Part shown: positions 1 through 64,000 of the stretch, in pieces
Layout of the letters: every line of letters starts with the position of its first letter
Position numbering within the stretch: position 1 is the first letter of the stretch
NCBI GenBank assembly: GCA_964486045.1
Contig: CAZALK010000008.1
Span: forward strand, 128,001-192,000
Length of the DNA: 64,000 nt
Reading direction: 5' to 3'
DNA from: an uncultured archaeon
GTDB taxonomy: Archaea > Asgardarchaeota > Lokiarchaeia > Sigyniarchaeales > SOKP01
The notes under the pieces: generated by a model
The model's input: the letters and a program-made list of their open reading frames with translations, nothing else
Database searches by the model: none
What the model was told of the DNA's origin: nothing
Program-made: the position numbers and the translations under genes

Positions 1-1
1 A

Positions 2-745
2 GACCTCAAATCCATTAAAGTCTGCAACACTGGTGCTGCTCCTATGCCCCCGGAGGTTCTTAAAGAGTTTGAAGAGAGAACAGGTGCTCGAGTAGTAGAA
101 GGATATGGTATGACAGAAGCCTCACCTGCAACGCACGTTAATCCATACAAAGGGACAAGGAAAATTGGTTCGGTAGGCTTGGCAATACCTAACACTGAAT
201 ACAAAATCGTTGATATTGATGATTACACAAAGATAGTACCTCAGGGTGAATCGGGGGAAATAATGATTAAAGGCCCACAGATCATGAAAGGCTATTGGAA
301 CAAACCAGAAGAAACTGCATTTCAATTAAAAGGTGAATGGTTATTAACCGGTGATATTGGAAGAATGGATGATGATGGCTATTTATTTATTGTAGATCGT
401 AAAAAAGATATGATAAATATCAGCGGGTTCAAAGTTTATCCAAGAGAAGTCGAAGATGTGCTATTTGAAAACGAAGCAGTTGAAAATGCTGCGGTAATAG
501 GTATCCCTAATCCAGAAATAGCAGGTAATGAAATAGTAAAGGCGTTCATAGTATTAAAAGATGGATTTAAAGAATCTGAAGAGATGAAAAGTGAGATAAA
601 GGAGTTTCTTAGAAAAAATGTGGCACCCTATAAAGTTCCAAAGTTGATAGATTTCAGGAAGGAACTCCCAGAGACACTTGTAGGTAAGGTTTTGAGAAAA
701 GAGTTAAAAGACATTGAAGCTAGGAATAGAGGAGAAGAAGTTTAA
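2..745 (+). CDS. Long-chain fatty acid-CoA ligase (AMP-binding), 5'-partial
   Basis: The frame is open from the window edge (DLKSIKVCNTGAAPMP...). It has the adenylate-forming motifs EGYGMTE, TGDIG, DRKKDMI and GKVLRKEL. Confidence 0.93.
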   Translation, partial: DLKSIKVCNTGAAPMPPEVLKEFEERTGARVVEGYGMTEASPATHVNPYKGTRKIGSVGLAIPNTEYKIVDIDDYTKIVPQGESGEIMIKGPQIMKGYWNKPEETAFQLKGEWLLTGDIGRMDDDGYLFIVDRKKDMINISGFKVYPREVEDVLFENEAVENAAVIGIPNPEIAGNEIVKAFIVLKDGFKESEEMKSEIKEFLRKNVAPYKVPKLIDFRKELPETLVGKVLRKELKDIEARNRGEEV

Positions 746-879
746 GTGTTACTTATCTTTTTATAACAAATTCTTTTTAATTTATATTTCAAAAATACTT
801 GTTCTTACTTACTATAAAGTTCCTTTAACGTTTTGAATATTAGCTAACTTTATTTCTTTCATACAATTTAAATAATATT

Positions 880-3474
880 ATGTTTATTTTTTTAGAGAAT
901 TTAGTTAAAACCGAAGGGACAAATGAAGAAATATTCTTAATCCCCCAACCTCGGTATATTAAAGCTATTAATTCTCTTAAAATGAAAATTAATGAAAAGA
1001 CAAGAGTAAGTACTGATTTAGGAGAAGGAGATCATTTTATTATTGAACGTCTGCAAGACACATTATTTGGTTTTAGTTTAAAAGAAAGATTAAATGTTGA
1101 TAGGGTTCAAAACCTAGATAAAAATCCTGAAGTAACAACCTTTTTAAACAAAAATATTACTCTTTTTCCAGAACCATTATATAATGTAATAACAGAAAAA
1201 AAGAATTATAAGGATCAAGGTTATCTATTGATTTCTAGGGATTCTAAATTGCTTATTGATGCAAATTCCATACTAGGTGTTTATTATGGTGTTCAGACTC
1301 TTATTCAGTTATTGAATTCAAGTCAAGAAAAGCTTTCGATAAATGAATTAATCATATTAGATTTTCCTGCTTTAGAAATTCGTGGTGTTTCTGATGATGT
1401 TTCAAGAGGTCAAGCACCTACTATTGAAAATTTGAAGAAATTCATCAAAACTTTAAGCCATTATAAGATTAATCAATATTATTTAGTGTATATGCAAGAT
1501 ATGATAATGTATGATAATTATCCTGATATTGGAAACAACAGGGGTGCCTATTCAAAAGAAGAATTAAATGAATTAATTAAATTTGCTGAAAAACATTTTG
1601 TCGAAATAATTCCAATTTTTCAAACAATAGGGCACTGGGATAATATTTTGCATAATCCTAATTACTGGAAATATGGAGAATTTCCTGGTTCAAATAGTTT
1701 AAATATTGCTAATGATGAAATCTATAAAATTTTAGATGATTTAATAAGTGAATTTCGAGAAATTTTTCCTTCTGATTATTTCCATATTGGTGCTGACGAG
1801 AGTTGGGATGTTGGAAAAGGTAGCTCAAAACAATATGTGAATGAAATTGGTCTTGGGAATGCCTATCTTACACATTATAAAAAAGTATATAATATAGCAA
1901 AGAAGCATGGGTATTCTAAAATTGTAATTTATCATGATATTCTCTATAAATTCAGAGAAGTTTTGGAAGGTTTAGCTAAAGACATTACAGTGATGTATTG
2001 GAACTATACTACGAAAACTAAAAATCCAATATTAGATAAGATTAAGAAGTTTGATTTTCCAATTATTGTCAGCCCTTCAATTATGGATTTTAATCGAATA
2101 TTTCCCTCTATTAAGAAATATGAACAAAATATAATGAATTTAACTAAATATGGGTTTAATAATGGAGTAATTGGTGAGGTTACGTCAAGTTGGGGTGATT
2201 ATAGGAATAAAGAATTAAGAGAGAATAGGATTTATGGGTTTATATTTTCAGCCTTAGTTGGATGGGATCCTATTAAAGAGATCAATTTATTAAAATTCTG
2301 GAAAGGATTATTCATCCATTTTTTCGGCATAACCGATCGACGGTTAATAGAGATATTTAGCAAGTATCGTTTAATTCAAGATAAGAATTTATTACATACT
2401 CGACCTTCGGCTTATTACAATCATTTTTTTGCTCAACCCTTTAATAAAATGACCTCGAGATACAGAAAAAATTTAAAAACTAAGGGATTTGATAATATAA
2501 TTTCCGACATGGACGAAATGATTAAAAAATGTGAAGAATTGGAGAAAATTGTCGTGAAAAATACGATTAATATTAGAAATCTTGCTTTTATAGCTAAACA
2601 TATTAGATTTTATTGCAGGAAAAGAATTAACTCAAAAAAAAATGTTGATATAAACATAAATAAAATTAAAAAAGATCAAAAAGATCGAATAATTCAAGAA
2701 CTCGTAGATTTGAAAGGAGAACTTACTGATCTATTAGAGGAGTATGAGGATTTATGGTTAAAGAGCTCTAAGAAAGAGGGATTTAAATCAATAAAGCAAA
2801 AATATCTATTTCTAAATAGATTTTATGATGATAAAATAGATGAAATAAGGGCAAACCGTAAATGGAAGGATCCAAATATTCCAAGTGAACTAATTTATTT
2901 AGATTCCAGTAATATCCATAGCAATTATTCAACATTCTATAAAAAGCTCATTCACGTTGATGAAGAGATAGATCAAGCATACTTACAAGTAATAGCTGGT
3001 ACATTTGCTAAAGTTTATGTAAATAATCAATATCTAGGGCATGTTATTACAAGGAGAACACTAAATTGGGTTGGTATTGAAAATAATATTCAAATTTTTA
3101 ACGTAAAAGAATACATTCAAAAAGGTGAGAATTCGTTAGAAATTGAAAATATTGATTATATTGGAGGGGTAGGTCCTATTAATGTATATGGAATTATCAA
3201 ACTAAGATCAGGGAAGTTAATTCAGATTAAAACAGATAAAACTTGGTTAGGTTCAAATAAAAAAAAAGATGATTGGAAAAAAGTTAGAAGTTTTGGAAAA
3301 CCGCCTAAAGCTACTGGTGGCTTAAATTACCCCGATTTTGAGAATAATATCCCATCGAAAGCCGATGATTCCATGCCATTTTTAAACACACTAATTAGTA
3401 AGATGTCTAAAAAGTATTTTTGGTTTGTGAAACTAATTGTTAAACTCTTTAATCGATATGATATTATTGAATGA
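880..3474 (+). CDS. Glycoside hydrolase family 20 (beta-N-acetylhexosaminidase-like) with C-terminal beta-sandwich
   Basis: N-terminal GH20b domain (LIPQP...[10 protein letters not shown]), DFP..RG..DDVSRG, and catalytic FHIGADE motif. No signal peptide is visible. Confidence 0.88.
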
Positions 3475-3552
3475 ATGAGTTTTTAAAATCATATTCAAAC
3501 AAATTAGAAATTCTAAAATCATTGAAAACTTAACAGTAAAAAAAAATGTGAT

Positions 3553-3720
3553 TCAGTTCAAATTTTTTTCTTTCCAACTTGAAAGAAATTCTTTAAAATT
3601 ACCTTTAGGGATCCCTATGGTATTGAAAGATTTGCTATCATTTAGCTTATCCTCATTGGAAGGAGTATCTTTTCTTTTAAATGATAGTTCCCAATCATAA
3701 TAAGAAATTGCTTTAGACAT
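3553..3720 (-). CDS. Putative small protein, 55 aa (MSKAISYYDWELSFKRKDTP...FKEFLSSWKEKNLN)
   Basis: ATG at 3720 to TGA at 3553, read manually; it is below the ORF-track size cut-off and fills an otherwise empty gap. Confidence 0.4.
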   Translation of the reverse strand: MSKAISYYDWELSFKRKDTPSNEDKLNDSKSFNTIGIPKGNFKEFLSSWKEKNLN

Positions 3721-4044
3721 AATTTAATATTTGAATTTTATTAAGTTAAATCAACACAGACTACAAGTTTTCTAATGACTGGAAAAATAATACAAATTTG
3801 TCTATTTAGATTTATGGCTTATAATCCATAATACGTACCGAAAGAACATAATGATAAAAACTACAAAGGTTTTTTAGGATTAAGTTCAATATTTCTCTTC
3901 GACGGAGGTATCCGACAAAAATATTTGACTATAAATTTTTAAAAAAAGAGGAGTCATTAATTTAAAACAATAAATTCACAATGTTATGAAATCTTCACCA
4001 CATTTTTTAACCATTTTTATTAATAGGCAAAAATTATACTATTC

Positions 4045-5145
4045 ATGACTGAAGATGTACATCGGGAATTACAGAAACATCTGGATAAGATGCCAATTGG
4101 GTATCCTCCAACCGAATCTGGTGTTGAAATTAGGGTTTTGAAGCACCTTTTTACTCCAGAAGAAGCTCAACTTGCATTGAAATTAAATTTCCAAGTAGAA
4201 CCATTAATTCAAATCTATAAAAAAGTAGAAAGTGATGGAACATCAATAGAAGGACTTGAACAGATGTTAGATGACATGTATTTTAAGGGATTGATCAATC
4301 GCTGGAAACAAAAATTTGATGATGGTGAAGTCAAGCATTATAGTAATGCCTTTTTAGTTGTTGGGATGTTTGAATACCAGTTGGGGAAATTAACTAAAGA
4401 ATTCGTAGAAGATTTTCACGAATATTTGGAAGAAGCATTTTTTGAAGATAGTATGGCAGCTGGAATCCCACAATTACGGACCATTCCAATAGGGCAAACC
4501 ATCGAACACGAACAGGGAATTGCTTCGTATGATGATTTAAGATCTATTGTGAAAAATGCGGGGGGTCCATTTGCTGTGCAGGAATGTATTTGTCGTCAAG
4601 GTCAAGAAGTCCTTGGTAATCCTTGCCAAAAAACAAAGTTAGTTGACTCATGTTTACTTTTTCGAACGAATGCTAAAATAGCTATTGAAAAAGGGCACGC
4701 AAAGGAAATTTCGGAACAAGAATTACTAAAAGTTCTAGAAGACGGTGAAAAAAATGGATTAGTTCTTCAACCGGGTAATTCTCAGAGACCGGGTAACATA
4801 TGTATGTGTTGCGGATGTTGTTGTGAAATACTTACCAACACAAAAAGATTTCAGGATCCTGCGCGATTGTTTGCTACGAACTTTATTGCCGTCGTTGATG
4901 AAGATGTATGTTCTGGTTGTGGGACCTGCGAAACTCGTTGCAACATGGAAGCGGTACAAGTTGGTGATGATATTGCCGAAGTTGACATAAACAGATGCAT
5001 AGGTTGTGGGGTATGCGTTCCGACCTGCACGACAGAAGCAATGAGCCTTCAGAAAAAAGACAAAGAAACTATTCCACCTATAAATACTGTCGCGACGTAC
5101 ACAGCCATAATGATGAAAAGAGCAGAGTTATCAAAAGAGAAATAA
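4045..5145 (+). CDS. 4Fe-4S dicluster (ferredoxin) domain protein with N-terminal HTH-like region
   Basis: CxxCxxCxxxC motifs (CSGCGTCETRC, CIGCGVCVPTC), plus CICR and ICMCCGCCC clusters. Confidence 0.85.
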   Translation: MTEDVHRELQKHLDKMPIGYPPTESGVEIRVLKHLFTPEEAQLALKLNFQVEPLIQIYKKVESDGTSIEGLEQMLDDMYFKGLINRWKQKFDDGEVKHYSNAFLVVGMFEYQLGKLTKEFVEDFHEYLEEAFFEDSMAAGIPQLRTIPIGQTIEHEQGIASYDDLRSIVKNAGGPFAVQECICRQGQEVLGNPCQKTKLVDSCLLFRTNAKIAIEKGHAKEISEQELLKVLEDGEKNGLVLQPGNSQRPGNICMCCGCCCEILTNTKRFQDPARLFATNFIAVVDEDVCSGCGTCETRCNMEAVQVGDDIAEVDINRCIGCGVCVPTCTTEAMSLQKKDKETIPPINTVATYTAIMMKRAELSKEK

Positions 5146-5356
5146 AAAAAGGATATTGTTTATAGGAAAAAATGGAAAACAGATCAAATAGCATTAGAAC
5201 CTTAAATAAGGTAAGTTTCTTTAGTGATGGCCTTTAAAAGGTTCATCTGATTGTTTATAATTTTATATCTTTATAAACATAAGAAAAATGTAAAATTCTA
5301 GATAAATTCTCCATTTGTAGATTCTCCACAAATTATTTTTAAGATTTCAGATAATC

Positions 5357-5764
5357 TTATGGTTCCTTATAGTCCAATTGCCCAAACTCTAACATATGCC
5401 CAAGAATGTCTGTTGTATCGTAATAAACAAATTTATTTGATCCAATTTTACTTAAAATAACTTGTTTGAATCCCATCAAATCCCATTCTTTTATTTTTTC
5501 ATCCACATCTTCAACTTGAAATCCGATATGATGAAGACCACTATTACCTTCTTCTAAAAACGTATAAAATATAGATTCGGTATCTTGAGGTTCAATCAAG
5601 TCTATTCGTAAATTTGATTGTTTTCCGATCATAAATCTTGCTCCTTTAACTACAACATAATCAAACCGCATAGCTTTGTCTATTCCAAAAATTTTTTTGA
5701 AATTTTTAAGTGCTTCTTCAACATCTTTAAATACATACCCGATATGATCAATCTCACCAAACAC
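5357..5764 (-). CDS. VOC family protein (methylmalonyl-CoA epimerase/glyoxalase-like)
   Basis: DHIG, LIEP and GLHHIGFQVEDV motifs. GTG start preceded by a GGAG-type ribosome-binding site. Confidence 0.82.
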   Translation of the reverse strand: MFGEIDHIGYVFKDVEEALKNFKKIFGIDKAMRFDYVVVKGARFMIGKQSNLRIDLIEPQDTESIFYTFLEEGNSGLHHIGFQVEDVDEKIKEWDLMGFKQVILSKIGSNKFVYYDTTDILGHMLEFGQLDYKEP

Positions 5765-5903
5765 TGATTAAACTCACTCCTTACACTTTAATTATTTAAA
5801 AACAATATTATAACTAATTCCAACTCTAGTTTTGAAAATTATCTTTTCTTGAATTTCCAGTCCACTTTTTTTTCAGGATAATATTGACAATTTATAAGAA
5901 AAT

Positions 5904-7115
5904 CTAAAACCAGAAGTCCACCGCTTTTTCTGATCCATCTCCAATTTCCCTATTAAATCCTTTATAAATATCCTTTTGAATAATATGCTTCATGATCTCA
6001 TCAGTACCTCCACCTATTCGGTGGAGCCTTATATCTCGCAATAAACGTTCCACAGGATATTTGTTTGTGTATCCAATGCCACCCATAATCTGTAATGCAT
6101 CATCACAAATCTTGTGGGTACTTGTAACAATAAACAGTTTGCATGCTGCAGCAACTGCGGGGATATGCGCTTTTGTAGCGGATTTTTCATATAAAGCTTT
6201 TCCTGCTTGGTAGTTTGCAATCATTTCAGCAACTTTAAAACTTATTCCCTCAAATTCACTTATAGGTTTTCTAAACTGAACTCTTTCCTGAGAATATTTT
6301 ATTACGATTTCAATTGCTCGTTTAGCTACTGCCAAGGCTTGTAATGACATACCAACCCTTTCTGGACCAAGAAATTGTTGCATGCTTGAAATTGCAGATG
6401 TTCTCTTCTTCTGAGCTCCTTCGGTTGAGGATTTCAATTCTCTGTAAAACAGTTCGTTCTCTTTGGGAAGTTTTACATTGGTAAACTTCAGATGTCCCAA
6501 GTTAAGACCGTGAAGGCCCATTAACTTGTATTCTTCAAGCATTTCAAATCCTTCTCGATCGGATTCAACTATAAATGCCCCGTTTCGGGCATAGACAACC
6601 ATTATATCTGCTACACTACCGTTAGTTATAAACCTCTTTTCTCCATTAAGTATAAAATCACCATCTTTGTCCTTTTCATAAAGAGTTTTCATCCTTGAAA
6701 GATCAGATCCCGCATCAGGTTCGGTAAAACAAAAACATCCTTTTTTTTCGCCAGTTACTAAAGGTTTTTCATATTTTCCAAGAGTTTTCTCTTTTCTAAA
6801 GGTTCTTATCAAACTTGCAGGGTATGTACTTGAACCCCGAACCATATCATAAACTAAACTCTCATATGATAACGCCTCTGTTAATAACATTTCTTGAAGA
6901 TAAGAACCACCCCGACCCCCCATTTCTTTTGGATACCTTAATCCAAGTAATCCTCTTTTTCCTAATGGTTCCAAAACATCCCAAACATTAATTTTACCAT
7001 CCTCTAAATCTTGGGTTTTAGGGGCGACATCTGATGCAATTATTTCATCAATTTCGTTTTTAAACGCAACATCCTCTTCACTGAGGTGTTCAAGATCAAT
7101 AACAATTCTTTTCAT
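5904..7115 (-). CDS. Acyl-CoA dehydrogenase
   Basis: FTEPDAGSD, LNGEKRFITNG, RVQFRKPI, ALQIMGGIGY and IGGGTDEI motifs. Confidence 0.95.
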   Translation of the reverse strand: MKRIVIDLEHLSEEDVAFKNEIDEIIASDVAPKTQDLEDGKINVWDVLEPLGKRGLLGLRYPKEMGGRGGSYLQEMLLTEALSYESLVYDMVRGSSTYPASLIRTFRKEKTLGKYEKPLVTGEKKGCFCFTEPDAGSDLSRMKTLYEKDKDGDFILNGEKRFITNGSVADIMVVYARNGAFIVESDREGFEMLEEYKLMGLHGLNLGHLKFTNVKLPKENELFYRELKSSTEGAQKKRTSAISSMQQFLGPERVGMSLQALAVAKRAIEIVIKYSQERVQFRKPISEFEGISFKVAEMIANYQAGKALYEKSATKAHIPAVAAACKLFIVTSTHKICDDALQIMGGIGYTNKYPVERLLRDIRLHRIGGGTDEIMKHIIQKDIYKGFNREIGDGSEKAVDFWF

Positions 7116-7501
7116 TTTTCATCAATACGCTTTAGCTTTAATACCAGATTGCTCAATTTTCAATAATAATTTGAATAAACCAAATTATATAATCTTTCTC
7201 ACAGTTAAAGAGGTAAGAAATTGAGGAGAAGAAGTTTAAAGTATATGTGTTTGTGGGTGAAGGTTGGTATTGAAGATAGTTAAAAAAAAAATTGGTTATC
7301 TCAAAATGTGTTCTCAAATATGCTCCATTAAAAAGGAAATATTTTTTTTAATAATTGAATATACGTGTTTTGGTCGACTTACGTTATTATTTAGGAAGAA
7401 AAGATATCGAACACATCAACTTATATTAGAAATTTAATTAAACAGTATAATTAACGAAAATTTTTTCATTTGACAATTTAACAGATAATCAATAACTATA
7501 C

Positions 7502-8377
7502 TTGGTGAGTGTAATAGAATTAGGAATAAGTTCAATGGGGCACATTTTCGATTGTATTCGCTCCAATGAATTTAATAATTTAATAGATATATTATTAGAA
7601 TCTATAAAAGCTAGTCTTGAATATGCAGAACAAAAAAATCTAAGTGTTTGTGAGTTAATGCTAGAACCACCAGAAATCTTTTCGAGTGAAAATCAACAGA
7701 AAATTATTGATATCTGCAACTCGTATTCAATTAAAAAGCAAATTCATGCCCCTTTCATAGATCTTAAAATGTGTTCCTATAATCAACGTATATCTAAAGC
7801 GAGTATGGAATCTTGTGTTGAAGCAGCAAAAATTTGTGACCAGATCGATTCAGAAATATTAGTTATACACCCCGGTACCGTATTTGGGGGAAAATTTTTT
7901 AGAATGATAAGTAATGAAAAGTTAATCGAGAGGGTGAAGGATCTATTAAATGTAGTTACTCAAATGTACCCAAATCTTAAAATTTGCATTGAAAACATGC
8001 CTAAAAGAACAAATTATTTTATATCTGTGGAAGAGATTGAAATATTCTTGAATGATTTAAATAGAGAGAATATATTTTTAATATGGGATACGAGCCATTC
8101 GTGGACTTGCGACGTAAATCTTGAAGACTTTTGGGAAAAATTCCACAAGATCATAAAAAATATTCATCTTGCAGACAATGACAATAAAGAGAGCGATATG
8201 CATCCCACCTTAGGGTCCGGTAAGGTAAATTTTCCTGAGATTTTTGATTTAATTAAGAAATATAATTACAAGAATTCACTAATTGTAGAAATTAGTTCTG
8301 CTCAAGACCTTTCAAATAGTCTTGAATACGTAAAAAAACTCTTACAGATAAAAAAAATTAAAATAAAGCTTAATTAA
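7502..8377 (+). CDS. Sugar phosphate isomerase/epimerase family (xylose isomerase-like TIM barrel)
   Basis: HAPF, VIHPG, IENM, DTSH, HLADN..D.H..LG.G and terminal E metal-binding pattern. Confidence 0.85.
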   Translation: MVSVIELGISSMGHIFDCIRSNEFNNLIDILLESIKASLEYAEQKNLSVCELMLEPPEIFSSENQQKIIDICNSYSIKKQIHAPFIDLKMCSYNQRISKASMESCVEAAKICDQIDSEILVIHPGTVFGGKFFRMISNEKLIERVKDLLNVVTQMYPNLKICIENMPKRTNYFISVEEIEIFLNDLNRENIFLIWDTSHSWTCDVNLEDFWEKFHKIIKNIHLADNDNKESDMHPTLGSGKVNFPEIFDLIKKYNYKNSLIVEISSAQDLSNSLEYVKKLLQIKKIKIKLN

Positions 8378-8420
8378 TCGTTGAGTTAATTTTTAATAAT
8401 ATTAGAATATGTGAATTATT

Positions 8421-9341
8421 ATGATGAAGAGTCATTTCCACCAAAAAAGCAAATTGAAGAAAAGTAAATTAATAATTATTTTTATTCTGAGTGTAATACT
8501 TCTTTCCCCTTCAGTAAACTCCTCCTCAGTCGCACCAGCTCCGGCTGTTGAAGTAAAAGCGGGCGAAAGTTATAATTGGTTTTTAAAGGTAAATATTAGT
8601 AATTATATTGAGCTTTTAACTAATACAGGAGGACCTATATCAACTGAATTATTAGCACTAAATTTAATGGGGGATAGTGATGGACTTATTACGTTAACAG
8701 CAAAATTTGAAATACTATATATTCCAGATAATTTTGTTATTGATTCATTCTTTGATATAACCTTCACGATAGTTGAAGGAGAGTTTACTCTTGTTCCAGA
8801 TTACAATATATCCACAGCACCTATTTTTTACCCTCTGAATTTTTCAATATCTCCTACTTTGTCTAGGACCAATTTTTCAATTTTAAAGGGGGATACTCCT
8901 AGCTACTTTTCCGCACATAATGGGAATAATTATCCAAAGGGAACTTATCATGGGTTCTACCTGATCGTTCCAACTGATTTAGATTGGACTGTGACAGCAG
9001 CACAATTACAAACAGAAATAGGATCTTATTTTCGGAATAATTTTAATATTACGGATGCCAGTGTATCACCACAAAGTAATGGATTAAGGGTAGTTTCTCC
9101 CGCAGATACAACTATCCTTGCTACTGAACTTAATTTAAACTATAACACAAATGGAGTTCTCGAAACCGCATCTGGAAAATATGGAGGGACGACACTGTTT
9201 TCTTTAGAACTAACGAGTGACGAAACTATTGCTTTTGAGCTTCCGTTTCTCTTAAGCATCTTTGCTATCGCTACTGTTATACTACTAATTAGAAATAGGA
9301 AAAATCATAAATTGAGGACTGATAAAATAACATCAACTTAG
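8421..9341 (+). CDS. Secreted/surface protein with N-terminal signal and C-terminal TM anchor plus basic tail
   Basis: Basic then hydrophobic N-terminus; many NxS/T sequons; C-terminus ...IAFELPFLLSIFAIATVILLIRNRK. Confidence 0.7.
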   Translation: MMKSHFHQKSKLKKSKLIIIFILSVILLSPSVNSSSVAPAPAVEVKAGESYNWFLKVNISNYIELLTNTGGPISTELLALNLMGDSDGLITLTAKFEILYIPDNFVIDSFFDITFTIVEGEFTLVPDYNISTAPIFYPLNFSISPTLSRTNFSILKGDTPSYFSAHNGNNYPKGTYHGFYLIVPTDLDWTVTAAQLQTEIGSYFRNNFNITDASVSPQSNGLRVVSPADTTILATELNLNYNTNGVLETASGKYGGTTLFSLELTSDETIAFELPFLLSIFAIATVILLIRNRKNHKLRTDKITST

Positions 9342-9566
9342 CTTTTTTCATATAACTCTTAATTTGTGATCTTAATTTGTTGTTGTTAGATCGATATATC
9401 GGGTATTTTGAAATCGAAAACATTGGGGATTTCTTAAAGAATAAACCTCCTGCAGAAATGATAGAAACGATAGAACAAGCTTCGAAGGTCTGTTCGAATA
9501 CAAAAGAATGGATCGGTGAACAAATTGCCACAAATACCAATTAATGATCTTAGGTTGTAAAGAATT

Positions 9567-10190
9567 ATGCCAGCAAAAATAGATTTTAAAAAAAAGTTTA
9601 AAGAACTGTATCAACCAAGTGCAAAGGAAGTAGTTATAGTTAACGTTCCAGAAATGCAATTTCTCATGATTGATGGAATGGGCTCACCTGGTGATTCCCA
9701 AGAATACCAAGACGCACTCGCTACACTCTATCCTGTAGCATTTAAAACTAAATTCTTAAGTAAAGCAAAAGGTAAAGACTATGTTGTTCCACCCTCAGAG
9801 GGTTTATGGTGGGCTGATGACATGAATGACTATACGGGGGGAAATCGCGATAAATGGAAATGGACAATGATGATAATGCAGCCTGATTGGATTACTCAAA
9901 AAATGATTGATGAAGTAATCACGATTACAAATGACAAAAAACCTGAGCTTTCAGAATTATTACCTAAACTCAGACTAGAGAAATATACTGAAGGTAAGGC
10001 CGCTCAAATAATGCATATAGGCCCATATTCGGAGGAAGGTTCCACAGTTCAAAAAATTCATGAGTTCATCCAGAAGGAAGATGGAATATTCGACGGTCAA
10101 AATAATAAACACCATGAAATATATCTTAGTGATCCGAGAAAGGGTAATCCAGCGACCATGAAAACTGTTATAAGACAACCTTTTATCTAA
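9567..10190 (+). CDS. GyrI-like small-molecule-binding domain protein
   Basis: VPPSEGLWW, WKWTMMIMQPDW, HIGPYSEE and HHEIYLSDPR motifs. Confidence 0.88.
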   Translation: MPAKIDFKKKFKELYQPSAKEVVIVNVPEMQFLMIDGMGSPGDSQEYQDALATLYPVAFKTKFLSKAKGKDYVVPPSEGLWWADDMNDYTGGNRDKWKWTMMIMQPDWITQKMIDEVITITNDKKPELSELLPKLRLEKYTEGKAAQIMHIGPYSEEGSTVQKIHEFIQKEDGIFDGQNNKHHEIYLSDPRKGNPATMKTVIRQPFI

Positions 10191-10314
10191 CTTTTTTTCC
10201 TTTTTTTGAATTATTTCAAATTATTTTAAATTTTATTCGTTAAGACAAGATCCCAATCTTTATATTCTGGCGCTTTTGTAATTTTAATTAATAAAAAATT
10301 AATAGGTAAAAATT

Positions 10315-10863
10315 ATGAGTAATGAAGAAAAAAAGCAGATCAATGTAAGAGATTGGATTACGCTTAGTACAGTCATGATAGGAGCTGTTTTAACGATTTT
10401 GGCTCTAATTTGGCAACTTCCTCCTACAACTGGGGGAATTGGAACCGTAACGTTTCTTCTACTGCTTTCATTTATTCTCTTTGTGAATTCAGTCAGCGCA
10501 AATTCAAAAGCCAATTATGAAGCTAATTTAAGAATGGTAAATGAAAAACGTGTAGACCGGTTTGTCTCATTCGCGGAATACACATTTGGGTTAGCTTTCA
10601 CACTAGTTATCTTTGCTTTCGCGATTCTTGGTTATAAATATTTATTGATATCAACCAATATCGGTCGTACAATTGTCACATTAATGCTTCCAATAACTTT
10701 CCTTGTAGTCGCATGGGCATTGATTTTTATTTATAATACTATAAATTACTCAGGAGTCCTTAGCGCTTTAAAAAGCTTAAAAAGAAACATTTGGATTCTT
10801 CTAGAATTTATTTGTTTATTGTTTATCCTCGGTGATTTTTTCGAAATTTTTTCGATTCCTTAA
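10315..10863 (+). CDS. Hypothetical integral membrane protein (about 5 TM segments)
   Basis: Multiple hydrophobic segments, followed by a poly-T tract. Confidence 0.75.
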   Translation: MSNEEKKQINVRDWITLSTVMIGAVLTILALIWQLPPTTGGIGTVTFLLLLSFILFVNSVSANSKANYEANLRMVNEKRVDRFVSFAEYTFGLAFTLVIFAFAILGYKYLLISTNIGRTIVTLMLPITFLVVAWALIFIYNTINYSGVLSALKSLKRNIWILLEFICLLFILGDFFEIFSIP

Positions 10864-11152
10864 TCTTTTTTTTTTTTAATCCTTGGATTTCCACTAAATT
10901 TGAAAACATAATAGAGTATAATTTTCTTAATTATGGTTATTAGTATGACATAGAAGATGTATTTTTTCTGCCAATAGAAAGAATAAATAGATTTTCATAA
11001 GCTTAAGAATTAAATATTGTTTTCCCCTATCAATTTATAAATTAGGTTATTAAAAAAAGATCTAATTTATTAGTAGAACTTTAGCGTTTAGATATATACA
11101 ACATTTCTATAATTTTAAAATAAAAATTAAAAAAAATTAGACGTGATAAATA

Positions 11153-11761
11153 ATGGGACGTGGTGGAGCAGTTTTAGGGATAATAGGAATAGTTTTAGCT
11201 GCTGGAGCTGGTGGGTTTGCATTTGTGGGGTGGAATGGCCAAAACATCGCTAATTCAGAGATTAATAATTTGACAAATGAGCTTAATAATTTGACGGACG
11301 AACTAAATAATTTGTCGAGGATTATTGTTGTAGGAACATGGAATACGCTTGAAGACAATCTAAATTTTGCACCTCATAATTCACAAAATGATTGGCTTTT
11401 AGAATTTGGAGAAAATAACGTGAGTAATATTGATTATTTTTCTACTACGAACAATACTCGTATTACACTATTAAAGCCTGGTTGGTATCGAATTCACCTC
11501 TCTGTGTTATTGATGAATATTAATCCTTCGAGTACTTATTGGATTAGGCTCTACGTTAATGGTACGATGACAAATTATATGGCTCGTCATGAGACATCAG
11601 CAGCTAGTCCAATTTTTCATCATATTGATGTATCTGCATTTGTATATTGTGATGCGTTAAATTATATCGAAATTAATGGATATTCTACTTTTGATAATTT
11701 TGATGTAGCAGCCTCTGACGATAAATTTAATCAACTAACGATTGAGTATCTAGATATTTAG
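11153..11761 (+). CDS. Membrane-anchored protein with short coiled stalk and C1q/TNF-like beta domain (paralog A)
   Basis: N-terminal TM segment, NNLTNEL heptads and TRITLLKPGWYRIHLS. Clear paralog of 12975-13532. The fold is an inference. Confidence 0.7.
   Translation: MGRGGAVLGIIGIVLAAGAGGFAFVGWNGQNIANSEINNLTNELNNLTDELNNLSRIIVVGTWNTLEDNLNFAPHNSQNDWLLEFGENNVSNIDYFSTTNNTRITLLKPGWYRIHLSVLLMNINPSSTYWIRLYVNGTMTNYMARHETSAASPIFHHIDVSAFVYCDALNYIEINGYSTFDNFDVAASDDKFNQLTIEYLDI
11261..11317 (+). repeat. ~21-bp intragenic tandem repeat, about 3 copies (encodes INNLTNE/LNNLTDE/LNNLS)
   Basis: attaataatttgacaaatgag / cttaataatttgacggacgaa / ctaaataatttgtcg. Confidence 0.8.
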
Positions 11762-11902
11762 TGGAAGATTTTTAATACTTAACTCTTTTTTTTTTCAATT
11801 CTTCATAAGCAGGGATTTCCATCTCAGAAAGTTTAAAAATTAAATAAATAATTTAATATCTAGTAAACGAAAATTAAGAAATTGAGTAAAATAGTTAGTT
11901 GA

Positions 11903-12784
11903 GTGAAAATGATCGCTAAACAGAAATTTGGTAACACCGGACATATGAGTACCAGAATTATTTTTGGAGCTGCGGCGCTCAGTAATGTTACACAAGCTGA
12001 AGCAGATCAAACATTTGAAGTACTTCTTAAGTTTGGAATAAATCATATCGACACTGCTGCGGGTTATGGGGAGTCAGAGTTACGAATCGGTCCTTGGATG
12101 GAAAAACATCGCAATAAATTCTTCCTTGCTACAAAAGTATTTAGGCGTTCCTATCAAGAAGCCCTTGATCAGATACATAGTTCACTTGAACGAATGCGTG
12201 TATCTTCAATCGACTTAATTCAATTTCATAATTTGACATCTCCTAATAGCTGGAAAAAAGTAATGGGTGAAGATGGAGCCTTAAAGGCCGCCGTTGAAGC
12301 CCGTGAACAAGGAGTGGTAAAAAACATTGGTGTAACAGGGCACGGATATACTGTAGCTGCCATGCATAAACAAAGCTTAGAGCATTTTGAATTTGATACG
12401 GTTCTATTACCATACAACTACATGATGGTACAAAATTCGGAGTATGCTGCAGATTTTGAAAGCCTTTTGAAACTATGTAAGGAACGAAATGTGGCAGTTC
12501 AGACAATAAAATCTCTCGCACGCCGTCCTTGGGGTGGGAGCAAAAGGATCCGAACCACGTGGTACGAACCTTTTGAGGATCAGGTTGATATAGACCGTGC
12601 AGTTCATTGGGTTTTAAAAAAAGAAGGAATTTTCCTCAATACAAGCGGTGATATTCATATTTTGCCCAAAATACTTGATGCTGCCAGTCGTTTCAATATC
12701 GGACCCCCCGAAGAGGAAATGCAGGAAAAAGCTACTCAGCTAGAGATGAAACCAATATTTGATGGAAGATCCTTAATTTTATAA
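11903..12784 (+). CDS. Aldo/keto reductase
   Basis: [32 protein letters not shown] and IGVTGH motifs. Confidence 0.92.
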
Positions 12785-12974
12785 TGAGTAATACTTTTTT
12801 TTAGCCCATTAAATGAGAGTTTTATTTACCTTCTAAGAGTTTTATACAGTTTAAAACAACTGGAAGAAGTAGACATTCATAAAATTAAATTTCTTAATAG
12901 CAATAAAATCATCAATTCTCTTGTAAGAAGAAAGAAAAAAAGAAAAAAAAGAGTTAAGGGTTAAAAATCTTATG

Positions 12975-13532
12975 CTAAATAGCTACAAACTCAATCGTTA
13001 GTTGATTAAACAAATCGTCAGCACGAACAAAAAAGTTATTATCTCCTAATAAAGACTCTCCGTTAATTTCTATATAATTTGTACCATTACTATATACAAA
13101 CGCAAATGAATCAACAGAATGGTATTGGGAATTCATTGCTAATGATGTCTCATAATAATCTAAAAAAAATTCGGTAATACCATCTTTTAATAATTTTATC
13201 GTATAAATACTAGCAGGATTGATATCCATCAATACCATAGAGAGGTGGATTCGATACCAACCAGGTTTTAATAAAGTAATACGAGTATTAGTGTTTGAAA
13301 CAGAGATAAAGTTAGGATTACTCAAGCTATTGTCTCCAAATTCTATAAGCCAATTATCTAGCGCATTATGAGGGGGATAACCTTGATTGTCCGCAAGCGA
13401 ATCCCATACTCCCACAACGATAGTCATATTATTAGTGGTATTTTGACCGTTCCACACTACAAATGTAAATCCTATTGCTCCAGCGGCTAAGATTATCCCT
13501 ATAACCCCTAAAACTGCTCCACCACGTCCCAT
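12975..13532 (-). CDS. Membrane-anchored C1q/TNF-like protein (paralog B, no heptad stalk)
   Basis: MGRGGAVLG.IG..LAAGA, NTRITLLKPGWYRIHLS and FNQLTIE are shared with 11153-11761. Confidence 0.7.
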   Translation of the reverse strand: MGRGGAVLGVIGIILAAGAIGFTFVVWNGQNTTNNMTIVVGVWDSLADNQGYPPHNALDNWLIEFGDNSLSNPNFISVSNTNTRITLLKPGWYRIHLSMVLMDINPASIYTIKLLKDGITEFFLDYYETSLAMNSQYHSVDSFAFVYSNGTNYIEINGESLLGDNNFFVRADDLFNQLTIEFVAI

Positions 13533-13840
13533 TATTTATCACTCATAATTTTTTTTTAATTTCATTTTTTAAATATTAGTTAAGAATTGGATTATATTTC
13601 TAAATATTTTAAAATTATACTAATAAATTAGAACTTTTTTAGAAAAAAGTTATGAAATAAAGCTAAATTCAGCTTCTATGACGAACAAACTTTAACGATT
13701 AAACAGAGCACATTTAATAAAGTTTAATATCATTACGAATCAAAACCTTATTTTTAACCTACATCAAAAATACTATTATCAAATTTAGGTCAAGTCATGA
13801 TTGTGAAACTATCGAGATCTTCAGCAATTTCATTCAAAGA

Positions 13841-14146
13841 TCACGAAAGATTTTGAAAAGAAATTAAATCCATCTGAATTGATCTATGGTTAATATTTGA
13901 GACTAGGTCTTCAAGATCAGGGAACTCAAAAGGGAAGATGTTTTCAAAAGCTCTTTTTAACAATTCAACGTACTTCTTCTTGTCATATTTGTGCTTTTTA
14001 TCATCAAATAAGTCTGAAAGGATAACCTTTTTTTCAGGAAAACTTGGATCCGCATCGGCATTAAGAATAATATATCTTACGTTTTTACCTGCTGATGCAA
14101 TAACACCAGAGCGTTCTAACTGTCTTGCGGCAACTGCCTGGTAACT
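13841..14146 (-). pseudogene. Start-less 3' fragment of a PolB2 polymerase gene (101 codons + TGA)
   Basis: Translates as SYQAVAARQLERSGVIASAGKNVRYIILNADADPSFPEKKV...QMDLISFQNLS*. By manual alignment 83 of 101 aa are identical to the C-terminus of 24904-27327. There is an in-frame TAA at 14165-14167 upstream and no start codon. Confidence 0.9.
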
Positions 14147-14711
14147 AGTTTTCCCTTCTCTAAGTTAATCTGAGTTTAGGTTTTGCGAAGAAAAACTTAT
14201 GTAATAAACCCTCGAATGCTTTCCTCTAAAATAATACTGTGCCTTTTATAAGAGGGAGAAATAGAAAAGAAGTGCAAGGAAAAAAAGCTAAAAACTTGGA
14301 ATTGCTTAAAGATAATTAAAATAAAATCACGAGATTATCTTGACTTTTTTCTTCAATATTCTGAGTAAAATAAGAGAGAAAAAAAAAATGCTCGGGAGTT
14401 TGTTCAGCTGCGGGTGGGATAACTATAATCATAACACCATTCGATAAATATTTTAATATGCGTTTATCAATTGCATGGATCTTAATAAACTCAAGAAATT
14501 ATCTTTGGCCAAAATAACCATCATTAAACAAAATGAGCTATTCAATGCAAATAGTAAAAGGTACAGAGCTTTTAGGGGAAAACTGTGACAATATTCTCAA
14601 ATGTATTAAAAAAATAGAAGAACCGTATTATAAGACAGAAACTCTATCAAGTTAAATTATTCCCTAATAGTTAAAAGATGATTTCAACACCCTCTATAAT
14701 ATCTAGATTTA

Positions 14712-16769
14712 CTATTTTATTGAAGCCATGAATTTCAAAATAGTATCCATAATAGGAAGAGAGTTACAAATTATTCCAATTCTTTTAGCCCGAAAATCAA
14801 AGGCTTTCCTTCCAATAGGTGCGAGGTATGGATAATTGGAGATAATTATTACTTCATCTCCAGCCAGTATTGCATTAAATTTAACATTTTTACTCAATTC
14901 AAGGAAATTACAATTTTCACATTCTTTTGTTATCATTTCTAATTTTCTTATCCCCTCTTCCCATTGAATTGAGCTTTTTATAAGTTCCGTCTTATTTAAT
15001 AATATAGAGAAAGAAGGGATCTCTTCTAGGTGTGATTGAAATATTGGACCAATTCTTTTCTGACTTAGCTTTTCAGTAATTAATTGGAATGGCGCTTGTA
15101 TCTCTCTCATAGCATCTATTAGTATATCTTCATGTTCATAATCATATAATAATGATATACATTCTATATTCACCAAAGTGTTAATTTTTTCTTTGATTTC
15201 ATATAGTAAACCATTTGTACTCTCTATATTCTCGTTTAATATAAAAAATTCAAGGTCCTCAATTTTTTTTTCAAAAAAATTGATAATATTAATTCTGTAA
15301 TCGGACAAATTATTACAATAGACTTGAGTGGATTTTGCTAAGTATTTGTTTAAAACTTTTTTTCTATCAAATGAATCAGGTAAAAAATCGATAACAAATT
15401 GCAAAAGGCTTAAAGGTGTCTTTCCGCCCTCTAAATAAATGTTTGGAGTAATTAAACCCTCCTCGTTGTAATTATAACCAAGGAATGATAAACAATTGTA
15501 AAAGACTTTGTTGTTATCAATGATTAAAAAATTTGCATCAATCATATTATCCGATATAGTAAAAAATACTCTATTTTTATCTTTTCTTTCTAGTCCAGAA
15601 GATACTCCCAGTCTAAACTCCTTGATCTTTTCACGCTGTTCGCTAGGTGAGATCTCTTCTACACCCCCCCAAATAAACGTAATAGGTACTTCATTTTGAC
15701 TAGATTCATATATAATACTCTGAAGAAATGATAAATTGTTTAAGTTTAAATTATCAGAACAGATAACAATAAAATCTTGTGCATTTTTAACGTGTTCAAT
15801 AATAAGATTTTTTACTTCTAAATTTTGATATTTAAATACTATTTTATTTACACTTTCAATTCGTTCTTTTAAAATTTTAAAATCTTTTTTTATTCTATCA
15901 AACCTATCCTCTAACAATATTTGAAGGCTCAAATTCTCTTCAAGATTATTAAAAGAGTTAATTTCTTCCTGTAAAAAGTTAAGGTTGAATAGAATTTGGG
16001 TTATAAATTTTTTATTTGACAAAATAATCGGTGTTTCAAGAGTTAAATCTTCTTCTATTTCTTCTGATTCCATAAGTTTTGATTCAAAAGCTTTCTGCCA
16101 ATATTTTTGGACGACTCTGGGGAATATATCAAAATCCAGATTAAATAAAATACCTTCTTCCTTTTTAATTGGAATATATAATTTATCTCGATGTAAGGGA
16201 TATAAGAAATTAATTTTTTCGACATTTTCTAAATCTCTAACTCTTGATTTAACACATTGAGTATATTTTAGTAAAGAATAACTATATATATGTTGAAATG
16301 TCTCTGAAGGTGAAGATTTTAAATCAATGAAATTCGTTTTATCAGGATTAGGTGTCTTTAAATAATCATTAACATCATTTTGAATAAAGAGTTCCCCCCC
16401 AATTTTTTCTTGAAGAATTATTACGGGATATTTATAGACAGTAGTATCAACATCCAAAAATTCATCTAGTTTATCTTTTTCAACATATTCAATAATCTTT
16501 TCGCTAAGTGTTACTAATCCACTATTTAAATCAATATGGATTAATCCTGAATATATTAATGGTGTTAATATATAATTCATAATATGTTTTCCAACATTAA
16601 AGGCTTTAACTATGTTTATTAGTGAATTATCTTTACTTATTAATTTTAAAACTAATTTCTCAAGATGAGAAAGCATCTTACTTTTACGAATCACAATTTC
16701 ACATTTTTCCATTTGAATTGGAACAGTAATAACATCATCTTTTTTAACCTCCAGATTTTCCTCAGACAT
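14712..16769 (-). CDS. MkoB-like protein: N-terminal wHTH-like region plus two degenerate PLD-fold domains
   Basis: PLD-fold patterns (VKNAQDFIVICS...ITFIWG...IDANFLIIDNNKVFY; EHEDILIDAM...KFNAILAGDEVIIISNY) lack the HxK residues. Start lies 1 nt after the helicase stop codon. Confidence 0.65.
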   Translation of the reverse strand: MSEENLEVKKDDVITVPIQMEKCEIVIRKSKMLSHLEKLVLKLISKDNSLINIVKAFNVGKHIMNYILTPLIYSGLIHIDLNSGLVTLSEKIIEYVEKDKLDEFLDVDTTVYKYPVIILQEKIGGELFIQNDVNDYLKTPNPDKTNFIDLKSSPSETFQHIYSYSLLKYTQCVKSRVRDLENVEKINFLYPLHRDKLYIPIKKEEGILFNLDFDIFPRVVQKYWQKAFESKLMESEEIEEDLTLETPIILSNKKFITQILFNLNFLQEEINSFNNLEENLSLQILLEDRFDRIKKDFKILKERIESVNKIVFKYQNLEVKNLIIEHVKNAQDFIVICSDNLNLNNLSFLQSIIYESSQNEVPITFIWGGVEEISPSEQREKIKEFRLGVSSGLERKDKNRVFFTISDNMIDANFLIIDNNKVFYNCLSFLGYNYNEEGLITPNIYLEGGKTPLSLLQFVIDFLPDSFDRKKVLNKYLAKSTQVYCNNLSDYRINIINFFEKKIEDLEFFILNENIESTNGLLYEIKEKINTLVNIECISLLYDYEHEDILIDAMREIQAPFQLITEKLSQKRIGPIFQSHLEEIPSFSILLNKTELIKSSIQWEEGIRKLEMITKECENCNFLELSKNVKFNAILAGDEVIIISNYPYLAPIGRKAFDFRAKRIGIICNSLPIMDTILKFMASIK

Positions 16770-16770
16770 T

Positions 16771-19700
16771 TTAATATGGAACCTCGTCGTGTGAGATTAT
16801 TTTTCCTTCTTTTTGAAAAAAGACTGCCACCTTACTAAATTTTTCCATAATTGGATTTCTACGATGATTTAAACACATTTTTAAATCACCTACAATTATT
16901 TCTACTTTTCTCGCTCTTGAGAGCATTACATTTAGTCTTTGAGGATCAGGAATAAAACCCCAAGCTGATCTGATTCCTTCTTTATTGTTACTTCGAACAA
17001 GTGATATAATCACTAAATCTGCCTCTTGACCCTGAAAACTATCAACAGTATAACAAGAATTTTTAATATTTATCCCCCCCAAGTTTGGAAGGTTGTTTGG
17101 TAAGTGAGTCTTTAAAACATTTACTTGCTCATTATAAGGGCTTAAAATAGCCAAGGAGAATTGGATATACTTCTTATTAACTCTAATTTTTTTTAATATT
17201 CTATTAATTAATTTAACTTCAGAAATGTTGTAAAAATCTGTACCAGCCCGTTTTTCTCCATAGATTCTTTCATTTTTTGTATTGATCCAAATTAATTGTT
17301 CATTTGACATCATAGTTGGTTCTAAAATTAAATCATCTATTTCATGAATTTCTTGTCTAAAAGCTCTGTCATAGAAAATTGTTGAAATCATTTTACTAAT
17401 TTTTGAAGGAAGTCTATGTTGGCCTATGAGTGTATTACAAGATCTCCTTTCATCAGCAGAATCATATGAAGGGCTTATTTTTTTAAATCGTTCGAACATA
17501 GATTGGAAGATTTTTACTTCTCTAATTGTTAACTTTCTAAATTCTAAGAAATCTCTTTCATTAAAGGTTATTTCTTCTTTAGATTCCTCTTCTATTTCAT
17601 CTAATTCTTCATTGATTAGTTCAATAATATCATTTAGTTTAAATGGAGGGAGTTGGTTTTGATCTCCAATTAGGACCCACTTATTCCCTAGCTGCAAAGG
17701 TCGGAATAATTCAGAAGGATATGTTTTAGCAGCCTCCTCGATTATTACTAAATCAAAATTAGGTCTTGATTCCAGTTTACTCAAATCATTAGACGTACTA
17801 GTACAGAAAACTAAGTTTGAACTCTCTCTAATACTATCTGTCCATTCACGACTTGGTGCTTTACCTTCGTATTTTATTATGTTTTCAATTTCGGCTAAAA
17901 TGTCATCATATTTTTTAAGATTAGGATTCCATTTTTCAATATTCTCTAACATTTTAATAGCCATTTGTTTAGGAAAATGCTTAAAGGCTATTGATCCTGG
18001 CGGATAATTACGTTCTCTAAATGGATTAATTAGTCGAACAATTTTAGGTTTTGGATTAATGTTTAATTCCTTGCACATGTCATAAGTCTTCTCTAGAAGG
18101 TCATCTAAAGCCGCATGCTCTTTACTTGAGACTAGAATCCTTTTATAAGGGTCTCTTTCAAGAGTTAATCTAATTAATTCCTTTGCAGACCATGTTTTTC
18201 CCGTTCCTGGAGGTCCTTGAAGAAGGAATATTGGAAAAGTGTAGAAAATAAAATTTACGATATCACTCTTATTGTCTTTCAAAAAATATTGATGTATCGC
18301 AGCTGGATTTAAAATCGCATCAATTAAATAATCTTTATCTTCTAAATTTTGAATAGTCATAAATTTCCTTTTTAATAGATGCAATGTTGGTTTTAAATCC
18401 CAAAAACGCAAATAACCATTTAAAGAAGGACTATCATTTTTTCTAACTTCTTCCCATTTTACAACAATATTGAAATCATCAGGTTCATCAATAATTTCAA
18501 TAAATTTCCATTTTCTTCGTTCTTTAAACCTTTGTTTTAAATCTGGTGAATCTGTTAGTTCTACAGTTTGAGTTTGAGAATTTCTTAAGACTTGTATGAA
18601 CCGGGTCCTTTCAGCTTTGTTAAAAATGTTTATACTAATTTGTCGTTTACTTTTTTTTGGACTCTCTTTATCGAATGAATCGTTTATAAGTTCATATTCG
18701 AATATGTATCTTTTTTCAATATTTTGCTCTACTTTAGTAATAAGTTTTAATGCTTCTAACCATCTTTTCTTATCTAGTTCATAATCTGATGGTTCTTCAT
18801 CAATAGTTCTTATTTGTGTTAAAGCATTTGCAAATATCCGATCCCAAGTAGAATATGATTTTTCTTTAAGATCTTGCCAATATAACTCATTTACTTTACA
18901 GACACAAATATCATTTTTCAATCCAAAACTTCTCTCTTCATTTTTATTTAATAAACTTACTATTGCAATTTTTCTATTATTACGACCCCTCTGAAATTTA
19001 TACTTTCCATTTTTACCAATTGCCCATAAGGGCCAATCTCTATTATTCGTTAAATAAAAAGATAATTCTGAAAATTCATTTTTTAAAAAAGCATCTGGAT
19101 ATTCTCGAATACCTTGAATATTTACATCAACCTTCCGAGCAATCCAGTTGAGAAAATGACTATCTCGGTCTATATTGAAGTATATTGGTAATTTAGGTGT
19201 TGTAATTGTGAGATATTTAAGTTCGTTCACAAAATCTCTAATCTTTTCTACAAATTCATCAATGCTTTCAAATCTGTCTTCGTGATTCAATTCGGTTGCT
19301 TTTAAAATTATTTCTTTTTCTTGTTGTAATCCCTCTTGAAAATGTATATTATCACGGATTTCATTGTATAATCTAGCTCTATCTGAAAACTCAGTGTCTT
19401 CATATTCAATCATATCTAAATCAAAAATTAGAAAAGCCATTACTAATCCTAAAGAAAAAATGTCTGATTTAAAAGTCTCCATCTCTAAGCACTCAGGTGC
19501 TCTAAAAAAATGCAAGTTATTTTGAATAATATTTTTTGTAATCTCATCAGAGATTAGATTAGATATTGAATATAAATAAATACTCCAGTTAAAATCACCT
19601 AATCTAAAGATATGATCTTCACCTTCTCGATAAGCTTCCCTGTTAAAATAAACCGTATCAAGAGAGATGTTTCTATGTAGGAGTCCTGCGTTATGAATCG

Positions 19701-20160
19701 CAAGTAATCCCTCTGATAATTTTAAAATTCCTTCCCAAATTTTTTTTTTTGAAAGATTTGAATTCTTTAATTGATCAAATAGTTCGATATCTTCATTCTC
19801 CTTTTTAGATAAGAGAATCTCCCTTAAACTTGAACCTCCTGCCTCAGTTATTAAAATAAAACAATTCTCCTCCTTATCGTACTCACCATCAATTAATTTT
19901 AGTAATGTATTTCCTCTAGAAATATTAATTGCTCTTTGATTTAAAGAAATTTCATAATGCCATAGATATTGAGCTAACTCTTGAATACGAGGGTCCTCTT
20001 TAACGTTAATTTTTTTTAATATAACTCTCTGTTGTAGACCACGATCTTCGGCGATATATTGATTTATTTCAATCTTATCACTAAAAGGGATCGCAATATT
20101 GCCTGTAATTTCTTCAATAATTCTATATCTTGTTTTCCATGAATCATAAATTGAGGTCAT
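16771..20160 (-). CDS. MkoA-like Ser/Thr kinase-like domain fused to a UPF1/DNA2-type SF1 helicase
   Basis: Kinase motifs: VILKK, LLHRNIS, LGDFN, FRAPE, SDIFSLG. Helicase motifs: QGPPGTGKT, IIEEAAK, LIGDQNQLPP, QHRLP, SPYNEQ, TVDSFQGQE, RLNVMLSRAR. Confidence 0.88.
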   Translation of the reverse strand: MTSIYDSWKTRYRIIEEITGNIAIPFSDKIEINQYIAEDRGLQQRVILKKINVKEDPRIQELAQYLWHYEISLNQRAINISRGNTLLKLIDGEYDKEENCFILITEAGGSSLREILLSKKENEDIELFDQLKNSNLSKKKIWEGILKLSEGLLAIHNAGLLHRNISLDTVYFNREAYREGEDHIFRLGDFNWSIYLYSISNLISDEITKNIIQNNLHFFRAPECLEMETFKSDIFSLGLVMAFLIFDLDMIEYEDTEFSDRARLYNEIRDNIHFQEGLQQEKEIILKATELNHEDRFESIDEFVEKIRDFVNELKYLTITTPKLPIYFNIDRDSHFLNWIARKVDVNIQGIREYPDAFLKNEFSELSFYLTNNRDWPLWAIGKNGKYKFQRGRNNRKIAIVSLLNKNEERSFGLKNDICVCKVNELYWQDLKEKSYSTWDRIFANALTQIRTIDEEPSDYELDKKRWLEALKLITKVEQNIEKRYIFEYELINDSFDKESPKKSKRQISINIFNKAERTRFIQVLRNSQTQTVELTDSPDLKQRFKERRKWKFIEIIDEPDDFNIVVKWEEVRKNDSPSLNGYLRFWDLKPTLHLLKRKFMTIQNLEDKDYLIDAILNPAAIHQYFLKDNKSDIVNFIFYTFPIFLLQGPPGTGKTWSAKELIRLTLERDPYKRILVSSKEHAALDDLLEKTYDMCKELNINPKPKIVRLINPFRERNYPPGSIAFKHFPKQMAIKMLENIEKWNPNLKKYDDILAEIENIIKYEGKAPSREWTDSIRESSNLVFCTSTSNDLSKLESRPNFDLVIIEEAAKTYPSELFRPLQLGNKWVLIGDQNQLPPFKLNDIIELINEELDEIEEESKEEITFNERDFLEFRKLTIREVKIFQSMFERFKKISPSYDSADERRSCNTLIGQHRLPSKISKMISTIFYDRAFRQEIHEIDDLILEPTMMSNEQLIWINTKNERIYGEKRAGTDFYNISEVKLINRILKKIRVNKKYIQFSLAILSPYNEQVNVLKTHLPNNLPNLGGINIKNSCYTVDSFQGQEADLVIISLVRSNNKEGIRSAWGFIPDPQRLNVMLSRARKVEIIVGDLKMCLNHRRNPIMEKFSKVAVFFQKEGKIISHDEVPY

Positions 20161-20451
20161 AATTATCCTTTTTTTGTCTCTAATAAGTATTAATATTTGT
20201 TTTGTATTTCAGCTGTATTTTATTCGTTTTTCGACTTTAAAAACCTTAGCTTAATTTTTGGTATTTGGTGTTGGTAATATATGAAATGTTGGGTTTTAGA
20301 TCTCTAAGCACAAAACCATAGCCATTCAAGCCTACGGCGCCTTCCTTAAAGTTATCCTTTCCTCCCGCCGCGTCTGTTGCGAGTTTAATAATTTGCTCGA
20401 TTCTCATCTCTTAAAGATAAACAAAGTAACCCATCAATTTAAATTTATGGA

Positions 20452-23331
20452 TTGACATTGATTAACGATTTATTAAAATTCTTCTATACTGAACCAAGCG
20501 ATTTAGACTATTCTCCTGGTAATGAGATGACGACAGCATTTATTTATGACGAAATTCGAGAAATTGGAGATAACATTTTTACATCTAATATAGATCCTAA
20601 ATTTTATAAAGAGACCGCTGAAATATTCTTAAAAGACATTGATACTCTATTACAAGATACTCCGGATGGGAAAAGATTAGTATGGGAAGAATCATTAGTG
20701 GCACATCTACCCGCTTTGGACGAGAATGGTGATCAAATTATTTTAAGACCTTCAATGCTACCTTCTAAAGATACCGGCTTCTTTATCTGGGATGAAGGAA
20801 AAAAGAAATCCTCTGACGAATTAACAGATCAATGGGGAAACGAAGGCGGATGGGGTTATTTTCAGGGAAAAGGCTCCCCATTTATTTTTGTTCACGATGA
20901 CGATGGCAATAATGGAATTATGCCCGTAAGTTTAATGGGTGATACCATGCCTGAAGGAATAAATCTAGGATATAAGAGTTCAGGTACAGGAGATGTGATA
21001 AAAGGAGTGTATCTAAGCGACGAAGGAGGAGGACTTTTACTATCACAAATTGGGCTCATATCTGAAACGTTCTATGCTAAGGGTAAGGAATGGTTCAAAG
21101 ATCCATTAGCCATCCCAAATCACATTAACCCGAATTATGAAATAGAAATAAATGGTAAGGTTGTCATGGTTCCTAGACTAATTTATTACAGATCTTCTAC
21201 GAGACAGACTGGTAACCATATCCATGGATTCCTTCAGAAGGTAGTATCCACTATGGTACCTCGGAACACGTACAAACCGCTCATAAAGGCTGAAGTTTCT
21301 CTAACAAGTAGACTGAAAAGCATCTTAAAAAGTAGCGAGTTTTCTTATCGGTTTGAATTCGATAGGGATTTCTCATCTAAGCAATTATTCGAAATACTTA
21401 GTTTACTTCCTACTGTTGCTCAGAAAGGCTCTTCAGGTGCGATTGATTCAACTGCTTTAAATTTACTTAAATATTTTAATGGTCGATTTATAGGTAAAAA
21501 AACATTGACGAATTTTATTCCAGGTCCAGACAAAATTGAAATTAATGACATGATTAGGGCGTTAGAATTCACTGCCTTAGAATTAAAGCGATTAGCATGG
21601 AAAAATAGTGATAATACTTTCATCGGGGCAAATCAATATCTTAAAGAATGGTTAATGTTAATCTATAATAAGATTATGACATACGATAAAACTCAACCCA
21701 ATGCTGACACTAGCATAATACGAGAGCAAGAAAAACTAACAGACCTCAGAGATAACCATGCCACAACTTATTCTGAACTAGTTACCTCAATTGAGCCAGA
21801 AAAATGTACTCCAAAGGAGTGGAATATGGCCATTAGTATTTTTGAGTCAGCATCAAAGTTATTTGGTCATGGGACAGTCAGATTAATGCTTTCAAATATG
21901 GTGAATTTCAATAAAGATAAGAGCATAAAAATATATAATACTCCTCCAAAAGGTGAACTCGCAGCAATTCATAATCATATAGGTTTTGCTTCTATGGGCA
22001 ATTTGCCAATTTCTGATTATACAACCATCGGTAACTTTTACGAACATATGGTTGGAATATTTCTTCTAGATTCTCATGTTATCATACCGAGGACTGATAT
22101 TATAATTAATTCAAAAGAAAACTCATACATATTTCCTTTCGGACCAATAACATTTAATAATCCGACCGAAATTGTCGAAGCCAATACCATAGGTTCATTT
22201 TCTTGGTCTTTAGCTAAAAAGATTTCTGGCGAATTCAAAATATATATGAATAGCAAAACGAAGATAGATAGTTTTATATCCTCACAAACAAATCTATATA
22301 ACGCCTTTTCTGATTTATTAGATGAACAAATAATAGATCAGAGACTCTATAACAACTTCAACACCCCTGAAAAGACTTGGAAGGAAAGGAAAGGAATGAA
22401 TATCTGGCTTTCTAGAAGAACCAAACAAGTCGCAAGGACAGAGCTCTTTTCTATTCAATCCGGTGGCTTAAGAAACAATATTGATGAATTTAGGGCATTA
22501 TTTGATTATTTAACTGACATACCATTTAATGTCCTTAAGGCGGGAGCTACTACTACATTCTCTCTATCACTAACTCAGCCATTTTTAGAAAATATAGACT
22601 ATTTGAGTTGGCCAAAGGACGCCATTGCCAAACTTATCGAGGATTCTTATCAACGTTTCAAAGATGAAAATATTGAAAACTTTTTTGACCAAACTAGAAA
22701 GATAATTTCAGAATTTGGAACCGACGGTAAGAAAGTGCTAATTCAACCTATATTTTCTACAAACGATCCAGATCTAGGATATCAACACCTAATATCTGCT
22801 GAAAATCTCGCTAAAAAGAGGTGGTTACCAAGAGAAAAAACGGTATTTGAAGTTGACCTTACCAAACCCGAGGAAGCACATTATGTTTTAGAACATATAG
22901 CTCATCTTATGGCTACATTTAATATCGCTTTTGTATTTAGAGAGTGGATTGACCTAGATACTGACCCCCGTTATAAAGATATTTATTTGAGGACAGAAAA
23001 AATGAAGAAATATTTTGAAGATAATCAAGAAGTAATTACAGCGGTTGATTTTGAGGGTTATTTACGCATTGACGAAATCTATTCAGGGTCTTCTTCTGGT
23101 GAACAAGTCTTACTTAATGGCTATACCACAAATTCAGAGGGAAAAACATTTTTTGATGCTGAAGTTTTTAAGACATACGATGAATGGGACAAAGTATGGA
23201 AACATAAAATGGGTTTCTTTTCGATTTCATTTGGTAAATTTAATTTTAACGCATTAATGTCTGGCACTTCTGATCAAGCGAATACCCTAAGAGAGATATT
23301 AGATCCAACAGGAACAAGATTTAGAAATTAG
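20452..23331 (+). CDS. Hypothetical protein, 959 aa (no recognisable motif)
   Basis: Long uninterrupted ORF. The TTG start is uncertain. Its stop overlaps the stop of the convergent LRR gene. Confidence 0.8.
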   Translation: MTLINDLLKFFYTEPSDLDYSPGNEMTTAFIYDEIREIGDNIFTSNIDPKFYKETAEIFLKDIDTLLQDTPDGKRLVWEESLVAHLPALDENGDQIILRPSMLPSKDTGFFIWDEGKKKSSDELTDQWGNEGGWGYFQGKGSPFIFVHDDDGNNGIMPVSLMGDTMPEGINLGYKSSGTGDVIKGVYLSDEGGGLLLSQIGLISETFYAKGKEWFKDPLAIPNHINPNYEIEINGKVVMVPRLIYYRSSTRQTGNHIHGFLQKVVSTMVPRNTYKPLIKAEVSLTSRLKSILKSSEFSYRFEFDRDFSSKQLFEILSLLPTVAQKGSSGAIDSTALNLLKYFNGRFIGKKTLTNFIPGPDKIEINDMIRALEFTALELKRLAWKNSDNTFIGANQYLKEWLMLIYNKIMTYDKTQPNADTSIIREQEKLTDLRDNHATTYSELVTSIEPEKCTPKEWNMAISIFESASKLFGHGTVRLMLSNMVNFNKDKSIKIYNTPPKGELAAIHNHIGFASMGNLPISDYTTIGNFYEHMVGIFLLDSHVIIPRTDIIINSKENSYIFPFGPITFNNPTEIVEANTIGSFSWSLAKKISGEFKIYMNSKTKIDSFISSQTNLYNAFSDLLDEQIIDQRLYNNFNTPEKTWKERKGMNIWLSRRTKQVARTELFSIQSGGLRNNIDEFRALFDYLTDIPFNVLKAGATTTFSLSLTQPFLENIDYLSWPKDAIAKLIEDSYQRFKDENIENFFDQTRKIISEFGTDGKKVLIQPIFSTNDPDLGYQHLISAENLAKKRWLPREKTVFEVDLTKPEEAHYVLEHIAHLMATFNIAFVFREWIDLDTDPRYKDIYLRTEKMKKYFEDNQEVITAVDFEGYLRIDEIYSGSSSGEQVLLNGYTTNSEGKTFFDAEVFKTYDEWDKVWKHKMGFFSISFGKFNFNALMSGTSDQANTLREILDPTGTRFRN

Positions 23332-24599
23332 TGGATTTTTATCCCTTTTTTTTTTAATTTTTGAATAATGAGATTACCACTTTCTGTAAGGTTGTTTTCA
23401 TCAATAAATAAAGTTTTTAGATATTTTAGATTTAGCAAGTTTTTTGGTAAATCTCTAATTTTATTTCCCTTTAAATTAAGAAGTTCGAGATTTTCAAGTT
23501 TACCTATAGATTCAGTTATTTTTTTTATCCGATTCTTTTGTAGGTGCAATGTCTTTAAATTTCTTAACAAAAAGACGTTAACGGGTATTTGAGTTAAAAG
23601 ATTATTACCTAAATACAGATATTCAAGTCTTTTCAATTCGATAATTGAATCTGGAATTTCTTCAACCATATTACCCAGAGAAAATAATTTAAGCCTATTT
23701 AGAGCACCTATTCTTTTTGGGACAAATTTTAGACAAGCACTTCGGATTCTTAACTTTTCAATCTTGTATAGGTCAAATATTGAGTTTGGAAATTCCTCCA
23801 AAATACTACTTTCCACTGATAATTCTTGTAAATTCTTTAATTTTACAAATGTTTTCGGTATTGATGGTATTTTATCTCCAAAATAACGTAAAACTTGTAA
23901 ATTTTTAAAGTTAGAGACTGAACTCGGGAGGGGTTTTGCGGGTTTATTATACCAATATAACAGTAGTTTAATTACGGACTTATCTTTTACCATAAACTGT
24001 TGACTCTCATCCAAGCCGTCACCAGTGTCAAATTCCTCCCAATTTACCTTTTGGTTTATAGGCTCATCTGTAAACTTTTCAAGCTCAAGCAACGATTCAG
24101 CTTCCACAGGATTTAAAATAGACATAAAATATTGATCACGGTCTAAAAAATCGACATAATGTTCGCTGACTAAAAATTTAATAACTGAATCATTCCCTGA
24201 AGCGAGACGTGTTGCGATTTCTCCTTTAAAGACTTGTTTTGCGATTGCATCACCGGCTTTAGTGAGAGCGTGAAGTAGTGGAAATGCCAAATTTCGATGG
24301 AGCAGTCGTGTGTCATAATTGTTCTCATACCATACTTGTAAATTTGAACAGTGTGCCCAAAACTCAGTTCTAGGATCTATATAGACATCTTCTCGCTCAC
24401 CAGGGTGTTCTAGGGTATTATCAAGTTTTTCAGTGATTTCATCAAGAGACTTAAGTTCTTCAAGCGATTTAACTTTGTTAATTGGGATGTTTAAAAGTAA
24501 GAATTTGCATTGAATGAATCTCTTACCAGCAACATAAATAATTGTTCGAACACCCTCGACTTTTAGCGTTAAATATCTATTAATTCTAAATTCGCTCAT
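23328..24599 (-). CDS. Leucine-rich repeat protein with Lokiarchaeia-type N-terminal domain
   Basis: N-terminal EFRINRYLTLK...FIQCKFLLLNIP...EFWAHCSNLQVWYENNYDTRLLHRNLAFPLL domain. C-terminal LxxLxLxxNxLxxIP repeats. Start is reassigned to the ATG at 24599 (MSEF). Confidence 0.88.
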   Translation of the reverse strand: MSEFRINRYLTLKVEGVRTIIYVAGKRFIQCKFLLLNIPINKVKSLEELKSLDEITEKLDNTLEHPGEREDVYIDPRTEFWAHCSNLQVWYENNYDTRLLHRNLAFPLLHALTKAGDAIAKQVFKGEIATRLASGNDSVIKFLVSEHYVDFLDRDQYFMSILNPVEAESLLELEKFTDEPINQKVNWEEFDTGDGLDESQQFMVKDKSVIKLLLYWYNKPAKPLPSSVSNFKNLQVLRYFGDKIPSIPKTFVKLKNLQELSVESSILEEFPNSIFDLYKIEKLRIRSACLKFVPKRIGALNRLKLFSLGNMVEEIPDSIIELKRLEYLYLGNNLLTQIPVNVFLLRNLKTLHLQKNRIKKITESIGKLENLELLNLKGNKIRDLPKNLLNLKYLKTLFIDENNLTESGNLIIQKLKKKGIKIH

Positions 24600-24903
24600 G
24601 ATCTCCTCAATATAAAGAAAAGTTGTCTTTATATAATTAATCGAAATCAAGACATAAAAAAATTATGTGTAAGTATATTTTTTGATTTTATAAATACCAA
24701 AAGAGCCAATATTAAATTTTTCTTTCTTATTGAAAATGTTATAAAAAAGCCATTAAAAGAGTTCAGACTAAAGGAAAAATACAAATTAACCAAAACTTGA
24801 CTAATCATTAAAATTATAGGAGAGATAATCTCAGAAATTTTTTTTATTTTTTTTAAATTTAACTTAAAATTCACTACCCAATGCACTTAATCTTTACATA
24901 ACT

Positions 24904-27327
24904 TTAAGTTTTTTTACGGGCGGTTTGAAATGACAGCAAATCCATTTGAGTTGATTTTTGGTTGAAGTTTGCTACTACTTCTTCAAGATCGGGAAAGCTA
25001 AATGGAAAAATGCTCTCAAAAGCCCTTTTTAATAGTTCTGTGTACTTCTTTTTATCATACTGGTGCTTCTTTGGATCATACAAATCCGAAAGGATCACTT
25101 TTTTTTCGGGAAAACTGGGGTCTGCTTCAGCGTTAAGGATAATATACCTTACATTCTTTCCCGCAGAAGCAATTACACCCGAGCGTTCTAGCTGTCTAGC
25201 CGCTACTGCTTGGTAAGAGTTCACCTTGTATTGTGAAGGTCGTCTTGAAATCTTTTGTTTTATCGTAAGCTCATCCCCCGATACATTACCACTTGTGATT
25301 TTGTTAATATATTCATAGAGCTTCTTTTTTGCTTCGGGAATTTTTTTCATAAACTCTTCGACGGAAACGACTCCTTGGAATACATCAAAAAAAGCATATT
25401 GGGCATCTTTGACGATCTTTGGTATATCTCTACGTCTCACCTCAACGCCTCTGACCTTTAGTTCTCCATTAGTTTTGATACCCCAATAATGAGTGAGGGC
25501 TGGAACGTTACGTTCGGCTCGAGAGGGCAGAAAAGCAATGACATTATAGCATCCATCCCAGCTCATCGGGACTCTAGTATGATCCGTTATTTCTTCAGCT
25601 ATCTTCTTAGTTACTTTTTCAAACTCCTCGGGAGTTCTTCCTTTCGTGTCTTTCACATAGATTGAATCAACAATTCCGTGAATAATCTTGCACCCGTGAC
25701 TTCCAGCGATTTCAGCCGCACGCATTAAAAATTCTCGGGCAAATGCACACACTGTTTGGTGTGCCTCAATTTTACCAAAACGCGCATTTTTGAAGCCTAA
25801 ATAACCAAAACTTACTACAAGCACCCATTTTAAAGCGATATCTGTGAACTTGTATCGAAGATCATCGTGTGTTTTGTTATATGCTTTGCACTCTAAACGT
25901 TTTCTAAGGGGTAGACTAATCGATTTTGAGATAATTCCTTCTCTTTTGGAACAGATATGAAAACCTCCTCCTCCGGGTACTCTAATTCCCGTTCCATCAT
26001 CTTTGCAACATTTGCAGTTAATTGTTTCAGATGAAACGTTAAGATTGGCCATAATGGAAGGATACATTGATGAAAAATCGAGTTCTACAACTTGATCAAA
26101 GACTCCGATTATTGGCTCGAATATATGGCCTCCCCGGTCATTAACGATCAGATCCATGCCATTTCTAAATCCTTCAGGACTTTTCTTGAAAGGTGGAATA
26201 AGATGACCTAGCTTGTAGGCATTATAATATTGTATCGACTGAAGCGCACCTCCAATTGTTATTCTACATAGTCTCTGCATCGCTACTCGAGAAATCCTCG
26301 CAACTTCAATAATTCCTGGTATATTTCCTTCACTAAAGTGCAAACTCCCATAAGAAGATGTATCCATATGAAAACGACCAGTCAAATACACTTGCGTTTT
26401 AGAGCGACGCATTATTATCCCATATGACATATAATGATCTGAGTTTCCTGAAAGGTTAAAAATACAGTTTTTTAGCGGTGTTTTATTCCGAGAAAGGTAG
26501 AGATCCTTTGATACTCGATTCACTGATGCCCGAGCAACTAAGTATGGAAATACGAATTCGTCTCCTCCACTAGTTAATATAATATCAGGATCTAATTTCT
26601 CGATTACTTTACTAATCATTTTAATGGTTTCTGCTTCATCAGCTTCATCGATAAGAATCGTTCTTTTTCTCTGACCGTCTGCCCTTGGCACATTATTTTC
26701 ATCATTTTCAACAATGCTCACCTCTGCGTATACCAAACAGTCGTTAAAATATGATCTCATCCCATGTTGTTCAACTTTTATATCCAGCCATACAGATTTT
26801 AACGGAGGTAATTCATAAAATAGTTCTTCGTTGTCATCTTTTAAATCTAAGGATACCAGCTGCATTGAGTGACCATCAGCATTTTTCTTCTTTTTAGGTT
26901 TGACCTTGAAACTGCAAAAAGACATAGGAAAGAGATCATTTACGTAGAAATACATCTGAGCGATTGGAAGATCGGTGTTATATAACGTAAACAGCCCAAT
27001 CCCATCAATAGCTTTAATAGTTTTCTTAAATACTGAAGGCTTCACCACAGAGACTCCAAAGATTTTTGTCTTCTTATGGTCTTCTAGCTTCACATATTTT
27101 TCGCAGATTCGTACACCTTTAACGTCGTGATGGGATAAAAGAATAGTCTCTAGCCTCCTAAAATCGTTACCCATGTGTTTCTTTGGCACAGCAAAAAATT
27201 CGGGGCAGAAATCATGAAATATTTTTACAATCTTTTGCTCTTTTGCAGTTTTCACCCAAAGAATGACTCCATTGCCATGAGTGGAGACATCAAAAAGCCA
27301 ACCGTCAAATTGTTCTTGAAAGCTCAA
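24904..27327 (-). CDS. polB2: Family B DNA polymerase, PolB2 (Dpo2-like) group
   Basis: LDFSSMYPSIM, KWVLVVSFGYLG, HGIVDS (in place of YGDTDS) and VRGVEVRR. Exonuclease motifs are degenerate (LDIK, GGDEFVF). C-terminal PIP-like QMDLLSF. Confidence 0.9.
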   Translation of the reverse strand: MSFQEQFDGWLFDVSTHGNGVILWVKTAKEQKIVKIFHDFCPEFFAVPKKHMGNDFRRLETILLSHHDVKGVRICEKYVKLEDHKKTKIFGVSVVKPSVFKKTIKAIDGIGLFTLYNTDLPIAQMYFYVNDLFPMSFCSFKVKPKKKKNADGHSMQLVSLDLKDDNEELFYELPPLKSVWLDIKVEQHGMRSYFNDCLVYAEVSIVENDENNVPRADGQRKRTILIDEADEAETIKMISKVIEKLDPDIILTSGGDEFVFPYLVARASVNRVSKDLYLSRNKTPLKNCIFNLSGNSDHYMSYGIIMRRSKTQVYLTGRFHMDTSSYGSLHFSEGNIPGIIEVARISRVAMQRLCRITIGGALQSIQYYNAYKLGHLIPPFKKSPEGFRNGMDLIVNDRGGHIFEPIIGVFDQVVELDFSSMYPSIMANLNVSSETINCKCCKDDGTGIRVPGGGGFHICSKREGIISKSISLPLRKRLECKAYNKTHDDLRYKFTDIALKWVLVVSFGYLGFKNARFGKIEAHQTVCAFAREFLMRAAEIAGSHGCKIIHGIVDSIYVKDTKGRTPEEFEKVTKKIAEEITDHTRVPMSWDGCYNVIAFLPSRAERNVPALTHYWGIKTNGELKVRGVEVRRRDIPKIVKDAQYAFFDVFQGVVSVEEFMKKIPEAKKKLYEYINKITSGNVSGDELTIKQKISRRPSQYKVNSYQAVAARQLERSGVIASAGKNVRYIILNAEADPSFPEKKVILSDLYDPKKHQYDKKKYTELLKRAFESIFPFSFPDLEEVVANFNQKSTQMDLLSFQTARKKT

Positions 27328-27602
27328 TCTTTAGTCTTTCCTTTTATCATTTCTTCTAATTTATTTACTTTCTTTTCTAGCATCTCAATTTTCTTTTCTT
27401 GTTCTACGGCAAAAGAAAGGAACAATATTTCTGATAGCATTGGACGTGCGCTCATGCTGCCAGCATCTGCATGTATTCGAGCATAATTCATTAATTTATT
27501 AAATATTTTTTGTCCTTCAGGCCTTAAAGCTCTTTTAAAGCCTTTCCAGCTTTCAATCTCATGTTCTAACGCAGGCCTGAAAGAAGGTACAGTTCTTCCC
27601 AT
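27324..27602 (-). CDS. Small PolB2-associated protein (arCOG07300-like)
   Basis: MGRTVPSFR...WKGFKRALRPE..IFNKL family pattern. Overlaps the polB2 start by 4 nt. Start is reassigned to the ATG at 27602. Confidence 0.8.
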   Translation of the reverse strand: MGRTVPSFRPALEHEIESWKGFKRALRPEGQKIFNKLMNYARIHADAGSMSARPMLSEILFLSFAVEQEKKIEMLEKKVNKLEEMIKGKTKD

Positions 27603-27780
27603 ATTAAAAACCAAGTAAAATAATTCGAATAGAAATTTAAGGGGAAATGGCATCGAAATTTTTTGATTTTCTGAAGAATTTTAAAATTTAATTTTGAATC
27701 AAGAGGGTTATAGATTTTTTTTAGTTAGCAAAAACTTTATTTAAGGGGTTAATTTACACTAGCTAAATTAGAGTTAGGTT

Positions 27781-28170
27781 TTGTTCTTGAGTGAAGAATT
27801 ATTACGATGGCATGCGCCTTGCGGAATTTTTTGTAAAAGATGTTTGGCTTCAGAACGCCTTGGATGCGAAGGTTGTAGGGAACGAGAAGGGAAAGTCTTG
27901 AAGGGCCCCCTATGTAAAACTTATGAATGTGTTACAAATAAAGGACACGAATTCTGTTATGAATGTAATGATTTCCCCTGTGAAATGCTCCAACCAATTG
28001 TCCATTTTGAACAGTTTCTTCCCCATAATTCAAAACTTTATAATTTATTAATGATACAAAAACTCGGTTTAGATGAGTGGAATAAAATGTGTGAGGAAAA
28101 ATCAACACTTTACTATAAAGGAAAGAAGATTAAACGTGGTGGCGATCCCCTTACACTTGAAAAAGATTAA
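27781..28170 (+). CDS. DUF3795-like cysteine-rich protein
   Basis: APCGIFCKRC, CEGCR and C..YEC...KG.EFCYEC.DFPC motifs. Confidence 0.8.
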   Translation: MFLSEELLRWHAPCGIFCKRCLASERLGCEGCREREGKVLKGPLCKTYECVTNKGHEFCYECNDFPCEMLQPIVHFEQFLPHNSKLYNLLMIQKLGLDEWNKMCEEKSTLYYKGKKIKRGGDPLTLEKD

Positions 28171-28252
28171 AAAAAAAGTCTCATTAATTATAGCAAAGTG
28201 TTCATAAATCTAATTTTAGCAAAATTTACACCAGAATTATCTGGGAACTATC

Positions 28253-28900
28253 ATGAATTCTAAAAAAGATAATTTTGGACCTTCAGCTGATGTTAAAAGT
28301 TATGTATTAGCATCAGGAGCAGATATCGTAGGGATTGCAGATCCTTTCAAATTAGCTGAGATTTCTGGAAAAAAAAGCCCATTTTCAGCCATGGAAAACA
28401 CCAAATCAGTAATTATTTTTGGAATTGCTATGCCAAAAGAAATTATTGAAGAAGCTCCTGAAGCAGAGTACCAGAGAAGGCTTGCAAATTACTTCGATAA
28501 ATTAAGAAGAATAGCTAAAAAAGTAGCAAGACAGCTTAAAGAACAAGGATTTAATAGCTATCCTTGCCATGATCAAGATAATATTGAACACAAAAAGGCA
28601 GCTGAGCTGGCTGGACTCGGTAGAGTAGGAAGTCATACTCTTTTGATTACACCCCTTTATGGCCCAAGGGTGCATTTAAACTCAGTATTAACTGATCAAA
28701 TTCTTCAATTTGATACTATTATAGAAACTAAAATTTGCGATCAATGCGACGAATGCATCAAAGGTTGCCCCCCTGCTGCTTTAAAAAAAGGTTTAGAAGT
28801 GGATCGCCAAAAATGCCTAAATTATCGTTACACAAAATTAAAAAGACGTTATTGTGGTTTATGCATGAAAATTTGCTGGGAACATCTTGGATGTCCTTAG
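28253..28900 (+). CDS. Epoxyqueuosine reductase-like Fe-S protein (QueG/reductive dehalogenase-like)
   Basis: GADIVGIA, HKKAAELAGLG, LLITPLYGPRV, CDQCDECIKGCP and CGLCMKIC motifs. Confidence 0.8.
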   Translation: MNSKKDNFGPSADVKSYVLASGADIVGIADPFKLAEISGKKSPFSAMENTKSVIIFGIAMPKEIIEEAPEAEYQRRLANYFDKLRRIAKKVARQLKEQGFNSYPCHDQDNIEHKKAAELAGLGRVGSHTLLITPLYGPRVHLNSVLTDQILQFDTIIETKICDQCDECIKGCPPAALKKGLEVDRQKCLNYRYTKLKRRYCGLCMKICWEHLGCP

Positions 28901-28967
28901 TATATTTTACCCCAACTCTAAATTTCTAAAGAAAATTTTTGATAGATTAAGGTTTTATCTCATAAAG

Positions 28968-29717
28968 CTAAATCCAACAATCTATCGTAGCATTTTTTAG
29001 AGGAATTTTCTTTTTTGATGTACGAGGCTTCCATTTTAATAACCGCTTTTCAGGCATGTAAGGATGCTGAAAGAGGGTGTATTCTGCATAACGTTCGTCA
29101 TCATTTATCATTACGAGCACACTCCCAAAATGAGAAAGAATTTTTCCCCCTTTTGGCCTGAAAAGAGAATGTTCATGTAAAGGTGCTGTTATAATAATGA
29201 GGGGATTTGTCTTCCAAAGGATCTTTCTAATCCCATCTAAGGTTCTTAGTAGATCTTCAAAAGTCTGTTTTTCGTAGGCCTCAAACAGAGTTGTAATTCC
29301 CGAGATCATCACAACTTTCACATCTTCAAGTATGGAAAGTTTGTTCTCTAAAATTTCAACCATTTGCTCCCAAGTGAAAGCTCTGCTTATGAGAATATTT
29401 TTCAAAACCTTTTGGGGGGACAGGTTTTGAGTAACTGCAAATTTACTTACATTATAAGGGTTAAATCGATTATTTCCATCGACAAATGCAACTTTGATAC
29501 CTTCTCCAAGTCCTCCATTACTAAACGCTTTTTGGGCAATAACGGCAGTTGTTAATAAAATATTTGTCGTTAATTTCTTGTCTCCATAAAGCAGATAGAC
29601 TAAATCTCGGTGAAATCCTCCGGAAAGCAACTCATCGAGAGTTTTATCTCCGCTTGAAATGAGAGGAGAATGAATATTCCTTTTGTACACCTTGAATCCT
29701 GAATCAAACGTCATCAT
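28968..29717 (-). CDS. RadA/Rad51-like protein with degenerate Walker A (PolB2-associated)
   Basis: SSGDKTLDELLSGG, VAFVDGNNRFNP and NILISRAFTWEQ. Walker A position reads LYGDKKLT. Start is probably the ATG at 29717 or 29714. Confidence 0.85.
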   Translation of the reverse strand: MMTFDSGFKVYKRNIHSPLISSGDKTLDELLSGGFHRDLVYLLYGDKKLTTNILLTTAVIAQKAFSNGGLGEGIKVAFVDGNNRFNPYNVSKFAVTQNLSPQKVLKNILISRAFTWEQMVEILENKLSILEDVKVVMISGITTLFEAYEKQTFEDLLRTLDGIRKILWKTNPLIIITAPLHEHSLFRPKGGKILSHFGSVLVMINDDERYAEYTLFQHPYMPEKRLLKWKPRTSKKKIPLKNATIDCWI

Positions 29718-30022
29718 ATGAAGAAACAATTCTTCAAAATAAAATAACAATACACCGACAATTTTCTGAAATTTATGGGTTTTGTCTAGAGTTAAACAAT
29801 ATTGTTTCCTTTTTAAGGATATAATGACCTTTTAAAAGTAAGGTTGTTTCATAGAGAGAGAGAGGGGGGTGATTGAAAATAAAAATTTAAGTAATAATAT
29901 AGAGAAAGCTTTGATATTATCGAAAAAATTCAGAAAGCAAGATTTTTGTATTTTTTATATCAAAAATTTTTATTTTATATCTTCAATATAAATTATTAAT
30001 ACTAATTTTAAGTGAATTTTTT

Positions 30023-31738
30023 ATGGAAAGTCCTTATACAAGTCGTTTTTGGAAGAAAAATTGGGATAGTTTCATTTCTGACTTAAAACCGGAGGAATAT
30101 GATACTACCATGGTCGATATGTTTAAACCCACATTTAAAGATTACCCGAATGTTATGGCTTTAGAATATTTTGGAAGAGAAATTACGTTCGCAGAATTAG
30201 ATAAATATTCTAATCAATTTGCGAGAATGCTAAGTGAAAACGGTTTTAAAAAAGGGGATATTGTTGGAATCAACTTACCCAATACACCTCAATATGTTAT
30301 AGCCGCTGTGGGAACATTAAAAGCTGATTGTATTATTTCTGGCGTTTCTCCCCTTTTAGCAGCAGTTCAGATGCAATACCAATTAAACGATTTAGGTACA
30401 AATGGAAAACAGGTTGCCTTGATAACCCTTGATTCAAGTTTTTCTAATAATGTAGTAAAAATCGCGGATTCTATTAAGCAACTAAATCTAGTTATTACGA
30501 CTAATGTAGCGAGTTTTCTCCCAACAATAACTGAAGAATTAATCAAATCTTATGGGGAAATTTCTGAAGTAGAAGTCCCCCAAATAGAAGGAAAGATGGT
30601 TCTAGACTTACATGATGATATTTTAAATGAAGTTTCGTCAAAACCGGTAAATACTGAAACGACTCCTGATGATATTGGATGGATTCAATATACAGGTGGG
30701 ACGACTGGTCCACCTAAGGGGGCGATGCTTACTCATAGAGGTCGGGCTTCAAATGTGATTAGTCTAGCAAGGTGGCTCCAATGGAAAAGGGCAGCAGAAA
30801 TAACTTGTTCAGGATTCCCTTTTTTTCATATCGCTGGAGTAAATACATCTGAGATCAGCATTTATACAGCAACCAGCCAGCTATTAGTTCTGAATCCACG
30901 CGATATTGATTATATTGTTAACCTTATAGAGAAATACCGTCCAACGAATCTATCAAATGTACCTTCGTTATACCAACTTTTAATGCGAAATCCCAGATTT
31001 AAAGAACTAGATCATTCTAATTTACGATTTTGCTTCTGTGCGGCATCACCTTTTCCAAAAGAATCCCAAGGGGAATTAGAAAGTATAATCGGCAAAAATA
31101 AGCTCATAGAAGTGTACGGAATGACTGAACTTTCACCTGTGGCGACAGTGAACCCCTTTATGGGTGTGAAAAAGCTAGGTACGGTTGGATTACCAATCCA
31201 AAATGTTGTGTTAAAGATTGTAGACCCAGAAACTGGAGAGGAGGTACCTATAGGAGAACCGGGAGAAATTCTCGCTGCAGGTCCACTAGTAATGCCCGGC
31301 TATCATAATAAACCAGAAGAAACTAAAAATGCTATAGACAAGGATGGTTATATGCACACAGGTGATGTAGGAATTATGGATGAGGATGGATACATCAAAA
31401 TAGTTGATCGTACAAAAGATATGATAATTGTTGGTGGGTTCAAGGTTTTTTCTGCTAAAATCGAAGATGTTTTATCTAAAAATCCCGCAGTAGGTACGAT
31501 CGCTTTGATTGGTACTCCCAACCCAAACCGCCCGGGTTCTGAAATTGTTAAAGCTTATATACAACTTCATCCGGAATATGAATATAGTGGAGACGACGAC
31601 GCTGTTAAAGAAGATATAATAAAGTTTGCTAAAGAGAATTGTGCTCCTTATGAAGTTCCAAAGATTATTGAGTTTGTTAAGGAATTACCGCTTACGCCTG
31701 TTGGGAAGATTGATAAAAAGGTCCTACGAAAAAGGTAG
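30023..31738 (+). CDS. Long-chain fatty acid-CoA ligase (AMP-binding)
   Basis: YTGGTTGPPKG, YGMTE, HTGDVG, DRTKDMI and GKIDKK motifs. Confidence 0.95.
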   Translation: MESPYTSRFWKKNWDSFISDLKPEEYDTTMVDMFKPTFKDYPNVMALEYFGREITFAELDKYSNQFARMLSENGFKKGDIVGINLPNTPQYVIAAVGTLKADCIISGVSPLLAAVQMQYQLNDLGTNGKQVALITLDSSFSNNVVKIADSIKQLNLVITTNVASFLPTITEELIKSYGEISEVEVPQIEGKMVLDLHDDILNEVSSKPVNTETTPDDIGWIQYTGGTTGPPKGAMLTHRGRASNVISLARWLQWKRAAEITCSGFPFFHIAGVNTSEISIYTATSQLLVLNPRDIDYIVNLIEKYRPTNLSNVPSLYQLLMRNPRFKELDHSNLRFCFCAASPFPKESQGELESIIGKNKLIEVYGMTELSPVATVNPFMGVKKLGTVGLPIQNVVLKIVDPETGEEVPIGEPGEILAAGPLVMPGYHNKPEETKNAIDKDGYMHTGDVGIMDEDGYIKIVDRTKDMIIVGGFKVFSAKIEDVLSKNPAVGTIALIGTPNPNRPGSEIVKAYIQLHPEYEYSGDDDAVKEDIIKFAKENCAPYEVPKIIEFVKELPLTPVGKIDKKVLRKR

Positions 31739-32122
31739 TTAAATAAAAAAATCATTCTATTGTCTTTGTAAGAAATGAGATACGGTAGCCAACAAAAATA
31801 ATCTAATATTCTTAAATAATCCTATCAAGAAAAGTAAAATAGTTGTTTTATAATTGAAAAAAAGTTATGAAAGCAATATTATGTCACAACTTTTAAATAT
31901 TAAAGGATAATATGTATTGGATGGGTGTAAAATAAAAAATTTCAACCTTAAATAGCATGTAGATAGCATAGTTTAAAGACTTTTCCTTTTTTGAATAGAA
32001 CTGTTGAGATATACTGACTACAACAGCCTAAAAGAACCATGGATTTAAATATTTGTATTTACTTGAGTTAAGTTACCAATCCAAATGGTGTTTTAAACAT
32101 AATAAATCAAATTTGATTAATT

Positions 32123-32542
32123 ATGATAGCAATATTAAAAAAATTTAAAAAAAATAAGTTTAGCAATTTTTCTCCAAACTATAATTTCAGTGCTCCTCCT
32201 TACAATATGTTGAGTACATTTCAACCAGGGGCTTATTATAGAATGTATCACCGTGTTCAAGCGGAAAAAATGAAAAGATCTTATGAGTGGGTAAAGTTAA
32301 TGTCGAGGACTGAACAAACCTATAGTCTTGTTGATATTATAAAAATAATCCAAGAAGGAATGCCCCGAGTAAAGACCTACATTAAGGATGGAGTATTAAA
32401 TGTTATAATTGGGGAATATAATGAAGAAATCTTAGAAGAATTTCCATTAATCAGTCAAATCATTGAGGAAGGAACGTTAAAAGTTGAATTAGGAGATGAT
32501 AGGAACACAAAAATTGTAAATATCGATGTAAAAGGATATTGA
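32123..32542 (+). CDS. Hypothetical protein
   Basis: 139-aa ORF with normal composition; start uncertain. Confidence 0.6.
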   Translation: MIAILKKFKKNKFSNFSPNYNFSAPPYNMLSTFQPGAYYRMYHRVQAEKMKRSYEWVKLMSRTEQTYSLVDIIKIIQEGMPRVKTYIKDGVLNVIIGEYNEEILEEFPLISQIIEEGTLKVELGDDRNTKIVNIDVKGY

Positions 32543-32713
32543 AGTATAATAAAATAAAACTTATTATCAAATTGAGCTGTAAAAATAAATCTTAATAATT
32601 AAAATTCTTTTTTTTTAATATCTACTTTTTGAATCATATAAAAAATTGAAATAACAATTCCAATTTAAATTAATCTAAGTTAAATTCTAAAGATTGCTTT
32701 TTATGTCTAACCT

Positions 32714-33346
32714 TTAGAAAAAGAAGTCCATCAAATCGTAAAGCTCTATTAATTTCTCGACCGTGAGGTTGCTGAACCCTTTTAATTCATCAATAGGTTT
32801 ATTTTGGAGCTCCTTTTGATCTTTCCAATACATTGTAAAAATCATACCAAGATATTTACCATAGATTATCGTCCCACCATTTTCGTTTCCATCCCCCTCA
32901 AAGGTCATGAGTCCAAATGTGTTTTCATCCTCATTCTCACTTAGGAATTCTATTAATTGGGTGTAGAATTTAGAACTCATTAATGTTCTATCTTTAACAC
33001 CCGACACAAATTTATGATCGAACCCGCGCCCTTTATTTCTTGGGACTTTGAGATGGTAGAATCTCAACGTATCTTCTAATTCATTTATGCTGCCACGAGC
33101 GTTTTCGAGAAATTGACCATTTATAGACTCCTCTTCATCTTCACTATCTATTTTTTGAGAACCTCTATGTCTTCCATTACTGTCTATAAATGCAATAAAG
33201 GGAGGACATTCTTCCCCTTTGGGATGATTTTTTATTAAGATCGTGAATAATCCTGTCTTTTTTTGATAATCCACTTGTTTTCTGAAACTCTCTTTACAGT
33301 AAGGGCAGATCATATTTACTAATGCTGTTTCCTCGGAGTCGATCAC
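32714..33346 (-). CDS. Hypothetical protein with N-terminal Zn-binding-like motif
   Basis: CPYC...HPKGEECPPFIAFIDSNG pattern, followed by an alpha/beta C-terminal region. Confidence 0.75.
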   Translation of the reverse strand: MIDSEETALVNMICPYCKESFRKQVDYQKKTGLFTILIKNHPKGEECPPFIAFIDSNGRHRGSQKIDSEDEEESINGQFLENARGSINELEDTLRFYHLKVPRNKGRGFDHKFVSGVKDRTLMSSKFYTQLIEFLSENEDENTFGLMTFEGDGNENGGTIIYGKYLGMIFTMYWKDQKELQNKPIDELKGFSNLTVEKLIELYDLMDFFF

Positions 33347-34025
33347 AGTCTTATCATAAGGATAATCTAATTCAAATTTTTAAGTTTTAGTAATTAGATA
33401 ACTATAAATCGAAAACGTTGAAAATTTTAGTTGTTTTGTACTGAAGAATTTAGAAGAAACGGGAAAAGCTAATAAGTAATTAATTAGAAAACTACCCAAT
33501 GTTATTTTAACCTTTACAAAAAATTAAAACGAAATTAAAATATTATCAAAATCTAAATGGATATATTAATCTTGATGAAATATAATCAGCATCCAGTGGT
33601 AGAAAAGGAAATTCTTTTTCCCGTAAGCTCACTCTCACGGTTAATTGAAGATCCTAATAATCCAGGAAATAAGATAGAATTCTATGATTTAGTTGGTGAA
33701 TATAATATAAAAAATGGGATAATCTATGGAGTCATCATATTGGTTACTCAATTTCAAATCAAGGCGTATGGTATAAAATTTATCTTGCTAATTTACAGAA
33801 AAAATATCTTATTTTTTTAAGTTCACAGCCCAATGCATTTATTATTTTTTTCGTCTTGGAAGAGCAATTGAAATTATTAAAAAAGATTTAATATATGTGT
33901 CTTTATTAATTTTATATTAAAATTATAAAATAATTCTCAAGTAACTAAAACCATGACTTTTTCTATATTGTAGGGAATGTTATGGAAAGTCTGCTTGGGT
34001 TGAGTTAATTAACCGGATTGAGGAG

Positions 34026-34580
34026 TTGGCTAAGCTGGGGAATTCTACAAGGTCATTTATCTATAAGGTAGTCGTAGTTGGTGACGGGGGCGTAGGGAAA
34101 ACTTCAATGGTTCTGCGTTATTGTGAAAACGCATTTAAAGAAAATTATATCATGACAATTGGATCAAATTTTTCTACGAAGTCAGTGGAACTAGAAGAAT
34201 ACCCAAATTACCTGGTAAAGCTTCAACTCTGGGATCTCGCAGGACAGAAGCATTTTAGCTTCGTTCGCCCTCCTTTCTATAGAGGAGCGACAGCTACGGT
34301 ATTTGTGTTTGATATTACACGAAGAAGCTCGTTTCAAAACATCTTAGAGTGGAAAGATGAAGTAGAGAGAGTAATCGGTCAAGGAAAACCATCAATGTTA
34401 GTGGGAAATAAAATTGATCTCGCAGACAAGAGAGAAGTTGGAGAAAAGGAAGGGGAGGCATTAAAGGACGAGATAAATGCTCTTTCTTATTTTGAGACAA
34501 GTGCGAAAGAAGGTCTTGGTGTTCATCCTGTATTTAAAGATATAACCTTAGCCATTCTTAAAAATAGCCATAAAATCTGA
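34026..34580 (+). CDS. Rab-like small GTPase (Ras superfamily)
   Basis: G1 GDGGVGKT, G2 TIG, G3 WDLAGQ, G4 NKID, G5 TSAK. No C-terminal prenylation cysteine. Confidence 0.95.
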   Translation: MAKLGNSTRSFIYKVVVVGDGGVGKTSMVLRYCENAFKENYIMTIGSNFSTKSVELEEYPNYLVKLQLWDLAGQKHFSFVRPPFYRGATATVFVFDITRRSSFQNILEWKDEVERVIGQGKPSMLVGNKIDLADKREVGEKEGEALKDEINALSYFETSAKEGLGVHPVFKDITLAILKNSHKI

Positions 34581-34690
34581 TTTAATGAATTTTATTTAGT
34601 ATAAACAATAAATTAAAATTCTTTAAATTATTTAAAAAAACTAAGTTCAATCTATTATTATCAAAGAATAAAAAAGGTTAGAATTGAAAA

Positions 34691-35410
34691 ATGTTTGGTG
34701 GGCAAGGTAGGGCTTATGACAGGGCGTTAACGGTATTCTCTCCAGAGGGTCGTTTGTTTCAAGTAGAATATGCCTTAGAGGCTGTAAGACGTGGAACTTT
34801 AGCAGTCGCAGTGAAATCTAAAGATGATGTATGTTTAGTAGCTCAAATTAAAGTCGCTTCGAAGTTAATGGTCGCCGATTCTATAGACAAACTTTTCCAG
34901 ATAGACGAACATATTGGAGTAGCCATATCAGGGTTGCATGCGGATTCACGAACACTTATTAATTATGCACGAGTTCAAGCCCAATCATTTAGACTGACTT
35001 ACGATGAACCTGTTCGGCTAAATATATTAGCAAAGGCAATAGCTGACCTTAAGCAACAATATACACAGTTTGGTGGTACGCGTCCTTGGGGCTGCGCCTT
35101 TTTCTTTATCGGAATTGATGCTTCGGGAGCACACATTTACACGACTTCACCGAGTGGTATTTACAGGCCTTTCAATGCTTATGCTTTAGGAAACGGCGAG
35201 GCTACAGCGAGAGAGTATCTTATCGAAAATTACAAACCTGATTTGCCATTCGAAGGAATTATCAGTCTGGCGCTAAAAACTCTCAAGGAATCGATTGATG
35301 AGGAATTAACAAAAGAGAACGTACGTCTGGCTTATGTAAAAGGAGACACGAAAAAATTTCACATGGGCTCTAAAGAAGAAATTGAAGGTTTTCTAGCCAA
35401 ATTAGAATAA
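34691..35410 (+). CDS. psmA: Proteasome alpha subunit
   Basis: YDRALTVFSPEGRLFQVEYA signature, SGLHAD and TQFGGTRPWG. Confidence 0.95.
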   Translation: MFGGQGRAYDRALTVFSPEGRLFQVEYALEAVRRGTLAVAVKSKDDVCLVAQIKVASKLMVADSIDKLFQIDEHIGVAISGLHADSRTLINYARVQAQSFRLTYDEPVRLNILAKAIADLKQQYTQFGGTRPWGCAFFFIGIDASGAHIYTTSPSGIYRPFNAYALGNGEATAREYLIENYKPDLPFEGIISLALKTLKESIDEELTKENVRLAYVKGDTKKFHMGSKEEIEGFLAKLE

Positions 35411-35511
35411 TTCTCATTTTTTCACTTATCATAAAAGGTTTTATTTTCTAAATTTATAATCTAGTTAGTTATAGATAATCACAAATTTTTCCCAAAACTA
35501 TAATTTACTGT

Positions 35512-35913
35512 GTGTTAACAATGGCAAAGAAGAAGATTAGAGAACAGTTTGATGCTGTTTATAAGAATGGTGATGAACAAGCTATCAAAAAGATGTTAAA
35601 GAAAAACCCGTGGCTAGGTGAAGAGATGAAAACTTCAATGGACGCAAGCATGACCAAGCAAAATCAAATTCTTGTTGCTTTAGGTGTTATGGAGGATGAA
35701 CTTGGGGGATCCGTTCCTATCGATGAAATAGTTTTTAGCCTTAGAGTAGATTTTAATATTCGTAAAGATGAGGCAGAAGTTCATCAGATATTAGGGGGTA
35801 TCGAAGATTTGAAGCTGGTAAAAAGAGACGCTAATGGTTGGGGTTTGACAAGGGAAGGAGGAAAAATTTGCGATGAATTTCTTAACAAGAATTTAGGAAA
35901 ATTCGATCTGTGA
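35512..35913 (+). CDS. Hypothetical protein with C-terminal winged-helix-like region
   Basis: ...IDEIVFSL...VHQILGGIEDLKLVKRDANGWGLTREG pattern. Start may be the ATG at 35521. Confidence 0.7.
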   Translation: MLTMAKKKIREQFDAVYKNGDEQAIKKMLKKNPWLGEEMKTSMDASMTKQNQILVALGVMEDELGGSVPIDEIVFSLRVDFNIRKDEAEVHQILGGIEDLKLVKRDANGWGLTREGGKICDEFLNKNLGKFDL

Positions 35914-36033
35914 TTAATTAAATTTTTATTTATGATTTATGAATTCTAGATAAAGTATATTACATTTATTTTAGATTGAAATTATTTATTATAATTATTA
36001 GGGTATCTTATTACTAATTCTTCTTAAAAACAG

Positions 36034-39000
36034 ATGAATTTTATGAACGAGCGAAAAGAAGAGGATTCAGATGAGAACGGTTTTGATCCAACTAAAGATG
36101 CTTTTTTTTCTGATTTAATGGGAATGGAAGAAGAAGTTGCTTCTGAGGCTTATGAGTTAGTTGAGCATGCAATCCATTTAACAGAAACAAAGTATTTTGA
36201 TGATAGTATAGAAATCTTACGCCAAGCTATTGGATTATATTCTCAAATCAATAGAGTAGATGAAATTAAAGCTATAAATGAAAAGATTTCTGAGATATAT
36301 TTACTAAAGGAAGAACTATTTAGAGAAAGTGAGGGTAAATCTGAAAAACATGAAGTAGAAGAGGAAGATGTAAAAATTTCTGATGTAGAAAAAGACTCTA
36401 CTCTTGAGCCAGAATTAATTCAGAAAGAAATTGAGGTAGATCCAAAAATACAAGCTGAACAACTAGTTAGAGAAGGTAAAGAATTATTAGAAACAAATAA
36501 TTTTGAAGAAACTCTTAATAAGTATGACCAGGCTGTTGAAATCTTGGAAGAGGCTAAGAATTCTGAAGAGATTGAACGGATATTTGAGTTAATCGAAGTA
36601 TGCTATAAAAAAAAAGCAGAATTTTTACGAAACGTGAAAAAAATTCCACTTTCAGCTGAGGTTGAGAAAGAAGAAGAACAAAAAGAATTAACTGAAGTAG
36701 AATTAAAAGAAGAAAAACTAAAGCAATATCTCATTTCAAAGAAAAAAGAAGAAGAGATTTCGTCCCACGCTTATGAAGTCTTAGGGAAAGCAGCACAATT
36801 AGCTTCTACCAAACAATACGATAAAGCTCTACAATTGTATAAAGAGGGCGCTAAATATTTTCAAGATTTAAATTGGACATACGAAGTAAAGAAAGTTCAA
36901 GACACAATAATTCAATTGGAAAATGAAAAATTAGTATTCTTAAAGAGGTTTGATGAACAGAGAATAAGAAGAGAAGAGAAGCTTCAGAGCCAAACTGAGG
37001 AGGTAGAAACTATAGGGCAGAAAGAAATGGATCTAGAGGAACAAGAAAAACTAGCCAAACTGGAAAGGCTAAAGGCAATTGAAAATCAAAAGATGGAAAC
37101 TGATTTTTTCAAATCTCAGATTGATAACATGGCTACGGAGGCATTACGTATGGCTCGAGAATATGAATTGTCAATGCAGAAGGCAATAAAAAAAGGAGAC
37201 TTAGTTGAAGATTGTATTTACCCCCAAGTGATTAAAGCATATGAAAAAATAAAGGAGTTGTTAATTGATAAGGGGTGGAATAGTGAAGTGGCTATTTATG
37301 ATGATACCATTCAAGTATATCATCAAAAACTTAAGCAAGATAATAAAATTAGACAAATCGAAACTGAAAAAGTGTTAAGACAGTTGAAATCGGAAGAATT
37401 TATAAAACTTAAAAAAGAAAATGAAATTCCGGCTCCAACTGAGTCACAAGTTCAAGTTTCAGAAGAACAACATAGAAGAGAAATTGAAGAACAAAAATTC
37501 AGAACTAATATTGATGAAATAACAATAAGGGCAGAAAGGTTGGCAAGAGAATATGAGGTAGCGCTAAGAAAAGGTAAATTTGAATTAAAATGTCCCTATC
37601 CTGAAATTATAAAGATTTACAATACAGCAATGCAGAAATCCCAAGAAAGAGGTTGGGAGACTGATATAGCAATTTTTTCTAGTCAAATTCTAGCCTTCAC
37701 AGAAAAGTTGGAAAAAGATAAAAGGTTGCGACAGATTGAAGCTGAAAAAATCCTAAAGCAAAAAGAAATGGGAGAAATATTAAAAATACAGAAAGATGAC
37801 AAATTAAGTGGTTTAGAGGAGGCAAAATTAAGTACTTCTAAGGTAAAGACAGATAAAGAAGTGGAAGACCAAGAATTTGAACAATTAATAAATGACATGG
37901 TCAAAAAAGCTGAGCTTTTGGCACGTGAGTATGATTTAGCTATGAAAAAAGCAGTAAGGCAGGGAAAATTAGCTAATAATCCACCATTTGCTGAGATAAT
38001 AAAAATTTATGAGAAAGTAAGACAGATGGTCGTCTCCAAAGAAAGAAATGAGGAAGCTGCAGCTTATAAGAACCAAATAAATTTTTACTCCCAAAAATTG
38101 CAGAAGGATAAAAATTTGCGTGATATTGAGGTTAAAAAGGCGGAACGACGAAAAGAAATTAAGGATATGCATAAAGTGGACCGAAAAGTTGGAATCGATG
38201 AGGAAAAATTAAGCACTACTGACCGAAAAAAGGAGGAAGAAGTGGAGTTTGAAAGATATATAACAAATAATATTGATAACGCAGAAAAGTTAGTACGGGA
38301 ATATGAAATCTCAATGAGAAAAGCGATGAGGAAAGGTGAAATTTTAGAAAATACACCTTATTCTGAAGTAATTGATATTTATAAAGATATTCTAGAGAAA
38401 GTATATGCTAAAGGTTGGAAAGAACAAACCGAGGTATATACAAACCAAATTAAGATCTACCAAAAAAAATTAGATAAACATGTAAAATTACTTGAAATTG
38501 AGGCTAAAAAGGTAGAAAAACAGAAAGAAATTGATGAAATGCATAAAGCAGATCAAAAAGTTGAAGTTGATGAGGAAAAATTAAGCGCTATTGAAAGAAA
38601 AAAGGTGGAAGAAGAGGATTTTGAACGGAATATAACCAACATGATCGATGAAGCTGAAAAATTAGTGCGAGATTATGAATCAAATATGAGAAAAGCGATG
38701 AAGAAAGGTGAAATTTTAGAAAATACCCCTTATTCTGAAGTAATTGACATGTATAAAGAGATTAGGGAAAAAGTTTACGCAAGGGGTTGGAAGACCCAAG
38801 CTGAAGTTTATGCAAATCAAATTAAGATCTACCAAGAAAAATTAGATAAACACGTAAAACTTCATGAAGTTGAGGCTAAAAAGGTAGATAGACAAAAAGA
38901 TATCGATGATATGCTTAAAATAGGAAAACAATTTGAAGTAGATCATAAAAAATTAAAATCTTTAAAAAAAAAAAAGGAAGGGGATGTATTCCAAAAATAT

Positions 39001-41319
39001 ATTTCTGATTTGGTTGATAAAGCAGCTAAATTGGAGAGAGAACATGATTCAGCTTTGAAGAAGGCATTAAAAAAGGGAGAAGTTATTGATAAAACCCCTT
39101 ATCCGGAAATTATCGAGATTTACAAACAAATTAAAAACGATTTAACTGATAAAGGATGGATAGAACAAGTACAGATTTACTCAAATCAAATAAAAATTTA
39201 TGAAAAGAAATTAAAAAAAAGTGAAAAGTTACACCAAGTCGAAGCGAAAAAAGCAGATAGACAAAGAGATATTGATGAAATGCATAGAGTCAGAGAAGAA
39301 TTAAAACCAGAAAAAGTAAACGAAACAGTGGGAGAGATTAAAGAGGAAGATATATTATTAGATAATGCTATGAGCCTAATAGATGAAGCTGAAAGATCCG
39401 TCAAAAATTATGAATTAAGTATTAAAACAGATGTCTTATTATACGAAAGTCCTTATGAAAAAGCTATTGAAAATTACCAAGAAGCGAAAAAACTATTCCA
39501 AAAGATTGGTTGGAATGAAGAAGCTTCTCGGTTAGTTAATACCATCAAATTTTATAAGAAAAAAAATGAGAAGGATGAAAATTTAAGGCAATTAGAGAAA
39601 AAGAAATTAGAAGAATTAACTATTGAGAAAGTTTTAGTTAAGGACGACACAAAAAAAGGCAATTTCGCACGTGAAAAAAGGATTTTAGAATTTGAGAAAC
39701 AAAAGAAAGAGAAAAGTGAAGCAGCAGAAAAGATTTTTAACGAAATCCAGAAAGCTGAAAAAATGGCACAGGAGTATGAAATAAAGAAAAAGGAGATTAT
39801 CTTTGATCATAAAGCACCGTATGATGAAATTCTAAAGATCTATCGTGAAGCTAGAAAAAACCTCGAGGAAATTGGTTGGATAGAGGAATCTATGCATATT
39901 GTAAATACAATAAGATTCTATAAAGAAAAATTTGAGAAAGATAAAAGATTACGTGCGTTAGAAATTGCGAAAGGTGAAAAACGAGATGAGGAATTATTAC
40001 AACAGCAAACTTTGTTAAAACAAGCAAAGAAAGAGCAAGAAACACTCCTCAAAAGAAGAAAAGAGTCAAGGTTACTACAAAAAGAAAAGGTGAATACATT
40101 TGAAACAGCAAAAGATAAAGCATTTATTTTAATGGATAAAGCAAAAGTTGAATTAAATTCAAATAATTTTGAAAATGCCATTCAATTTTATAAGGAAAGT
40201 GAAGAAATATTCTCTGAAATTAGCTGGCAAGAAGGAGTTAATATGGTAATAGATTCGATTGCAATGATCAAGAGAAGAAAAAAATCCTTTGAATTTGAAC
40301 AAGCGAACATTGAAAAGGAAAGACTAGAAAAATTGAATATCGAGTCAAAATTAGAAGAGAAGTTTGCTAAGGCTGAAGAATTAAGGAAACTTCAGCAGGA
40401 GGAAAAGAGAAAAGAATTCTTAAAAATCCAAAGTGAGAAACAATGGGAAAGAGAAATATCAGAGGAAGCTTACAAACTTTTAGAACAAGGGACATCACTA
40501 CTAGAACGCAAAAAATTTGAAGAAGCGAATGAAAAGTATATAGAAGCTCGCAAATTATTTGATAAAATTTCATGGAAGCGAGAAGTTTCTCGTATAAACA
40601 ATGAACTTCTTTTCGTACTTAAACGAGAGAAAAAGATTCATGAAGTTCTTGGGGATATAAAAAAGAAAAAAGAAGAAGAAGAAAAACAAATGGAGAAGTT
40701 GAAAAAAGAAACTGAAAGAGAACGTCGTGAATTAAAAAAGCAGAAGAAAGACGATAAACGCAAATTAGCTAGAGAAGAATTTGATAAGAAAATATTTAGA
40801 GAATTAGAGAGAGCAAAAAGATTTATTAATGATTTCAAATATAATGAAGGAATTCTTCTTATGATTAGAGAGAAGAAAAAGTTAAGAAAATTAGTAAATG
40901 ATGAGGAAATAAAGAGGATCGAAGAAATAATTAACGATGTGAAAGATAAAGCAGAAATTCCATTAGTTACATTTGAACCCCTAGGTAACATTGGAAACCA
41001 TGAAAAATTCGAAACCACATATAAAGCACTAGATAAAGCCCAAGTTTCATTGGAAAATGATCAGCTCATGAAAGCTGTTTCTGAATTAAACGAAGCAAAG
41101 GCCAACCTCAAAGTTCTTAAAATGGGTAAAAAATATATCAGTGATATAGATAAAAAGATTCGTGAATTGCAGGAAAGATTAGGGAAAAAACCTCCTAAAG
41201 AAGACTTTGAAGCTAAAGAAAAAGAACATGACGCTGAGATGGACAGGTTAAAGGCTCGAATTGCAGCGAGAAGAGAAGAAAGAAGAAAAAAAGTATTAGA
41301 CTTATTAAAAAAAGATTAG
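36034..41319 (+). CDS. 1761-aa alpha-helical repeat protein (MIT/TPR-like bundles linked by charged coiled coils)
   Basis: E/K-rich. Repeated A..L...A......y..A...Y..A...F..igW units and eight long internal repeats. Confidence 0.85.
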   Translation: MNFMNERKEEDSDENGFDPTKDAFFSDLMGMEEEVASEAYELVEHAIHLTETKYFDDSIEILRQAIGLYSQINRVDEIKAINEKISEIYLLKEELFRESEGKSEKHEVEEEDVKISDVEKDSTLEPELIQKEIEVDPKIQAEQLVREGKELLETNNFEETLNKYDQAVEILEEAKNSEEIERIFELIEVCYKKKAEFLRNVKKIPLSAEVEKEEEQKELTEVELKEEKLKQYLISKKKEEEISSHAYEVLGKAAQLASTKQYDKALQLYKEGAKYFQDLNWTYEVKKVQDTIIQLENEKLVFLKRFDEQRIRREEKLQSQTEEVETIGQKEMDLEEQEKLAKLERLKAIENQKMETDFFKSQIDNMATEALRMAREYELSMQKAIKKGDLVEDCIYPQVIKAYEKIKELLIDKGWNSEVAIYDDTIQVYHQKLKQDNKIRQIETEKVLRQLKSEEFIKLKKENEIPAPTESQVQVSEEQHRREIEEQKFRTNIDEITIRAERLAREYEVALRKGKFELKCPYPEIIKIYNTAMQKSQERGWETDIAIFSSQILAFTEKLEKDKRLRQIEAEKILKQKEMGEILKIQKDDKLSGLEEAKLSTSKVKTDKEVEDQEFEQLINDMVKKAELLAREYDLAMKKAVRQGKLANNPPFAEIIKIYEKVRQMVVSKERNEEAAAYKNQINFYSQKLQKDKNLRDIEVKKAERRKEIKDMHKVDRKVGIDEEKLSTTDRKKEEEVEFERYITNNIDNAEKLVREYEISMRKAMRKGEILENTPYSEVIDIYKDILEKVYAKGWKEQTEVYTNQIKIYQKKLDKHVKLLEIEAKKVEKQKEIDEMHKADQKVEVDEEKLSAIERKKVEEEDFERNITNMIDEAEKLVRDYESNMRKAMKKGEILENTPYSEVIDMYKEIREKVYARGWKTQAEVYANQIKIYQEKLDKHVKLHEVEAKKVDRQKDIDDMLKIGKQFEVDHKKLKSLKKKKEGDVFQKYISDLVDKAAKLEREHDSALKKALKKGEVIDKTPYPEIIEIYKQIKNDLTDKGWIEQVQIYSNQIKIYEKKLKKSEKLHQVEAKKADRQRDIDEMHRVREELKPEKVNETVGEIKEEDILLDNAMSLIDEAERSVKNYELSIKTDVLLYESPYEKAIENYQEAKKLFQKIGWNEEASRLVNTIKFYKKKNEKDENLRQLEKKKLEELTIEKVLVKDDTKKGNFAREKRILEFEKQKKEKSEAAEKIFNEIQKAEKMAQEYEIKKKEIIFDHKAPYDEILKIYREARKNLEEIGWIEESMHIVNTIRFYKEKFEKDKRLRALEIAKGEKRDEELLQQQTLLKQAKKEQETLLKRRKESRLLQKEKVNTFETAKDKAFILMDKAKVELNSNNFENAIQFYKESEEIFSEISWQEGVNMVIDSIAMIKRRKKSFEFEQANIEKERLEKLNIESKLEEKFAKAEELRKLQQEEKRKEFLKIQSEKQWEREISEEAYKLLEQGTSLLERKKFEEANEKYIEARKLFDKISWKREVSRINNELLFVLKREKKIHEVLGDIKKKKEEEEKQMEKLKKETERERRELKKQKKDDKRKLAREEFDKKIFRELERAKRFINDFKYNEGILLMIREKKKLRKLVNDEEIKRIEEIINDVKDKAEIPLVTFEPLGNIGNHEKFETTYKALDKAQVSLENDQLMKAVSELNEAKANLKVLKMGKKYISDIDKKIRELQERLGKKPPKEDFEAKEKEHDAEMDRLKARIAARREERRKKVLDLLKKD
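37141..39960 (+). repeat. Eight intragenic repeats of ~122-130 codons
   Basis: Unit starts at 37141, 37531, 37909, 38281, 38653, 39022, 39388 and 39754 (A..LAREYE...PY.EII.IY...GW...NQIK.Y..KL). Units 4 and 5 (372-nt offset) are very similar at DNA level. Confidence 0.85.
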
Positions 41320-41325
41320 AGTTAT

Positions 41326-42213
41326 TTATTCTGCCAATTTTTCCTTAATCTTGGCAACTAATTTTCCAGATTCTTCTGAATCTGTGATAAATTCGATTTG
41401 ATCTGGTGAGGAAACCCCGATTTGCAGTTCTACTGCTCGTTTAATTTGTTCTTGGTCAAAGATAGAGCCGTTAGATACTTCAGGAGTTGTCCCAAGAATT
41501 CGAAGTATAGCAACTCCAACAGCATCAATGGCTACCTTATCTGTACCTGCAACAAAGACATTTGCTTCTTTTCGAGTTCCTTCCATTGGGCCACGATCTA
41601 CAAAGCTAATAATACCATCCATAATAATTAAATCTGGTTTATAGACCGCATTAATTTCAGCGATCATTTTCCTTTGATCTTTTGATGAATGGAGCTCAGG
41701 CATGTATTTCTTATTTACTAATCCAACGGCATTCTTTAATGATAAGGTAAAGTGACCCCCAAACATATGGGTTTTTAAACAACAAGTTTCCACAATGCAT
41801 TCTGCTTCATCATAAATTTTGGGAAATAGAAACCCATCTTTCCAGTGGGAATTTTCTGGTTTTTTGAGAATAAAATCTTCATCAGGTACTCCTGTGAGAT
41901 CTACTGTCGTAAAATCTAATTCTTCTGCTAGTTTGTACAATCCTTTTTTCTTAAATGTTTCAGATGTGTTAGCTGGACCAGCACGTTCTGCAACTACTAT
42001 AGATTTCGCACCCATTTCTTTTACCTTGATAATAAGCTTTTTTATAGTCTCCATTGAACTAGAAGCCGGAGGAGGATCTGCAGTGTTAAAGTTTGGTTTG
42101 AAAATTACATTTTTATTTTTTACAGGATTGATACCTAATAGCTCTATGGCTTTATCAACGCCATAAACACGACTATTAGTCGATACGACTGCTATTTTAG
42201 AAATTTTATCCAT
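41326..42213 (-). CDS. DUF362 domain protein
   Basis: VIFKPNFN, LKTH..GHFTLSLKNAVG, DLIIMDG..GP and D.VAIDA motifs. Confidence 0.88.
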   Translation of the reverse strand: MDKISKIAVVSTNSRVYGVDKAIELLGINPVKNKNVIFKPNFNTADPPPASSSMETIKKLIIKVKEMGAKSIVVAERAGPANTSETFKKKGLYKLAEELDFTTVDLTGVPDEDFILKKPENSHWKDGFLFPKIYDEAECIVETCCLKTHMFGGHFTLSLKNAVGLVNKKYMPELHSSKDQRKMIAEINAVYKPDLIIMDGIISFVDRGPMEGTRKEANVFVAGTDKVAIDAVGVAILRILGTTPEVSNGSIFDQEQIKRAVELQIGVSSPDQIEFITDSEESGKLVAKIKEKLAE

Positions 42214-42337
42214 ATTAGGTAGTAAATTGTTATTTATTGAATTAAAATTTATCTGGTAACCAAATTAAGTAGCTAAAAAGTCTTTAGGACATGTTTGACA
42301 AGGATTAAATATATAAGGAAAAAATAAGAAAAGAAAA

Positions 42338-42568
42338 CTAAGCAAATAATTTTTCATGAATTTCATTTTCTATTTCTGGCTCTATCGAGCTTAGAGGTGT
42401 ATTTCTATTTATAGATTCTTCAATCAAATATTCCGTTTTAATTAGATCACGAATTGCTACGCGTATAGCTTCTGATCGATTAGGGAATTTACTTTCTGAT
42501 ACAAAAATCTCTAAAATTTTTAGATAAGATTCAGGCAGATTTACTGAGATTAATTTTATAACAATCAC
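42338..42568 (-). CDS. Ribbon-helix-helix transcription regulator (CopG/Arc/MetJ, CdrS-like)
   Basis: KLISVNLPESYL...FPNRSEAIRVAIRDLI. Confidence 0.88.
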   Translation of the reverse strand: MIVIKLISVNLPESYLKILEIFVSESKFPNRSEAIRVAIRDLIKTEYLIEESINRNTPLSSIEPEIENEIHEKLFA

Positions 42569-42776
42569 CTTGGCAATATTTGTTTAATTTTATAAATATA
42601 TATCACTCTCATATGTATTTAAAGATTTAGTGGAAATAAACCCCAAGAAATCCGACTAAATATTGAAATGTTTTTTTTGTTTTCCTCTTTGGAGTAATTT
42701 GTAGATTTTTGCATTGGTTATTTCCCAGAACTTTAAATCATATACAAGATTTTTTTTTTACAAAAATTTTTATATA

Positions 42777-42806
42777 TGTATTACATGTTACACGTAACAC
42801 ATGTAA
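42777..42806. promoter_or_regulatory. Nested palindromes, candidate operator in a divergent promoter region
   Basis: tgtattaca (42777-85), tgttac-ac-gtaaca (42786-99) and ttacatg...catgtaa (42781-42806), just after a TATATA run. Confidence 0.45.
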
Positions 42807-42840
42807 GAAATGAATTAAAAAAAAATCTAAACGATAAATC

Positions 42841-43164
42841 ATGGCAACTATTGAAACCCAGCTAAAAGAGCACTTAAAAAGTGGAGCAGATTGGGAAAAA
42901 ATGGAGACTCCTATAGAAGGAGTAAATGTGGTAAAAGTCCCCGCTACTAAGACAAGACCCCCACTTTTATTTCTAGAAATTAACCCTTTGAAGGAGGATG
43001 GTAAGCCATTAAAAAGAAAAGGGTTATTTGTTGGCAGTAAAGAAATGCTAATAAAATTTAGTGAAGCTTTAAATGATGATAAGACATTTCAATTAATTGG
43101 AGAGTTAGAAAAAATCAATCCAAAAGTGTCTAGGAATGGAATAGCCAAAAAATTAGAAATGTAG
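42841..43164 (+). CDS. Hypothetical protein
   Basis: 107-aa ORF (DWEKMETP.EGV.VVKVP...LEINP...GKP.KRKGL) with poly-T after the stop. Confidence 0.75.
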   Translation: MATIETQLKEHLKSGADWEKMETPIEGVNVVKVPATKTRPPLLFLEINPLKEDGKPLKRKGLFVGSKEMLIKFSEALNDDKTFQLIGELEKINPKVSRNGIAKKLEM

Positions 43165-43287
43165 ATTAAAAATTTTTTTATTTACTTATTTTTTTTGTAT
43201 ATGGATCTAATTAAGTCAGAAGATCACAAATCAACCTCTCCCTCCCTGATTATACTTGTACTAATGGCACTAATTAATTAATATATC

Positions 43288-44247
43288 ATGTTAGAGACAT
43301 TTACTGATTTTATGATTTTTGAAGTTAAAGACAACGGAGAATATCCTAGATTAAACATTTCAGAAAAGACTTTCCGTCAGAATAATGGAAATAATGTATT
43401 AAAGCCATTACAATCGGTAATAATTGTTAAAGAAGAACTTAGAAGAATATATTTATGGAAAGGAATGTCATCTACGGTGAGAAAGAAATTCATAGCATCT
43501 CGGGTTGCATCAGAAATACAAAGAGAATTAACAAATTCATCAAATTTTCATCGGTGCAAGATTGTTTCAGTTGATCAAGGAGACGAACCTAAAGAGTTCC
43601 TGAAAAGTTTTGATTTCCAAAAGAACCCTATTATTATTGATAATGATGTACCCATCGTTTATAATATTGGAAATATTGATACATCAAATAATGGAGCTCA
43701 ATTACGGGGAGAACGTTTTATAATTAAGGATAGGCAGTTAGAATATAAAGAAACTAAAGATTTTACTTACTCCACCGAAAAATCTCCTTCGTATGAATAT
43801 TTAAAAAAAATTCAAAAAACAGAAGAGATTTTAGAGAAAGTTTTAAAATCTAGTACCCCTGAGCATTTCACACGCAAAAACATTCTAATTGGAAATAGCA
43901 TCCTCTATGGTGAAATTATAAAAAAAGCAGAAGTTTTTAGTAATCAAATCGAAGAAAAAGGGTGGGAAGAAATTTCAAGCTTTCCAACAGATATCTTTGA
44001 AATCGAGGGAGCTAAACTCCGAATCCGCATTAATAAAGAATTAAGAGAAATTGAAGCGATAGAAATATTAGAAAAAACACAAATATACGAAAATCTAATA
44101 GAAAAACATAAGAATACTGATTATAAAAAATGGACTGTAAAGCAATTGAAGCAATACTGTCACAAAAATGCTATAAAGATTCCATCTTCTTATCGAAAAG
44201 CAGATATAGTTCGTTTGGTTTTAAACTTTAATTCATTACAAAAATGA
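43288..44247 (+). CDS. Gelsolin-like domain protein with C-terminal SAP/HeH/Rho-N-like helical motif
   Basis: VIIV...RIYLWKG..S..RKKFIA..VA..I...IVSVDQGDEPKEF gelsolin pattern. C-terminus is YKKWTVKQLKQYC....IKIPSSYRKADIVRLV. Confidence 0.75.
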   Translation: MLETFTDFMIFEVKDNGEYPRLNISEKTFRQNNGNNVLKPLQSVIIVKEELRRIYLWKGMSSTVRKKFIASRVASEIQRELTNSSNFHRCKIVSVDQGDEPKEFLKSFDFQKNPIIIDNDVPIVYNIGNIDTSNNGAQLRGERFIIKDRQLEYKETKDFTYSTEKSPSYEYLKKIQKTEEILEKVLKSSTPEHFTRKNILIGNSILYGEIIKKAEVFSNQIEEKGWEEISSFPTDIFEIEGAKLRIRINKELREIEAIEILEKTQIYENLIEKHKNTDYKKWTVKQLKQYCHKNAIKIPSSYRKADIVRLVLNFNSLQK

Positions 44248-44391
44248 AAACATTTATTGTAAAAACACTTCAGTACTTTGAAGGAGAAAATAAAACTGTC
44301 ATTGGTTTGATTTTCGAAATCGTTTAATTTTTAATTAAGTATTTTATTTATTAATATAACATAGAAATTGTAAAAAATAAGTGTAAAAAAT

Positions 44392-44676
44392 ATGGTTCAA
44401 GAAGATGGTCATCACTGTATTGCCTGTGGAAAAGATCAATTTTCTCTTGCACATGATGAATGGATGAGGAGAGCTTTTCTTTTCGTCGAACAAGGACAAT
44501 TAAAGATGTGTGCGGGATGTGGGGCAAAGTATTTAGTCTGCAAGCAATGTGGGGGTTTGTTTACTCGAGTACATCCTGCATTAGAGAGTTGGGAAGTCAA
44601 TCAGAAATGTCCGGCTTGTGGAGCTGAAGATCCTGCTGTAAAAGCTTGGGATGGAACTTCAGCAAGGCACACATAA
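44392..44676 (+). CDS. Small zinc-finger protein (four CxxC)
   Basis: CIAC, CAGC, CKQC and CPAC motifs. Confidence 0.8.
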   Translation: MVQEDGHHCIACGKDQFSLAHDEWMRRAFLFVEQGQLKMCAGCGAKYLVCKQCGGLFTRVHPALESWEVNQKCPACGAEDPAVKAWDGTSARHT

Positions 44677-44925
44677 ACCAGTATTTAAGAGGATCTTATA
44701 GTTTCTAATCCTTAAATGGGATAAAGATATAACTTTTATTGAATCTTAATTCTGAGATAATCAAAAAATTAAATATTTTTAAGAGAGTGTAAATTTAGAA
44801 ATTATTTCAATTTAAAGAAAATTACAGAATATCGGTTTTTTATTAAATAAAAGTCAAGTAAATTTAAATTTTAATGTATCAATACTTATTTTATTAGAAT
44901 TAAGTCATATGAAAATTTTTCAGAA

Positions 44926-45390
44926 ATGTCGAACGTTAGAGTTGAGATCGCTTCTCCAGAGAATATCGAGGAATTAAAGAGTTTAACCAAATTTTTGGTA
45001 GAAGAATTAGGTCAAGTGTTTGATCCACAGCGATTTGATTGGGGAATTCGCCGTAGAATATTTGATCCCCTTCAAAGACACGGTATACTCCTTGCTATTG
45101 ATGAAGATGATAACTCCGTAGTAGGAATGATTGTTGCAGAACTTCGAATTGATCCTTTTGGATCATCTGAAGGATACATCAAACAATTCTTTTTAAAAGA
45201 AGAATATCGACGAAAGGGTACGGGGAGCGTTTTATTAAAGAAAGCAATGGAGCATCTTAAAAGAATCAAAGTCGAAAAGGTTAAGGTAAATATAAAGGAT
45301 AAAGCTTTAGAAGCCGCAAATCTTTATGAAAAAATGAATTTTAAGAAAGTTTATGAGGTTTTACAATTAGATTTAGCACATAAGGATTAA
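44926..45390 (+). CDS. GNAT family N-acetyltransferase
   Basis: EYRRKGTG acetyl-CoA motif and A.NLYEKMNF. Confidence 0.88.
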   Translation: MSNVRVEIASPENIEELKSLTKFLVEELGQVFDPQRFDWGIRRRIFDPLQRHGILLAIDEDDNSVVGMIVAELRIDPFGSSEGYIKQFFLKEEYRRKGTGSVLLKKAMEHLKRIKVEKVKVNIKDKALEAANLYEKMNFKKVYEVLQLDLAHKD

Positions 45391-45414
45391 AGGCATAAAA
45401 CATACGTTACAAAA

Positions 45415-46383
45415 ATGAGCTTAGAAATCCCTTGGGTTGAAAAATATCGACCTACAGATTTTATCGATATCGTGAGTCAAAATGTTGCCGTTAGCTGTTT
45501 AAAAGAATTTATAACAGCCCCTAATATGCCTCATATGGTCTTTACGGGGCCAGCAGGAACGGGAAAAACTAGCACTGCTTTAATAATCGTAAAAAAATTC
45601 CTCAAAGGGGAAGATCTAAGCACGAAACTCTTGGAAGTGAATGCCTCTGATACAGTGAGGATTGATTTCGTTCGAAATGTTTTAAAGAACTTCATTAATC
45701 AAAACCTCATAAAAGACGGTTCCTTAAAGTTCGTAATTTTAGATGAGGCAGATAACATTCCTAGTCAAGTTCAACAAGCCCTTAGAAGAATAATTGAGAA
45801 AGCATCATCAAATATAAAATTCATTTTATTATGCAATTACATAAACCGAATTATAGATCCAATTATATCACGATGCGCCGTTTTTAGATTCGTACACCTC
45901 CCCAAAGAAAAGATTATTGAAAGATTGAAATATATTGCGAAAAAAGAGAATTTACAAATTCCTACAGAAAAATCCGAACAATTTTTTGAAATACTATTTT
46001 TCATATCTGGAGGAGATTTAAGAAAAGCAATTAATACTCTTCAAATGTCGGTATCACTAGAACTTATAGATAATTTAGAATTGAACGAAATTTTAAGAAT
46101 TTCCGGTTTTTTGGATAAGAATACTTTGGGAGATTTAATAGGTGCTCTTAAAAATAAAGATTTTGTGAAATCAAGAGAAATTATTGAAAGTACGGAAACT
46201 CTTGACAGCAGAAACTTTATTAGGCAATTAATAGAAGCCCTATCAAGTATCATTATTACCCCAAATAATATTCCCGCTTTAATATCCTTTATTGGAGAAA
46301 TCGACTTTCGAATAACTCAAGGGGCTAATGAGAAAGTCCAAGTTTCTGCACTTTTAGCTGAGATTATAGGAAACATTAAATAG
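45415..46383 (+). CDS. rfcS: Replication factor C small subunit
   Basis: PWVEKYRP, GPAGTGKT, NASD, LDEAD, SRC and GDLRKAIN motifs. Confidence 0.95.
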   Translation: MSLEIPWVEKYRPTDFIDIVSQNVAVSCLKEFITAPNMPHMVFTGPAGTGKTSTALIIVKKFLKGEDLSTKLLEVNASDTVRIDFVRNVLKNFINQNLIKDGSLKFVILDEADNIPSQVQQALRRIIEKASSNIKFILLCNYINRIIDPIISRCAVFRFVHLPKEKIIERLKYIAKKENLQIPTEKSEQFFEILFFISGGDLRKAINTLQMSVSLELIDNLELNEILRISGFLDKNTLGDLIGALKNKDFVKSREIIESTETLDSRNFIRQLIEALSSIIITPNNIPALISFIGEIDFRITQGANEKVQVSALLAEIIGNIK

Positions 46384-46426
46384 TAACTTTATATTTTAAT
46401 CAAAATTAGAAAAAACTTATAGAAAT

Positions 46427-47473
46427 TTGACTGAAGAAATCCCAATTTGGAGAATAAAGTATTATCCAAAGAGTCTAGACCAATTTTGTGGTAGAGTGGA
46501 GATAAAAGAAGCGTTAAAAAATATTATTATACAAAGAAATTTTCCCCATATGTTATTTGTTGGATCTGAGGGCATAGGAAAGAAAACTCTCGCTTCTTTA
46601 TTTTCTAAAGAATTTCTCGGAAAAAATTTTGATGCAAATTGCAAATTAGTGTATGCAAATGTCCCTTTAAGTGAAGAAGAGAGGAAACAAGCAAGATCTG
46701 AAGCATATGTCTCAACGAGTAAACTAGGGAGCATAGCAGGTAGAAGAATAACAACTCCGGCTTTTATACAAGTTAAAGTTAAACCATTTGTACAACTGAA
46801 AGTCCTAGGAGATGCGCCCTTTAAAATTTTGGTTGTAAAGAATTTCGAAGCTTTAGGATCAACCCAACAGGGTTTTAGAAGGTTAATGGAAAAATATGGC
46901 TCAAACTGTAGAATGATATTAATTACTACTAAGATTTCAAGTATTATCGATCCTATAGCAAGTAGATGTCAAATTTTTCTAATTCCTCGAGTCAGATATG
47001 GAGATTTTAAAAATTTGGTTATCGATATTGCTGATAAAGAGTCATTACAAGTTACAGATGAAGTCATTGAAGTTTTATACAAAATTTCCGAAGGTAAGAT
47101 AGCTCACGCGATAGATATTCTACAATTAGGAAGTGTTACGGGAAATGTAATTGATAAAAATGTTTTATATGAAAATGTTCTAAAATTTCAGAGTGATCTA
47201 CTAAGAAATCTTCTATTTTCATCTTTAAACGGCAATTTTCCAAAATCAAGGGAATTAGTCCGCAAAATAATTTCAACCTATAAATATAGTTCTCACGAAA
47301 TATTTAAGAACTTACTTGAAGAGTTAAATAAATTACCTTTGAGTAAATATGTGAGATGTAAAATAATCGATCTAATAGCTGAAGCAGATTTTAGAGCGCT
47401 AGATGGAAGAGATGGTGATATTCAAATATCGGCTTTATTATCAAAACTCTGTTTATTTAGTGAGTATCTATAG
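46427..47473 (+). CDS. Second RFC small subunit, degenerate ATPase (Rfc5/RFC3-like)
   Basis: WRIKYYP; Walker A GSEGIGKKT; Walker B position VVKNFE; RRLMEKY; SRC arginine finger retained. Confidence 0.88.
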   Translation: MTEEIPIWRIKYYPKSLDQFCGRVEIKEALKNIIIQRNFPHMLFVGSEGIGKKTLASLFSKEFLGKNFDANCKLVYANVPLSEEERKQARSEAYVSTSKLGSIAGRRITTPAFIQVKVKPFVQLKVLGDAPFKILVVKNFEALGSTQQGFRRLMEKYGSNCRMILITTKISSIIDPIASRCQIFLIPRVRYGDFKNLVIDIADKESLQVTDEVIEVLYKISEGKIAHAIDILQLGSVTGNVIDKNVLYENVLKFQSDLLRNLLFSSLNGNFPKSRELVRKIISTYKYSSHEIFKNLLEELNKLPLSKYVRCKIIDLIAEADFRALDGRDGDIQISALLSKLCLFSEYL

Positions 47474-48835
47474 GTGAAAAAAATGTCTAAAACAATTGAG
47501 ATGCCATGGGTTGAAAAATATAGACCTAAAAGCCTTAAAGATATGGCTTTACCTACAGCCAAGGTAAATGGGCAAAGAGTTAAACTTATTGAAGAATTAA
47601 CAAAATTTGTAAAAATTTTCTTCCAAGAACGAAATAGAATAAATCAAGAAAATAATAAAATCAAAGCATTTAATAGAACGGTTATAGAAAAGGATCAAAA
47701 AGTAAAATTGGAAATTAATTTTGAAAAAGCAGCCATATTATTAGAAGGACCTCCTGGTATTGGTAAAACCTCCATCGTATATGCACTTGCTAACGATTTT
47801 AATATGGAGGTTATAGAGACTAACGCTTCTGATACACGAACGAGAGCCGCGTTGGAAAGAAGATTGAAAGAAACTACCAAATCTCGGGGTATAATGGATT
47901 TCATAACTCAATCGAAAGAGAAGCTTATACTCATTGATGAAATAGATGGCATCTATGGAGTAAAAGATCGAGGTGCTGTCCCAACTATTATAGATTTAAT
48001 CCAAAAAACTCAATTTCCCATTATAATGTGTTCTAACGAGTATAAAACTAATCTCCAGTCCCTCTATAATAAAATTCGCAGATTCGAAGTACATCCTTTA
48101 TCTAAAGGGGAATCATTAAGGATTGTTCAAAACATTCTCAAAAAAGAAAATATTACTCAACTTAAAGAAGGGGATTTAGAATTAATAATAGAGAAGAATA
48201 ATGGGGATCTCCGAGGTGTAATTAACGATATTCAAGGTATTAGCCAAGGTGAAATAGAGGGTAATATCAAGGAATTGATTCTTAGTTTACGACGAGATTC
48301 TTTAGAAGAGATTTTTTCCTTAATTAGTAACCTATTTAAAGTGTCCTCTTTAAGAGAAGCTCGAAACTTAACAGATAAATCTGACGTTGATTATAATTTT
48401 CTATATAAATGGGTCAATGAAAATCTCCCCACATTCATAAAAACTAATAGAGAACTTGCTGATGCTTATGAAAATCTCTCGTTAGCAGACGAGATCTTTG
48501 GAAGAATACGTATTAATCAGTATTGGGGTTTATTGCCTTATTTCTTTGATCTTTTTGCGGGAGGTGTTGCATTGTCTAGGAAGGAAACTCCTGAGGCTAA
48601 AGGCTTTCGAAGAGTTGTTTTCCCTAGATATTCTTCAGGAGGATTCTTCTCTTTAACTAACCCTCAGAAAGAATTGGTTGAAAAATTAAATAAGAAATAT
48701 GAGATTTCTCAGATAGATTTCATTCAAAATTTACTCCCGTTTTTAAAAATTTTGTGTGGATCTTCACGAAAACAACTCAAAAATATTAGTGATTGGTTGG
48801 ATTTGGACGCGAAGGAGAAAAAATTATTAAAATAA
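47474..48835 (+). CDS. rfcL: Replication factor C large subunit
   Basis: PWVEKYRP, GPPGIGKT, ETNASDTR, IDEIDG, GDLR, WVNEN and LSLAD..FGRI...QYWGL motifs. Confidence 0.93.
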   Translation: MKKMSKTIEMPWVEKYRPKSLKDMALPTAKVNGQRVKLIEELTKFVKIFFQERNRINQENNKIKAFNRTVIEKDQKVKLEINFEKAAILLEGPPGIGKTSIVYALANDFNMEVIETNASDTRTRAALERRLKETTKSRGIMDFITQSKEKLILIDEIDGIYGVKDRGAVPTIIDLIQKTQFPIIMCSNEYKTNLQSLYNKIRRFEVHPLSKGESLRIVQNILKKENITQLKEGDLELIIEKNNGDLRGVINDIQGISQGEIEGNIKELILSLRRDSLEEIFSLISNLFKVSSLREARNLTDKSDVDYNFLYKWVNENLPTFIKTNRELADAYENLSLADEIFGRIRINQYWGLLPYFFDLFAGGVALSRKETPEAKGFRRVVFPRYSSGGFFSLTNPQKELVEKLNKKYEISQIDFIQNLLPFLKILCGSSRKQLKNISDWLDLDAKEKKLLK

Positions 48836-48896
48836 ATAAAATTTTTCTAAAATTAATCAAAATAAATCATTATCTAATTAGAGGATTGTAGAAAAG

Positions 48897-49391
48897 ATGG
48901 AGGTGATTAGAATTGAGAATGCTACTCCCGATGATCAAAAACAACTAGAAGAGACATTTCAACATTTTAAGGATAAATCTGCCATGAGAAAAAGGGCTGA
49001 ATGTTATCTTTTCCATAATAACACCGTTCTTGCTAAAGATGGAAATTGTATGATAGGGAAAGTGTTATGGTATGTTAAAGGAAATCCCAATGATGGACTT
49101 GTTGAACTTGAGGAGTTATACGTACTTGAAGAATATAGAAGAAAAGGAGTAGGATCGGAGTTGATAAAATTCTCTATTAATTCTGTCCAAAAACATTTTA
49201 AAAGCATCGGAATAGAACCCAGACGGATTTATCTTTTTACAAATGAAGATAATCAAAGTGCTAGAAAGCTTTACGAAAACTTTGGATTTAAGTATATAGC
49301 AAATTTGGGTCATTTACATGCTGATGATGAAAGTGATCTATTTTATATTTTAGATCTCACAAAAAAGCATAATCTCTCCAAAAATGAGTAG
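48897..49391 (+). CDS. GNAT family N-acetyltransferase
   Basis: LYVLEEYRRKGVG and N.SARKLYENFGF motifs. Confidence 0.9.
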   Translation: MEVIRIENATPDDQKQLEETFQHFKDKSAMRKRAECYLFHNNTVLAKDGNCMIGKVLWYVKGNPNDGLVELEELYVLEEYRRKGVGSELIKFSINSVQKHFKSIGIEPRRIYLFTNEDNQSARKLYENFGFKYIANLGHLHADDESDLFYILDLTKKHNLSKNE

Positions 49392-49608
49392 ATTAAATAT
49401 TAAAAAATATGGCCATTTTGAAATTTTATATGAAATTACCATATTTTTAAACAGGTTTTTCTGATTTAATTAGAGATTCCTTAAAAATATTCCTAATAAT
49501 TGTTCGAAAACTTACAAATATCAATGTTAACTAGATTTACACCTACCCATAAATTTAAATAAGATCTTTTGACTTTAACAAATAAACTATTATTTAGGTT
49601 AACAAAAA

Positions 49609-50223
49609 ATGTCTGAAATTAAACAAGGAGAATTGGAATTTACCCTAACTAAAAAATCACAATTAACTATCCAAATAGTAGGAGGAGCAATCTTTGGTGC
49701 CCTATCTTTAGTTTTTTCTCTTTATGTGGTACCATATTTACCTAGAACTCCGGAAGGCTTCGCTTATTTCGATCCTGTTTCAATTATATGGGTAACAAGT
49801 TTTTTAATTTTTGGCCCCTTAGCAGGAATTTTAAGTTGTGTAATTGGAATGGTAGTACTTTTTCCTTTTGATCCTTTCACCCCAATTGGTCCTCTTATGA
49901 AGTTTTCAGCAACTTTTTCATTGATAATTATCCCCATACTGTTACTATATCTGTTTAAACGGCAAGCAGGAGAGCGAATGAGTCAAAAATTGAAAAAGCC
50001 AAAAATTTATATAATTTATGGAGCATTAGGCGTATTAGTTAGAATAATCGTGATGATAATTCTAAATATTATAGTGTATTTGGCGTTTTATGGTCCAGCT
50101 GGATTGGAATATTGGATAATATTAGTAATTCTACTTAACGCTCTAACCAGTTTATGGGATTTATTAGTTCCTTATTTACTTGTATACACAACTAAACTTG
50201 ATGAAAAATTCGAAATTTGGTAA
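49609..50223 (+). CDS. ECF transporter S-component-like membrane protein
   Basis: GAIFGALS, FDPVSI...LIFGP..G and multiple TM segments. Confidence 0.7.
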   Translation: MSEIKQGELEFTLTKKSQLTIQIVGGAIFGALSLVFSLYVVPYLPRTPEGFAYFDPVSIIWVTSFLIFGPLAGILSCVIGMVVLFPFDPFTPIGPLMKFSATFSLIIIPILLLYLFKRQAGERMSQKLKKPKIYIIYGALGVLVRIIVMIILNIIVYLAFYGPAGLEYWIILVILLNALTSLWDLLVPYLLVYTTKLDEKFEIW

Positions 50224-50536
50224 CTAAAATACTTTTTTTTATCTCTTATTTAAATTTTTAATGAAAGAAAGAAATTAGATTTAATTTAATCAATGCTCTA
50301 GCAATTTCTCTTTAATAAAATTTTTCTACTTTAAACTCATTTCAAATAAGAATTAGAGGATAATGTTTTTCATACTTCGTTATTGATGACTTTTTTTCTT
50401 TATTCATAATAAAAACAACCTATACTATTCTATCGGAAATAGTTGGTCAACCTTTTTTAAACAAGTTTCCAAATAAATATTAATCAAAGTTTCACAATTT
50501 ACAGTAATTTAAAAATTAAAAAATTAGGAGAGATTA

Positions 50537-51337
50537 ATGATTTCAGAAAAAAATTATAAAGATATTATTTTCAGGACAGAAGCAGGCGTCTGTACAATAA
50601 CTCTCAATCGCCCAAACAAACTAAATGCTATACGATATCTTACAATAATGGAAATTCTAGATGTTATCGAATCAATAATGAAAGATAATTCTATACGGGT
50701 AATAGTTTTTAATGGAGCTGGTAGAAGTTTTTGTTCTGGTGATGATTTAGTAAGTATGGGCACTAGAGGTGATGAATTTCCACCAATTGATCCCAAATTT
50801 AAACTACCGCACCATAAGCTAATATTCCTAATAAGAGAGATTCAAATACCTGTCATAGCATTATTACATGGACATTGTTTAGGAGCGGGATTTGAGCTAG
50901 CACTTGCTTGTGATTTTAGATTAACTGCCGATGATCTTGAAATTGGAGACCATCGAACTACAAGAGCGATCTGTATGTTGCATGGAGCAAGTTGGTTTCT
51001 TCCTAGATTAATAGGGTTTGCGAGGGCAACAGAAATAGTTCTTACTGGAAAACATTTAGATGCAGAAGAAGCATTGGAAATTGGTTTAGTAAATAAAGTC
51101 TATCCTGCTTCCCAGTTCAATGAAGATTCTAAAGAATTCATACGAAAAATAGCTAAAATGCCCACAAAATGTCTCGGTTACAATAAAGCTATGTTCAATT
51201 ATTCATTTATTAACGATCTTCCCAGTTCTTTGCAAAACGAATTCAATTTGTTTACTGAAAACACGAAAACAAGTGATTCTAGAGAAGGCAATAAATCATT
51301 TATTGAAAAAAGGGCACCACAATTTAAAGGGAAATGA
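50537..51337 (+). CDS. Enoyl-CoA hydratase/isomerase family protein
   Basis: ITLNRP.KLNA, FCSGDDL, G.CLGAGFELALACD and AEEALEIGLV motifs. Confidence 0.93.
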   Translation: MISEKNYKDIIFRTEAGVCTITLNRPNKLNAIRYLTIMEILDVIESIMKDNSIRVIVFNGAGRSFCSGDDLVSMGTRGDEFPPIDPKFKLPHHKLIFLIREIQIPVIALLHGHCLGAGFELALACDFRLTADDLEIGDHRTTRAICMLHGASWFLPRLIGFARATEIVLTGKHLDAEEALEIGLVNKVYPASQFNEDSKEFIRKIAKMPTKCLGYNKAMFNYSFINDLPSSLQNEFNLFTENTKTSDSREGNKSFIEKRAPQFKGK

Positions 51338-51481
51338 GTTCTTTATGGTGTTACATATCGATTTAAAAGTCCATAATTAAAGAATACTTTAAGGACTGCT
51401 CTAGTTAACGTATAAATTTTTAAAGGAAAACTATCCCAAAAATATCATTCAATTTAAAATTTAAGATAAATTTTCAATTAT

Positions 51482-52744
51482 ATGGAAATAACAAAAGAAA
51501 TACAAGAATTTCTTCTTAACGATGCATTAGAGCGTTTTTTACGGTATGTAAAAATTTGGACTACTTCTGATGAAACTATAAAAACAGTCCCAACAACTCA
51601 AAACCAATTAGAATTAGGAAGGGTATTGGTGGAGGAATTAAAAGAATTAAATCTTGATGGGGTAATTCATGATGAATTTGGATTTGTCTATGCACGTTTA
51701 CCTCCAAGTAAAGGCTTTGAAAAAGCAAAACCTATAGGTTTGTTAGCTCATATGGATACTTCTTATGCTGTTAGTGGTAAAGATGTGAAACCTATTATTC
51801 ATAAGAACTATGATGGCAAAGAGATAAAATTTATTCAGGATAAGGATTTAATCTTAAATTTTGATGACTCTCCTCACTTAGAAGAATTTATAGGTCTTGA
51901 CATAATCACAACTGAAGGGGATACTCTATTAGGAGCTGATGATAAAGCAGGCATCGCTGAAATTATGGCTACTTGTGCCGCGTGGACTAGATATTCAGAG
52001 TTAAAACACGGTCCAATAATCATTTGTTTTACAACAGATGAAGAAACAGGAATAGGAATAGATAAAGTTGATAGAAAAAAGTTACCTGATATATGTTATA
52101 CGGTAGATGGAGGTGTAATTGGTGAATTGGAATATGAATGTTTTGATGCATGGCGAGCTGATTTTAGATTTAAAGGTTTAAGTGTGCATCCCGGTTATGC
52201 CAAGAATAAAATGATAAACTCAATTCAATTAGCAAGTATGTTTTTTAGCGACTTTCCTGAATCTGAGACACCAACACACACCGAAAAGAGAGAGGGATAT
52301 TTTCATTTAACTAAAATGAAAGGAAAAGCCGAAGAAACTACAGCAAGAATGATAATTAGAGATTTTGATGCAAAAGAAACCCAAAGACGGGTGGATTATA
52401 TAAAAAATTTGCAAAATACCTTTGAGATTCGCTATCCTGGATTAAAGATTGATATTGAGTTTACTCATCAGTATCAAAATATGGCTAAATTTATTAAGAA
52501 AAAACTATTTATAGTTGAATTAGCTAAACAGGCTATAGAAACTGCAGGCTTAGAAGTTAAAATTCATCCCATTAGAGGAGGCACAGATGGGGCCAGATTA
52601 AGTGCAAAAGGGATCCTAACTCCAAATCTGTTTTCTGGAGGATCATTACATCATTCAAGGAAGGAACATATTCCTACTTTAGCTCTACAAAAAGCAGCTG
52701 AAGTTTTGATACACTTAGCTGAATTATGGACTAACAAAAAATAA
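51482..52744 (+). CDS. pepT: Peptidase T (M20B tripeptidase)
   Basis: AHMDT, LLGADDKAG, DEETG, VHPGYAK and PIRGGTDG motifs. Confidence 0.93.
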   Translation: MEITKEIQEFLLNDALERFLRYVKIWTTSDETIKTVPTTQNQLELGRVLVEELKELNLDGVIHDEFGFVYARLPPSKGFEKAKPIGLLAHMDTSYAVSGKDVKPIIHKNYDGKEIKFIQDKDLILNFDDSPHLEEFIGLDIITTEGDTLLGADDKAGIAEIMATCAAWTRYSELKHGPIIICFTTDEETGIGIDKVDRKKLPDICYTVDGGVIGELEYECFDAWRADFRFKGLSVHPGYAKNKMINSIQLASMFFSDFPESETPTHTEKREGYFHLTKMKGKAEETTARMIIRDFDAKETQRRVDYIKNLQNTFEIRYPGLKIDIEFTHQYQNMAKFIKKKLFIVELAKQAIETAGLEVKIHPIRGGTDGARLSAKGILTPNLFSGGSLHHSRKEHIPTLALQKAAEVLIHLAELWTNKK

Positions 52745-52758
52745 AAGATACAACCTAC

Positions 52759-53991
52759 TTAATCTTTTTTTAGAATTTTAGAGAAATCTGTTATCGCAAA
52801 CACAATGATAAATATAAATAAGAGAGTTGCGGTGTAAGTAAAAGCCCATGTGAATGAAAGAGCATCATAGATAAAACCAAATAGTAAAGATTCCCCTAAA
52901 GATATTAACCCAACAGATAGGTAATAATACCCATATGCTCTGCCCCTTTTGTTTTTGCCTGCTAAATCAGCAATGTAAGCTCTAGATATAGGATCCACAG
53001 ATGCCAAATAGAAACCAAAAAGGGCGTATATAATTATTATAACTATAAGTGAAAACGGTGAAGGAGTAAAGGGAAGTGCTAAAATAACACAAGAAAACAA
53101 CAAAACAGATAACCCAATAATAATTATTGGTTTACGCCCAATTTTATCCGACAAGGAACCTGTAACAGGAGAAAGGAACATGTATATTACATTTGTGAGT
53201 AAGTAAAAAATAGGTATTAGAAAAATAAAGCCAGCAGAAATAAAATCTAATGACCTAGCTTGAAGGAAAACAATATCTAAACTGGCAAATTCAATTACGC
53301 CTAGGATTATAATAAGTTTTACAAATTTTTTACTGATTTTGTCCACTTTAGGTTCTCCATAATATTTTAATTTCGTTTCATCTAATTTTGCTGGATCAAC
53401 ATCTTTTATAAAAAATATTAATACAACTGCACAAATCCCGGGGAAAATTGAAAAAAGTATTATTTGAGAATAAGTCCATTGCCGAAATAAGAAAAGAAAT
53501 GCTAGAAGTGAACCGACAACCGCTCCCAATGTATCCATAGCGCGATGCATTCCAAAGGCTTTTCCTTTCTTAACAGCATAATAAGAAATTAGAGTATCTC
53601 GCGAAGATGTTCTAAGTCCCTTACCAAATCGATCAACGGCCTTTAACCCTAAAATAGATTGCCAAGAGGGACTAAATGCGATAAACGGTTTTGAAAGATT
53701 TGATACCGTATATCCCGCAACCACAAACGGTTTTCTTTTATTTATCTTATCACTCGCCCATCCCGAAACTCCTTTCAAAACGTTAGCAAGAGCGGTTGTT
53801 ATTCCTGCGATTAAACCTAAAACAAAGGTAGGATTATCTTTAACTAGATCTATAATAAATAAGGGTAAAATACTCTGGATCATCTCGCTAGAGACATCAG
53901 TAAAAAAAGAAACTAGTCCCATTATAAAAACGGGTAAAGAAACCCCTAAAATTAGTTTTGTTTGAAGATGGGACTTATTTCCTTCGCTCAT
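52759..53991 (-). CDS. MFS transporter
   Basis: DVSSEMI, SDK..KRK, DRFGKGLR and GSLSDKIGRK motifs, with a multi-TM pattern. Confidence 0.92.
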   Translation of the reverse strand: MSEGNKSHLQTKLILGVSLPVFIMGLVSFFTDVSSEMIQSILPLFIIDLVKDNPTFVLGLIAGITTALANVLKGVSGWASDKINKRKPFVVAGYTVSNLSKPFIAFSPSWQSILGLKAVDRFGKGLRTSSRDTLISYYAVKKGKAFGMHRAMDTLGAVVGSLLAFLFLFRQWTYSQIILFSIFPGICAVVLIFFIKDVDPAKLDETKLKYYGEPKVDKISKKFVKLIIILGVIEFASLDIVFLQARSLDFISAGFIFLIPIFYLLTNVIYMFLSPVTGSLSDKIGRKPIIIIGLSVLLFSCVILALPFTPSPFSLIVIIIIYALFGFYLASVDPISRAYIADLAGKNKRGRAYGYYYLSVGLISLGESLLFGFIYDALSFTWAFTYTATLLFIFIIVFAITDFSKILKKD

Positions 53992-54051
53992 GATTTCAGA
54001 AATTTTTTAATAAGGAATAAATATAATAAAAATAATTGAATAAAATAAATT

Positions 54052-54747
54052 GTGATTCCAATGAATGAAGAAGATAAAACTCTAAATGTGATTGATGAGA
54101 CTATTCAAGCTGCTGAGACAAGTTTTAAGGAATTCATCGAAGTATTAGAAACATCAAGAACAGCATTGTTACACCTTGAAAGCGATAAAGTTGAACTGAG
54201 CAAAGAAAAAGAGACGCTTGAAAAAGAAAAGGTTCAATTAGAAGAAGAAAAAATCAAATTAGAAGGAGAGGCCCAAAAATTAGAAATCGATAAAAAAAAA
54301 CTAGAAGAAGCAACTGAAAAGCTTGAATTGGAGAAACAGGAAAGAGACCAAAAAATCGGTTCATTGACAGAAGAACAAGTGAAATTATTAGATGAGTACC
54401 AAAAAGTTAAAGTTGAATTGCAGAAATTTATGGAGGCAACTGCCGAAGCAGAATCGGCAGAATTTAACTTCGAAAGAGTTCGAGCTTTGCTTTCAATTTA
54501 TACTGTATTAGTTTCTGATATTTGGGCGGGACAACCTCATTATAGAATACTACTGACTCTTCATGGAGATAAAGAAGAAATGACCAGAGACGAAATAAAA
54601 AACACTACTGGAATTGGAGGTGCTTTTGTATTACGATCTGTTCAAGAATTAGCAAAAGTTGGTCTAGTTGAGTACGATATGGATACTCAGACTGCAAAGT
54701 TAAAAAAACGCCTATTTCCAAAACGAGCATTAGAGGAAAAGAAATAA
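54052..54747 (+). CDS. Coiled-coil protein with C-terminal winged helix
   Basis: Regular heptads (KEKETLE/KEKVQLE/EEKIKLE...), then MTRDEIKNTTGIGG..VLRSVQELAKVGLVEY. Confidence 0.75.
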   Translation: MIPMNEEDKTLNVIDETIQAAETSFKEFIEVLETSRTALLHLESDKVELSKEKETLEKEKVQLEEEKIKLEGEAQKLEIDKKKLEEATEKLELEKQERDQKIGSLTEEQVKLLDEYQKVKVELQKFMEATAEAESAEFNFERVRALLSIYTVLVSDIWAGQPHYRILLTLHGDKEEMTRDEIKNTTGIGGAFVLRSVQELAKVGLVEYDMDTQTAKLKKRLFPKRALEEKK

Positions 54748-54757
54748 GATTTCTTTT

Positions 54758-55744
54758 TTATCTTTGTTTGGGCTTTAAAGCTTCAGGATTTTTAGCTTCA
54801 AATCCAGCATTTACTCCTAAATCATCAACAATTATGTTCTTATTCTTCCTATCAAACAATTTCAACTTAATTTTTGAGTTAATACTTTCAGCTATACGCC
54901 CCGACATTATCCCTCCTTGTGGAGCCTTTAGAGATATAGATTCAATACCTTTTTTAGAAACTTCAAAATAAAGGATATGTTTCTTATCTTCTACTAAAAT
55001 TTTAATATTATTTGGATTGACATCTAACGATTTTACCTTTGCGCCGGTATAGGTAGCAAATATAAAGAATTTTCCTTCAAACCAAATTGCACTTAAGAAC
55101 CCATTAATTTGCTTTCCGAGTAAAGGTATTTTAGCAATTGAAAACATAAAGGATAGATTTTGATTTGAAAAGTGATTTGATTGTATCCAAATCCATGCTA
55201 CAGGAAAAGATTTACCCCAATCTTTTTCTACATACCCCCTCCCATTGTTAAAATTCACGGTTTCTCCATTAATTGATATTTTACCTTGTATCTTATGATT
55301 CATACTCACTACAGCATGGTAGGTTTCCAAAAAGGGTATATACGAGAGCCATCCCATTGCTCCAGGTTGCAAGAATTTTTTGGGCCAAGGGATTGAATCA
55401 ATATACTTAAGATCTCCAGTAATTTTATATCCTTGTTTATCAATATCAAGGTGAACTCGCTCTATTGAGAAATAATTTTTTTCTATAGAAATCTTGAATT
55501 TTTTATTTGATAGATTTTTAAACTCATCTATAGGAAACTTAAAATATACAGTCGTTGCATTAACCGCGTCAAAATATTGAATAGCACAGTGTGAAGTTTG
55601 TTCTTTCTTGTTCAATGCTACTGTTGGAATTATGGCGTATATATGTTCTGCTGATGCATCGATTATTTTGTTATACCACCCTTCAAAATAGATTTTTTTC
55701 TTCATGTTTCCTTGAAATGCTTCAGGGTTGCTTTTCTTCACCAT
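54758..55744 (-). CDS. Tocopherol cyclase family protein
   Basis: YFEGWY, MGWLSYIPF.E..H and GYVEKDWGKSFP..WIWIQSNHF motifs. Confidence 0.85.
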   Translation of the reverse strand: MVKKSNPEAFQGNMKKKIYFEGWYNKIIDASAEHIYAIIPTVALNKKEQTSHCAIQYFDAVNATTVYFKFPIDEFKNLSNKKFKISIEKNYFSIERVHLDIDKQGYKITGDLKYIDSIPWPKKFLQPGAMGWLSYIPFLETYHAVVSMNHKIQGKISINGETVNFNNGRGYVEKDWGKSFPVAWIWIQSNHFSNQNLSFMFSIAKIPLLGKQINGFLSAIWFEGKFFIFATYTGAKVKSLDVNPNNIKILVEDKKHILYFEVSKKGIESISLKAPQGGIMSGRIAESINSKIKLKLFDRKNKNIIVDDLGVNAGFEAKNPEALKPKQR

Positions 55745-55898
55745 ATTATTCCTCTTTTGATTATTATAACTTTCTTAATAATTAGGTAAAACACAATTGG
55801 GGACAATTCATAAGGATAAATCTCAAAATTCTAAGATAAATTTTGATCCAATAGGTTCTGTGATATCAACATTCTAAAATGATTTAAAATTTATCATT

Positions 55899-56369
55899 AT
55901 GAATTTAATTGAAATTATTTTTACATGGTCTAAACCTTCACCACACATGAAATTAAGATCGAGACTGCTAGTCATTATACTTGTCATTTCTGGGTTTGGG
56001 TTTGTTTTTTATGCAGGATTTCTTGTTTTTCCCTACCTTAATCTTGGAAATGAGGGACCAAACATTAATTATTTAGCTCCCTATATTAACAATACTCATT
56101 CTTGCTCTAAACACAGTTTAGGCTGTACTGCAGAATTACCAAATCAAATAATCAACTATACAGTTTGGAGTACAGATGGGATTATAAATAAAACGAGTTA
56201 TGCTACAACTGGTGATAATGGATTTTTTAAATTAGATCTGGAAGTAGATAAAAGTTATGTGATTCTTATGCAAGCAATTGTTAATAATATCTTCTATAAG
56301 GGTATAGCAAGTTTTAGTACAGTAGTTGGAAGTGCTAATTGTATTACTACTGGTCAATTAATGTCATAA
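55899..56369 (+). CDS. CueP-like metal-binding protein with N-terminal anchor
   Basis: APYINNTHSC..HSLGC..EL, NGFF.L.L and terminal CITT motifs. Confidence 0.7.
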   Translation: MNLIEIIFTWSKPSPHMKLRSRLLVIILVISGFGFVFYAGFLVFPYLNLGNEGPNINYLAPYINNTHSCSKHSLGCTAELPNQIINYTVWSTDGIINKTSYATTGDNGFFKLDLEVDKSYVILMQAIVNNIFYKGIASFSTVVGSANCITTGQLMS

Positions 56370-56495
56370 TTTATTAAGTTTAGTGGCAGGAATTTAATTT
56401 ACTCCCATATAACATATTAATAGCATTAAATTCATTCCTTACCTTTCATTAATTTCCAAAAGTAGTTCTTTGAGATTATTTAAAAAAATTGTTTT

Positions 56496-57260
56496 TTATT
56501 GTCGTTTGAGGAATTTCAAGACCTTTTTTTTAAATCTTTGATCAGCTACAACGTTAAGGTGATTTTTATTAGGTATTCTAATCAATTGAGAACCAGGTAT
56601 TGCATCAGCGAGTTTTTTATCACTTTTGACGTAAGGGTAGTCATCTTCACCGTTTATTATGATGACTGGAATGTCGACATTAGCTAGACCATCACCTCCG
56701 AGTTGGACAGGATATCCTTCAGGCCACATTTGTAGGGCTGATAATGCAAGAGCCTCACGATCGTTATTTGGGTTTGAATCAACATAATCCCGATAAATAC
56801 GACCTAAACGATTAGTGATTTGAGAGGGATCTTCTGCCCTTAAGGCATCAGCGATAAAGTGTACATCCTTACTTTCTTCAGTTTCATCGCCTATACCACC
56901 TAAAATCACTGAAGTAATTCTTTCTCTATTATGACCTAGCAGATGAACCGCCATAAAAGCTCCCATGGAATAGCCAAAAAGATCAACCTTAGGTAAGTTG
57001 AGATGATCCATCAGGTGTAGAACATCCTGAGCCATGATACTATAGCTATAAACCTTTTGATTGTGAGGTTTATCGCTTTGTCCATGACCTCTACAATCCA
57101 TAGCAATAACCATCCGTATCGATTGAATTTTCTTCACCCAGCCTGATTCTATCCAATTTTTTTTTAGATCAGAGCCCCAACCGTGTACTAGAATAATGGG
57201 TTTCCCTTGGCCAAATGTCTCGTAATAGATTTGTAAACCGTCTGAAGGAGCATATGCTTT
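56496..57260 (-). CDS. Alpha/beta hydrolase (start codon unclear)
   Basis: DCRGHG, GYSMG nucleophile, NGEDD and catalytic H. The frame continues upstream of the GTG at 57137 through SDGLQIYYETFGQGKPIILVHGWG. Confidence 0.8.
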   Translation of the reverse strand, partial: KAYAPSDGLQIYYETFGQGKPIILVHGWGSDLKKNWIESGWVKKIQSIRMVIAMDCRGHGQSDKPHNQKVYSYSIMAQDVLHLMDHLNLPKVDLFGYSMGAFMAVHLLGHNRERITSVILGGIGDETEESKDVHFIADALRAEDPSQITNRLGRIYRDYVDSNPNNDREALALSALQMWPEGYPVQLGGDGLANVDIPVIIINGEDDYPYVKSDKKLADAIPGSQLIRIPNKNHLNVVADQRFKKKVLKFLKRQ

Positions 57261-57425
57261 TACGATACTTTTACACTTCTTGCCTATTTTATTGTTACAA
57301 ACTTGAGATTAGGAAATTTCTAATTGCATAAAATTGTATCTAATTAAAATTCCTATTCTTAATTTTAAAAGAGATTGGATCAGAATAAACTTATCTACTT
57401 AAAATCATAAATTTTAATCGGAATT

Positions 57426-58319
57426 TTATTCCATTTCTAAAAGGTGTTCCCAAAATTCTTTTATATTCAATTCTTTATCGCTTTTTATTGTGGATGCGAT
57501 TTTAACAAGAACATCTTTTATTGCTTTGGATTGTAAATAATGAGAATTAGGTGTGATTGCACAAAGCATAAAGGATTCAATCCCACTCTCATTAATATTA
57601 TCTCCTAAGTTATCGACTAAGGCATAGGCATCGACTAAATCCCTTACGACTCTGATAGTGAACTGGTTTGTTTTTGATAATTCTTCGAATTTATAAATTT
57701 TTATTAATGTAGAATATAATTGAATTGTGAGATCTTTTAGATTTAGGGAAGGAATTTCGTTTTTAGGAAAGAAATCCTTTATTTCTGGCCCATTCTTCTC
57801 TTTATCCCAAACTAAATAAAATATGTAAAAGAAATCCGCTCTACGATGCTTTTTTAAAGAAGGTTCTTCAAATTTCAATATATCCTTTAATTCTTCTTCA
57901 ATAACTTTTGATGTTTTTCTAATTTCTCTATCTTTTTTAATTGTTTCTTCAATTCTTCTCAATAACTCTTTGGGCTTAAACGGCTTGGTAATATAATCAT
58001 CAGCTCCCAAAAGCTTACCAAATCTCACGTCATCAGGTTCTGCTTTTCCGGATAAGAAAAAGAACGGGATTCTTGACCACTCTGAATTTTCAGAGACTTT
58101 CATGTACAAATCATATCCATCCATTTCTGGCATAAGTATATCACTTAGGATGAGATCTGGCTGTTGCTCAAGATTCGAAAGAGTTTCTAATCCTTCTTTT
58201 CCATTAGATGCAGAGAAGAATTTAAATTCATTCATTTCCAAAAAGATTTTTAAGTTCTGGACTAGTGCTTTATCATCTTCGATTAAAAAAACAATGGGTT
58301 CCATATGCAGAAAGCTCAT
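57426..58319 (-). CDS. Response regulator receiver domain fused to a longin/uDENN-like domain
   Basis: IEDD, DLILSDILMPEMDG and GADDYITKPF. The C-terminal part begins IFYLVWDKEKNGPEIKDFFP. Confidence 0.82.
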   Translation of the reverse strand: MSFLHMEPIVFLIEDDKALVQNLKIFLEMNEFKFFSASNGKEGLETLSNLEQQPDLILSDILMPEMDGYDLYMKVSENSEWSRIPFFFLSGKAEPDDVRFGKLLGADDYITKPFKPKELLRRIEETIKKDREIRKTSKVIEEELKDILKFEEPSLKKHRRADFFYIFYLVWDKEKNGPEIKDFFPKNEIPSLNLKDLTIQLYSTLIKIYKFEELSKTNQFTIRVVRDLVDAYALVDNLGDNINESGIESFMLCAITPNSHYLQSKAIKDVLVKIASTIKSDKELNIKEFWEHLLEME

Positions 58320-58489
58320 TTATTTAAAATTATGATATTAAGACTCATTTATAATAAAAGAATGAATATTTAATATTTGTGAAAATGAAGATTTTAAAAA
58401 ATCTTTTTTTTCTTATAATTCCATTAATTAAGATGGTTTCATTAGAAAAATTAAAATACAAGACATAAATTACTATTAGAATATCTTAG

Positions 58490-58948
58490 GTGTTAATATT
58501 GTATAAAAAAATACTGCTTGCAACTGATGGTTCTCTTCATGCAAATAATGCTGTTAAAAAAGCAGTTGGATTTCAAAAGATATGGGGTAGTAAAGTTACG
58601 GTAGTTCACTCAATTAAGGATAATAGATTACCATCAGATATTTATCCAAACATAGAGGCTTTATACTCGAAATATAGTACCCTTGAAGAGGTATACCAAG
58701 AAGCAGGAAAAATACTACTTGATAGGACTAAGAACATGTTTGGTCCAAACCAAAATTCAGTAGAAACTCGTTTGATTGAGAGTGAATCCCCTGAGGATTA
58801 TATTAGACGGGTTGTAGAAGAAGAAAATTTCGACCTTGTTATTTTGGGAAGTAGAGGGCAGCACTCTAAAGTAAAAAAAGTCTTATTAGGGACAGTTTCC
58901 TCTAAAGTTTCCAAAAATACCCCATGCGATGTTTTAATAGTTAAGTAA
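58490..58948 (+). CDS. Universal stress protein (UspA family)
   Basis: YKKILLATDGS and DLVILGSRG...LLGTVS..V....PCDVLIVK motifs. Confidence 0.93.
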   Translation: MLILYKKILLATDGSLHANNAVKKAVGFQKIWGSKVTVVHSIKDNRLPSDIYPNIEALYSKYSTLEEVYQEAGKILLDRTKNMFGPNQNSVETRLIESESPEDYIRRVVEEENFDLVILGSRGQHSKVKKVLLGTVSSKVSKNTPCDVLIVK

Positions 58949-59065
58949 TTACGAGTTTTTCTGAAGAATTTTTAAGTATATAGAAAGAGACATTATTATT
59001 CTTTCCAATATTTTAATTGAAAGTAAGGAATTAAATTGAAGAAGAAAAAAGAAGGATAGATTTAG

Positions 59066-59869
59066 ATGTTAAACCGAAGAAAATATGTTGATTTGAGCTT
59101 GGAAATCAAGGAGGGTTTAGGTGATTTACCACCTGAATTTAAATATCTTGAAAAAAACTTATCTGCTAAAGTAAAACATTCAAATCATAAAGATAGCATA
59201 CCCATAATGCTTAGTTCATTTCCAGGTATTACAGCTGAAGATCTTCCAGAGGGATTAGCTTGGGCTGATGACTTTTTATCATTAGGAGTCCATATGGGTA
59301 CCCATATGGATGCTCCGTGGCATTATCATCCCACTAGCGAAGGGAAAAGATCGAAAACTATTGATGAAATCCCAATTGAATATTGTTTTAGTGATGGGGT
59401 CGTGCTGGATATGACCCATAAAGAAGTAGGTGATTTAATAAGCCCAGAAGACATACAGAAAGCTCTTCAAAAAATAAATTATTCCCTGAAACCATTGGAT
59501 ATTGTCTTAATTAGAACGGACGCCGACAAATTTTGGGACTCAATAAAATACTGGACAGATTATAGCGGAGTGGGAAGAGAAGGAACGATTTGGTTAGTCG
59601 ATCAAGGAGTAAAAGTTGTTGGTACTGACGCGGCGGGTTGGGATCGTCCTTTTCATTTTCAAGCTAGAGAATTTCGTGAGACAGGAAATAAAAATTTAAT
59701 TTGGGAAGGACATTATGCAGGTATTGAGAGAGAATACTTTCAGATGGAAAAATTAACCAACCTAGATAAACTACCCCCCTATGGTTTCAAGGTTAGTTGT
59801 TTTCCTATTAAGATTTTAGAAGCAAGTGCTGCATGGGTAAGACCTGTTGCAATACTCGGAAATAAGTAA
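59066..59869 (+). CDS. Cyclase family metal-dependent hydrolase (kynurenine formamidase-like)
   Basis: HMGTHMDAPWH, DIVLIRT, VGTD and EKLTNL motifs. Confidence 0.9.
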   Translation: MLNRRKYVDLSLEIKEGLGDLPPEFKYLEKNLSAKVKHSNHKDSIPIMLSSFPGITAEDLPEGLAWADDFLSLGVHMGTHMDAPWHYHPTSEGKRSKTIDEIPIEYCFSDGVVLDMTHKEVGDLISPEDIQKALQKINYSLKPLDIVLIRTDADKFWDSIKYWTDYSGVGREGTIWLVDQGVKVVGTDAAGWDRPFHFQAREFRETGNKNLIWEGHYAGIEREYFQMEKLTNLDKLPPYGFKVSCFPIKILEASAAWVRPVAILGNK

Positions 59870-60014
59870 TTTACACTTTTTGTTTTACTTTCCAAGTATT
59901 ACTTAAGGGTAATGAAGGTGAAAATAAAGAGAACATAAAGATATTTCTTAATGTTTAAAATCTAGACATTATTAGCATAAATGTTAAATTGGTTGTATCT
60001 AAGGTATTTCGTGT

Positions 60015-60995
60015 ATGGATAATATTGACTTTGGAATAAGCATGATGTTATTAGTGAATTCTCGAATTCCTTACCGAGAACTCGCTGAAATTTTTAATAT
60101 GAGTGTAAATTCCATCCATAAGCGTATAAAATCAATGGTAGAACTAGGTATTATTCAGAAGTTTAACACAAAACTTAGTCTGCTTAATTTCCCTAATACT
60201 GTTAATATACTGTTGTTTGGGAGGACACTTAAAGAAAATAAAGCGAATTTGCTCCAAAACCTCGGAAACCATGAAAGCATTTTTAATGTAACTCAAGCTA
60301 GTGGTGATCTTTTTTATATTCATGGTAATTTAAAAAAATTTAATGATTTAGATCCTCTGCTTTCATTCATAAAGCAAAAAGGTGAATTTCGTGATCTTGA
60401 AATAGGTTTAGTTAGTGTTGCACCTATGCCTAATACGCCCAAAACATCGGAAACATTTCTTGAATTAAGAACGGACTATTTAGAAGAGCTAAGTGATATT
60501 AAACTTTCCAACTTGGATTTATTGATTATTAATGCATTGAAAGACAACTCACGAAAGTCTGTTACTGATATTTCAGATGAAATTGGGGCATCAACAAAAA
60601 CGGTAGGACGACATTTAAGCAGATTAGAAGACAAAAAATTGATTGATAATTCGATTGACTGGTATCCAGACAAGTCAGCTGTTGTCATGACTATTATTAT
60701 TCTAAAACTTAATCCTAATACCGAAGTCGATAAATCTAAGTTTATAATAGAATTACGTAAGAAACATGGACAAGTTATTCTGTTTACTTGGGATTTTGTT
60801 AATCTCCCAAATTTAATTCTCGTCTGTGTTTGGACCCACACTATGAAAGAACTCCAAGAAATAGAATCCTCACTATTGTCTCAGGATTTCGCTTCGGTTA
60901 AAGTAACAATATTAGTTAATGGGAAAATGTTTCCGACTTGGAGAGATACTTACTTAGAAGATAAAGTAAGAGATATTAGAAGTCAGTCAAAATAA
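60015..60995 (+). CDS. Lrp/AsnC-type regulator with two HTH modules
   Basis: NSRIPYRELAE...S..SIHKRIK.M...GII and DNSRKSVTDISDEIG.S.KTV.RHL.RL. Confidence 0.88.
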   Translation: MDNIDFGISMMLLVNSRIPYRELAEIFNMSVNSIHKRIKSMVELGIIQKFNTKLSLLNFPNTVNILLFGRTLKENKANLLQNLGNHESIFNVTQASGDLFYIHGNLKKFNDLDPLLSFIKQKGEFRDLEIGLVSVAPMPNTPKTSETFLELRTDYLEELSDIKLSNLDLLIINALKDNSRKSVTDISDEIGASTKTVGRHLSRLEDKKLIDNSIDWYPDKSAVVMTIIILKLNPNTEVDKSKFIIELRKKHGQVILFTWDFVNLPNLILVCVWTHTMKELQEIESSLLSQDFASVKVTILVNGKMFPTWRDTYLEDKVRDIRSQSK

Positions 60996-61170
60996 CTTAT
61001 TTTAATTAAAAGTTATGGAATTGAAATTTGATAGGGATTTTTTCAAACCTCTAAAGTTGAAAAATGGGAACCTTATATCTAAAATTTATTTAAATATAAT
61101 TGCTTAAAATTTTAAAATAATTCCTTATTATGATTATAAGAAGCAGTTTTGATAAAAAAATGATCTTATA

Positions 61171-61211
61171 ATGGTGTAATTTCTCACCCATTAAGGTGAT
61201 AAATTGCCCAT
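61171..61211. promoter_or_regulatory. Imperfect inverted repeat, candidate operator upstream of the ABC exporter operon
   Basis: atggtgtaatttctcacc-cattaa-ggtgataaattgcccat; the right arm's reverse complement is atgggcaatttatcacc. Confidence 0.5.
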
Positions 61212-61317
61212 TTTCTAGACCTTATTTCCCTATTTCACACCCAGACGTAACCCATCAATATTATAAACGATTTAGAATAATTCTTATTTAGAGATTAATT
61301 CTCGGTGATTTAAAAAA

Positions 61318-61503
61318 ATGAAAAATGAAAAAATACCAGAAAATATTGTATCTATAGTTTTGTATGCTGTTGCTTTAGCAATGGGGATTGTAAGTATAGT
61401 TCTTAATGTTCTAGGACAATCTGTAGATATAATAATGCTTGCAATTGGAGTAACGGCATTAGCTATTGCCGGTTTAAATACAATTGATAAGAAACCTAAT
61501 TAA
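61318..61503 (+). CDS. Small two-TM membrane protein
   Basis: Two hydrophobic segments, upstream GGTGA, and 5 nt from the ABC ATPase gene. Confidence 0.7.
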   Translation: MKNEKIPENIVSIVLYAVALAMGIVSIVLNVLGQSVDIIMLAIGVTALAIAGLNTIDKKPN

Positions 61504-61508
61504 TAAAA

Positions 61509-62312
61509 GTGGTGATAAAAAAAGTGACATCCAAATTGAAAAACCCAGAAGATATCTTTGATCCAGACGGTGATAATGCAATCATTATCAAAGATCTTGT
61601 AAAAAAGTTTGGTGATATTATCGCTGTTAATGGATTAAACCTTGAAATAAAAAAAGGTGAGTTATTTGGCCTTTTAGGACCAAATGGTGCAGGTAAAACC
61701 ACGACAATAAATGTTCTTAGTGGGTTATTAAAACCATCTGAAGGAACTGCCTATGTTGGTGGTTATGACGTAAGGAAGGATCTTAAAAAGATCAAAGAAT
61801 TAATTGGCGTTTGTCCTCAAGAAGCATCTGTCTTTAAATTTCTATCAGGAAGAGAAAATATTGAACTTTTTGGTAATATCCATGGGATGCCGAAGAAAAT
61901 TATTAAGGAGCGAACCAATAGTCTCTTAGAATTAGCCAATTTTACCGAAACAAGTAAGAGAAAAGCAAAGGGCTATAGTGGTGGAATGGTTCGTCAATTA
62001 AATCTACTAATAGCATTAATTAGTGATCCAAAAATCGCATTTCTTGATGAACCAACAGTAGGGATGGATGCAAGAGCTCGTAGAAAAACGTGGGAGTTTA
62101 TTGGATCTCTTAAAGAGCAAAATAAAACTGTAATCTTGACTACTCATTACATTGAGGAAGCAGAAGCTCTTAGTGATAGAGTGGGAATTATCGATTATGG
62201 TGAGTTAATAGCTCTTGGAACCCCAAAGGAGTTAATGGAAAAACACGATGCTAAAAATTTAGAAGAAGTTTTTTTGAAAATAACTGGAAGAAGAATAATG
62301 GAGGGAATTTAA
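61509..62312 (+). CDS. ABC transporter ATP-binding protein (DrrA-like exporter)
   Basis: GPNGAGKTT, YSGGM, LDEPT and TTHY motifs. Confidence 0.95.
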   Translation: MVIKKVTSKLKNPEDIFDPDGDNAIIIKDLVKKFGDIIAVNGLNLEIKKGELFGLLGPNGAGKTTTINVLSGLLKPSEGTAYVGGYDVRKDLKKIKELIGVCPQEASVFKFLSGRENIELFGNIHGMPKKIIKERTNSLLELANFTETSKRKAKGYSGGMVRQLNLLIALISDPKIAFLDEPTVGMDARARRKTWEFIGSLKEQNKTVILTTHYIEEAEALSDRVGIIDYGELIALGTPKELMEKHDAKNLEEVFLKITGRRIMEGI

Positions 62313-62313
62313 A

Positions 62314-63072
62314 ATGAAAATACAAAAAATAGTAGCTCTGGTAAAGATGGAGCTTAAAAAATTGATTAGAGAGCCAGCAACATTATTTTTAATGATTTTA
62401 TTTCCCCTTATACTGACCTTTTTTTTTGGATTAGGGTTTAAAGGGATCATACCGGATCCAATCAGTAACCCTGGGGTGTCTCAGTTTGACGTGATGGTAC
62501 CAGGCTTGTATGCTTTTGTATGCATCTTTATAATAATGACCGTAGCTATGACTTTTAGTGAAGACAGGGAAAAAGGCTTGCTAAGGAGATTAAATACAAC
62601 ACCTTTATCATCAGGAGAATTCATAGGAAGTCACCTCCTAACAAACACGTTAATTTCAGTTTTGCAGGTAATAATTGTCGTCGTTCTTTCTTTTCTTATG
62701 GGATATAAAGGTGACATTGGAGGATTAGGAGTCGCATTCATATTTATGATTTTTCTTTCTGTATGCTCAGTCGGACTAGGGCTTATCACTGCGACTATTG
62801 CTAAATCTCCTGGAGCTGCTACAGGAATTTCATTCATATTTATAATGCCACAAATGTTTTTGGGAACCTATATCATCCCCCCTACCGGTACCACTCAAGT
62901 GATATCAATGTTTCTTCCTAGCTCTTATGTTACTGATGGCATTACAATGCTTTTTAATGGCGTTCCCTTAACAAATCCTCTTATCTGGATAAAATTAGTG
63001 ACTGTTGCATTAATAAGTGTTGTAATTGCCATTGTTGGTATACAATTGTTTAAAAAATATGGTAATAAATAA
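62314..63072 (+). CDS. ABC-2 type transporter permease
   Basis: Multi-TM pattern, EDREKGLLRRL.TTP, and 1 nt after the ATPase gene. Confidence 0.92.
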   Translation: MKIQKIVALVKMELKKLIREPATLFLMILFPLILTFFFGLGFKGIIPDPISNPGVSQFDVMVPGLYAFVCIFIIMTVAMTFSEDREKGLLRRLNTTPLSSGEFIGSHLLTNTLISVLQVIIVVVLSFLMGYKGDIGGLGVAFIFMIFLSVCSVGLGLITATIAKSPGAATGISFIFIMPQMFLGTYIIPPTGTTQVISMFLPSSYVTDGITMLFNGVPLTNPLIWIKLVTVALISVVIAIVGIQLFKKYGNK

Positions 63073-63187
63073 TTACCGTACCTTTTTTTTTTTACTTTTA
63101 ATACTCTAAAATTTCATGAATGAATTGATTTTGAATTTAGAAAAAACAATTAACGAAGAGAAGAGTACTTAAAAAAAATTTTGAAGA

Positions 63188-64000
63188 TTATATAGTTATA
63201 TTTAATTTCTTTTTCAACTCTTTATACCTGGAACGAAGAGTAACCTCTGTGATTCCAACTGAGTTGGCTATCTGTAATTGAGTAAGCTCTATATTTTTTA
63301 ACTTACAAGCTACATAGATTGCTCCAGCACACAATCCTTTTGGGTCTATTCCACTAATGGGAAAGTTAGAAATATACGTTGTTAAAATTTTACTTGTGAG
63401 CGCCATGATTTCTGAATCTAATCCTAATTCCGTGACATATCTAGGAATTAATGCGACAGGATCTGTGATGTGGGTTTTTAATTTAAATTCCTTCATTAAA
63501 ATGCTTACACTTCTTCTTACATCTTTGGGTGATACTGATGATTCATCTAAAATTTCTTGAAGTGTTCTTGGTATCCCCTTTTGTCTACAAGCTAAATATA
63601 AACAGGCAGCAACCATAGCATTAATAGACCTACCTCGAAGCAATTTTCTTTTAAATGCCCTAATATAAAGACGCATACCCTCTTCCTTAACATGATTTGG
63701 TAAGTTTATGTTACCACTAATCCTTTTTAATTCCGTGGTAGCAATTAATAAATTTCTTTTTTGCCACGTAATTCGAGTATTCCACTTTGCTGCTCTCTTT
63801 AAATCAGGATTAGTTATTTTTTGTGTATCAATCACAGTGGTTAAACCCATATCAGGTAACAAGATTGAAATGGGTGCACCTGTCTGCTCACGATTATTCC
63901 TTTCTTGGTTTGTATAAGCTCTTTTTCCACTATGTGAAATATCTACTTGTCGTTCCTTCATTATTAATCCACATTGAGTACAAACATCCTCCCCTTTTTC
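63188..64000 (-). CDS. tfb: Transcription initiation factor IIB, 5'-partial
   Basis: The frame is open to the window edge (EKGEDVCTQCGLIM, half of the Zn ribbon). Cyclin repeats: RGRSI..MVAAC.Y.ACR....PRTL.EI and G.DP.G..AGAIY...TEVTLR.RYKEL. Confidence 0.95.
   Translation of the reverse strand, partial: EKGEDVCTQCGLIMKERQVDISHSGKRAYTNQERNNREQTGAPISILLPDMGLTTVIDTQKITNPDLKRAAKWNTRITWQKRNLLIATTELKRISGNINLPNHVKEEGMRLYIRAFKRKLLRGRSINAMVAACLYLACRQKGIPRTLQEILDESSVSPKDVRRSVSILMKEFKLKTHITDPVALIPRYVTELGLDSEIMALTSKILTTYISNFPISGIDPKGLCAGAIYVACKLKNIELTQLQIANSVGITEVTLRSRYKELKKKLNITI

Follow-up and report, generated by a model that had tools for sequence, protein, structure and literature searches.

The window analysed here is a stretch of 64,000 nucleotides on contig C8 of a lokiarchaeial metagenome-assembled genome (MAG; 45 contigs, 7.8% contamination). 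It carries polB2, an 807-aa ORF on the minus strand (24904-27327) for a family-B polymerase (Pfam DNA_pol_B, 7.9e-27) whose motif C reads HGIVDS. Two upstream partners lie on the same strand, a 109-aa gene (27324-27653) and a 260-aa RadA-like gene (28968-29750; Pfam Rad51, 8.8e-16). This upstream synteny is kept in relatives, and in the window the run of partners (27324-29750) is broken up by two plus-strand genes. The gene arrangement would correspond to the iRadA-PPB2-PolB2 mutasome operon (PMC11791011); the RadA score here is below the cut-off (NCBIfam RadA, 6.8e-17), and the 109-aa partner matched no family.

Downstream of polB2, the minus strand carries a doubtful 79-aa ORF (24647-24886), which has no family match and whose conservation in the related locus L062 is limited to its last 60 nt, followed by a gene for an LRR protein (23328-24650; Pfam LRR_14, 1.2e-21). 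The next gene, on the plus strand (20452-23331), encodes a 959-aa orphan with no Pfam, PADLOC or NCBIfam match. Locus L066 has a longer homologue (at least 1629 aa), of which residues 677-1614 align with the orphan (54% identity), and by comparison the orphan is 5′-truncated: the homology reaches the first codons of the orphan, and the N-terminal 676 residues of the L066 protein are absent from the window. An MkoA-like kinase and helicase (16771-20160, minus strand; PADLOC MkoA, 1.5e-166; Pfam Pkinase, AAA_11 and AAA_12) and an MkoB-like partner (14712-16769, minus strand; PADLOC MkoB, 5.5e-21) lie 1 nt apart and form the adjacent pair of Mokosh type I, as predicted from their sequences. The MkoA-like region has a GC content of 26-30%; of 53 congeners only two have homologues, with 33-36% identity, and no close MkoA relative was present among the searched genome contigs. 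Beyond the pair lies a 565-nt non-coding spacer with no ORF (14147-14711), for which tblastx and blastn against all fetched loci, Rfam and tRNA searches returned nothing. The spacer ends at a second copy of the polB2 3′ end (13841-14146, minus strand), which is adjoined by a 185-aa gene (12975-13532, minus strand) and then by an aldo-keto reductase gene (11903-12784, plus strand; Pfam Aldo_ket_red) that represents the native downstream flank. The 185-aa gene is an inverted paralogue of a 202-aa gene at 11153-11761 (inverted repeats I1-I4, 74-86%; 51% amino acid identity) and was not found downstream of polB2 in relatives.

The second copy had been described in an earlier note on this DNA as a startless duplicate of the end of polB2, and this was confirmed. 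It translates to 101 residues and a stop with no internal stops or frameshifts, and it aligns without gaps with the last ~100 residues of the resident polB2, which is still an intact 807-aa ORF; 83 of the 101 residues are identical. The open frame at the fragment spans 107 codons, and no ORF of at least 60 aa starting with ATG, GTG or TTG covers it. At the DNA level, the repeat (13852-14144 and 24924-25216, 293 nt) is 77% identical, with a sharp onset of homology at 14144 ± 2 that runs to the stop codon, and the sequences flanking the two copies have no alignable similarity. Exact matches between the copies do not exceed 11 nt, and no identical core was found. Only these two copies of the polB2 end are present in the whole 5.18-Mb genome. 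Nei-Gojobori estimates were pN 0.113 and pS 0.79 for the complete comparison and pN 0.03 and pS 0.75 for the first 30 codons, so that the conservation of the protein despite third-position changes is, as had been noted, far beyond chance. With pS saturated and omega about 0.1, this comparison supports the earlier proposal that the fragment and the resident end come from two different functional alleles, and it shows that these had long been separate.

Comparison with relatives bears on which of the two ends is the older at this locus. At the nucleotide level, the fragment matches the polB2 3′ terminus of metagenome contig L068 with 91.5% identity (over 14143-13908; pS 0.33, pN 0.042), whereas pS between the resident end and L068 is 0.83. 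In L068, an empty site, the fragment-like polB2 end is followed within 48 nt by a reductase gene that matches window positions 11787-12787 with 90.9% nucleotide and 95% amino acid identity, and the aldo-keto reductase adjoins polB2 also in L041, L044 and L072. The fragment further shares 90% amino acid identity with the tail of P0006, the nearest polB2 relative, which ends in nearly the same way; the two form a clade (SH-aLRT 87), with AU tests on the last 100 codons leaving alternative placements possible (p 0.37-0.46). Because of its likeness to L068 and P0006, together with the same reductase flank in L068, the fragment is shown to be the old native end of the resident polB2, from codon 703 to the stop, now a startless pseudogene fragment. 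Empty sites in relatives, which the earlier note had anticipated, thus exist both as L068 and in the roughly half of congeners in which polB2 abuts a conserved 182-aa gene.

The resident polB2 itself has a composite ancestry. Over residues 1-535, it is ~98% identical to P0006, and identity falls from 95-100% to ~70% at residue 536. In phylogenetic trees the native part is sister to P0006 (support 99), while residues 536-702 place the polB2 of this genome beside P0011 and P0045 (support 95-97), and a clade with P0006 over the same residues was rejected by the AU test (p 0.0105). In DNA, codons 246-395 match L068 at 88-94% and the codons after them, as far as 545, at 83-85%; across codons 521-545 identity to L068 drops and identity to L062 climbs. 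Before nt 1620/1623, 54 of 73 informative sites are of the native type (L068) and 19 of the donor type; after this point, 151 of 197 are of the donor type (L062) and 46 native. The likeliest breakpoint is therefore nt 1620/1623, codon ~540, at window position ~25705 (Fisher p 4e-14), as located with the P0006 protein sequence and two more distant DNA comparators, L068 and L062. The resident gene is shown by these profiles to be a chimera, with native codons 1-540 forming the 5′ two-thirds (25708-27327, minus strand) and foreign codons 541-807 plus stop forming the 3′ third (24904-25707, minus strand), which holds the repeat copy at 24924-25216. With the breakpoint at codon ~540 and the repeat setting in at codon 703, 160 codons of foreign sequence precede the repeat. 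No second copy of codons 541-702 exists anywhere in the genome.

The foreign polB2 end is co-linear with the genes that follow it. LRR gene homologues were found directly 3′ of polB2 in L062 (78% amino acid and 80.5% nucleotide identity) and L066 (61% amino acid identity), and both loci have the order polB2-LRR-orphan. The LRR gene and the orphan are usual polB2 neighbours in a sublineage, not free cargo. The earlier note was right that these two genes and a Mokosh-like pair separate the copies, and the island that they make up is composite: the Mokosh block (14147-20451) has a lower GC content and a truncated gene on each side. This block may have been joined to the rest already in the donor, or may have entered in a separate step. 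Mosaicism is also found in the polB2 3′ regions of the clade, where residues 536-702 group with P0011 and P0045, P0012 is closest over the last 100 codons, and identity to L061 rises to 95% at codons 621-670 alone. The foreign tract upstream of the repeat could come from a separate exchange.

The reading that fits best, to which we assign a probability of roughly 0.6, is homologous recombination on one side only, with the far end joined illegitimately (homology-facilitated illegitimate recombination, or C-terminal displacement). Linear DNA from another lineage of the same genus would have entered the resident polB2, bringing the last third of a donor polB2, the LRR gene, the large orphan and the Mokosh type I operon. 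At its left end a homologous crossover would have taken place in the conserved motif-C region around codon 540, and at its right end the DNA would have been joined illegitimately at resident codon 703 (window 14146/14147). Resident codons 541-702 would have been replaced and polB2 would have survived intact as a chimera, with its old last 101 codons displaced 10.8 kb downstream to a place beside the native reductase flank. The locus has a mosaic breakpoint inside a conserved gene (informative sites, AU test and P0006 profile), a second junction without homology (an abrupt edge followed by 565 nt that match nothing) and a loss of recipient DNA. We infer from this scar that there was a single event, that the mechanism was one-sided recombination, and how the DNA entered. 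Two further claims of the earlier note hold in this light. Foreign DNA with its own polB2 3′ part and cargo did, by the evidence of the breakpoint, probably recombine into the resident gene, and integrases are absent: the island ORFs have no recombinase domains in Pfam, a six-frame search with PF00589 gave five matches in the genome and none on contig C8, and there is no tRNA or Rfam match at the island.

Homology-facilitated illegitimate recombination is known from experiments in Acinetobacter, Streptococcus pneumoniae, Pseudomonas stutzeri and E. coli (cited in PMC5361080, PMC3240628). There, as proposed for polB2, one end of the incoming DNA uses homology to a conserved gene as its anchor, the other joins nearby without homology, the intervening recipient DNA is lost, and no element-encoded enzyme is needed. 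The process is not known to have been demonstrated in archaea, however, and here it is proposed from a sequence scar; the insert is also large (~11.6 kb). C-terminal displacement at Rhs, CdiA and T6SS effector-immunity loci (Jackson et al. 2009; Kirchberger et al. 2017, PMC5361080) offers a second parallel, and the same recombination model was proposed for Rhs and T6SS arrays (PMC5361080). In these systems a new 3′ end with linked downstream genes supplants the old one, which persists as a startless orphan in the same orientation that begins inside the conserved part of the gene, and events recur at one locus. In contrast, polB2 is a housekeeping damage-tolerance polymerase gene rather than a polymorphic toxin gene, its displaced part has no cognate immunity gene, and each polB2 locus has one fragment, with no array and no sign of orphan reuse.

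Displaced polB2 ends were recovered from at least four other lineages (L090, L095, L096, L105-107, G080 and G082), and the identical junction of L105, L106 and L107 was present in three data sets. The onset of the fragment varies by lineage (codons 703, ~723, ~741, ~747 and ~750). Cargo at these loci includes an ABC transporter, a CAAX protease, an HTH regulator, a TPR protein and unknowns; the inserts of L096, G080 and G082 are only ~0.7-0.9 kb, with one 217-aa protein lacking a Pfam match. No recombinases were found at the other polB2 fragment loci. Between L095 and L096, polB2 identity is 98-99% at the 5′ end and 78-91% at the 3′ end. All five fragment starts fall in a window of 50 codons (703-750). 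Illegitimate joints placed at random should scatter more widely than this, unless longer repeats are shortened by selection or erosion.

Comparable scars are not restricted to polB2. A scan of this genome found 13 C-terminal fragments downstream of their genes on the same strand and none upstream, along with six N-terminal fragments, which lie upstream; apart from polB2, this amounts to about 18 gene ends. Scars of the polB2 type were present at 12 other genes, including ordinary and unrelated metabolic ones, and the smallest inserts (0.76-1.3 kb) hold single unrelated genes. One scar does have an integrase: the 8.2-kb insert behind a VWA gene on contig C23 encodes a tyrosine recombinase, ~1.5 kb away from the displaced fragment, and the repeat there, diverged to a similar degree (82.6% nucleotide, 96.8% amino acid identity), has a 17-nt exact core. 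This organism therefore does harbour site-specific elements by which the ends of genes are replaced. Overall, the scan suggests that displaced-end capture is common in this genome and measurable across archaea. It is conceivable, and we put this forward tentatively, that Lokiarchaeia routinely gain foreign DNA through one-sided homologous recombination, with conserved genes as the anchor, leaving displaced ends as datable scars, ~19 of them in this genome and with both of its family-B polymerase genes included.

The C23 case raises the alternative that an integrase element with an att site overlapping the polB2 3′ end inserted here and later lost its integrase, codons 541-702 being an unrelated exchange. 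The earlier note had drawn the analogy with e14 and phage 21. When these insert into E. coli icd, the incoming 3′ end differs mainly at synonymous sites, and what remains of the old end is a pseudogene beyond the insert. The layout at polB2, with a replacement 3′ end that keeps the gene intact, then cargo, then the displaced old end, fits this scheme, and the clustering of fragments at codons 703-750 also speaks for it. As a mechanism, however, the analogy was not supported. No recombinase was found in the island, on contig C8 (PF00589) or at the other polB2 fragment loci, and the small inserts of L096, G080 and G082 hold one 217-aa protein. The longest exact match is 11 nt, against 17 nt at C23, with no identical core; the insertion point differs between lineages, and the foreign sequence reaches 160 codons past the duplicated segment. 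We regard an integrase element at polB2 as unlikely. Replacement-type flexible genomic islands with hitch-hiking flanks, such as gnd beside O-antigen clusters, share with polB2 a conserved anchor gene beside a hypervariable region and a rise in divergence and mosaicism toward the island-proximal end, but their clean double crossover leaves no duplicated gene end, whereas the polB2 locus has an illegitimate joint and a scar.

A Campbell-type event, in which circular DNA carrying a polB2 3′ segment and cargo integrated by a single homologous crossover and a later deletion cut the downstream copy to codons 703-807, appears improbable to the same degree. It would account for direct repeats in the same orientation without an element enzyme, it is compatible with a crossover near codon 540, and repeat-flanked islands could re-excise as circles and spread. 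Yet it needs an extra event, a deletion of ~160 codons ending exactly within the gene copy, and it predicts a donor-like 5′ part in the downstream copy, which is L068/P0006-like from its first codons. Copies with 77% identity and exact matches of at most 11 nt are, moreover, too diverged for efficient re-excision. This divergence likewise makes recombination between the copies inefficient, which weighs against the idea that the fragment is maintained by selection, either as a silent cassette that would allow the C-terminus of polB2 and its PCNA-binding tail to be exchanged (compare orphan Rhs/CdiA tips) or as a small expressed peptide. In every displaced polB2 fragment the reading frame does stay open as far as the natural stop and the PIP-like tail is retained, the fragments of L096 and L105-107 are preceded by an in-frame start codon, and omega between the fragment and L068 is about 0.1. 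But the start codon is absent in this genome, L090 and L095, omega should be low in any case if most of the divergence arose before displacement, and in the fragment here two positions that are invariant elsewhere have changed, one from Y to F (SDLYD block) and one from Q to K (KKHQYD). With like scars at unrelated metabolic genes, selection on the fragment seems very unlikely. Least likely of all is an assembly or binning artefact in which contig C8 fuses two strains at the polB2 repeats: the source is a MAG with some contamination, and bins G019, G025, G107 and G130 hold two polB2 haplotypes on separate contigs, but the two copies differ too much to confuse an assembler, the fragment lies inside the contig between stretches of unique sequence, and the same layout recurs in independent assemblies (L105-107, L090, L095, L096, G080, G082).

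One-sided recombination anchored in polB2 makes this locus a sequence-resolved example of an Asgard archaeon that would have gained a ~11-kb block with a Mokosh operon without a mobile-element enzyme, and an essential-looking gene may thus act as a homology anchor and survive as a chimera. Such scars tell the old end from the new, so that gene gain in uncultured genomes can be ordered and roughly dated. The earlier note had also suggested that polB2 may be a hotspot for defence cassettes. Because like scars occur at 12 or more further genes of this genome, displaced-end capture would be a general, integrase-free route of DNA gain and not a special link between polymerase and defence; cargo at the other polB2 loci is mostly non-defence, and we dropped as unsupported the idea of a specific coupling between a damage-tolerance polymerase and antiviral cassettes. 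In the 8 kb that follow polB2 in ~65 loci, a handful of 54 ORF clusters matched defence models (type IIG R-M, MTase/REase, mad2/3/8 and AriA), and the genes found there in relatives are mostly metabolic, transport and signalling genes, housekeeping or accessory.

The displaced copy of the polB2 3′ end (13841-14146, minus strand; hereafter the fragment) translates into 101 uninterrupted residues and a stop codon, is not opened by a start codon, and gives a gap-free alignment with the end of the intact polB2 reading frame, which encodes a family-B polymerase of 807 aa (24904-27327, minus strand). Its DNA similarity to this resident end sets in abruptly at 14144 ± 2 and ceases at the stop codon, with unrelated sequence in the flanks, and a repeat finder reported 77% identity over 293 nt. 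Only these two copies of the polB2 3′ end are present in the whole genome (5.18 Mb, 45 contigs). Comparison of the two gave a pN of 0.113 and a saturated pS of 0.79, indicating that they were long separated under purifying selection. The startless copy described in the earlier note is therefore real, and the view that the two ends represent different polB2 alleles is supported by these values. The polymerase carries the motif C HGIVDS, and upstream of its gene are a 109-aa gene and a RadA-like gene; since this neighborhood resembles the iRadA-PPB2-PolB2 arrangement known from other work (PMC11791011), the name polB2 seems reasonable. A DUF3795 gene and a QueG/ferredoxin-like gene (27781-28900, both plus strand) split the RadA-like/109-aa/polB2 cassette, an interruption also kept in relatives.

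A search of 5.8 billion proteins recovered a single clearly nearest polB2 relative (P0006, compared at the protein level only), with ~98% identity over residues 1-535. The last 101 residues of P0006 are 90% identical to the fragment and only 80% to the resident end; the P0006 tail also terminates nearly exactly as the fragment does. In a native-like metagenome contig (L068), the polB2 end has 91.5% DNA identity to the fragment (14143-13908) and ~78% to the resident end, with pS values of 0.33 and 0.83, respectively, and an aldo-keto reductase gene 90.9% identical to window positions 11787-12787 comes no more than 48 nt after it. Together, these identities and pS values show that the fragment plus the reductase gene is the native continuation of polB2. 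L068, with its fragment-like end followed by the same reductase, represents an empty site. The island between the two polB2 ends was found in none of the 44 congeners having polB2, and in about half of these polB2 abuts a conserved 182-aa gene across a gap of ~25 nt. Either side of the reductase gene in the window is occupied by inverted paralogues of 202 aa (11153-11761, plus strand) and 185 aa (12975-13532, minus strand), which share 74-86% nucleotide and 51% amino acid identity within repeat regions 11109-11793 and 12943-13576. About four genes of this kind occur in the genome; neither paralogue had a family match or was present downstream of polB2 in relatives.

The resident polB2 itself is a chimera with a crossover upstream of the repeat. 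Identity to P0006 is 95-100% through residue 535 and ~70% over all that follows, starting with residue 536. In a tree of residues 1-535 the protein is sister to P0006 (support 99, path 0.039), whereas for residues 536-702 it groups with P0011 and P0045 (support 95-97), its distance to P0006 being 0.68, and pairing with P0006 was rejected by the AU test (p 0.0105). DNA identity to L068 is 88-94% over codons 246-395, remains at 83-85% as far as codon 545 and drops to 62-73% beyond it; identity to a donor-like comparator (L062) is 69-78%, rising to 83-85% from codon ~521 through the gene end, and the LRR gene following polB2 is 80.5% identical in DNA to its L062 counterpart. At informative sites, defined as polB2 positions where L068 and L062 differ, the gene agrees with L068 at 54 of 73 before nt 1620 and with L062 at 151 of 197 after nt 1623 (Fisher p 4e-14). 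The P0006 profile, trees, DNA identities and informative sites together place the breakpoint at ~25705, ~160 codons upstream of the repeat start. Fast divergence in situ of codons 536-702 was rejected given the sharp boundary (99 identical residues, then ~30% differences), the supported grouping with other sequences and the gain of identity to the donor-like contig at the same point. Native polB2 codons 541-702 are absent from the entire genome. In a congener (G022; L057, C17:7354-9601), polB2 is split, with residues 1-541 and 632-802 in separate open frames ~100 nt apart, which suggests a deletion or a further recombination scar within the gene.

The island encodes MkoB-like (14712-16769) and MkoA-like (16771-20160) proteins, an orphan of 959 aa (20452-23331), an LRR protein (23328-24650) and a doubtful ORF of 79 aa (24647-24886). 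In both L062 and L066 (a Loki's Castle contig, LAZR01004209.1), polB2 is followed by a homologue of the LRR gene and then by a homologue of the orphan on the opposite strand. The LRR and orphan genes are therefore usual polB2 neighbors in a sublineage and came in linked to the foreign 3′ third of polB2. The ORF of the L066 orphan homologue (L066:2556-7445) runs off the contig and has a length of 1629 aa or more. The island orphan matches only residues 677-1614 of it, with homology reaching the first orphan codons and the N-terminal 676 residues missing, so the orphan gene is 5′-truncated at ~20452. The Mokosh block (14147-20451) is thus flanked by a truncated gene on each side. Its lower GC content (26-30%, compared with 37-40% in polB2) suggests, but does not prove, a composite origin of the island. 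Mokosh homologues were found in 2 of 53 congeners at 33-36% identity, and a scan of genome contigs gave no close MkoA relative. The island is composite, the Mokosh genes having joined either in the donor or later. Non-coding stretches at 14147-14711, 20161-20451 and 13533-13840 had no tblastx or blastn match in any of the fetched loci, and an imperfect 35-nt inverted repeat near the island ends (14306-14340 and 24823-24857; 74%, 10-nt perfect core) was attributed to chance, the DNA being AT-rich. In another fetched locus (L061, SDBU01005691.1), whose polB2 at codons 621-670 has 95% DNA identity to the foreign tract, the gene 1.5 kb downstream of polB2 encodes a type IIG restriction-modification enzyme (988 aa, N6_Mtase/Eco57I; L061:11582-14548).

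The anatomy of the locus is thereby resolved: the native 3′ end is displaced, polB2 is a chimera, and the foreign tract, which is composite, covers 11.6 kb from 14147 to ~25707. The earlier note had likened it to e14 at icd. No recombinase domain was found among the island ORFs, a six-frame PF00589 search placed five tyrosine recombinases in the genome and none on the contig of the window, scans returned no tRNA or Rfam element, and no exact match between the two polB2 copies exceeds 11 nt. Together with a breakpoint upstream of the repeat, which also sets polB2 apart from e14/icd, this excludes a simple att-site duplication of that kind, and the e14 mechanism is not supported. The proposal that foreign DNA recombined into polB2 without an integrase is borne out by the breakpoint and the recombinase-free island. 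The locus shows a homologous joint in the conserved motif-C region and, within polB2 as well, a second joint that is abrupt and non-homologous; the recipient DNA that lay between the two joints is lost. Such a combination is the pattern produced by homology-facilitated illegitimate recombination, and we give a probability of roughly 60% that the locus arose in this way. The same model has been put forward (PMC5361080) to account for C-terminal displacement in Rhs and T6SS effector-immunity arrays. The main reservation is that polB2 3′ regions are mosaic across the clade, so that foreign codons 541-702 could stem from an exchange other than the event at codon 703.

Recurrence was sought by a metagenome scan and a class-wide genome search for startless polB2 3′ ends below an intact polB2. 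Fragments begin at ~codon 747 in L090 (3.2-kb insert), ~codon 723 in L095 (7-kb insert) and ~codon 741 in L096 (0.9-kb insert with one 217-aa gene); genomes G080 and G082 each have a fragment across a gap of ~0.7 kb, and three assemblies (L105, L106, L107) share the same internal fragment from ~codon 750. Despite an overall identity of 93%, L095 and L096 carry different displacement events, the L096 fragment and the flank downstream of it being orthologous to the gene end and flank in L095. Between the polB2 genes of these two loci, identity falls from 98-99% at the 5′ end to 78-91% toward the 3′ end. Second polB2 matches in G019, G025, G107 and G130 were contig-end or full-length strain duplicates rather than displaced ends. 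Cargo beside the other displaced ends comprises an ABC-2 transporter, a CAAX protease, an HTH regulator, a TPR protein and unknowns; a recombinase is not among it. What lies downstream of polB2 generally varies: the distance to a conserved 207-aa gene ranges from 15 nt to 6 kb, gene order changes, and the content in relatives is mostly non-defence. At L106:3381-3635, L107:6070-6324 and L096:11515-11712, an in-frame start codon precedes the displaced end, giving a potential 65-84-aa ORF that retains the PIP-like tail.

Genome-wide, every ORF of 250 aa or longer (2435 in total) had its last 100 residues searched against the genome (scar loci L108-L119). Startless, same-strand C-terminal fragments within 40 kb of the parent gene lay downstream of it in 13 cases and upstream in 0; a mirror test with N-termini gave 6 upstream and 3 downstream. 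Parents include acetyl-CoA synthetase, a transglutaminase-like protein, a DUF362 protein, a metallo-beta-lactamase-fold protein, an HGD-D dehydratase, an LRR protein and the other family-B polymerase, with repeats of 100-370 nt at 68-97% identity and inserts of 0.76-10.8 kb. Apart from the 185/202-aa pair, all-against-all BLAST detected no kinship among inserted genes, and a small recombinase common to the inserts was not found, Pfam giving PIN, peptidase M28, hydrolase and FMN reductase. An integrase occurs in one scar locus only (L112, C23:49483-60113), where an 8.2-kb insert in the 3′ end of a VWA gene contains a tyrosine recombinase (C23:57919-58380) and the repeat (82.6% nucleotide and 96.8% amino acid identity) has a 17-nt exact core; this locus is a classical integrative element. 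With scars at ordinary metabolic genes, gene-end displacement is a genome-wide mode of DNA gain in this organism, of which polB2 is one instance. The idea of polB2 as a hotspot for defence cassettes was not sustained, as cargo and downstream regions elsewhere are mostly non-defence and other genes are scarred too. In the literature searched, such a scar has apparently yet to be reported from Asgard archaea, and the interest of the polB2 scar, a known type of recombination, rests mainly on the genome-wide pattern. For the other family-B polymerase (978 aa, C8:60608-63544, outside the window; L119), the last ~98 codons recur in a startless copy located 6.2 kb downstream of the gene (C8:54155-54436, same strand), with 61% amino acid and 73% nucleotide identity.

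What the first reader, a model, noticed from the sequence alone, without database searches (positions are those of the whole stretch)
14712..20160. Mokosh type I-like system whose kinase and both PLD active sites look degenerate
Seen: a tightly coupled pair (1 nt apart) of a kinase-fold/SF1 helicase and a protein with two PLD folds. The helicase motifs look intact (GPPGTGKT, GDxxQLPP, TVDSFQG, RLNVxLSRA; Walker B EEAA). The kinase has HRN instead of HRD and DFN instead of DFG. The PLD HxKxxxxD motifs read DANFLIID and KFNAILAGD. Established: Mokosh type I is MkoA (kinase + RNA helicase) plus MkoB (PLD), paralleling the piRNA factors MOV10L1/Armitage and PLD6/Zucchini. Inference: this is an Asgard variant in which the PLD folds are scaffold or sensor domains and the effector activity lies elsewhere, either in the helicase itself or in the neighbouring orphan.
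Basis: partly seen in the sequence, partly recalled or inferred. Interest (0 to 1): 0.75.

Follow-up and report, generated by a model that had tools for sequence, protein, structure and literature searches.

The report
Asgard Mokosh pair with dead nuclease
This is a two-gene Mokosh type I anti-virus module in a Loki-type Asgard archaeon whose partner protein keeps the shape of the PLD nuclease but has lost every catalytic residue, which raises the testable question of how such a system defends without cutting nucleic acid.

Summary
Window 16771-20160(-) encodes MkoA (PADLOC 1.5e-166, full length). Window 14712-16769(-) encodes MkoB (5.5e-21). The two genes are 1 nt apart.

The "degenerate kinase" is not special. 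The experimentally validated E. coli ETEC H10407 MkoA reads HRH/GFE, and other MkoA read HRS, HRK or HRN. The Glu-Glu Walker B is also shared with the E. coli protein.

The unusual part is MkoB. A confident model (pLDDT 86.7) has a bilobal PLD fold (Z 25.5 to Streptomyces PLD), but the His, Lys, Asn and Glu of both sites are replaced.

- The loss defines one well-supported clade of 16 sequences, going down to about 26-34% identity.
- That clade sits inside MkoB proteins with intact HKD motifs, including one from the same genus.
- The genes are under purifying selection (dN/dS 0.29-0.34 for MkoB, 0.21 for MkoA).
- Sequence constraint has moved to the N-terminal wHTH half of MkoB.

So this is not a decaying copy. 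MkoB is most likely a non-catalytic binding or adaptor subunit, and the MkoA helicase is the only recognisable enzyme.

The 959-aa neighbour is not linked to the pair. The scan has already noted dead-PLD Mokosh pairs on other DNA (e1-4116334, e1-1091867, e1-4091352). This is a new variant of a known kind.

The parts
16771..20160 (-). mkoA, 1129 aa: kinase-like domain, Upf1-type accessory region and SF1 helicase core
   Evidence: PADLOC PDLC03920 1.5e-166 over the full length. Pfam AAA_11, AAA_12 and Pkinase.
19201..20136 (-). MkoA residues about 9-320: protein-kinase fold that is probably a nucleotide-binding pseudokinase (K49, E70, H162-R163-N164, D189-F190-N191)
   Evidence: Pfam Pkinase 33.2 bits against a cut-off of 31.7. 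HRN and DF[NS]W are near-universal among the 23 homologues (21 keep the Asp). The beta3 Lys and alphaC Glu align with those of a canonical kinase.
18241..19200 (-). MkoA residues 321-640: an alpha/beta domain of unknown fold, then a helical stalk and a beta-barrel like domain 1B of Sen1/SETX
   Evidence: Model pLDDT 82.1. Sen1 Z 8.0 over 91 aligned residues and SETX Z 7.7. Foldseek gave only weak helicase N-terminal hits.
16774..18240 (-). MkoA residues 641-1129: SF1 Upf1-like helicase core with motifs I, Ia, II, III, V and VI intact
   Evidence: Motifs align column for column with the E. coli ETEC H10407 MkoA, including the EE-x-G-K form of motif II.
14712..16769 (-). mkoB, 685 aa, translationally coupled to mkoA (1-nt spacer)
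   Evidence: PADLOC PDLC03922 5.5e-21. Junction sequence. The pair is conserved in 4 other Asgard loci.
15855..16769 (-). MkoB residues 1-305: wHTH (about 32-103), a beta-rich domain and long helices. This is the most conserved part in this clade.
   Evidence: MepR Z 10.1 for residues 32-103. 43 of 69 low-entropy columns lie in residues 1-235.
15360..15854 (-). MkoB PLD lobe 1 (residues 306-470)
   Evidence: Zucchini Z 11.6 and 10.2 for this lobe.
15516..15539 (-). Former HKD site 1: D411-A-N413-F-L-I-I-D418 (His to Asp, Lys to Asn, Asp kept)
   Evidence: Aligned to H-[SA]-K-x4-D of relatives. N413 and D418 are each conserved in 93% of the clade.
14715..15164 (-). MkoB PLD lobe 2 (residues 536-685)
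   Evidence: Nuc Z 13.0, NucT Z 13.3, FAM83B DUF1669 Z 12.8.
14856..14882 (-). Former HKD site 2: K630-F-N632-A-I-L-A-G-D638 (the His position is variable, Lys to Asn, Asp lost)
   Evidence: Aligned to H-[AGS]-K-x4-D of relatives. N632 is conserved in 93% and N645 in 86% of the clade.
13852..14144 (-). Displaced copy of the 3' end of the family-B DNA polymerase gene. It marks the left edge of a roughly 10.8-kb island that holds the pair.
   Evidence: 77% nucleotide identity over 293 bp to 24924-25216, and 84% amino-acid identity over 99 residues to PolB 704-802.
20452..23331 (+). 959-aa orphan ORF, divergent neighbour, not part of the module
   Evidence: No Pfam, PADLOC or NCBIfam hit. Absent next to the pair elsewhere. 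Its own distribution is independent of Mokosh.

Best explanation
The two genes are an evolutionary member of the Mokosh type I MkoA/MkoB module, carried on a roughly 10.8-kb island in a Loki-type Asgard genome. They belong to a long-lived sub-lineage in which MkoB has become a PLD pseudoenzyme.

Shown:
- MkoB keeps a wHTH and a bilobal PLD fold, but every residue type of the HKD mechanism is replaced in both lobes.
- The loss happened once, at the base of a clade that has since diverged to about 26-34% identity.
- Both genes stay coupled and under purifying selection.
- Constraint in MkoB has moved from the PLD lobes to the N-terminal half.
- MkoA is an ordinary MkoA, with intact SF1 helicase motifs and the family's usual kinase-like domain lacking the catalytic Asp.

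Inferred:
- MkoB acts as a non-catalytic binding or adaptor subunit for nucleic acid, a phosphate-bearing ligand or MkoA.
- The kinase-like domain binds nucleotide as a switch, because Lys49, Glu70 and Asp189 are kept.
- Interference is carried out by ATP-driven translocation or unwinding by the Upf1-like helicase on viral RNA or replication intermediates. This could work by remodelling or blocking them, or by handing them to a host nuclease, rather than by PLD cleavage.
For: - Family assignment: PADLOC MkoA 1.5e-166 and MkoB 5.5e-21.
- Fold: MkoB model pLDDT 86.7, pTM 0.84. Foldseek to the PLD superfamily at E 4e-12. VIA Z 25.5 over 329 residues to Streptomyces PLD and Z 24.5 to vaccinia F13, with each lobe matching Nuc or Zucchini at Z 10-13.
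- Site loss: H-x-K and GS-x-N, and the Glu that pairs with the His, are replaced in both lobes across the clade. Sixteen more distant relatives, including E. coli and Rhodopseudomonas MkoB, keep both sites.
- Single origin: the HKD-less rows form one clade (SH-aLRT 100, stem length 1.28), sister to an Asgard MkoB with two HKD motifs.
- Selection: dN/dS is 0.29-0.34 for MkoB, with both lobes at 0.26-0.53, and 0.21 for MkoA.
- Constraint shift: 43 of 69 low-entropy columns lie in the N-terminal half of this clade, against 6 of 28 in HKD-bearing MkoB.
- Helicase: motifs are identical in type to the validated E. coli MkoA.
- Coupling: the pair is conserved and tightly coupled in 4 other Asgard loci in varied, partly defence-like contexts such as HerA-like, AAA_15/21 and Mrr neighbours.
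- No back-up: the 99%-complete genome holds no second MkoA or MkoB, and no nuclease fold was found in the middle region of MkoA.
- Precedent: non-catalytic PLD folds appear among the structural matches, namely FAM83B DUF1669 and the TrmB effector domain.
Against: - In E. coli, mutation of the PLD active site abolished Mokosh defence (Millman et al., 10.1101/2022.05.11.491447). A nuclease-free mode therefore has no experimental precedent in this family.
- Conserved polar residues remain in the old pockets (N413, D418, N632, N645).
- MkoA residues 320-430 have no assigned fold.
- dN/dS of about 0.3 shows constraint but is fairly relaxed.
- Anti-viral activity has not been tested for any member of this clade.
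Confidence: 0.55

Rival explanations
1. MkoB is still a hydrolase. The reshaped pocket (Asp/Asn-x-Asn, Asp418, Asn632, Asn645), perhaps with a metal ion or with residues contributed by MkoA, cuts nucleic acid by a chemistry other than the phosphohistidine mechanism.
For: N413, D418, N632 and N645 are conserved in 86-93% of the clade, against about 14% of all positions at that level. Both lobes are under purifying selection.
Against: The former His position is not conserved. It reads D, N or S at site 1 and K, R, N, L and others at site 2, so no replacement nucleophile is fixed. The GS-x-N Asn and the His-orienting Glu are also gone. Constraint has moved away from the lobes.
Confidence: 0.15
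2. The module no longer works in defence. It has either been taken over for a host role, for example a wHTH regulator paired with an RNA helicase, or it is slowly decaying.
For: All catalytic centres other than the helicase ATPase are lost. dN/dS of about 0.3-0.5 in places is relaxed. One close relative sits beside a housekeeping HisRS gene.
Against: Distribution is patchy, 6 of 400 genomes of the phylum, which is typical of mobile defence genes. The pair lies on an inserted island and beside HerA-like, AAA_15/21 and Mrr genes in other genomes. The reading frames are intact and coupled across a clade diverged to about 26-34% identity.
Confidence: 0.12
3. The kinase-like domain of this clade keeps weak or atypical phosphotransfer activity, as reported for HRN-type pseudokinases such as HER3 (from my own knowledge), and phosphorylation is the effector step.
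For: The beta3 Lys, the alphaC Glu and the DFG Asp are kept. Among the pseudokinase-type MkoA examined, the Asp is kept only in this HKD-less clade and in P0039 (partner unknown), and is lost in the MkoA paired with intact HKD (GFT, GFE). A B. thuringiensis MkoA with a canonical kinase also pairs with an MkoB lacking HKD.
Against: The catalytic Asp and the catalytic-loop Asn are both replaced (HRNISLDT) in all 23 homologues. The Pfam kinase score is marginal, 33.2 bits against 31.7. Two members have even lost the DFG Asp (GNF, GGF).
Confidence: 0.1
4. The neighbouring 959-aa orphan, or the LRR protein, is the missing effector of a three-gene system.
For: It is transcribed divergently from the pair, lies within the same island and has no recognisable domain.
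Against: It is absent from all four other Asgard MkoAB loci. Its homologues occur in 15 of 400 genomes, often as parts of giant ORFs. They overlap the Mokosh carriers only in G000 and in G161, where the match is on a different contig. Similarity between the window and a 95%-identical metagenome contig stops 60 bp beyond mkoB, so the pair moves on its own.
Confidence: 0.03

Closest known systems
Mokosh type I of E. coli ETEC H10407 (MkoA 1215 aa + MkoB 602 aa; Millman et al. 2022, 10.1101/2022.05.11.491447)
   Same: The gene order and coupling are the same, and both proteins match the same PADLOC profiles. MkoA has a kinase-like domain lacking the catalytic Asp (HRH/GFE there, HRN/DFN here) and the same helicase motifs, including EE-x-G-K. 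MkoB has the same N-terminal region followed by two PLD lobes.
   Different: The E. coli MkoB has two intact H-A-K-x4-D motifs (positions 368 and 554), and the PLD active site was needed for defence. Here both sites are gone.
Mokosh type I of a genome of the same Asgard genus (G228, locus L020) and of a same-class genome (G124)
   Same: Same phylum and same two-gene layout. The G228 MkoA is also HRN-type.
   Different: Their MkoB proteins keep both HKD motifs (HSKFLVID and HAKFLTMD). They are only about 21% identical to the window's MkoB and lie outside the HKD-less clade. The G228 MkoA has lost the DFG Asp (GFT).
Non-catalytic PLD-fold proteins: FAM83 DUF1669, TrmB effector-binding domain, vaccinia F13 (partly degenerate)
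   Same: They share the PLD fold without a working HKD pair. Structural matches are Z 12.8 (FAM83B), Z 11.1 and 10.6 (TrmB) and Z 24.5 (F13). TrmB also combines an N-terminal wHTH with the fold.
   Different: There is no detectable sequence relationship. Their ligands (kinases, sugars, membranes) say nothing direct about MkoB. Their functions are recalled from my own knowledge and were not tested here.
Upf1-like helicases and the MOV10L1-PLD6/Zucchini pairing of the piRNA pathway (Cury et al., 10.1101/2022.12.12.520048)
   Same: An SF1 Upf1-like helicase is paired with a PLD-fold protein. The middle region of MkoA resembles the 1B barrel of Sen1/SETX.
   Different: PLD6 is an active HKD nuclease that works as a homodimer of single lobes. 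Here the partner is a single chain with two dead lobes and a wHTH.
B. thuringiensis pFR260 MkoA/MkoB-like pair
   Same: It matches the PADLOC MkoA and MkoB profiles, and its MkoB has no HKD motif.
   Different: Its MkoA has a canonical kinase (HRDLKPSN, DFG). The C-terminal half of its MkoB is not a recognisable second PLD lobe and resembles parts of other Bacillus plasmid proteins. It is an independent, very divergent lineage.

Membership tests
Mokosh type I (MkoA + MkoB) | MkoA: COG1112/Upf1-like SF1 helicase with an N-terminal Ser/Thr-kinase-like domain | tested here: met
   PDLC03920 1.5e-166 covering profile positions 22-1092 of 1112. Pfam AAA_11, AAA_12 and Pkinase. Helicase motifs match the validated E. 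coli MkoA.
Mokosh type I (MkoA + MkoB) | Adjacent, co-oriented MkoB homologue | tested here: met
   PDLC03922 5.5e-21. 1-nt spacer. The protein nests inside the MkoB tree.
Mokosh type I (MkoA + MkoB) | MkoB is a PLD-family nuclease with an H-x-K-x4-D active site, which was required for defence in E. coli | tested here: not met
   The fold is present, but His and Lys are replaced in both lobes here and in the whole clade.
Mokosh type I (MkoA + MkoB) | Protects against viruses in a way that depends on the helicase ATP site | not testable with these tools
   This needs expression and infection assays. The Walker A motif GPPGTGKT is intact.
PLD superfamily (HKD enzymes) | Bilobal or dimeric PLD fold | tested here: met
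   2ze4 Z 25.5 over 329 residues and Foldseek E 4e-12, for a model with pLDDT 86.7.
PLD superfamily (HKD enzymes) | Catalytic His and Lys in each lobe, plus the GS-x-N Asn and the His-orienting Glu | tested here: not met
   Site 1 reads D-x-N with Ser in place of the Asn and Pro in place of the Glu. Site 2 reads x-x-N with a variable residue in place of the Asn and Lys/Arg in place of the Glu. Only Asp418 survives.
Eukaryotic-type protein kinases (active) | Catalytic-loop H-R-D-x4-N and the DFG Asp, with the beta3 Lys and alphaC Glu | tested here: not met
   The loop reads HRNISLDT, so the Asp and the Asn are replaced. K49, E70 and D189 are kept. The Pfam Pkinase score is just above its cut-off.
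SF1 Upf1-like helicases | Motifs I, Ia, II, III, V and VI, and 1B/1C-type accessory elements | tested here: met
   Motif alignment. TIGR00376 IGHMBP2 family 3.1e-45, below that model's cut-off. Sen1/SETX 1B barrel at Z 8.0, a marginal match.

The most novel reading that the evidence does not exclude
A lineage of Asgard Mokosh defends, or surveys RNA, without any nuclease of its own. In this reading an Upf1-like helicase is gated by an ATP-binding pseudokinase and guided by a wHTH/pseudo-PLD adaptor. It would either neutralise viral RNA or replication intermediates by translocation alone, or hand them to the host's decay machinery. That would be a prokaryotic counterpart of Upf1-type surveillance in the closest archaeal relatives of eukaryotes.
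Probability: 0.2. Interest if true: 0.8.

Novelty: new variant of a known kind. Interest (0 to 1): 0.5.

Why it matters
Mokosh is one of the commoner anti-phage systems and its mechanism is still unknown. The only functional data say that the helicase ATP site and the PLD active site are both needed. A conserved, diversified lineage that has discarded the PLD chemistry but kept the fold, the coupling and the helicase is therefore useful as a natural separation-of-function experiment.

If this lineage defends, the PLD step is dispensable or replaceable, and attention shifts to the helicase and to the N-terminal half of MkoB. If it does not defend, it shows a defence module being turned to another use.

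The same Asgard genus also carries an MkoB with intact HKD motifs, which gives a ready-made comparison pair. The work also corrects a likely misreading: the "degenerate kinase" is the normal state of MkoA, including the validated E. coli system.

Tried and rejected
- **Third gene.** All-against-all BLAST of five Asgard loci found only MkoA and MkoB shared. The similarly sized genes of about 800 aa nearby are unrelated: PolB, a HerA-like protein and an AAA_15/21 protein.
- **The 959-aa orphan as effector.** It has no Pfam, PADLOC, NCBIfam or Atlas hit, and its distribution is independent of Mokosh. Rejected.
- **A hidden nuclease in the middle region of MkoA.** The model of residues 320-645 matched only the Sen1/SETX 1B barrel, at Z 8. 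Foldseek found nothing at E <= 0.001. Residues 320-430 remain unassigned, so this is inconclusive rather than excluded.
- **A second Mokosh or canonical MkoB elsewhere in the genome acting in trans.** None was found.
- **Sequence search of MkoB against the PDB.** Nothing was found. Pfam and NCBIfam also found nothing for MkoB.
- **Searches for further relatives.** The search for related loci with the diverse alignment A2 failed because it has no conserved stretch. With A1 it found only one further genome contig. tblastn of MkoB against plasmids gave no match.
- **Context look-up.** Equal contig lengths link MkoA and MkoB clusters.
- **A counting error, corrected.** The regex count of HKD motifs in the tree script mislabelled P0004, P0041 and P0043 as having one motif. 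Those matches lie outside the catalytic columns.
- **Promoter and terminator scan.** Uninformative for an AT-rich archaeon: 37 sites found against 34.6 expected.
Full report
**1. What is there**

The window holds two minus-strand ORFs, 16771-20160 (1129 aa) and 14712-16769 (685 aa). They are joined as TAA-a-ATG, a 1-nt spacer.

- The large protein matches the PADLOC MkoA profile PDLC03920 over its whole length (E 1.5e-166, profile positions 22-1092 of 1112).
- The small protein matches MkoB profile PDLC03922 (E 5.5e-21, positions 8-511 of 610).
- Pfam sees AAA_11, AAA_12 and a marginal Pkinase in MkoA, and nothing in MkoB.

The closest homologues are named as coming from Promethearchaeota (Asgard) MAGs and the Loki's Castle sediment metagenome. 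The genome is 5.18 Mb, about 31% G+C and 99% complete.

**2. The kinase-like domain is ordinary for MkoA**

- All 23 homologues found with the N-terminal region keep HRN, and nearly all keep G-D-F-[NS]-W, down to 27% identity.
- I fetched the experimentally validated type I system of E. coli ETEC H10407. Its MkoA reads LLHRHLDEN and TGFEWS.
- Rhodopseudomonas reads HRS/GFE, Acinetobacter HRK/GFE and Rhizobium etli HRN/GFE. The MkoA of another genome of the window's own genus reads HRN/GFT.
- Canonical HRD...N/DFG kinases occur in other branches: B. thuringiensis pFR260, Pseudanabaena and Tolypothrix.
- The beta3 Lys and the alphaC Glu are kept everywhere.
- Among the pseudokinase-type MkoA, the DFG Asp is kept only in the window's clade and in P0039 (partner unknown).

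So the domain is best read as a nucleotide-binding pseudokinase. Losing the catalytic Asp does not set this locus apart from a system that demonstrably defends.

The helicase motifs I, Ia, II, III, V and VI align column for column with the E. coli protein, including the Glu-Glu form of motif II.

A model of MkoA residues 320-645 (pLDDT 82) shows a helical stalk and a barrel resembling domain 1B of Sen1/SETX (Z 8.0 over 91 residues). No nuclease fold was seen. Its first ~110 residues (MkoA 320-430) have no assigned fold.

**3. MkoB has the PLD fold without the PLD chemistry**

An AlphaFold2 model built on 32 sequences is confident (pLDDT 86.7, pTM 0.84).

- Residues about 305-685 form a bilobal PLD fold.
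  - Foldseek finds PLD, phosphatidylserine synthase and vaccinia F13 at E 4e-12 to 5e-11.
  - An independent aligner gives Z 25.5 over 329 residues to Streptomyces PLD and Z 24.5 to F13.
  - Each lobe alone matches Nuc, NucT or Zucchini at Z 10-13.
- Residues 32-103 are a winged helix (MepR Z 10.1).

I aligned this protein with more distant relatives from an exhaustive profile search (53 representatives in 1.8 billion proteins) and with the E. coli and Rhodopseudomonas MkoB.

- Canonical MkoB proteins have both motifs: E. coli at 368 and 554, Rhodopseudomonas at 336 and 515.
- In the window's clade, site 1 reads [D/N/S]-x-N-F-x3-D and site 2 reads x-x-N.
- The GS-x-N Asn and the Glu that orients the His are also replaced in both lobes. 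Of the canonical residues only Asp418 survives.

**4. The loss is old, happened once and is maintained**

- In a maximum-likelihood tree the HKD-less proteins form one clade of 16 rows (SH-aLRT 100, stem length 1.28). Its sister is an Asgard MkoB with two HKD motifs, and the whole group nests among HKD-bearing sequences. This is the quick tree, because the careful search did not finish. Three "HKD1" labels in that output are regex artefacts.
- Within the clade, identity to the window falls to about 26-34%, yet N413, D418 and N632 (each 93%) and N645 (86%) are conserved. Only about 14% of positions reach that level.
- Against two metagenome contigs that are 91% and 87% identical in protein, dN/dS is 0.29 and 0.34 for MkoB. 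The individual lobes run from 0.26 to 0.53. MkoA gives 0.21.
- Constraint has shifted. In this clade 43 of 69 low-entropy columns lie in residues 1-235. In HKD-bearing MkoB 22 of 28 lie in the PLD lobes. The two groups differ in diversity, so this comparison is indicative only.
A PLD fold is predicted. No intact HKD is seen. No close homologue has HKD, since intact sites appear only at about 15-20% identity.

**5. Context**

- The pair is patchy, found in 6 of 400 genomes of the phylum, and is the only Mokosh in this genome.
- In four other Asgard loci only MkoA and MkoB are shared.
- Neighbours vary: a HerA-like ATPase, an AAA_15/AAA_21 ATPase, an Mrr-type nuclease, and in one close relative a histidyl-tRNA synthetase.
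- Similarity to that 95%-identical contig stops 60 bp past mkoB.
- In the window the pair lies on a roughly 10.8-kb segment together with the 959-aa ORF and an LRR protein. The segment is bracketed by a displaced copy of the 3' end of the family-B polymerase gene: 13852-14144 against 24924-25216, at 77% nucleotide and 84% amino-acid identity. Earlier first-stage notes of this scan pointed to this repeat, and I confirmed it.
- The 959-aa ORF has no recognisable domain.
- The 959-aa ORF has homologues in 15 of 400 genomes, all of one family and often as parts of giant ORFs. These genomes overlap the Mokosh carriers only in G000 and in G161, where the match is on a different contig. It is not a component of the module.

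**6. How it most likely works**

Shown: a coupled and conserved pair, made of an intact Upf1-like SF1 helicase with a pseudokinase and a wHTH protein whose PLD lobes are catalytically void but still selected.

Inferred (confidence about 0.55): MkoB serves as a binding or adaptor subunit, the kinase-like domain is a nucleotide-dependent switch, and interference rests on the helicase motor, either directly or by recruiting host nucleases.

The rivals are:
- residual non-canonical catalysis in the reshaped pocket, or a composite site with MkoA (0.15);
- loss of the defence role, or decay (0.12);
- atypical kinase activity as the effector (0.10);
- a neighbouring gene as the effector (0.03).

The main counter-argument is that the PLD active site was essential in the E. 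coli systems. Also, no published mechanism exists for type I Mokosh. One recent study could not purify it.

**7. Comparison and novelty**

By descent this is an MkoA/MkoB pair, and annotation tools will call it Mokosh type I. By function it fails one defining feature, the PLD nuclease site. I therefore file it as a variant of the kind and not as a plain member.

- Mokosh in Asgard archaea has been catalogued.
- I found no paper that mentions loss of HKD in MkoB or a pseudokinase in MkoA.
- This scan has already reported dead-PLD Mokosh pairs in other genomes. I checked that idea independently only for the B. thuringiensis plasmid. There MkoB lacks HKD but pairs with a canonical kinase and has a different C-terminal half.
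- Combining a pseudokinase with two dead PLD lobes, in a clade that sits beside HKD-intact relatives of the same genus, is the new element.

Interest is moderate at 0.5. The finding gives a clean and testable question about a common defence system, but it is not a new kind of system.

Noticed in passing
window 13852-14144 and 24924-25216: A diverged direct repeat of the 3' end of the family-B DNA polymerase gene (77% nucleotide identity, 84% amino-acid identity over 99 residues) brackets a roughly 10.8-kb segment. The segment carries mkoB, mkoA, the 959-aa ORF and an LRR gene. It looks like an island inserted at the end of polB, and no integrase was recognised inside it.
   Followed up: partly
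window 20452-23331; loci L030-L038: The 959-aa orphan belongs to a family restricted to one Asgard family (15 of 400 genomes). Its matching segments often lie inside giant open frames of about 1,900 to 14,500 aa. Two matches contain an in-frame TGA.
   Followed up: partly
window 23328-24650: A 440-aa protein with C-terminal leucine-rich repeats and an unassigned N-terminal half. Its coding end overlaps the end of the 959-aa ORF. Database matches come only through the LRRs.
   Followed up: no
L002 (B. thuringiensis pFR260) 4953-9887: An MkoA with a fully canonical kinase (HRDLKPSN, DFG) is paired with an MkoB-like protein that has no HKD motif. The C-terminal half of that protein resembles parts of 'AAA domain-containing' proteins on other Bacillus plasmids. 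This is a separate kind of Mokosh variant.
   Followed up: partly
L023 (Pseudanabaena) and L024 (Tolypothrix): Cyanobacterial plasmid Mokosh-like pairs have a canonical kinase in MkoA and a shorter MkoB (481-509 aa) with a single HKD motif. Each lies next to a large DEAD/DEAH or helicase-related gene.
   Followed up: no
MkoA residue 189 (window about 19594-19596) and homologues: Among the pseudokinase-type MkoA examined, the DFG Asp is kept only in the clade whose MkoB lost HKD and in P0039 (partner unknown). The MkoA paired with intact HKD read GFE or GFT. This rests on one evolutionary event, so it is only a lead.
   Followed up: partly
window 36034-41319: A 1761-aa ORF coincides with a stretch of very strong G-over-C and A-over-T skew (GC skew up to 0.35, AT skew up to 0.34). 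It was not examined.
   Followed up: no
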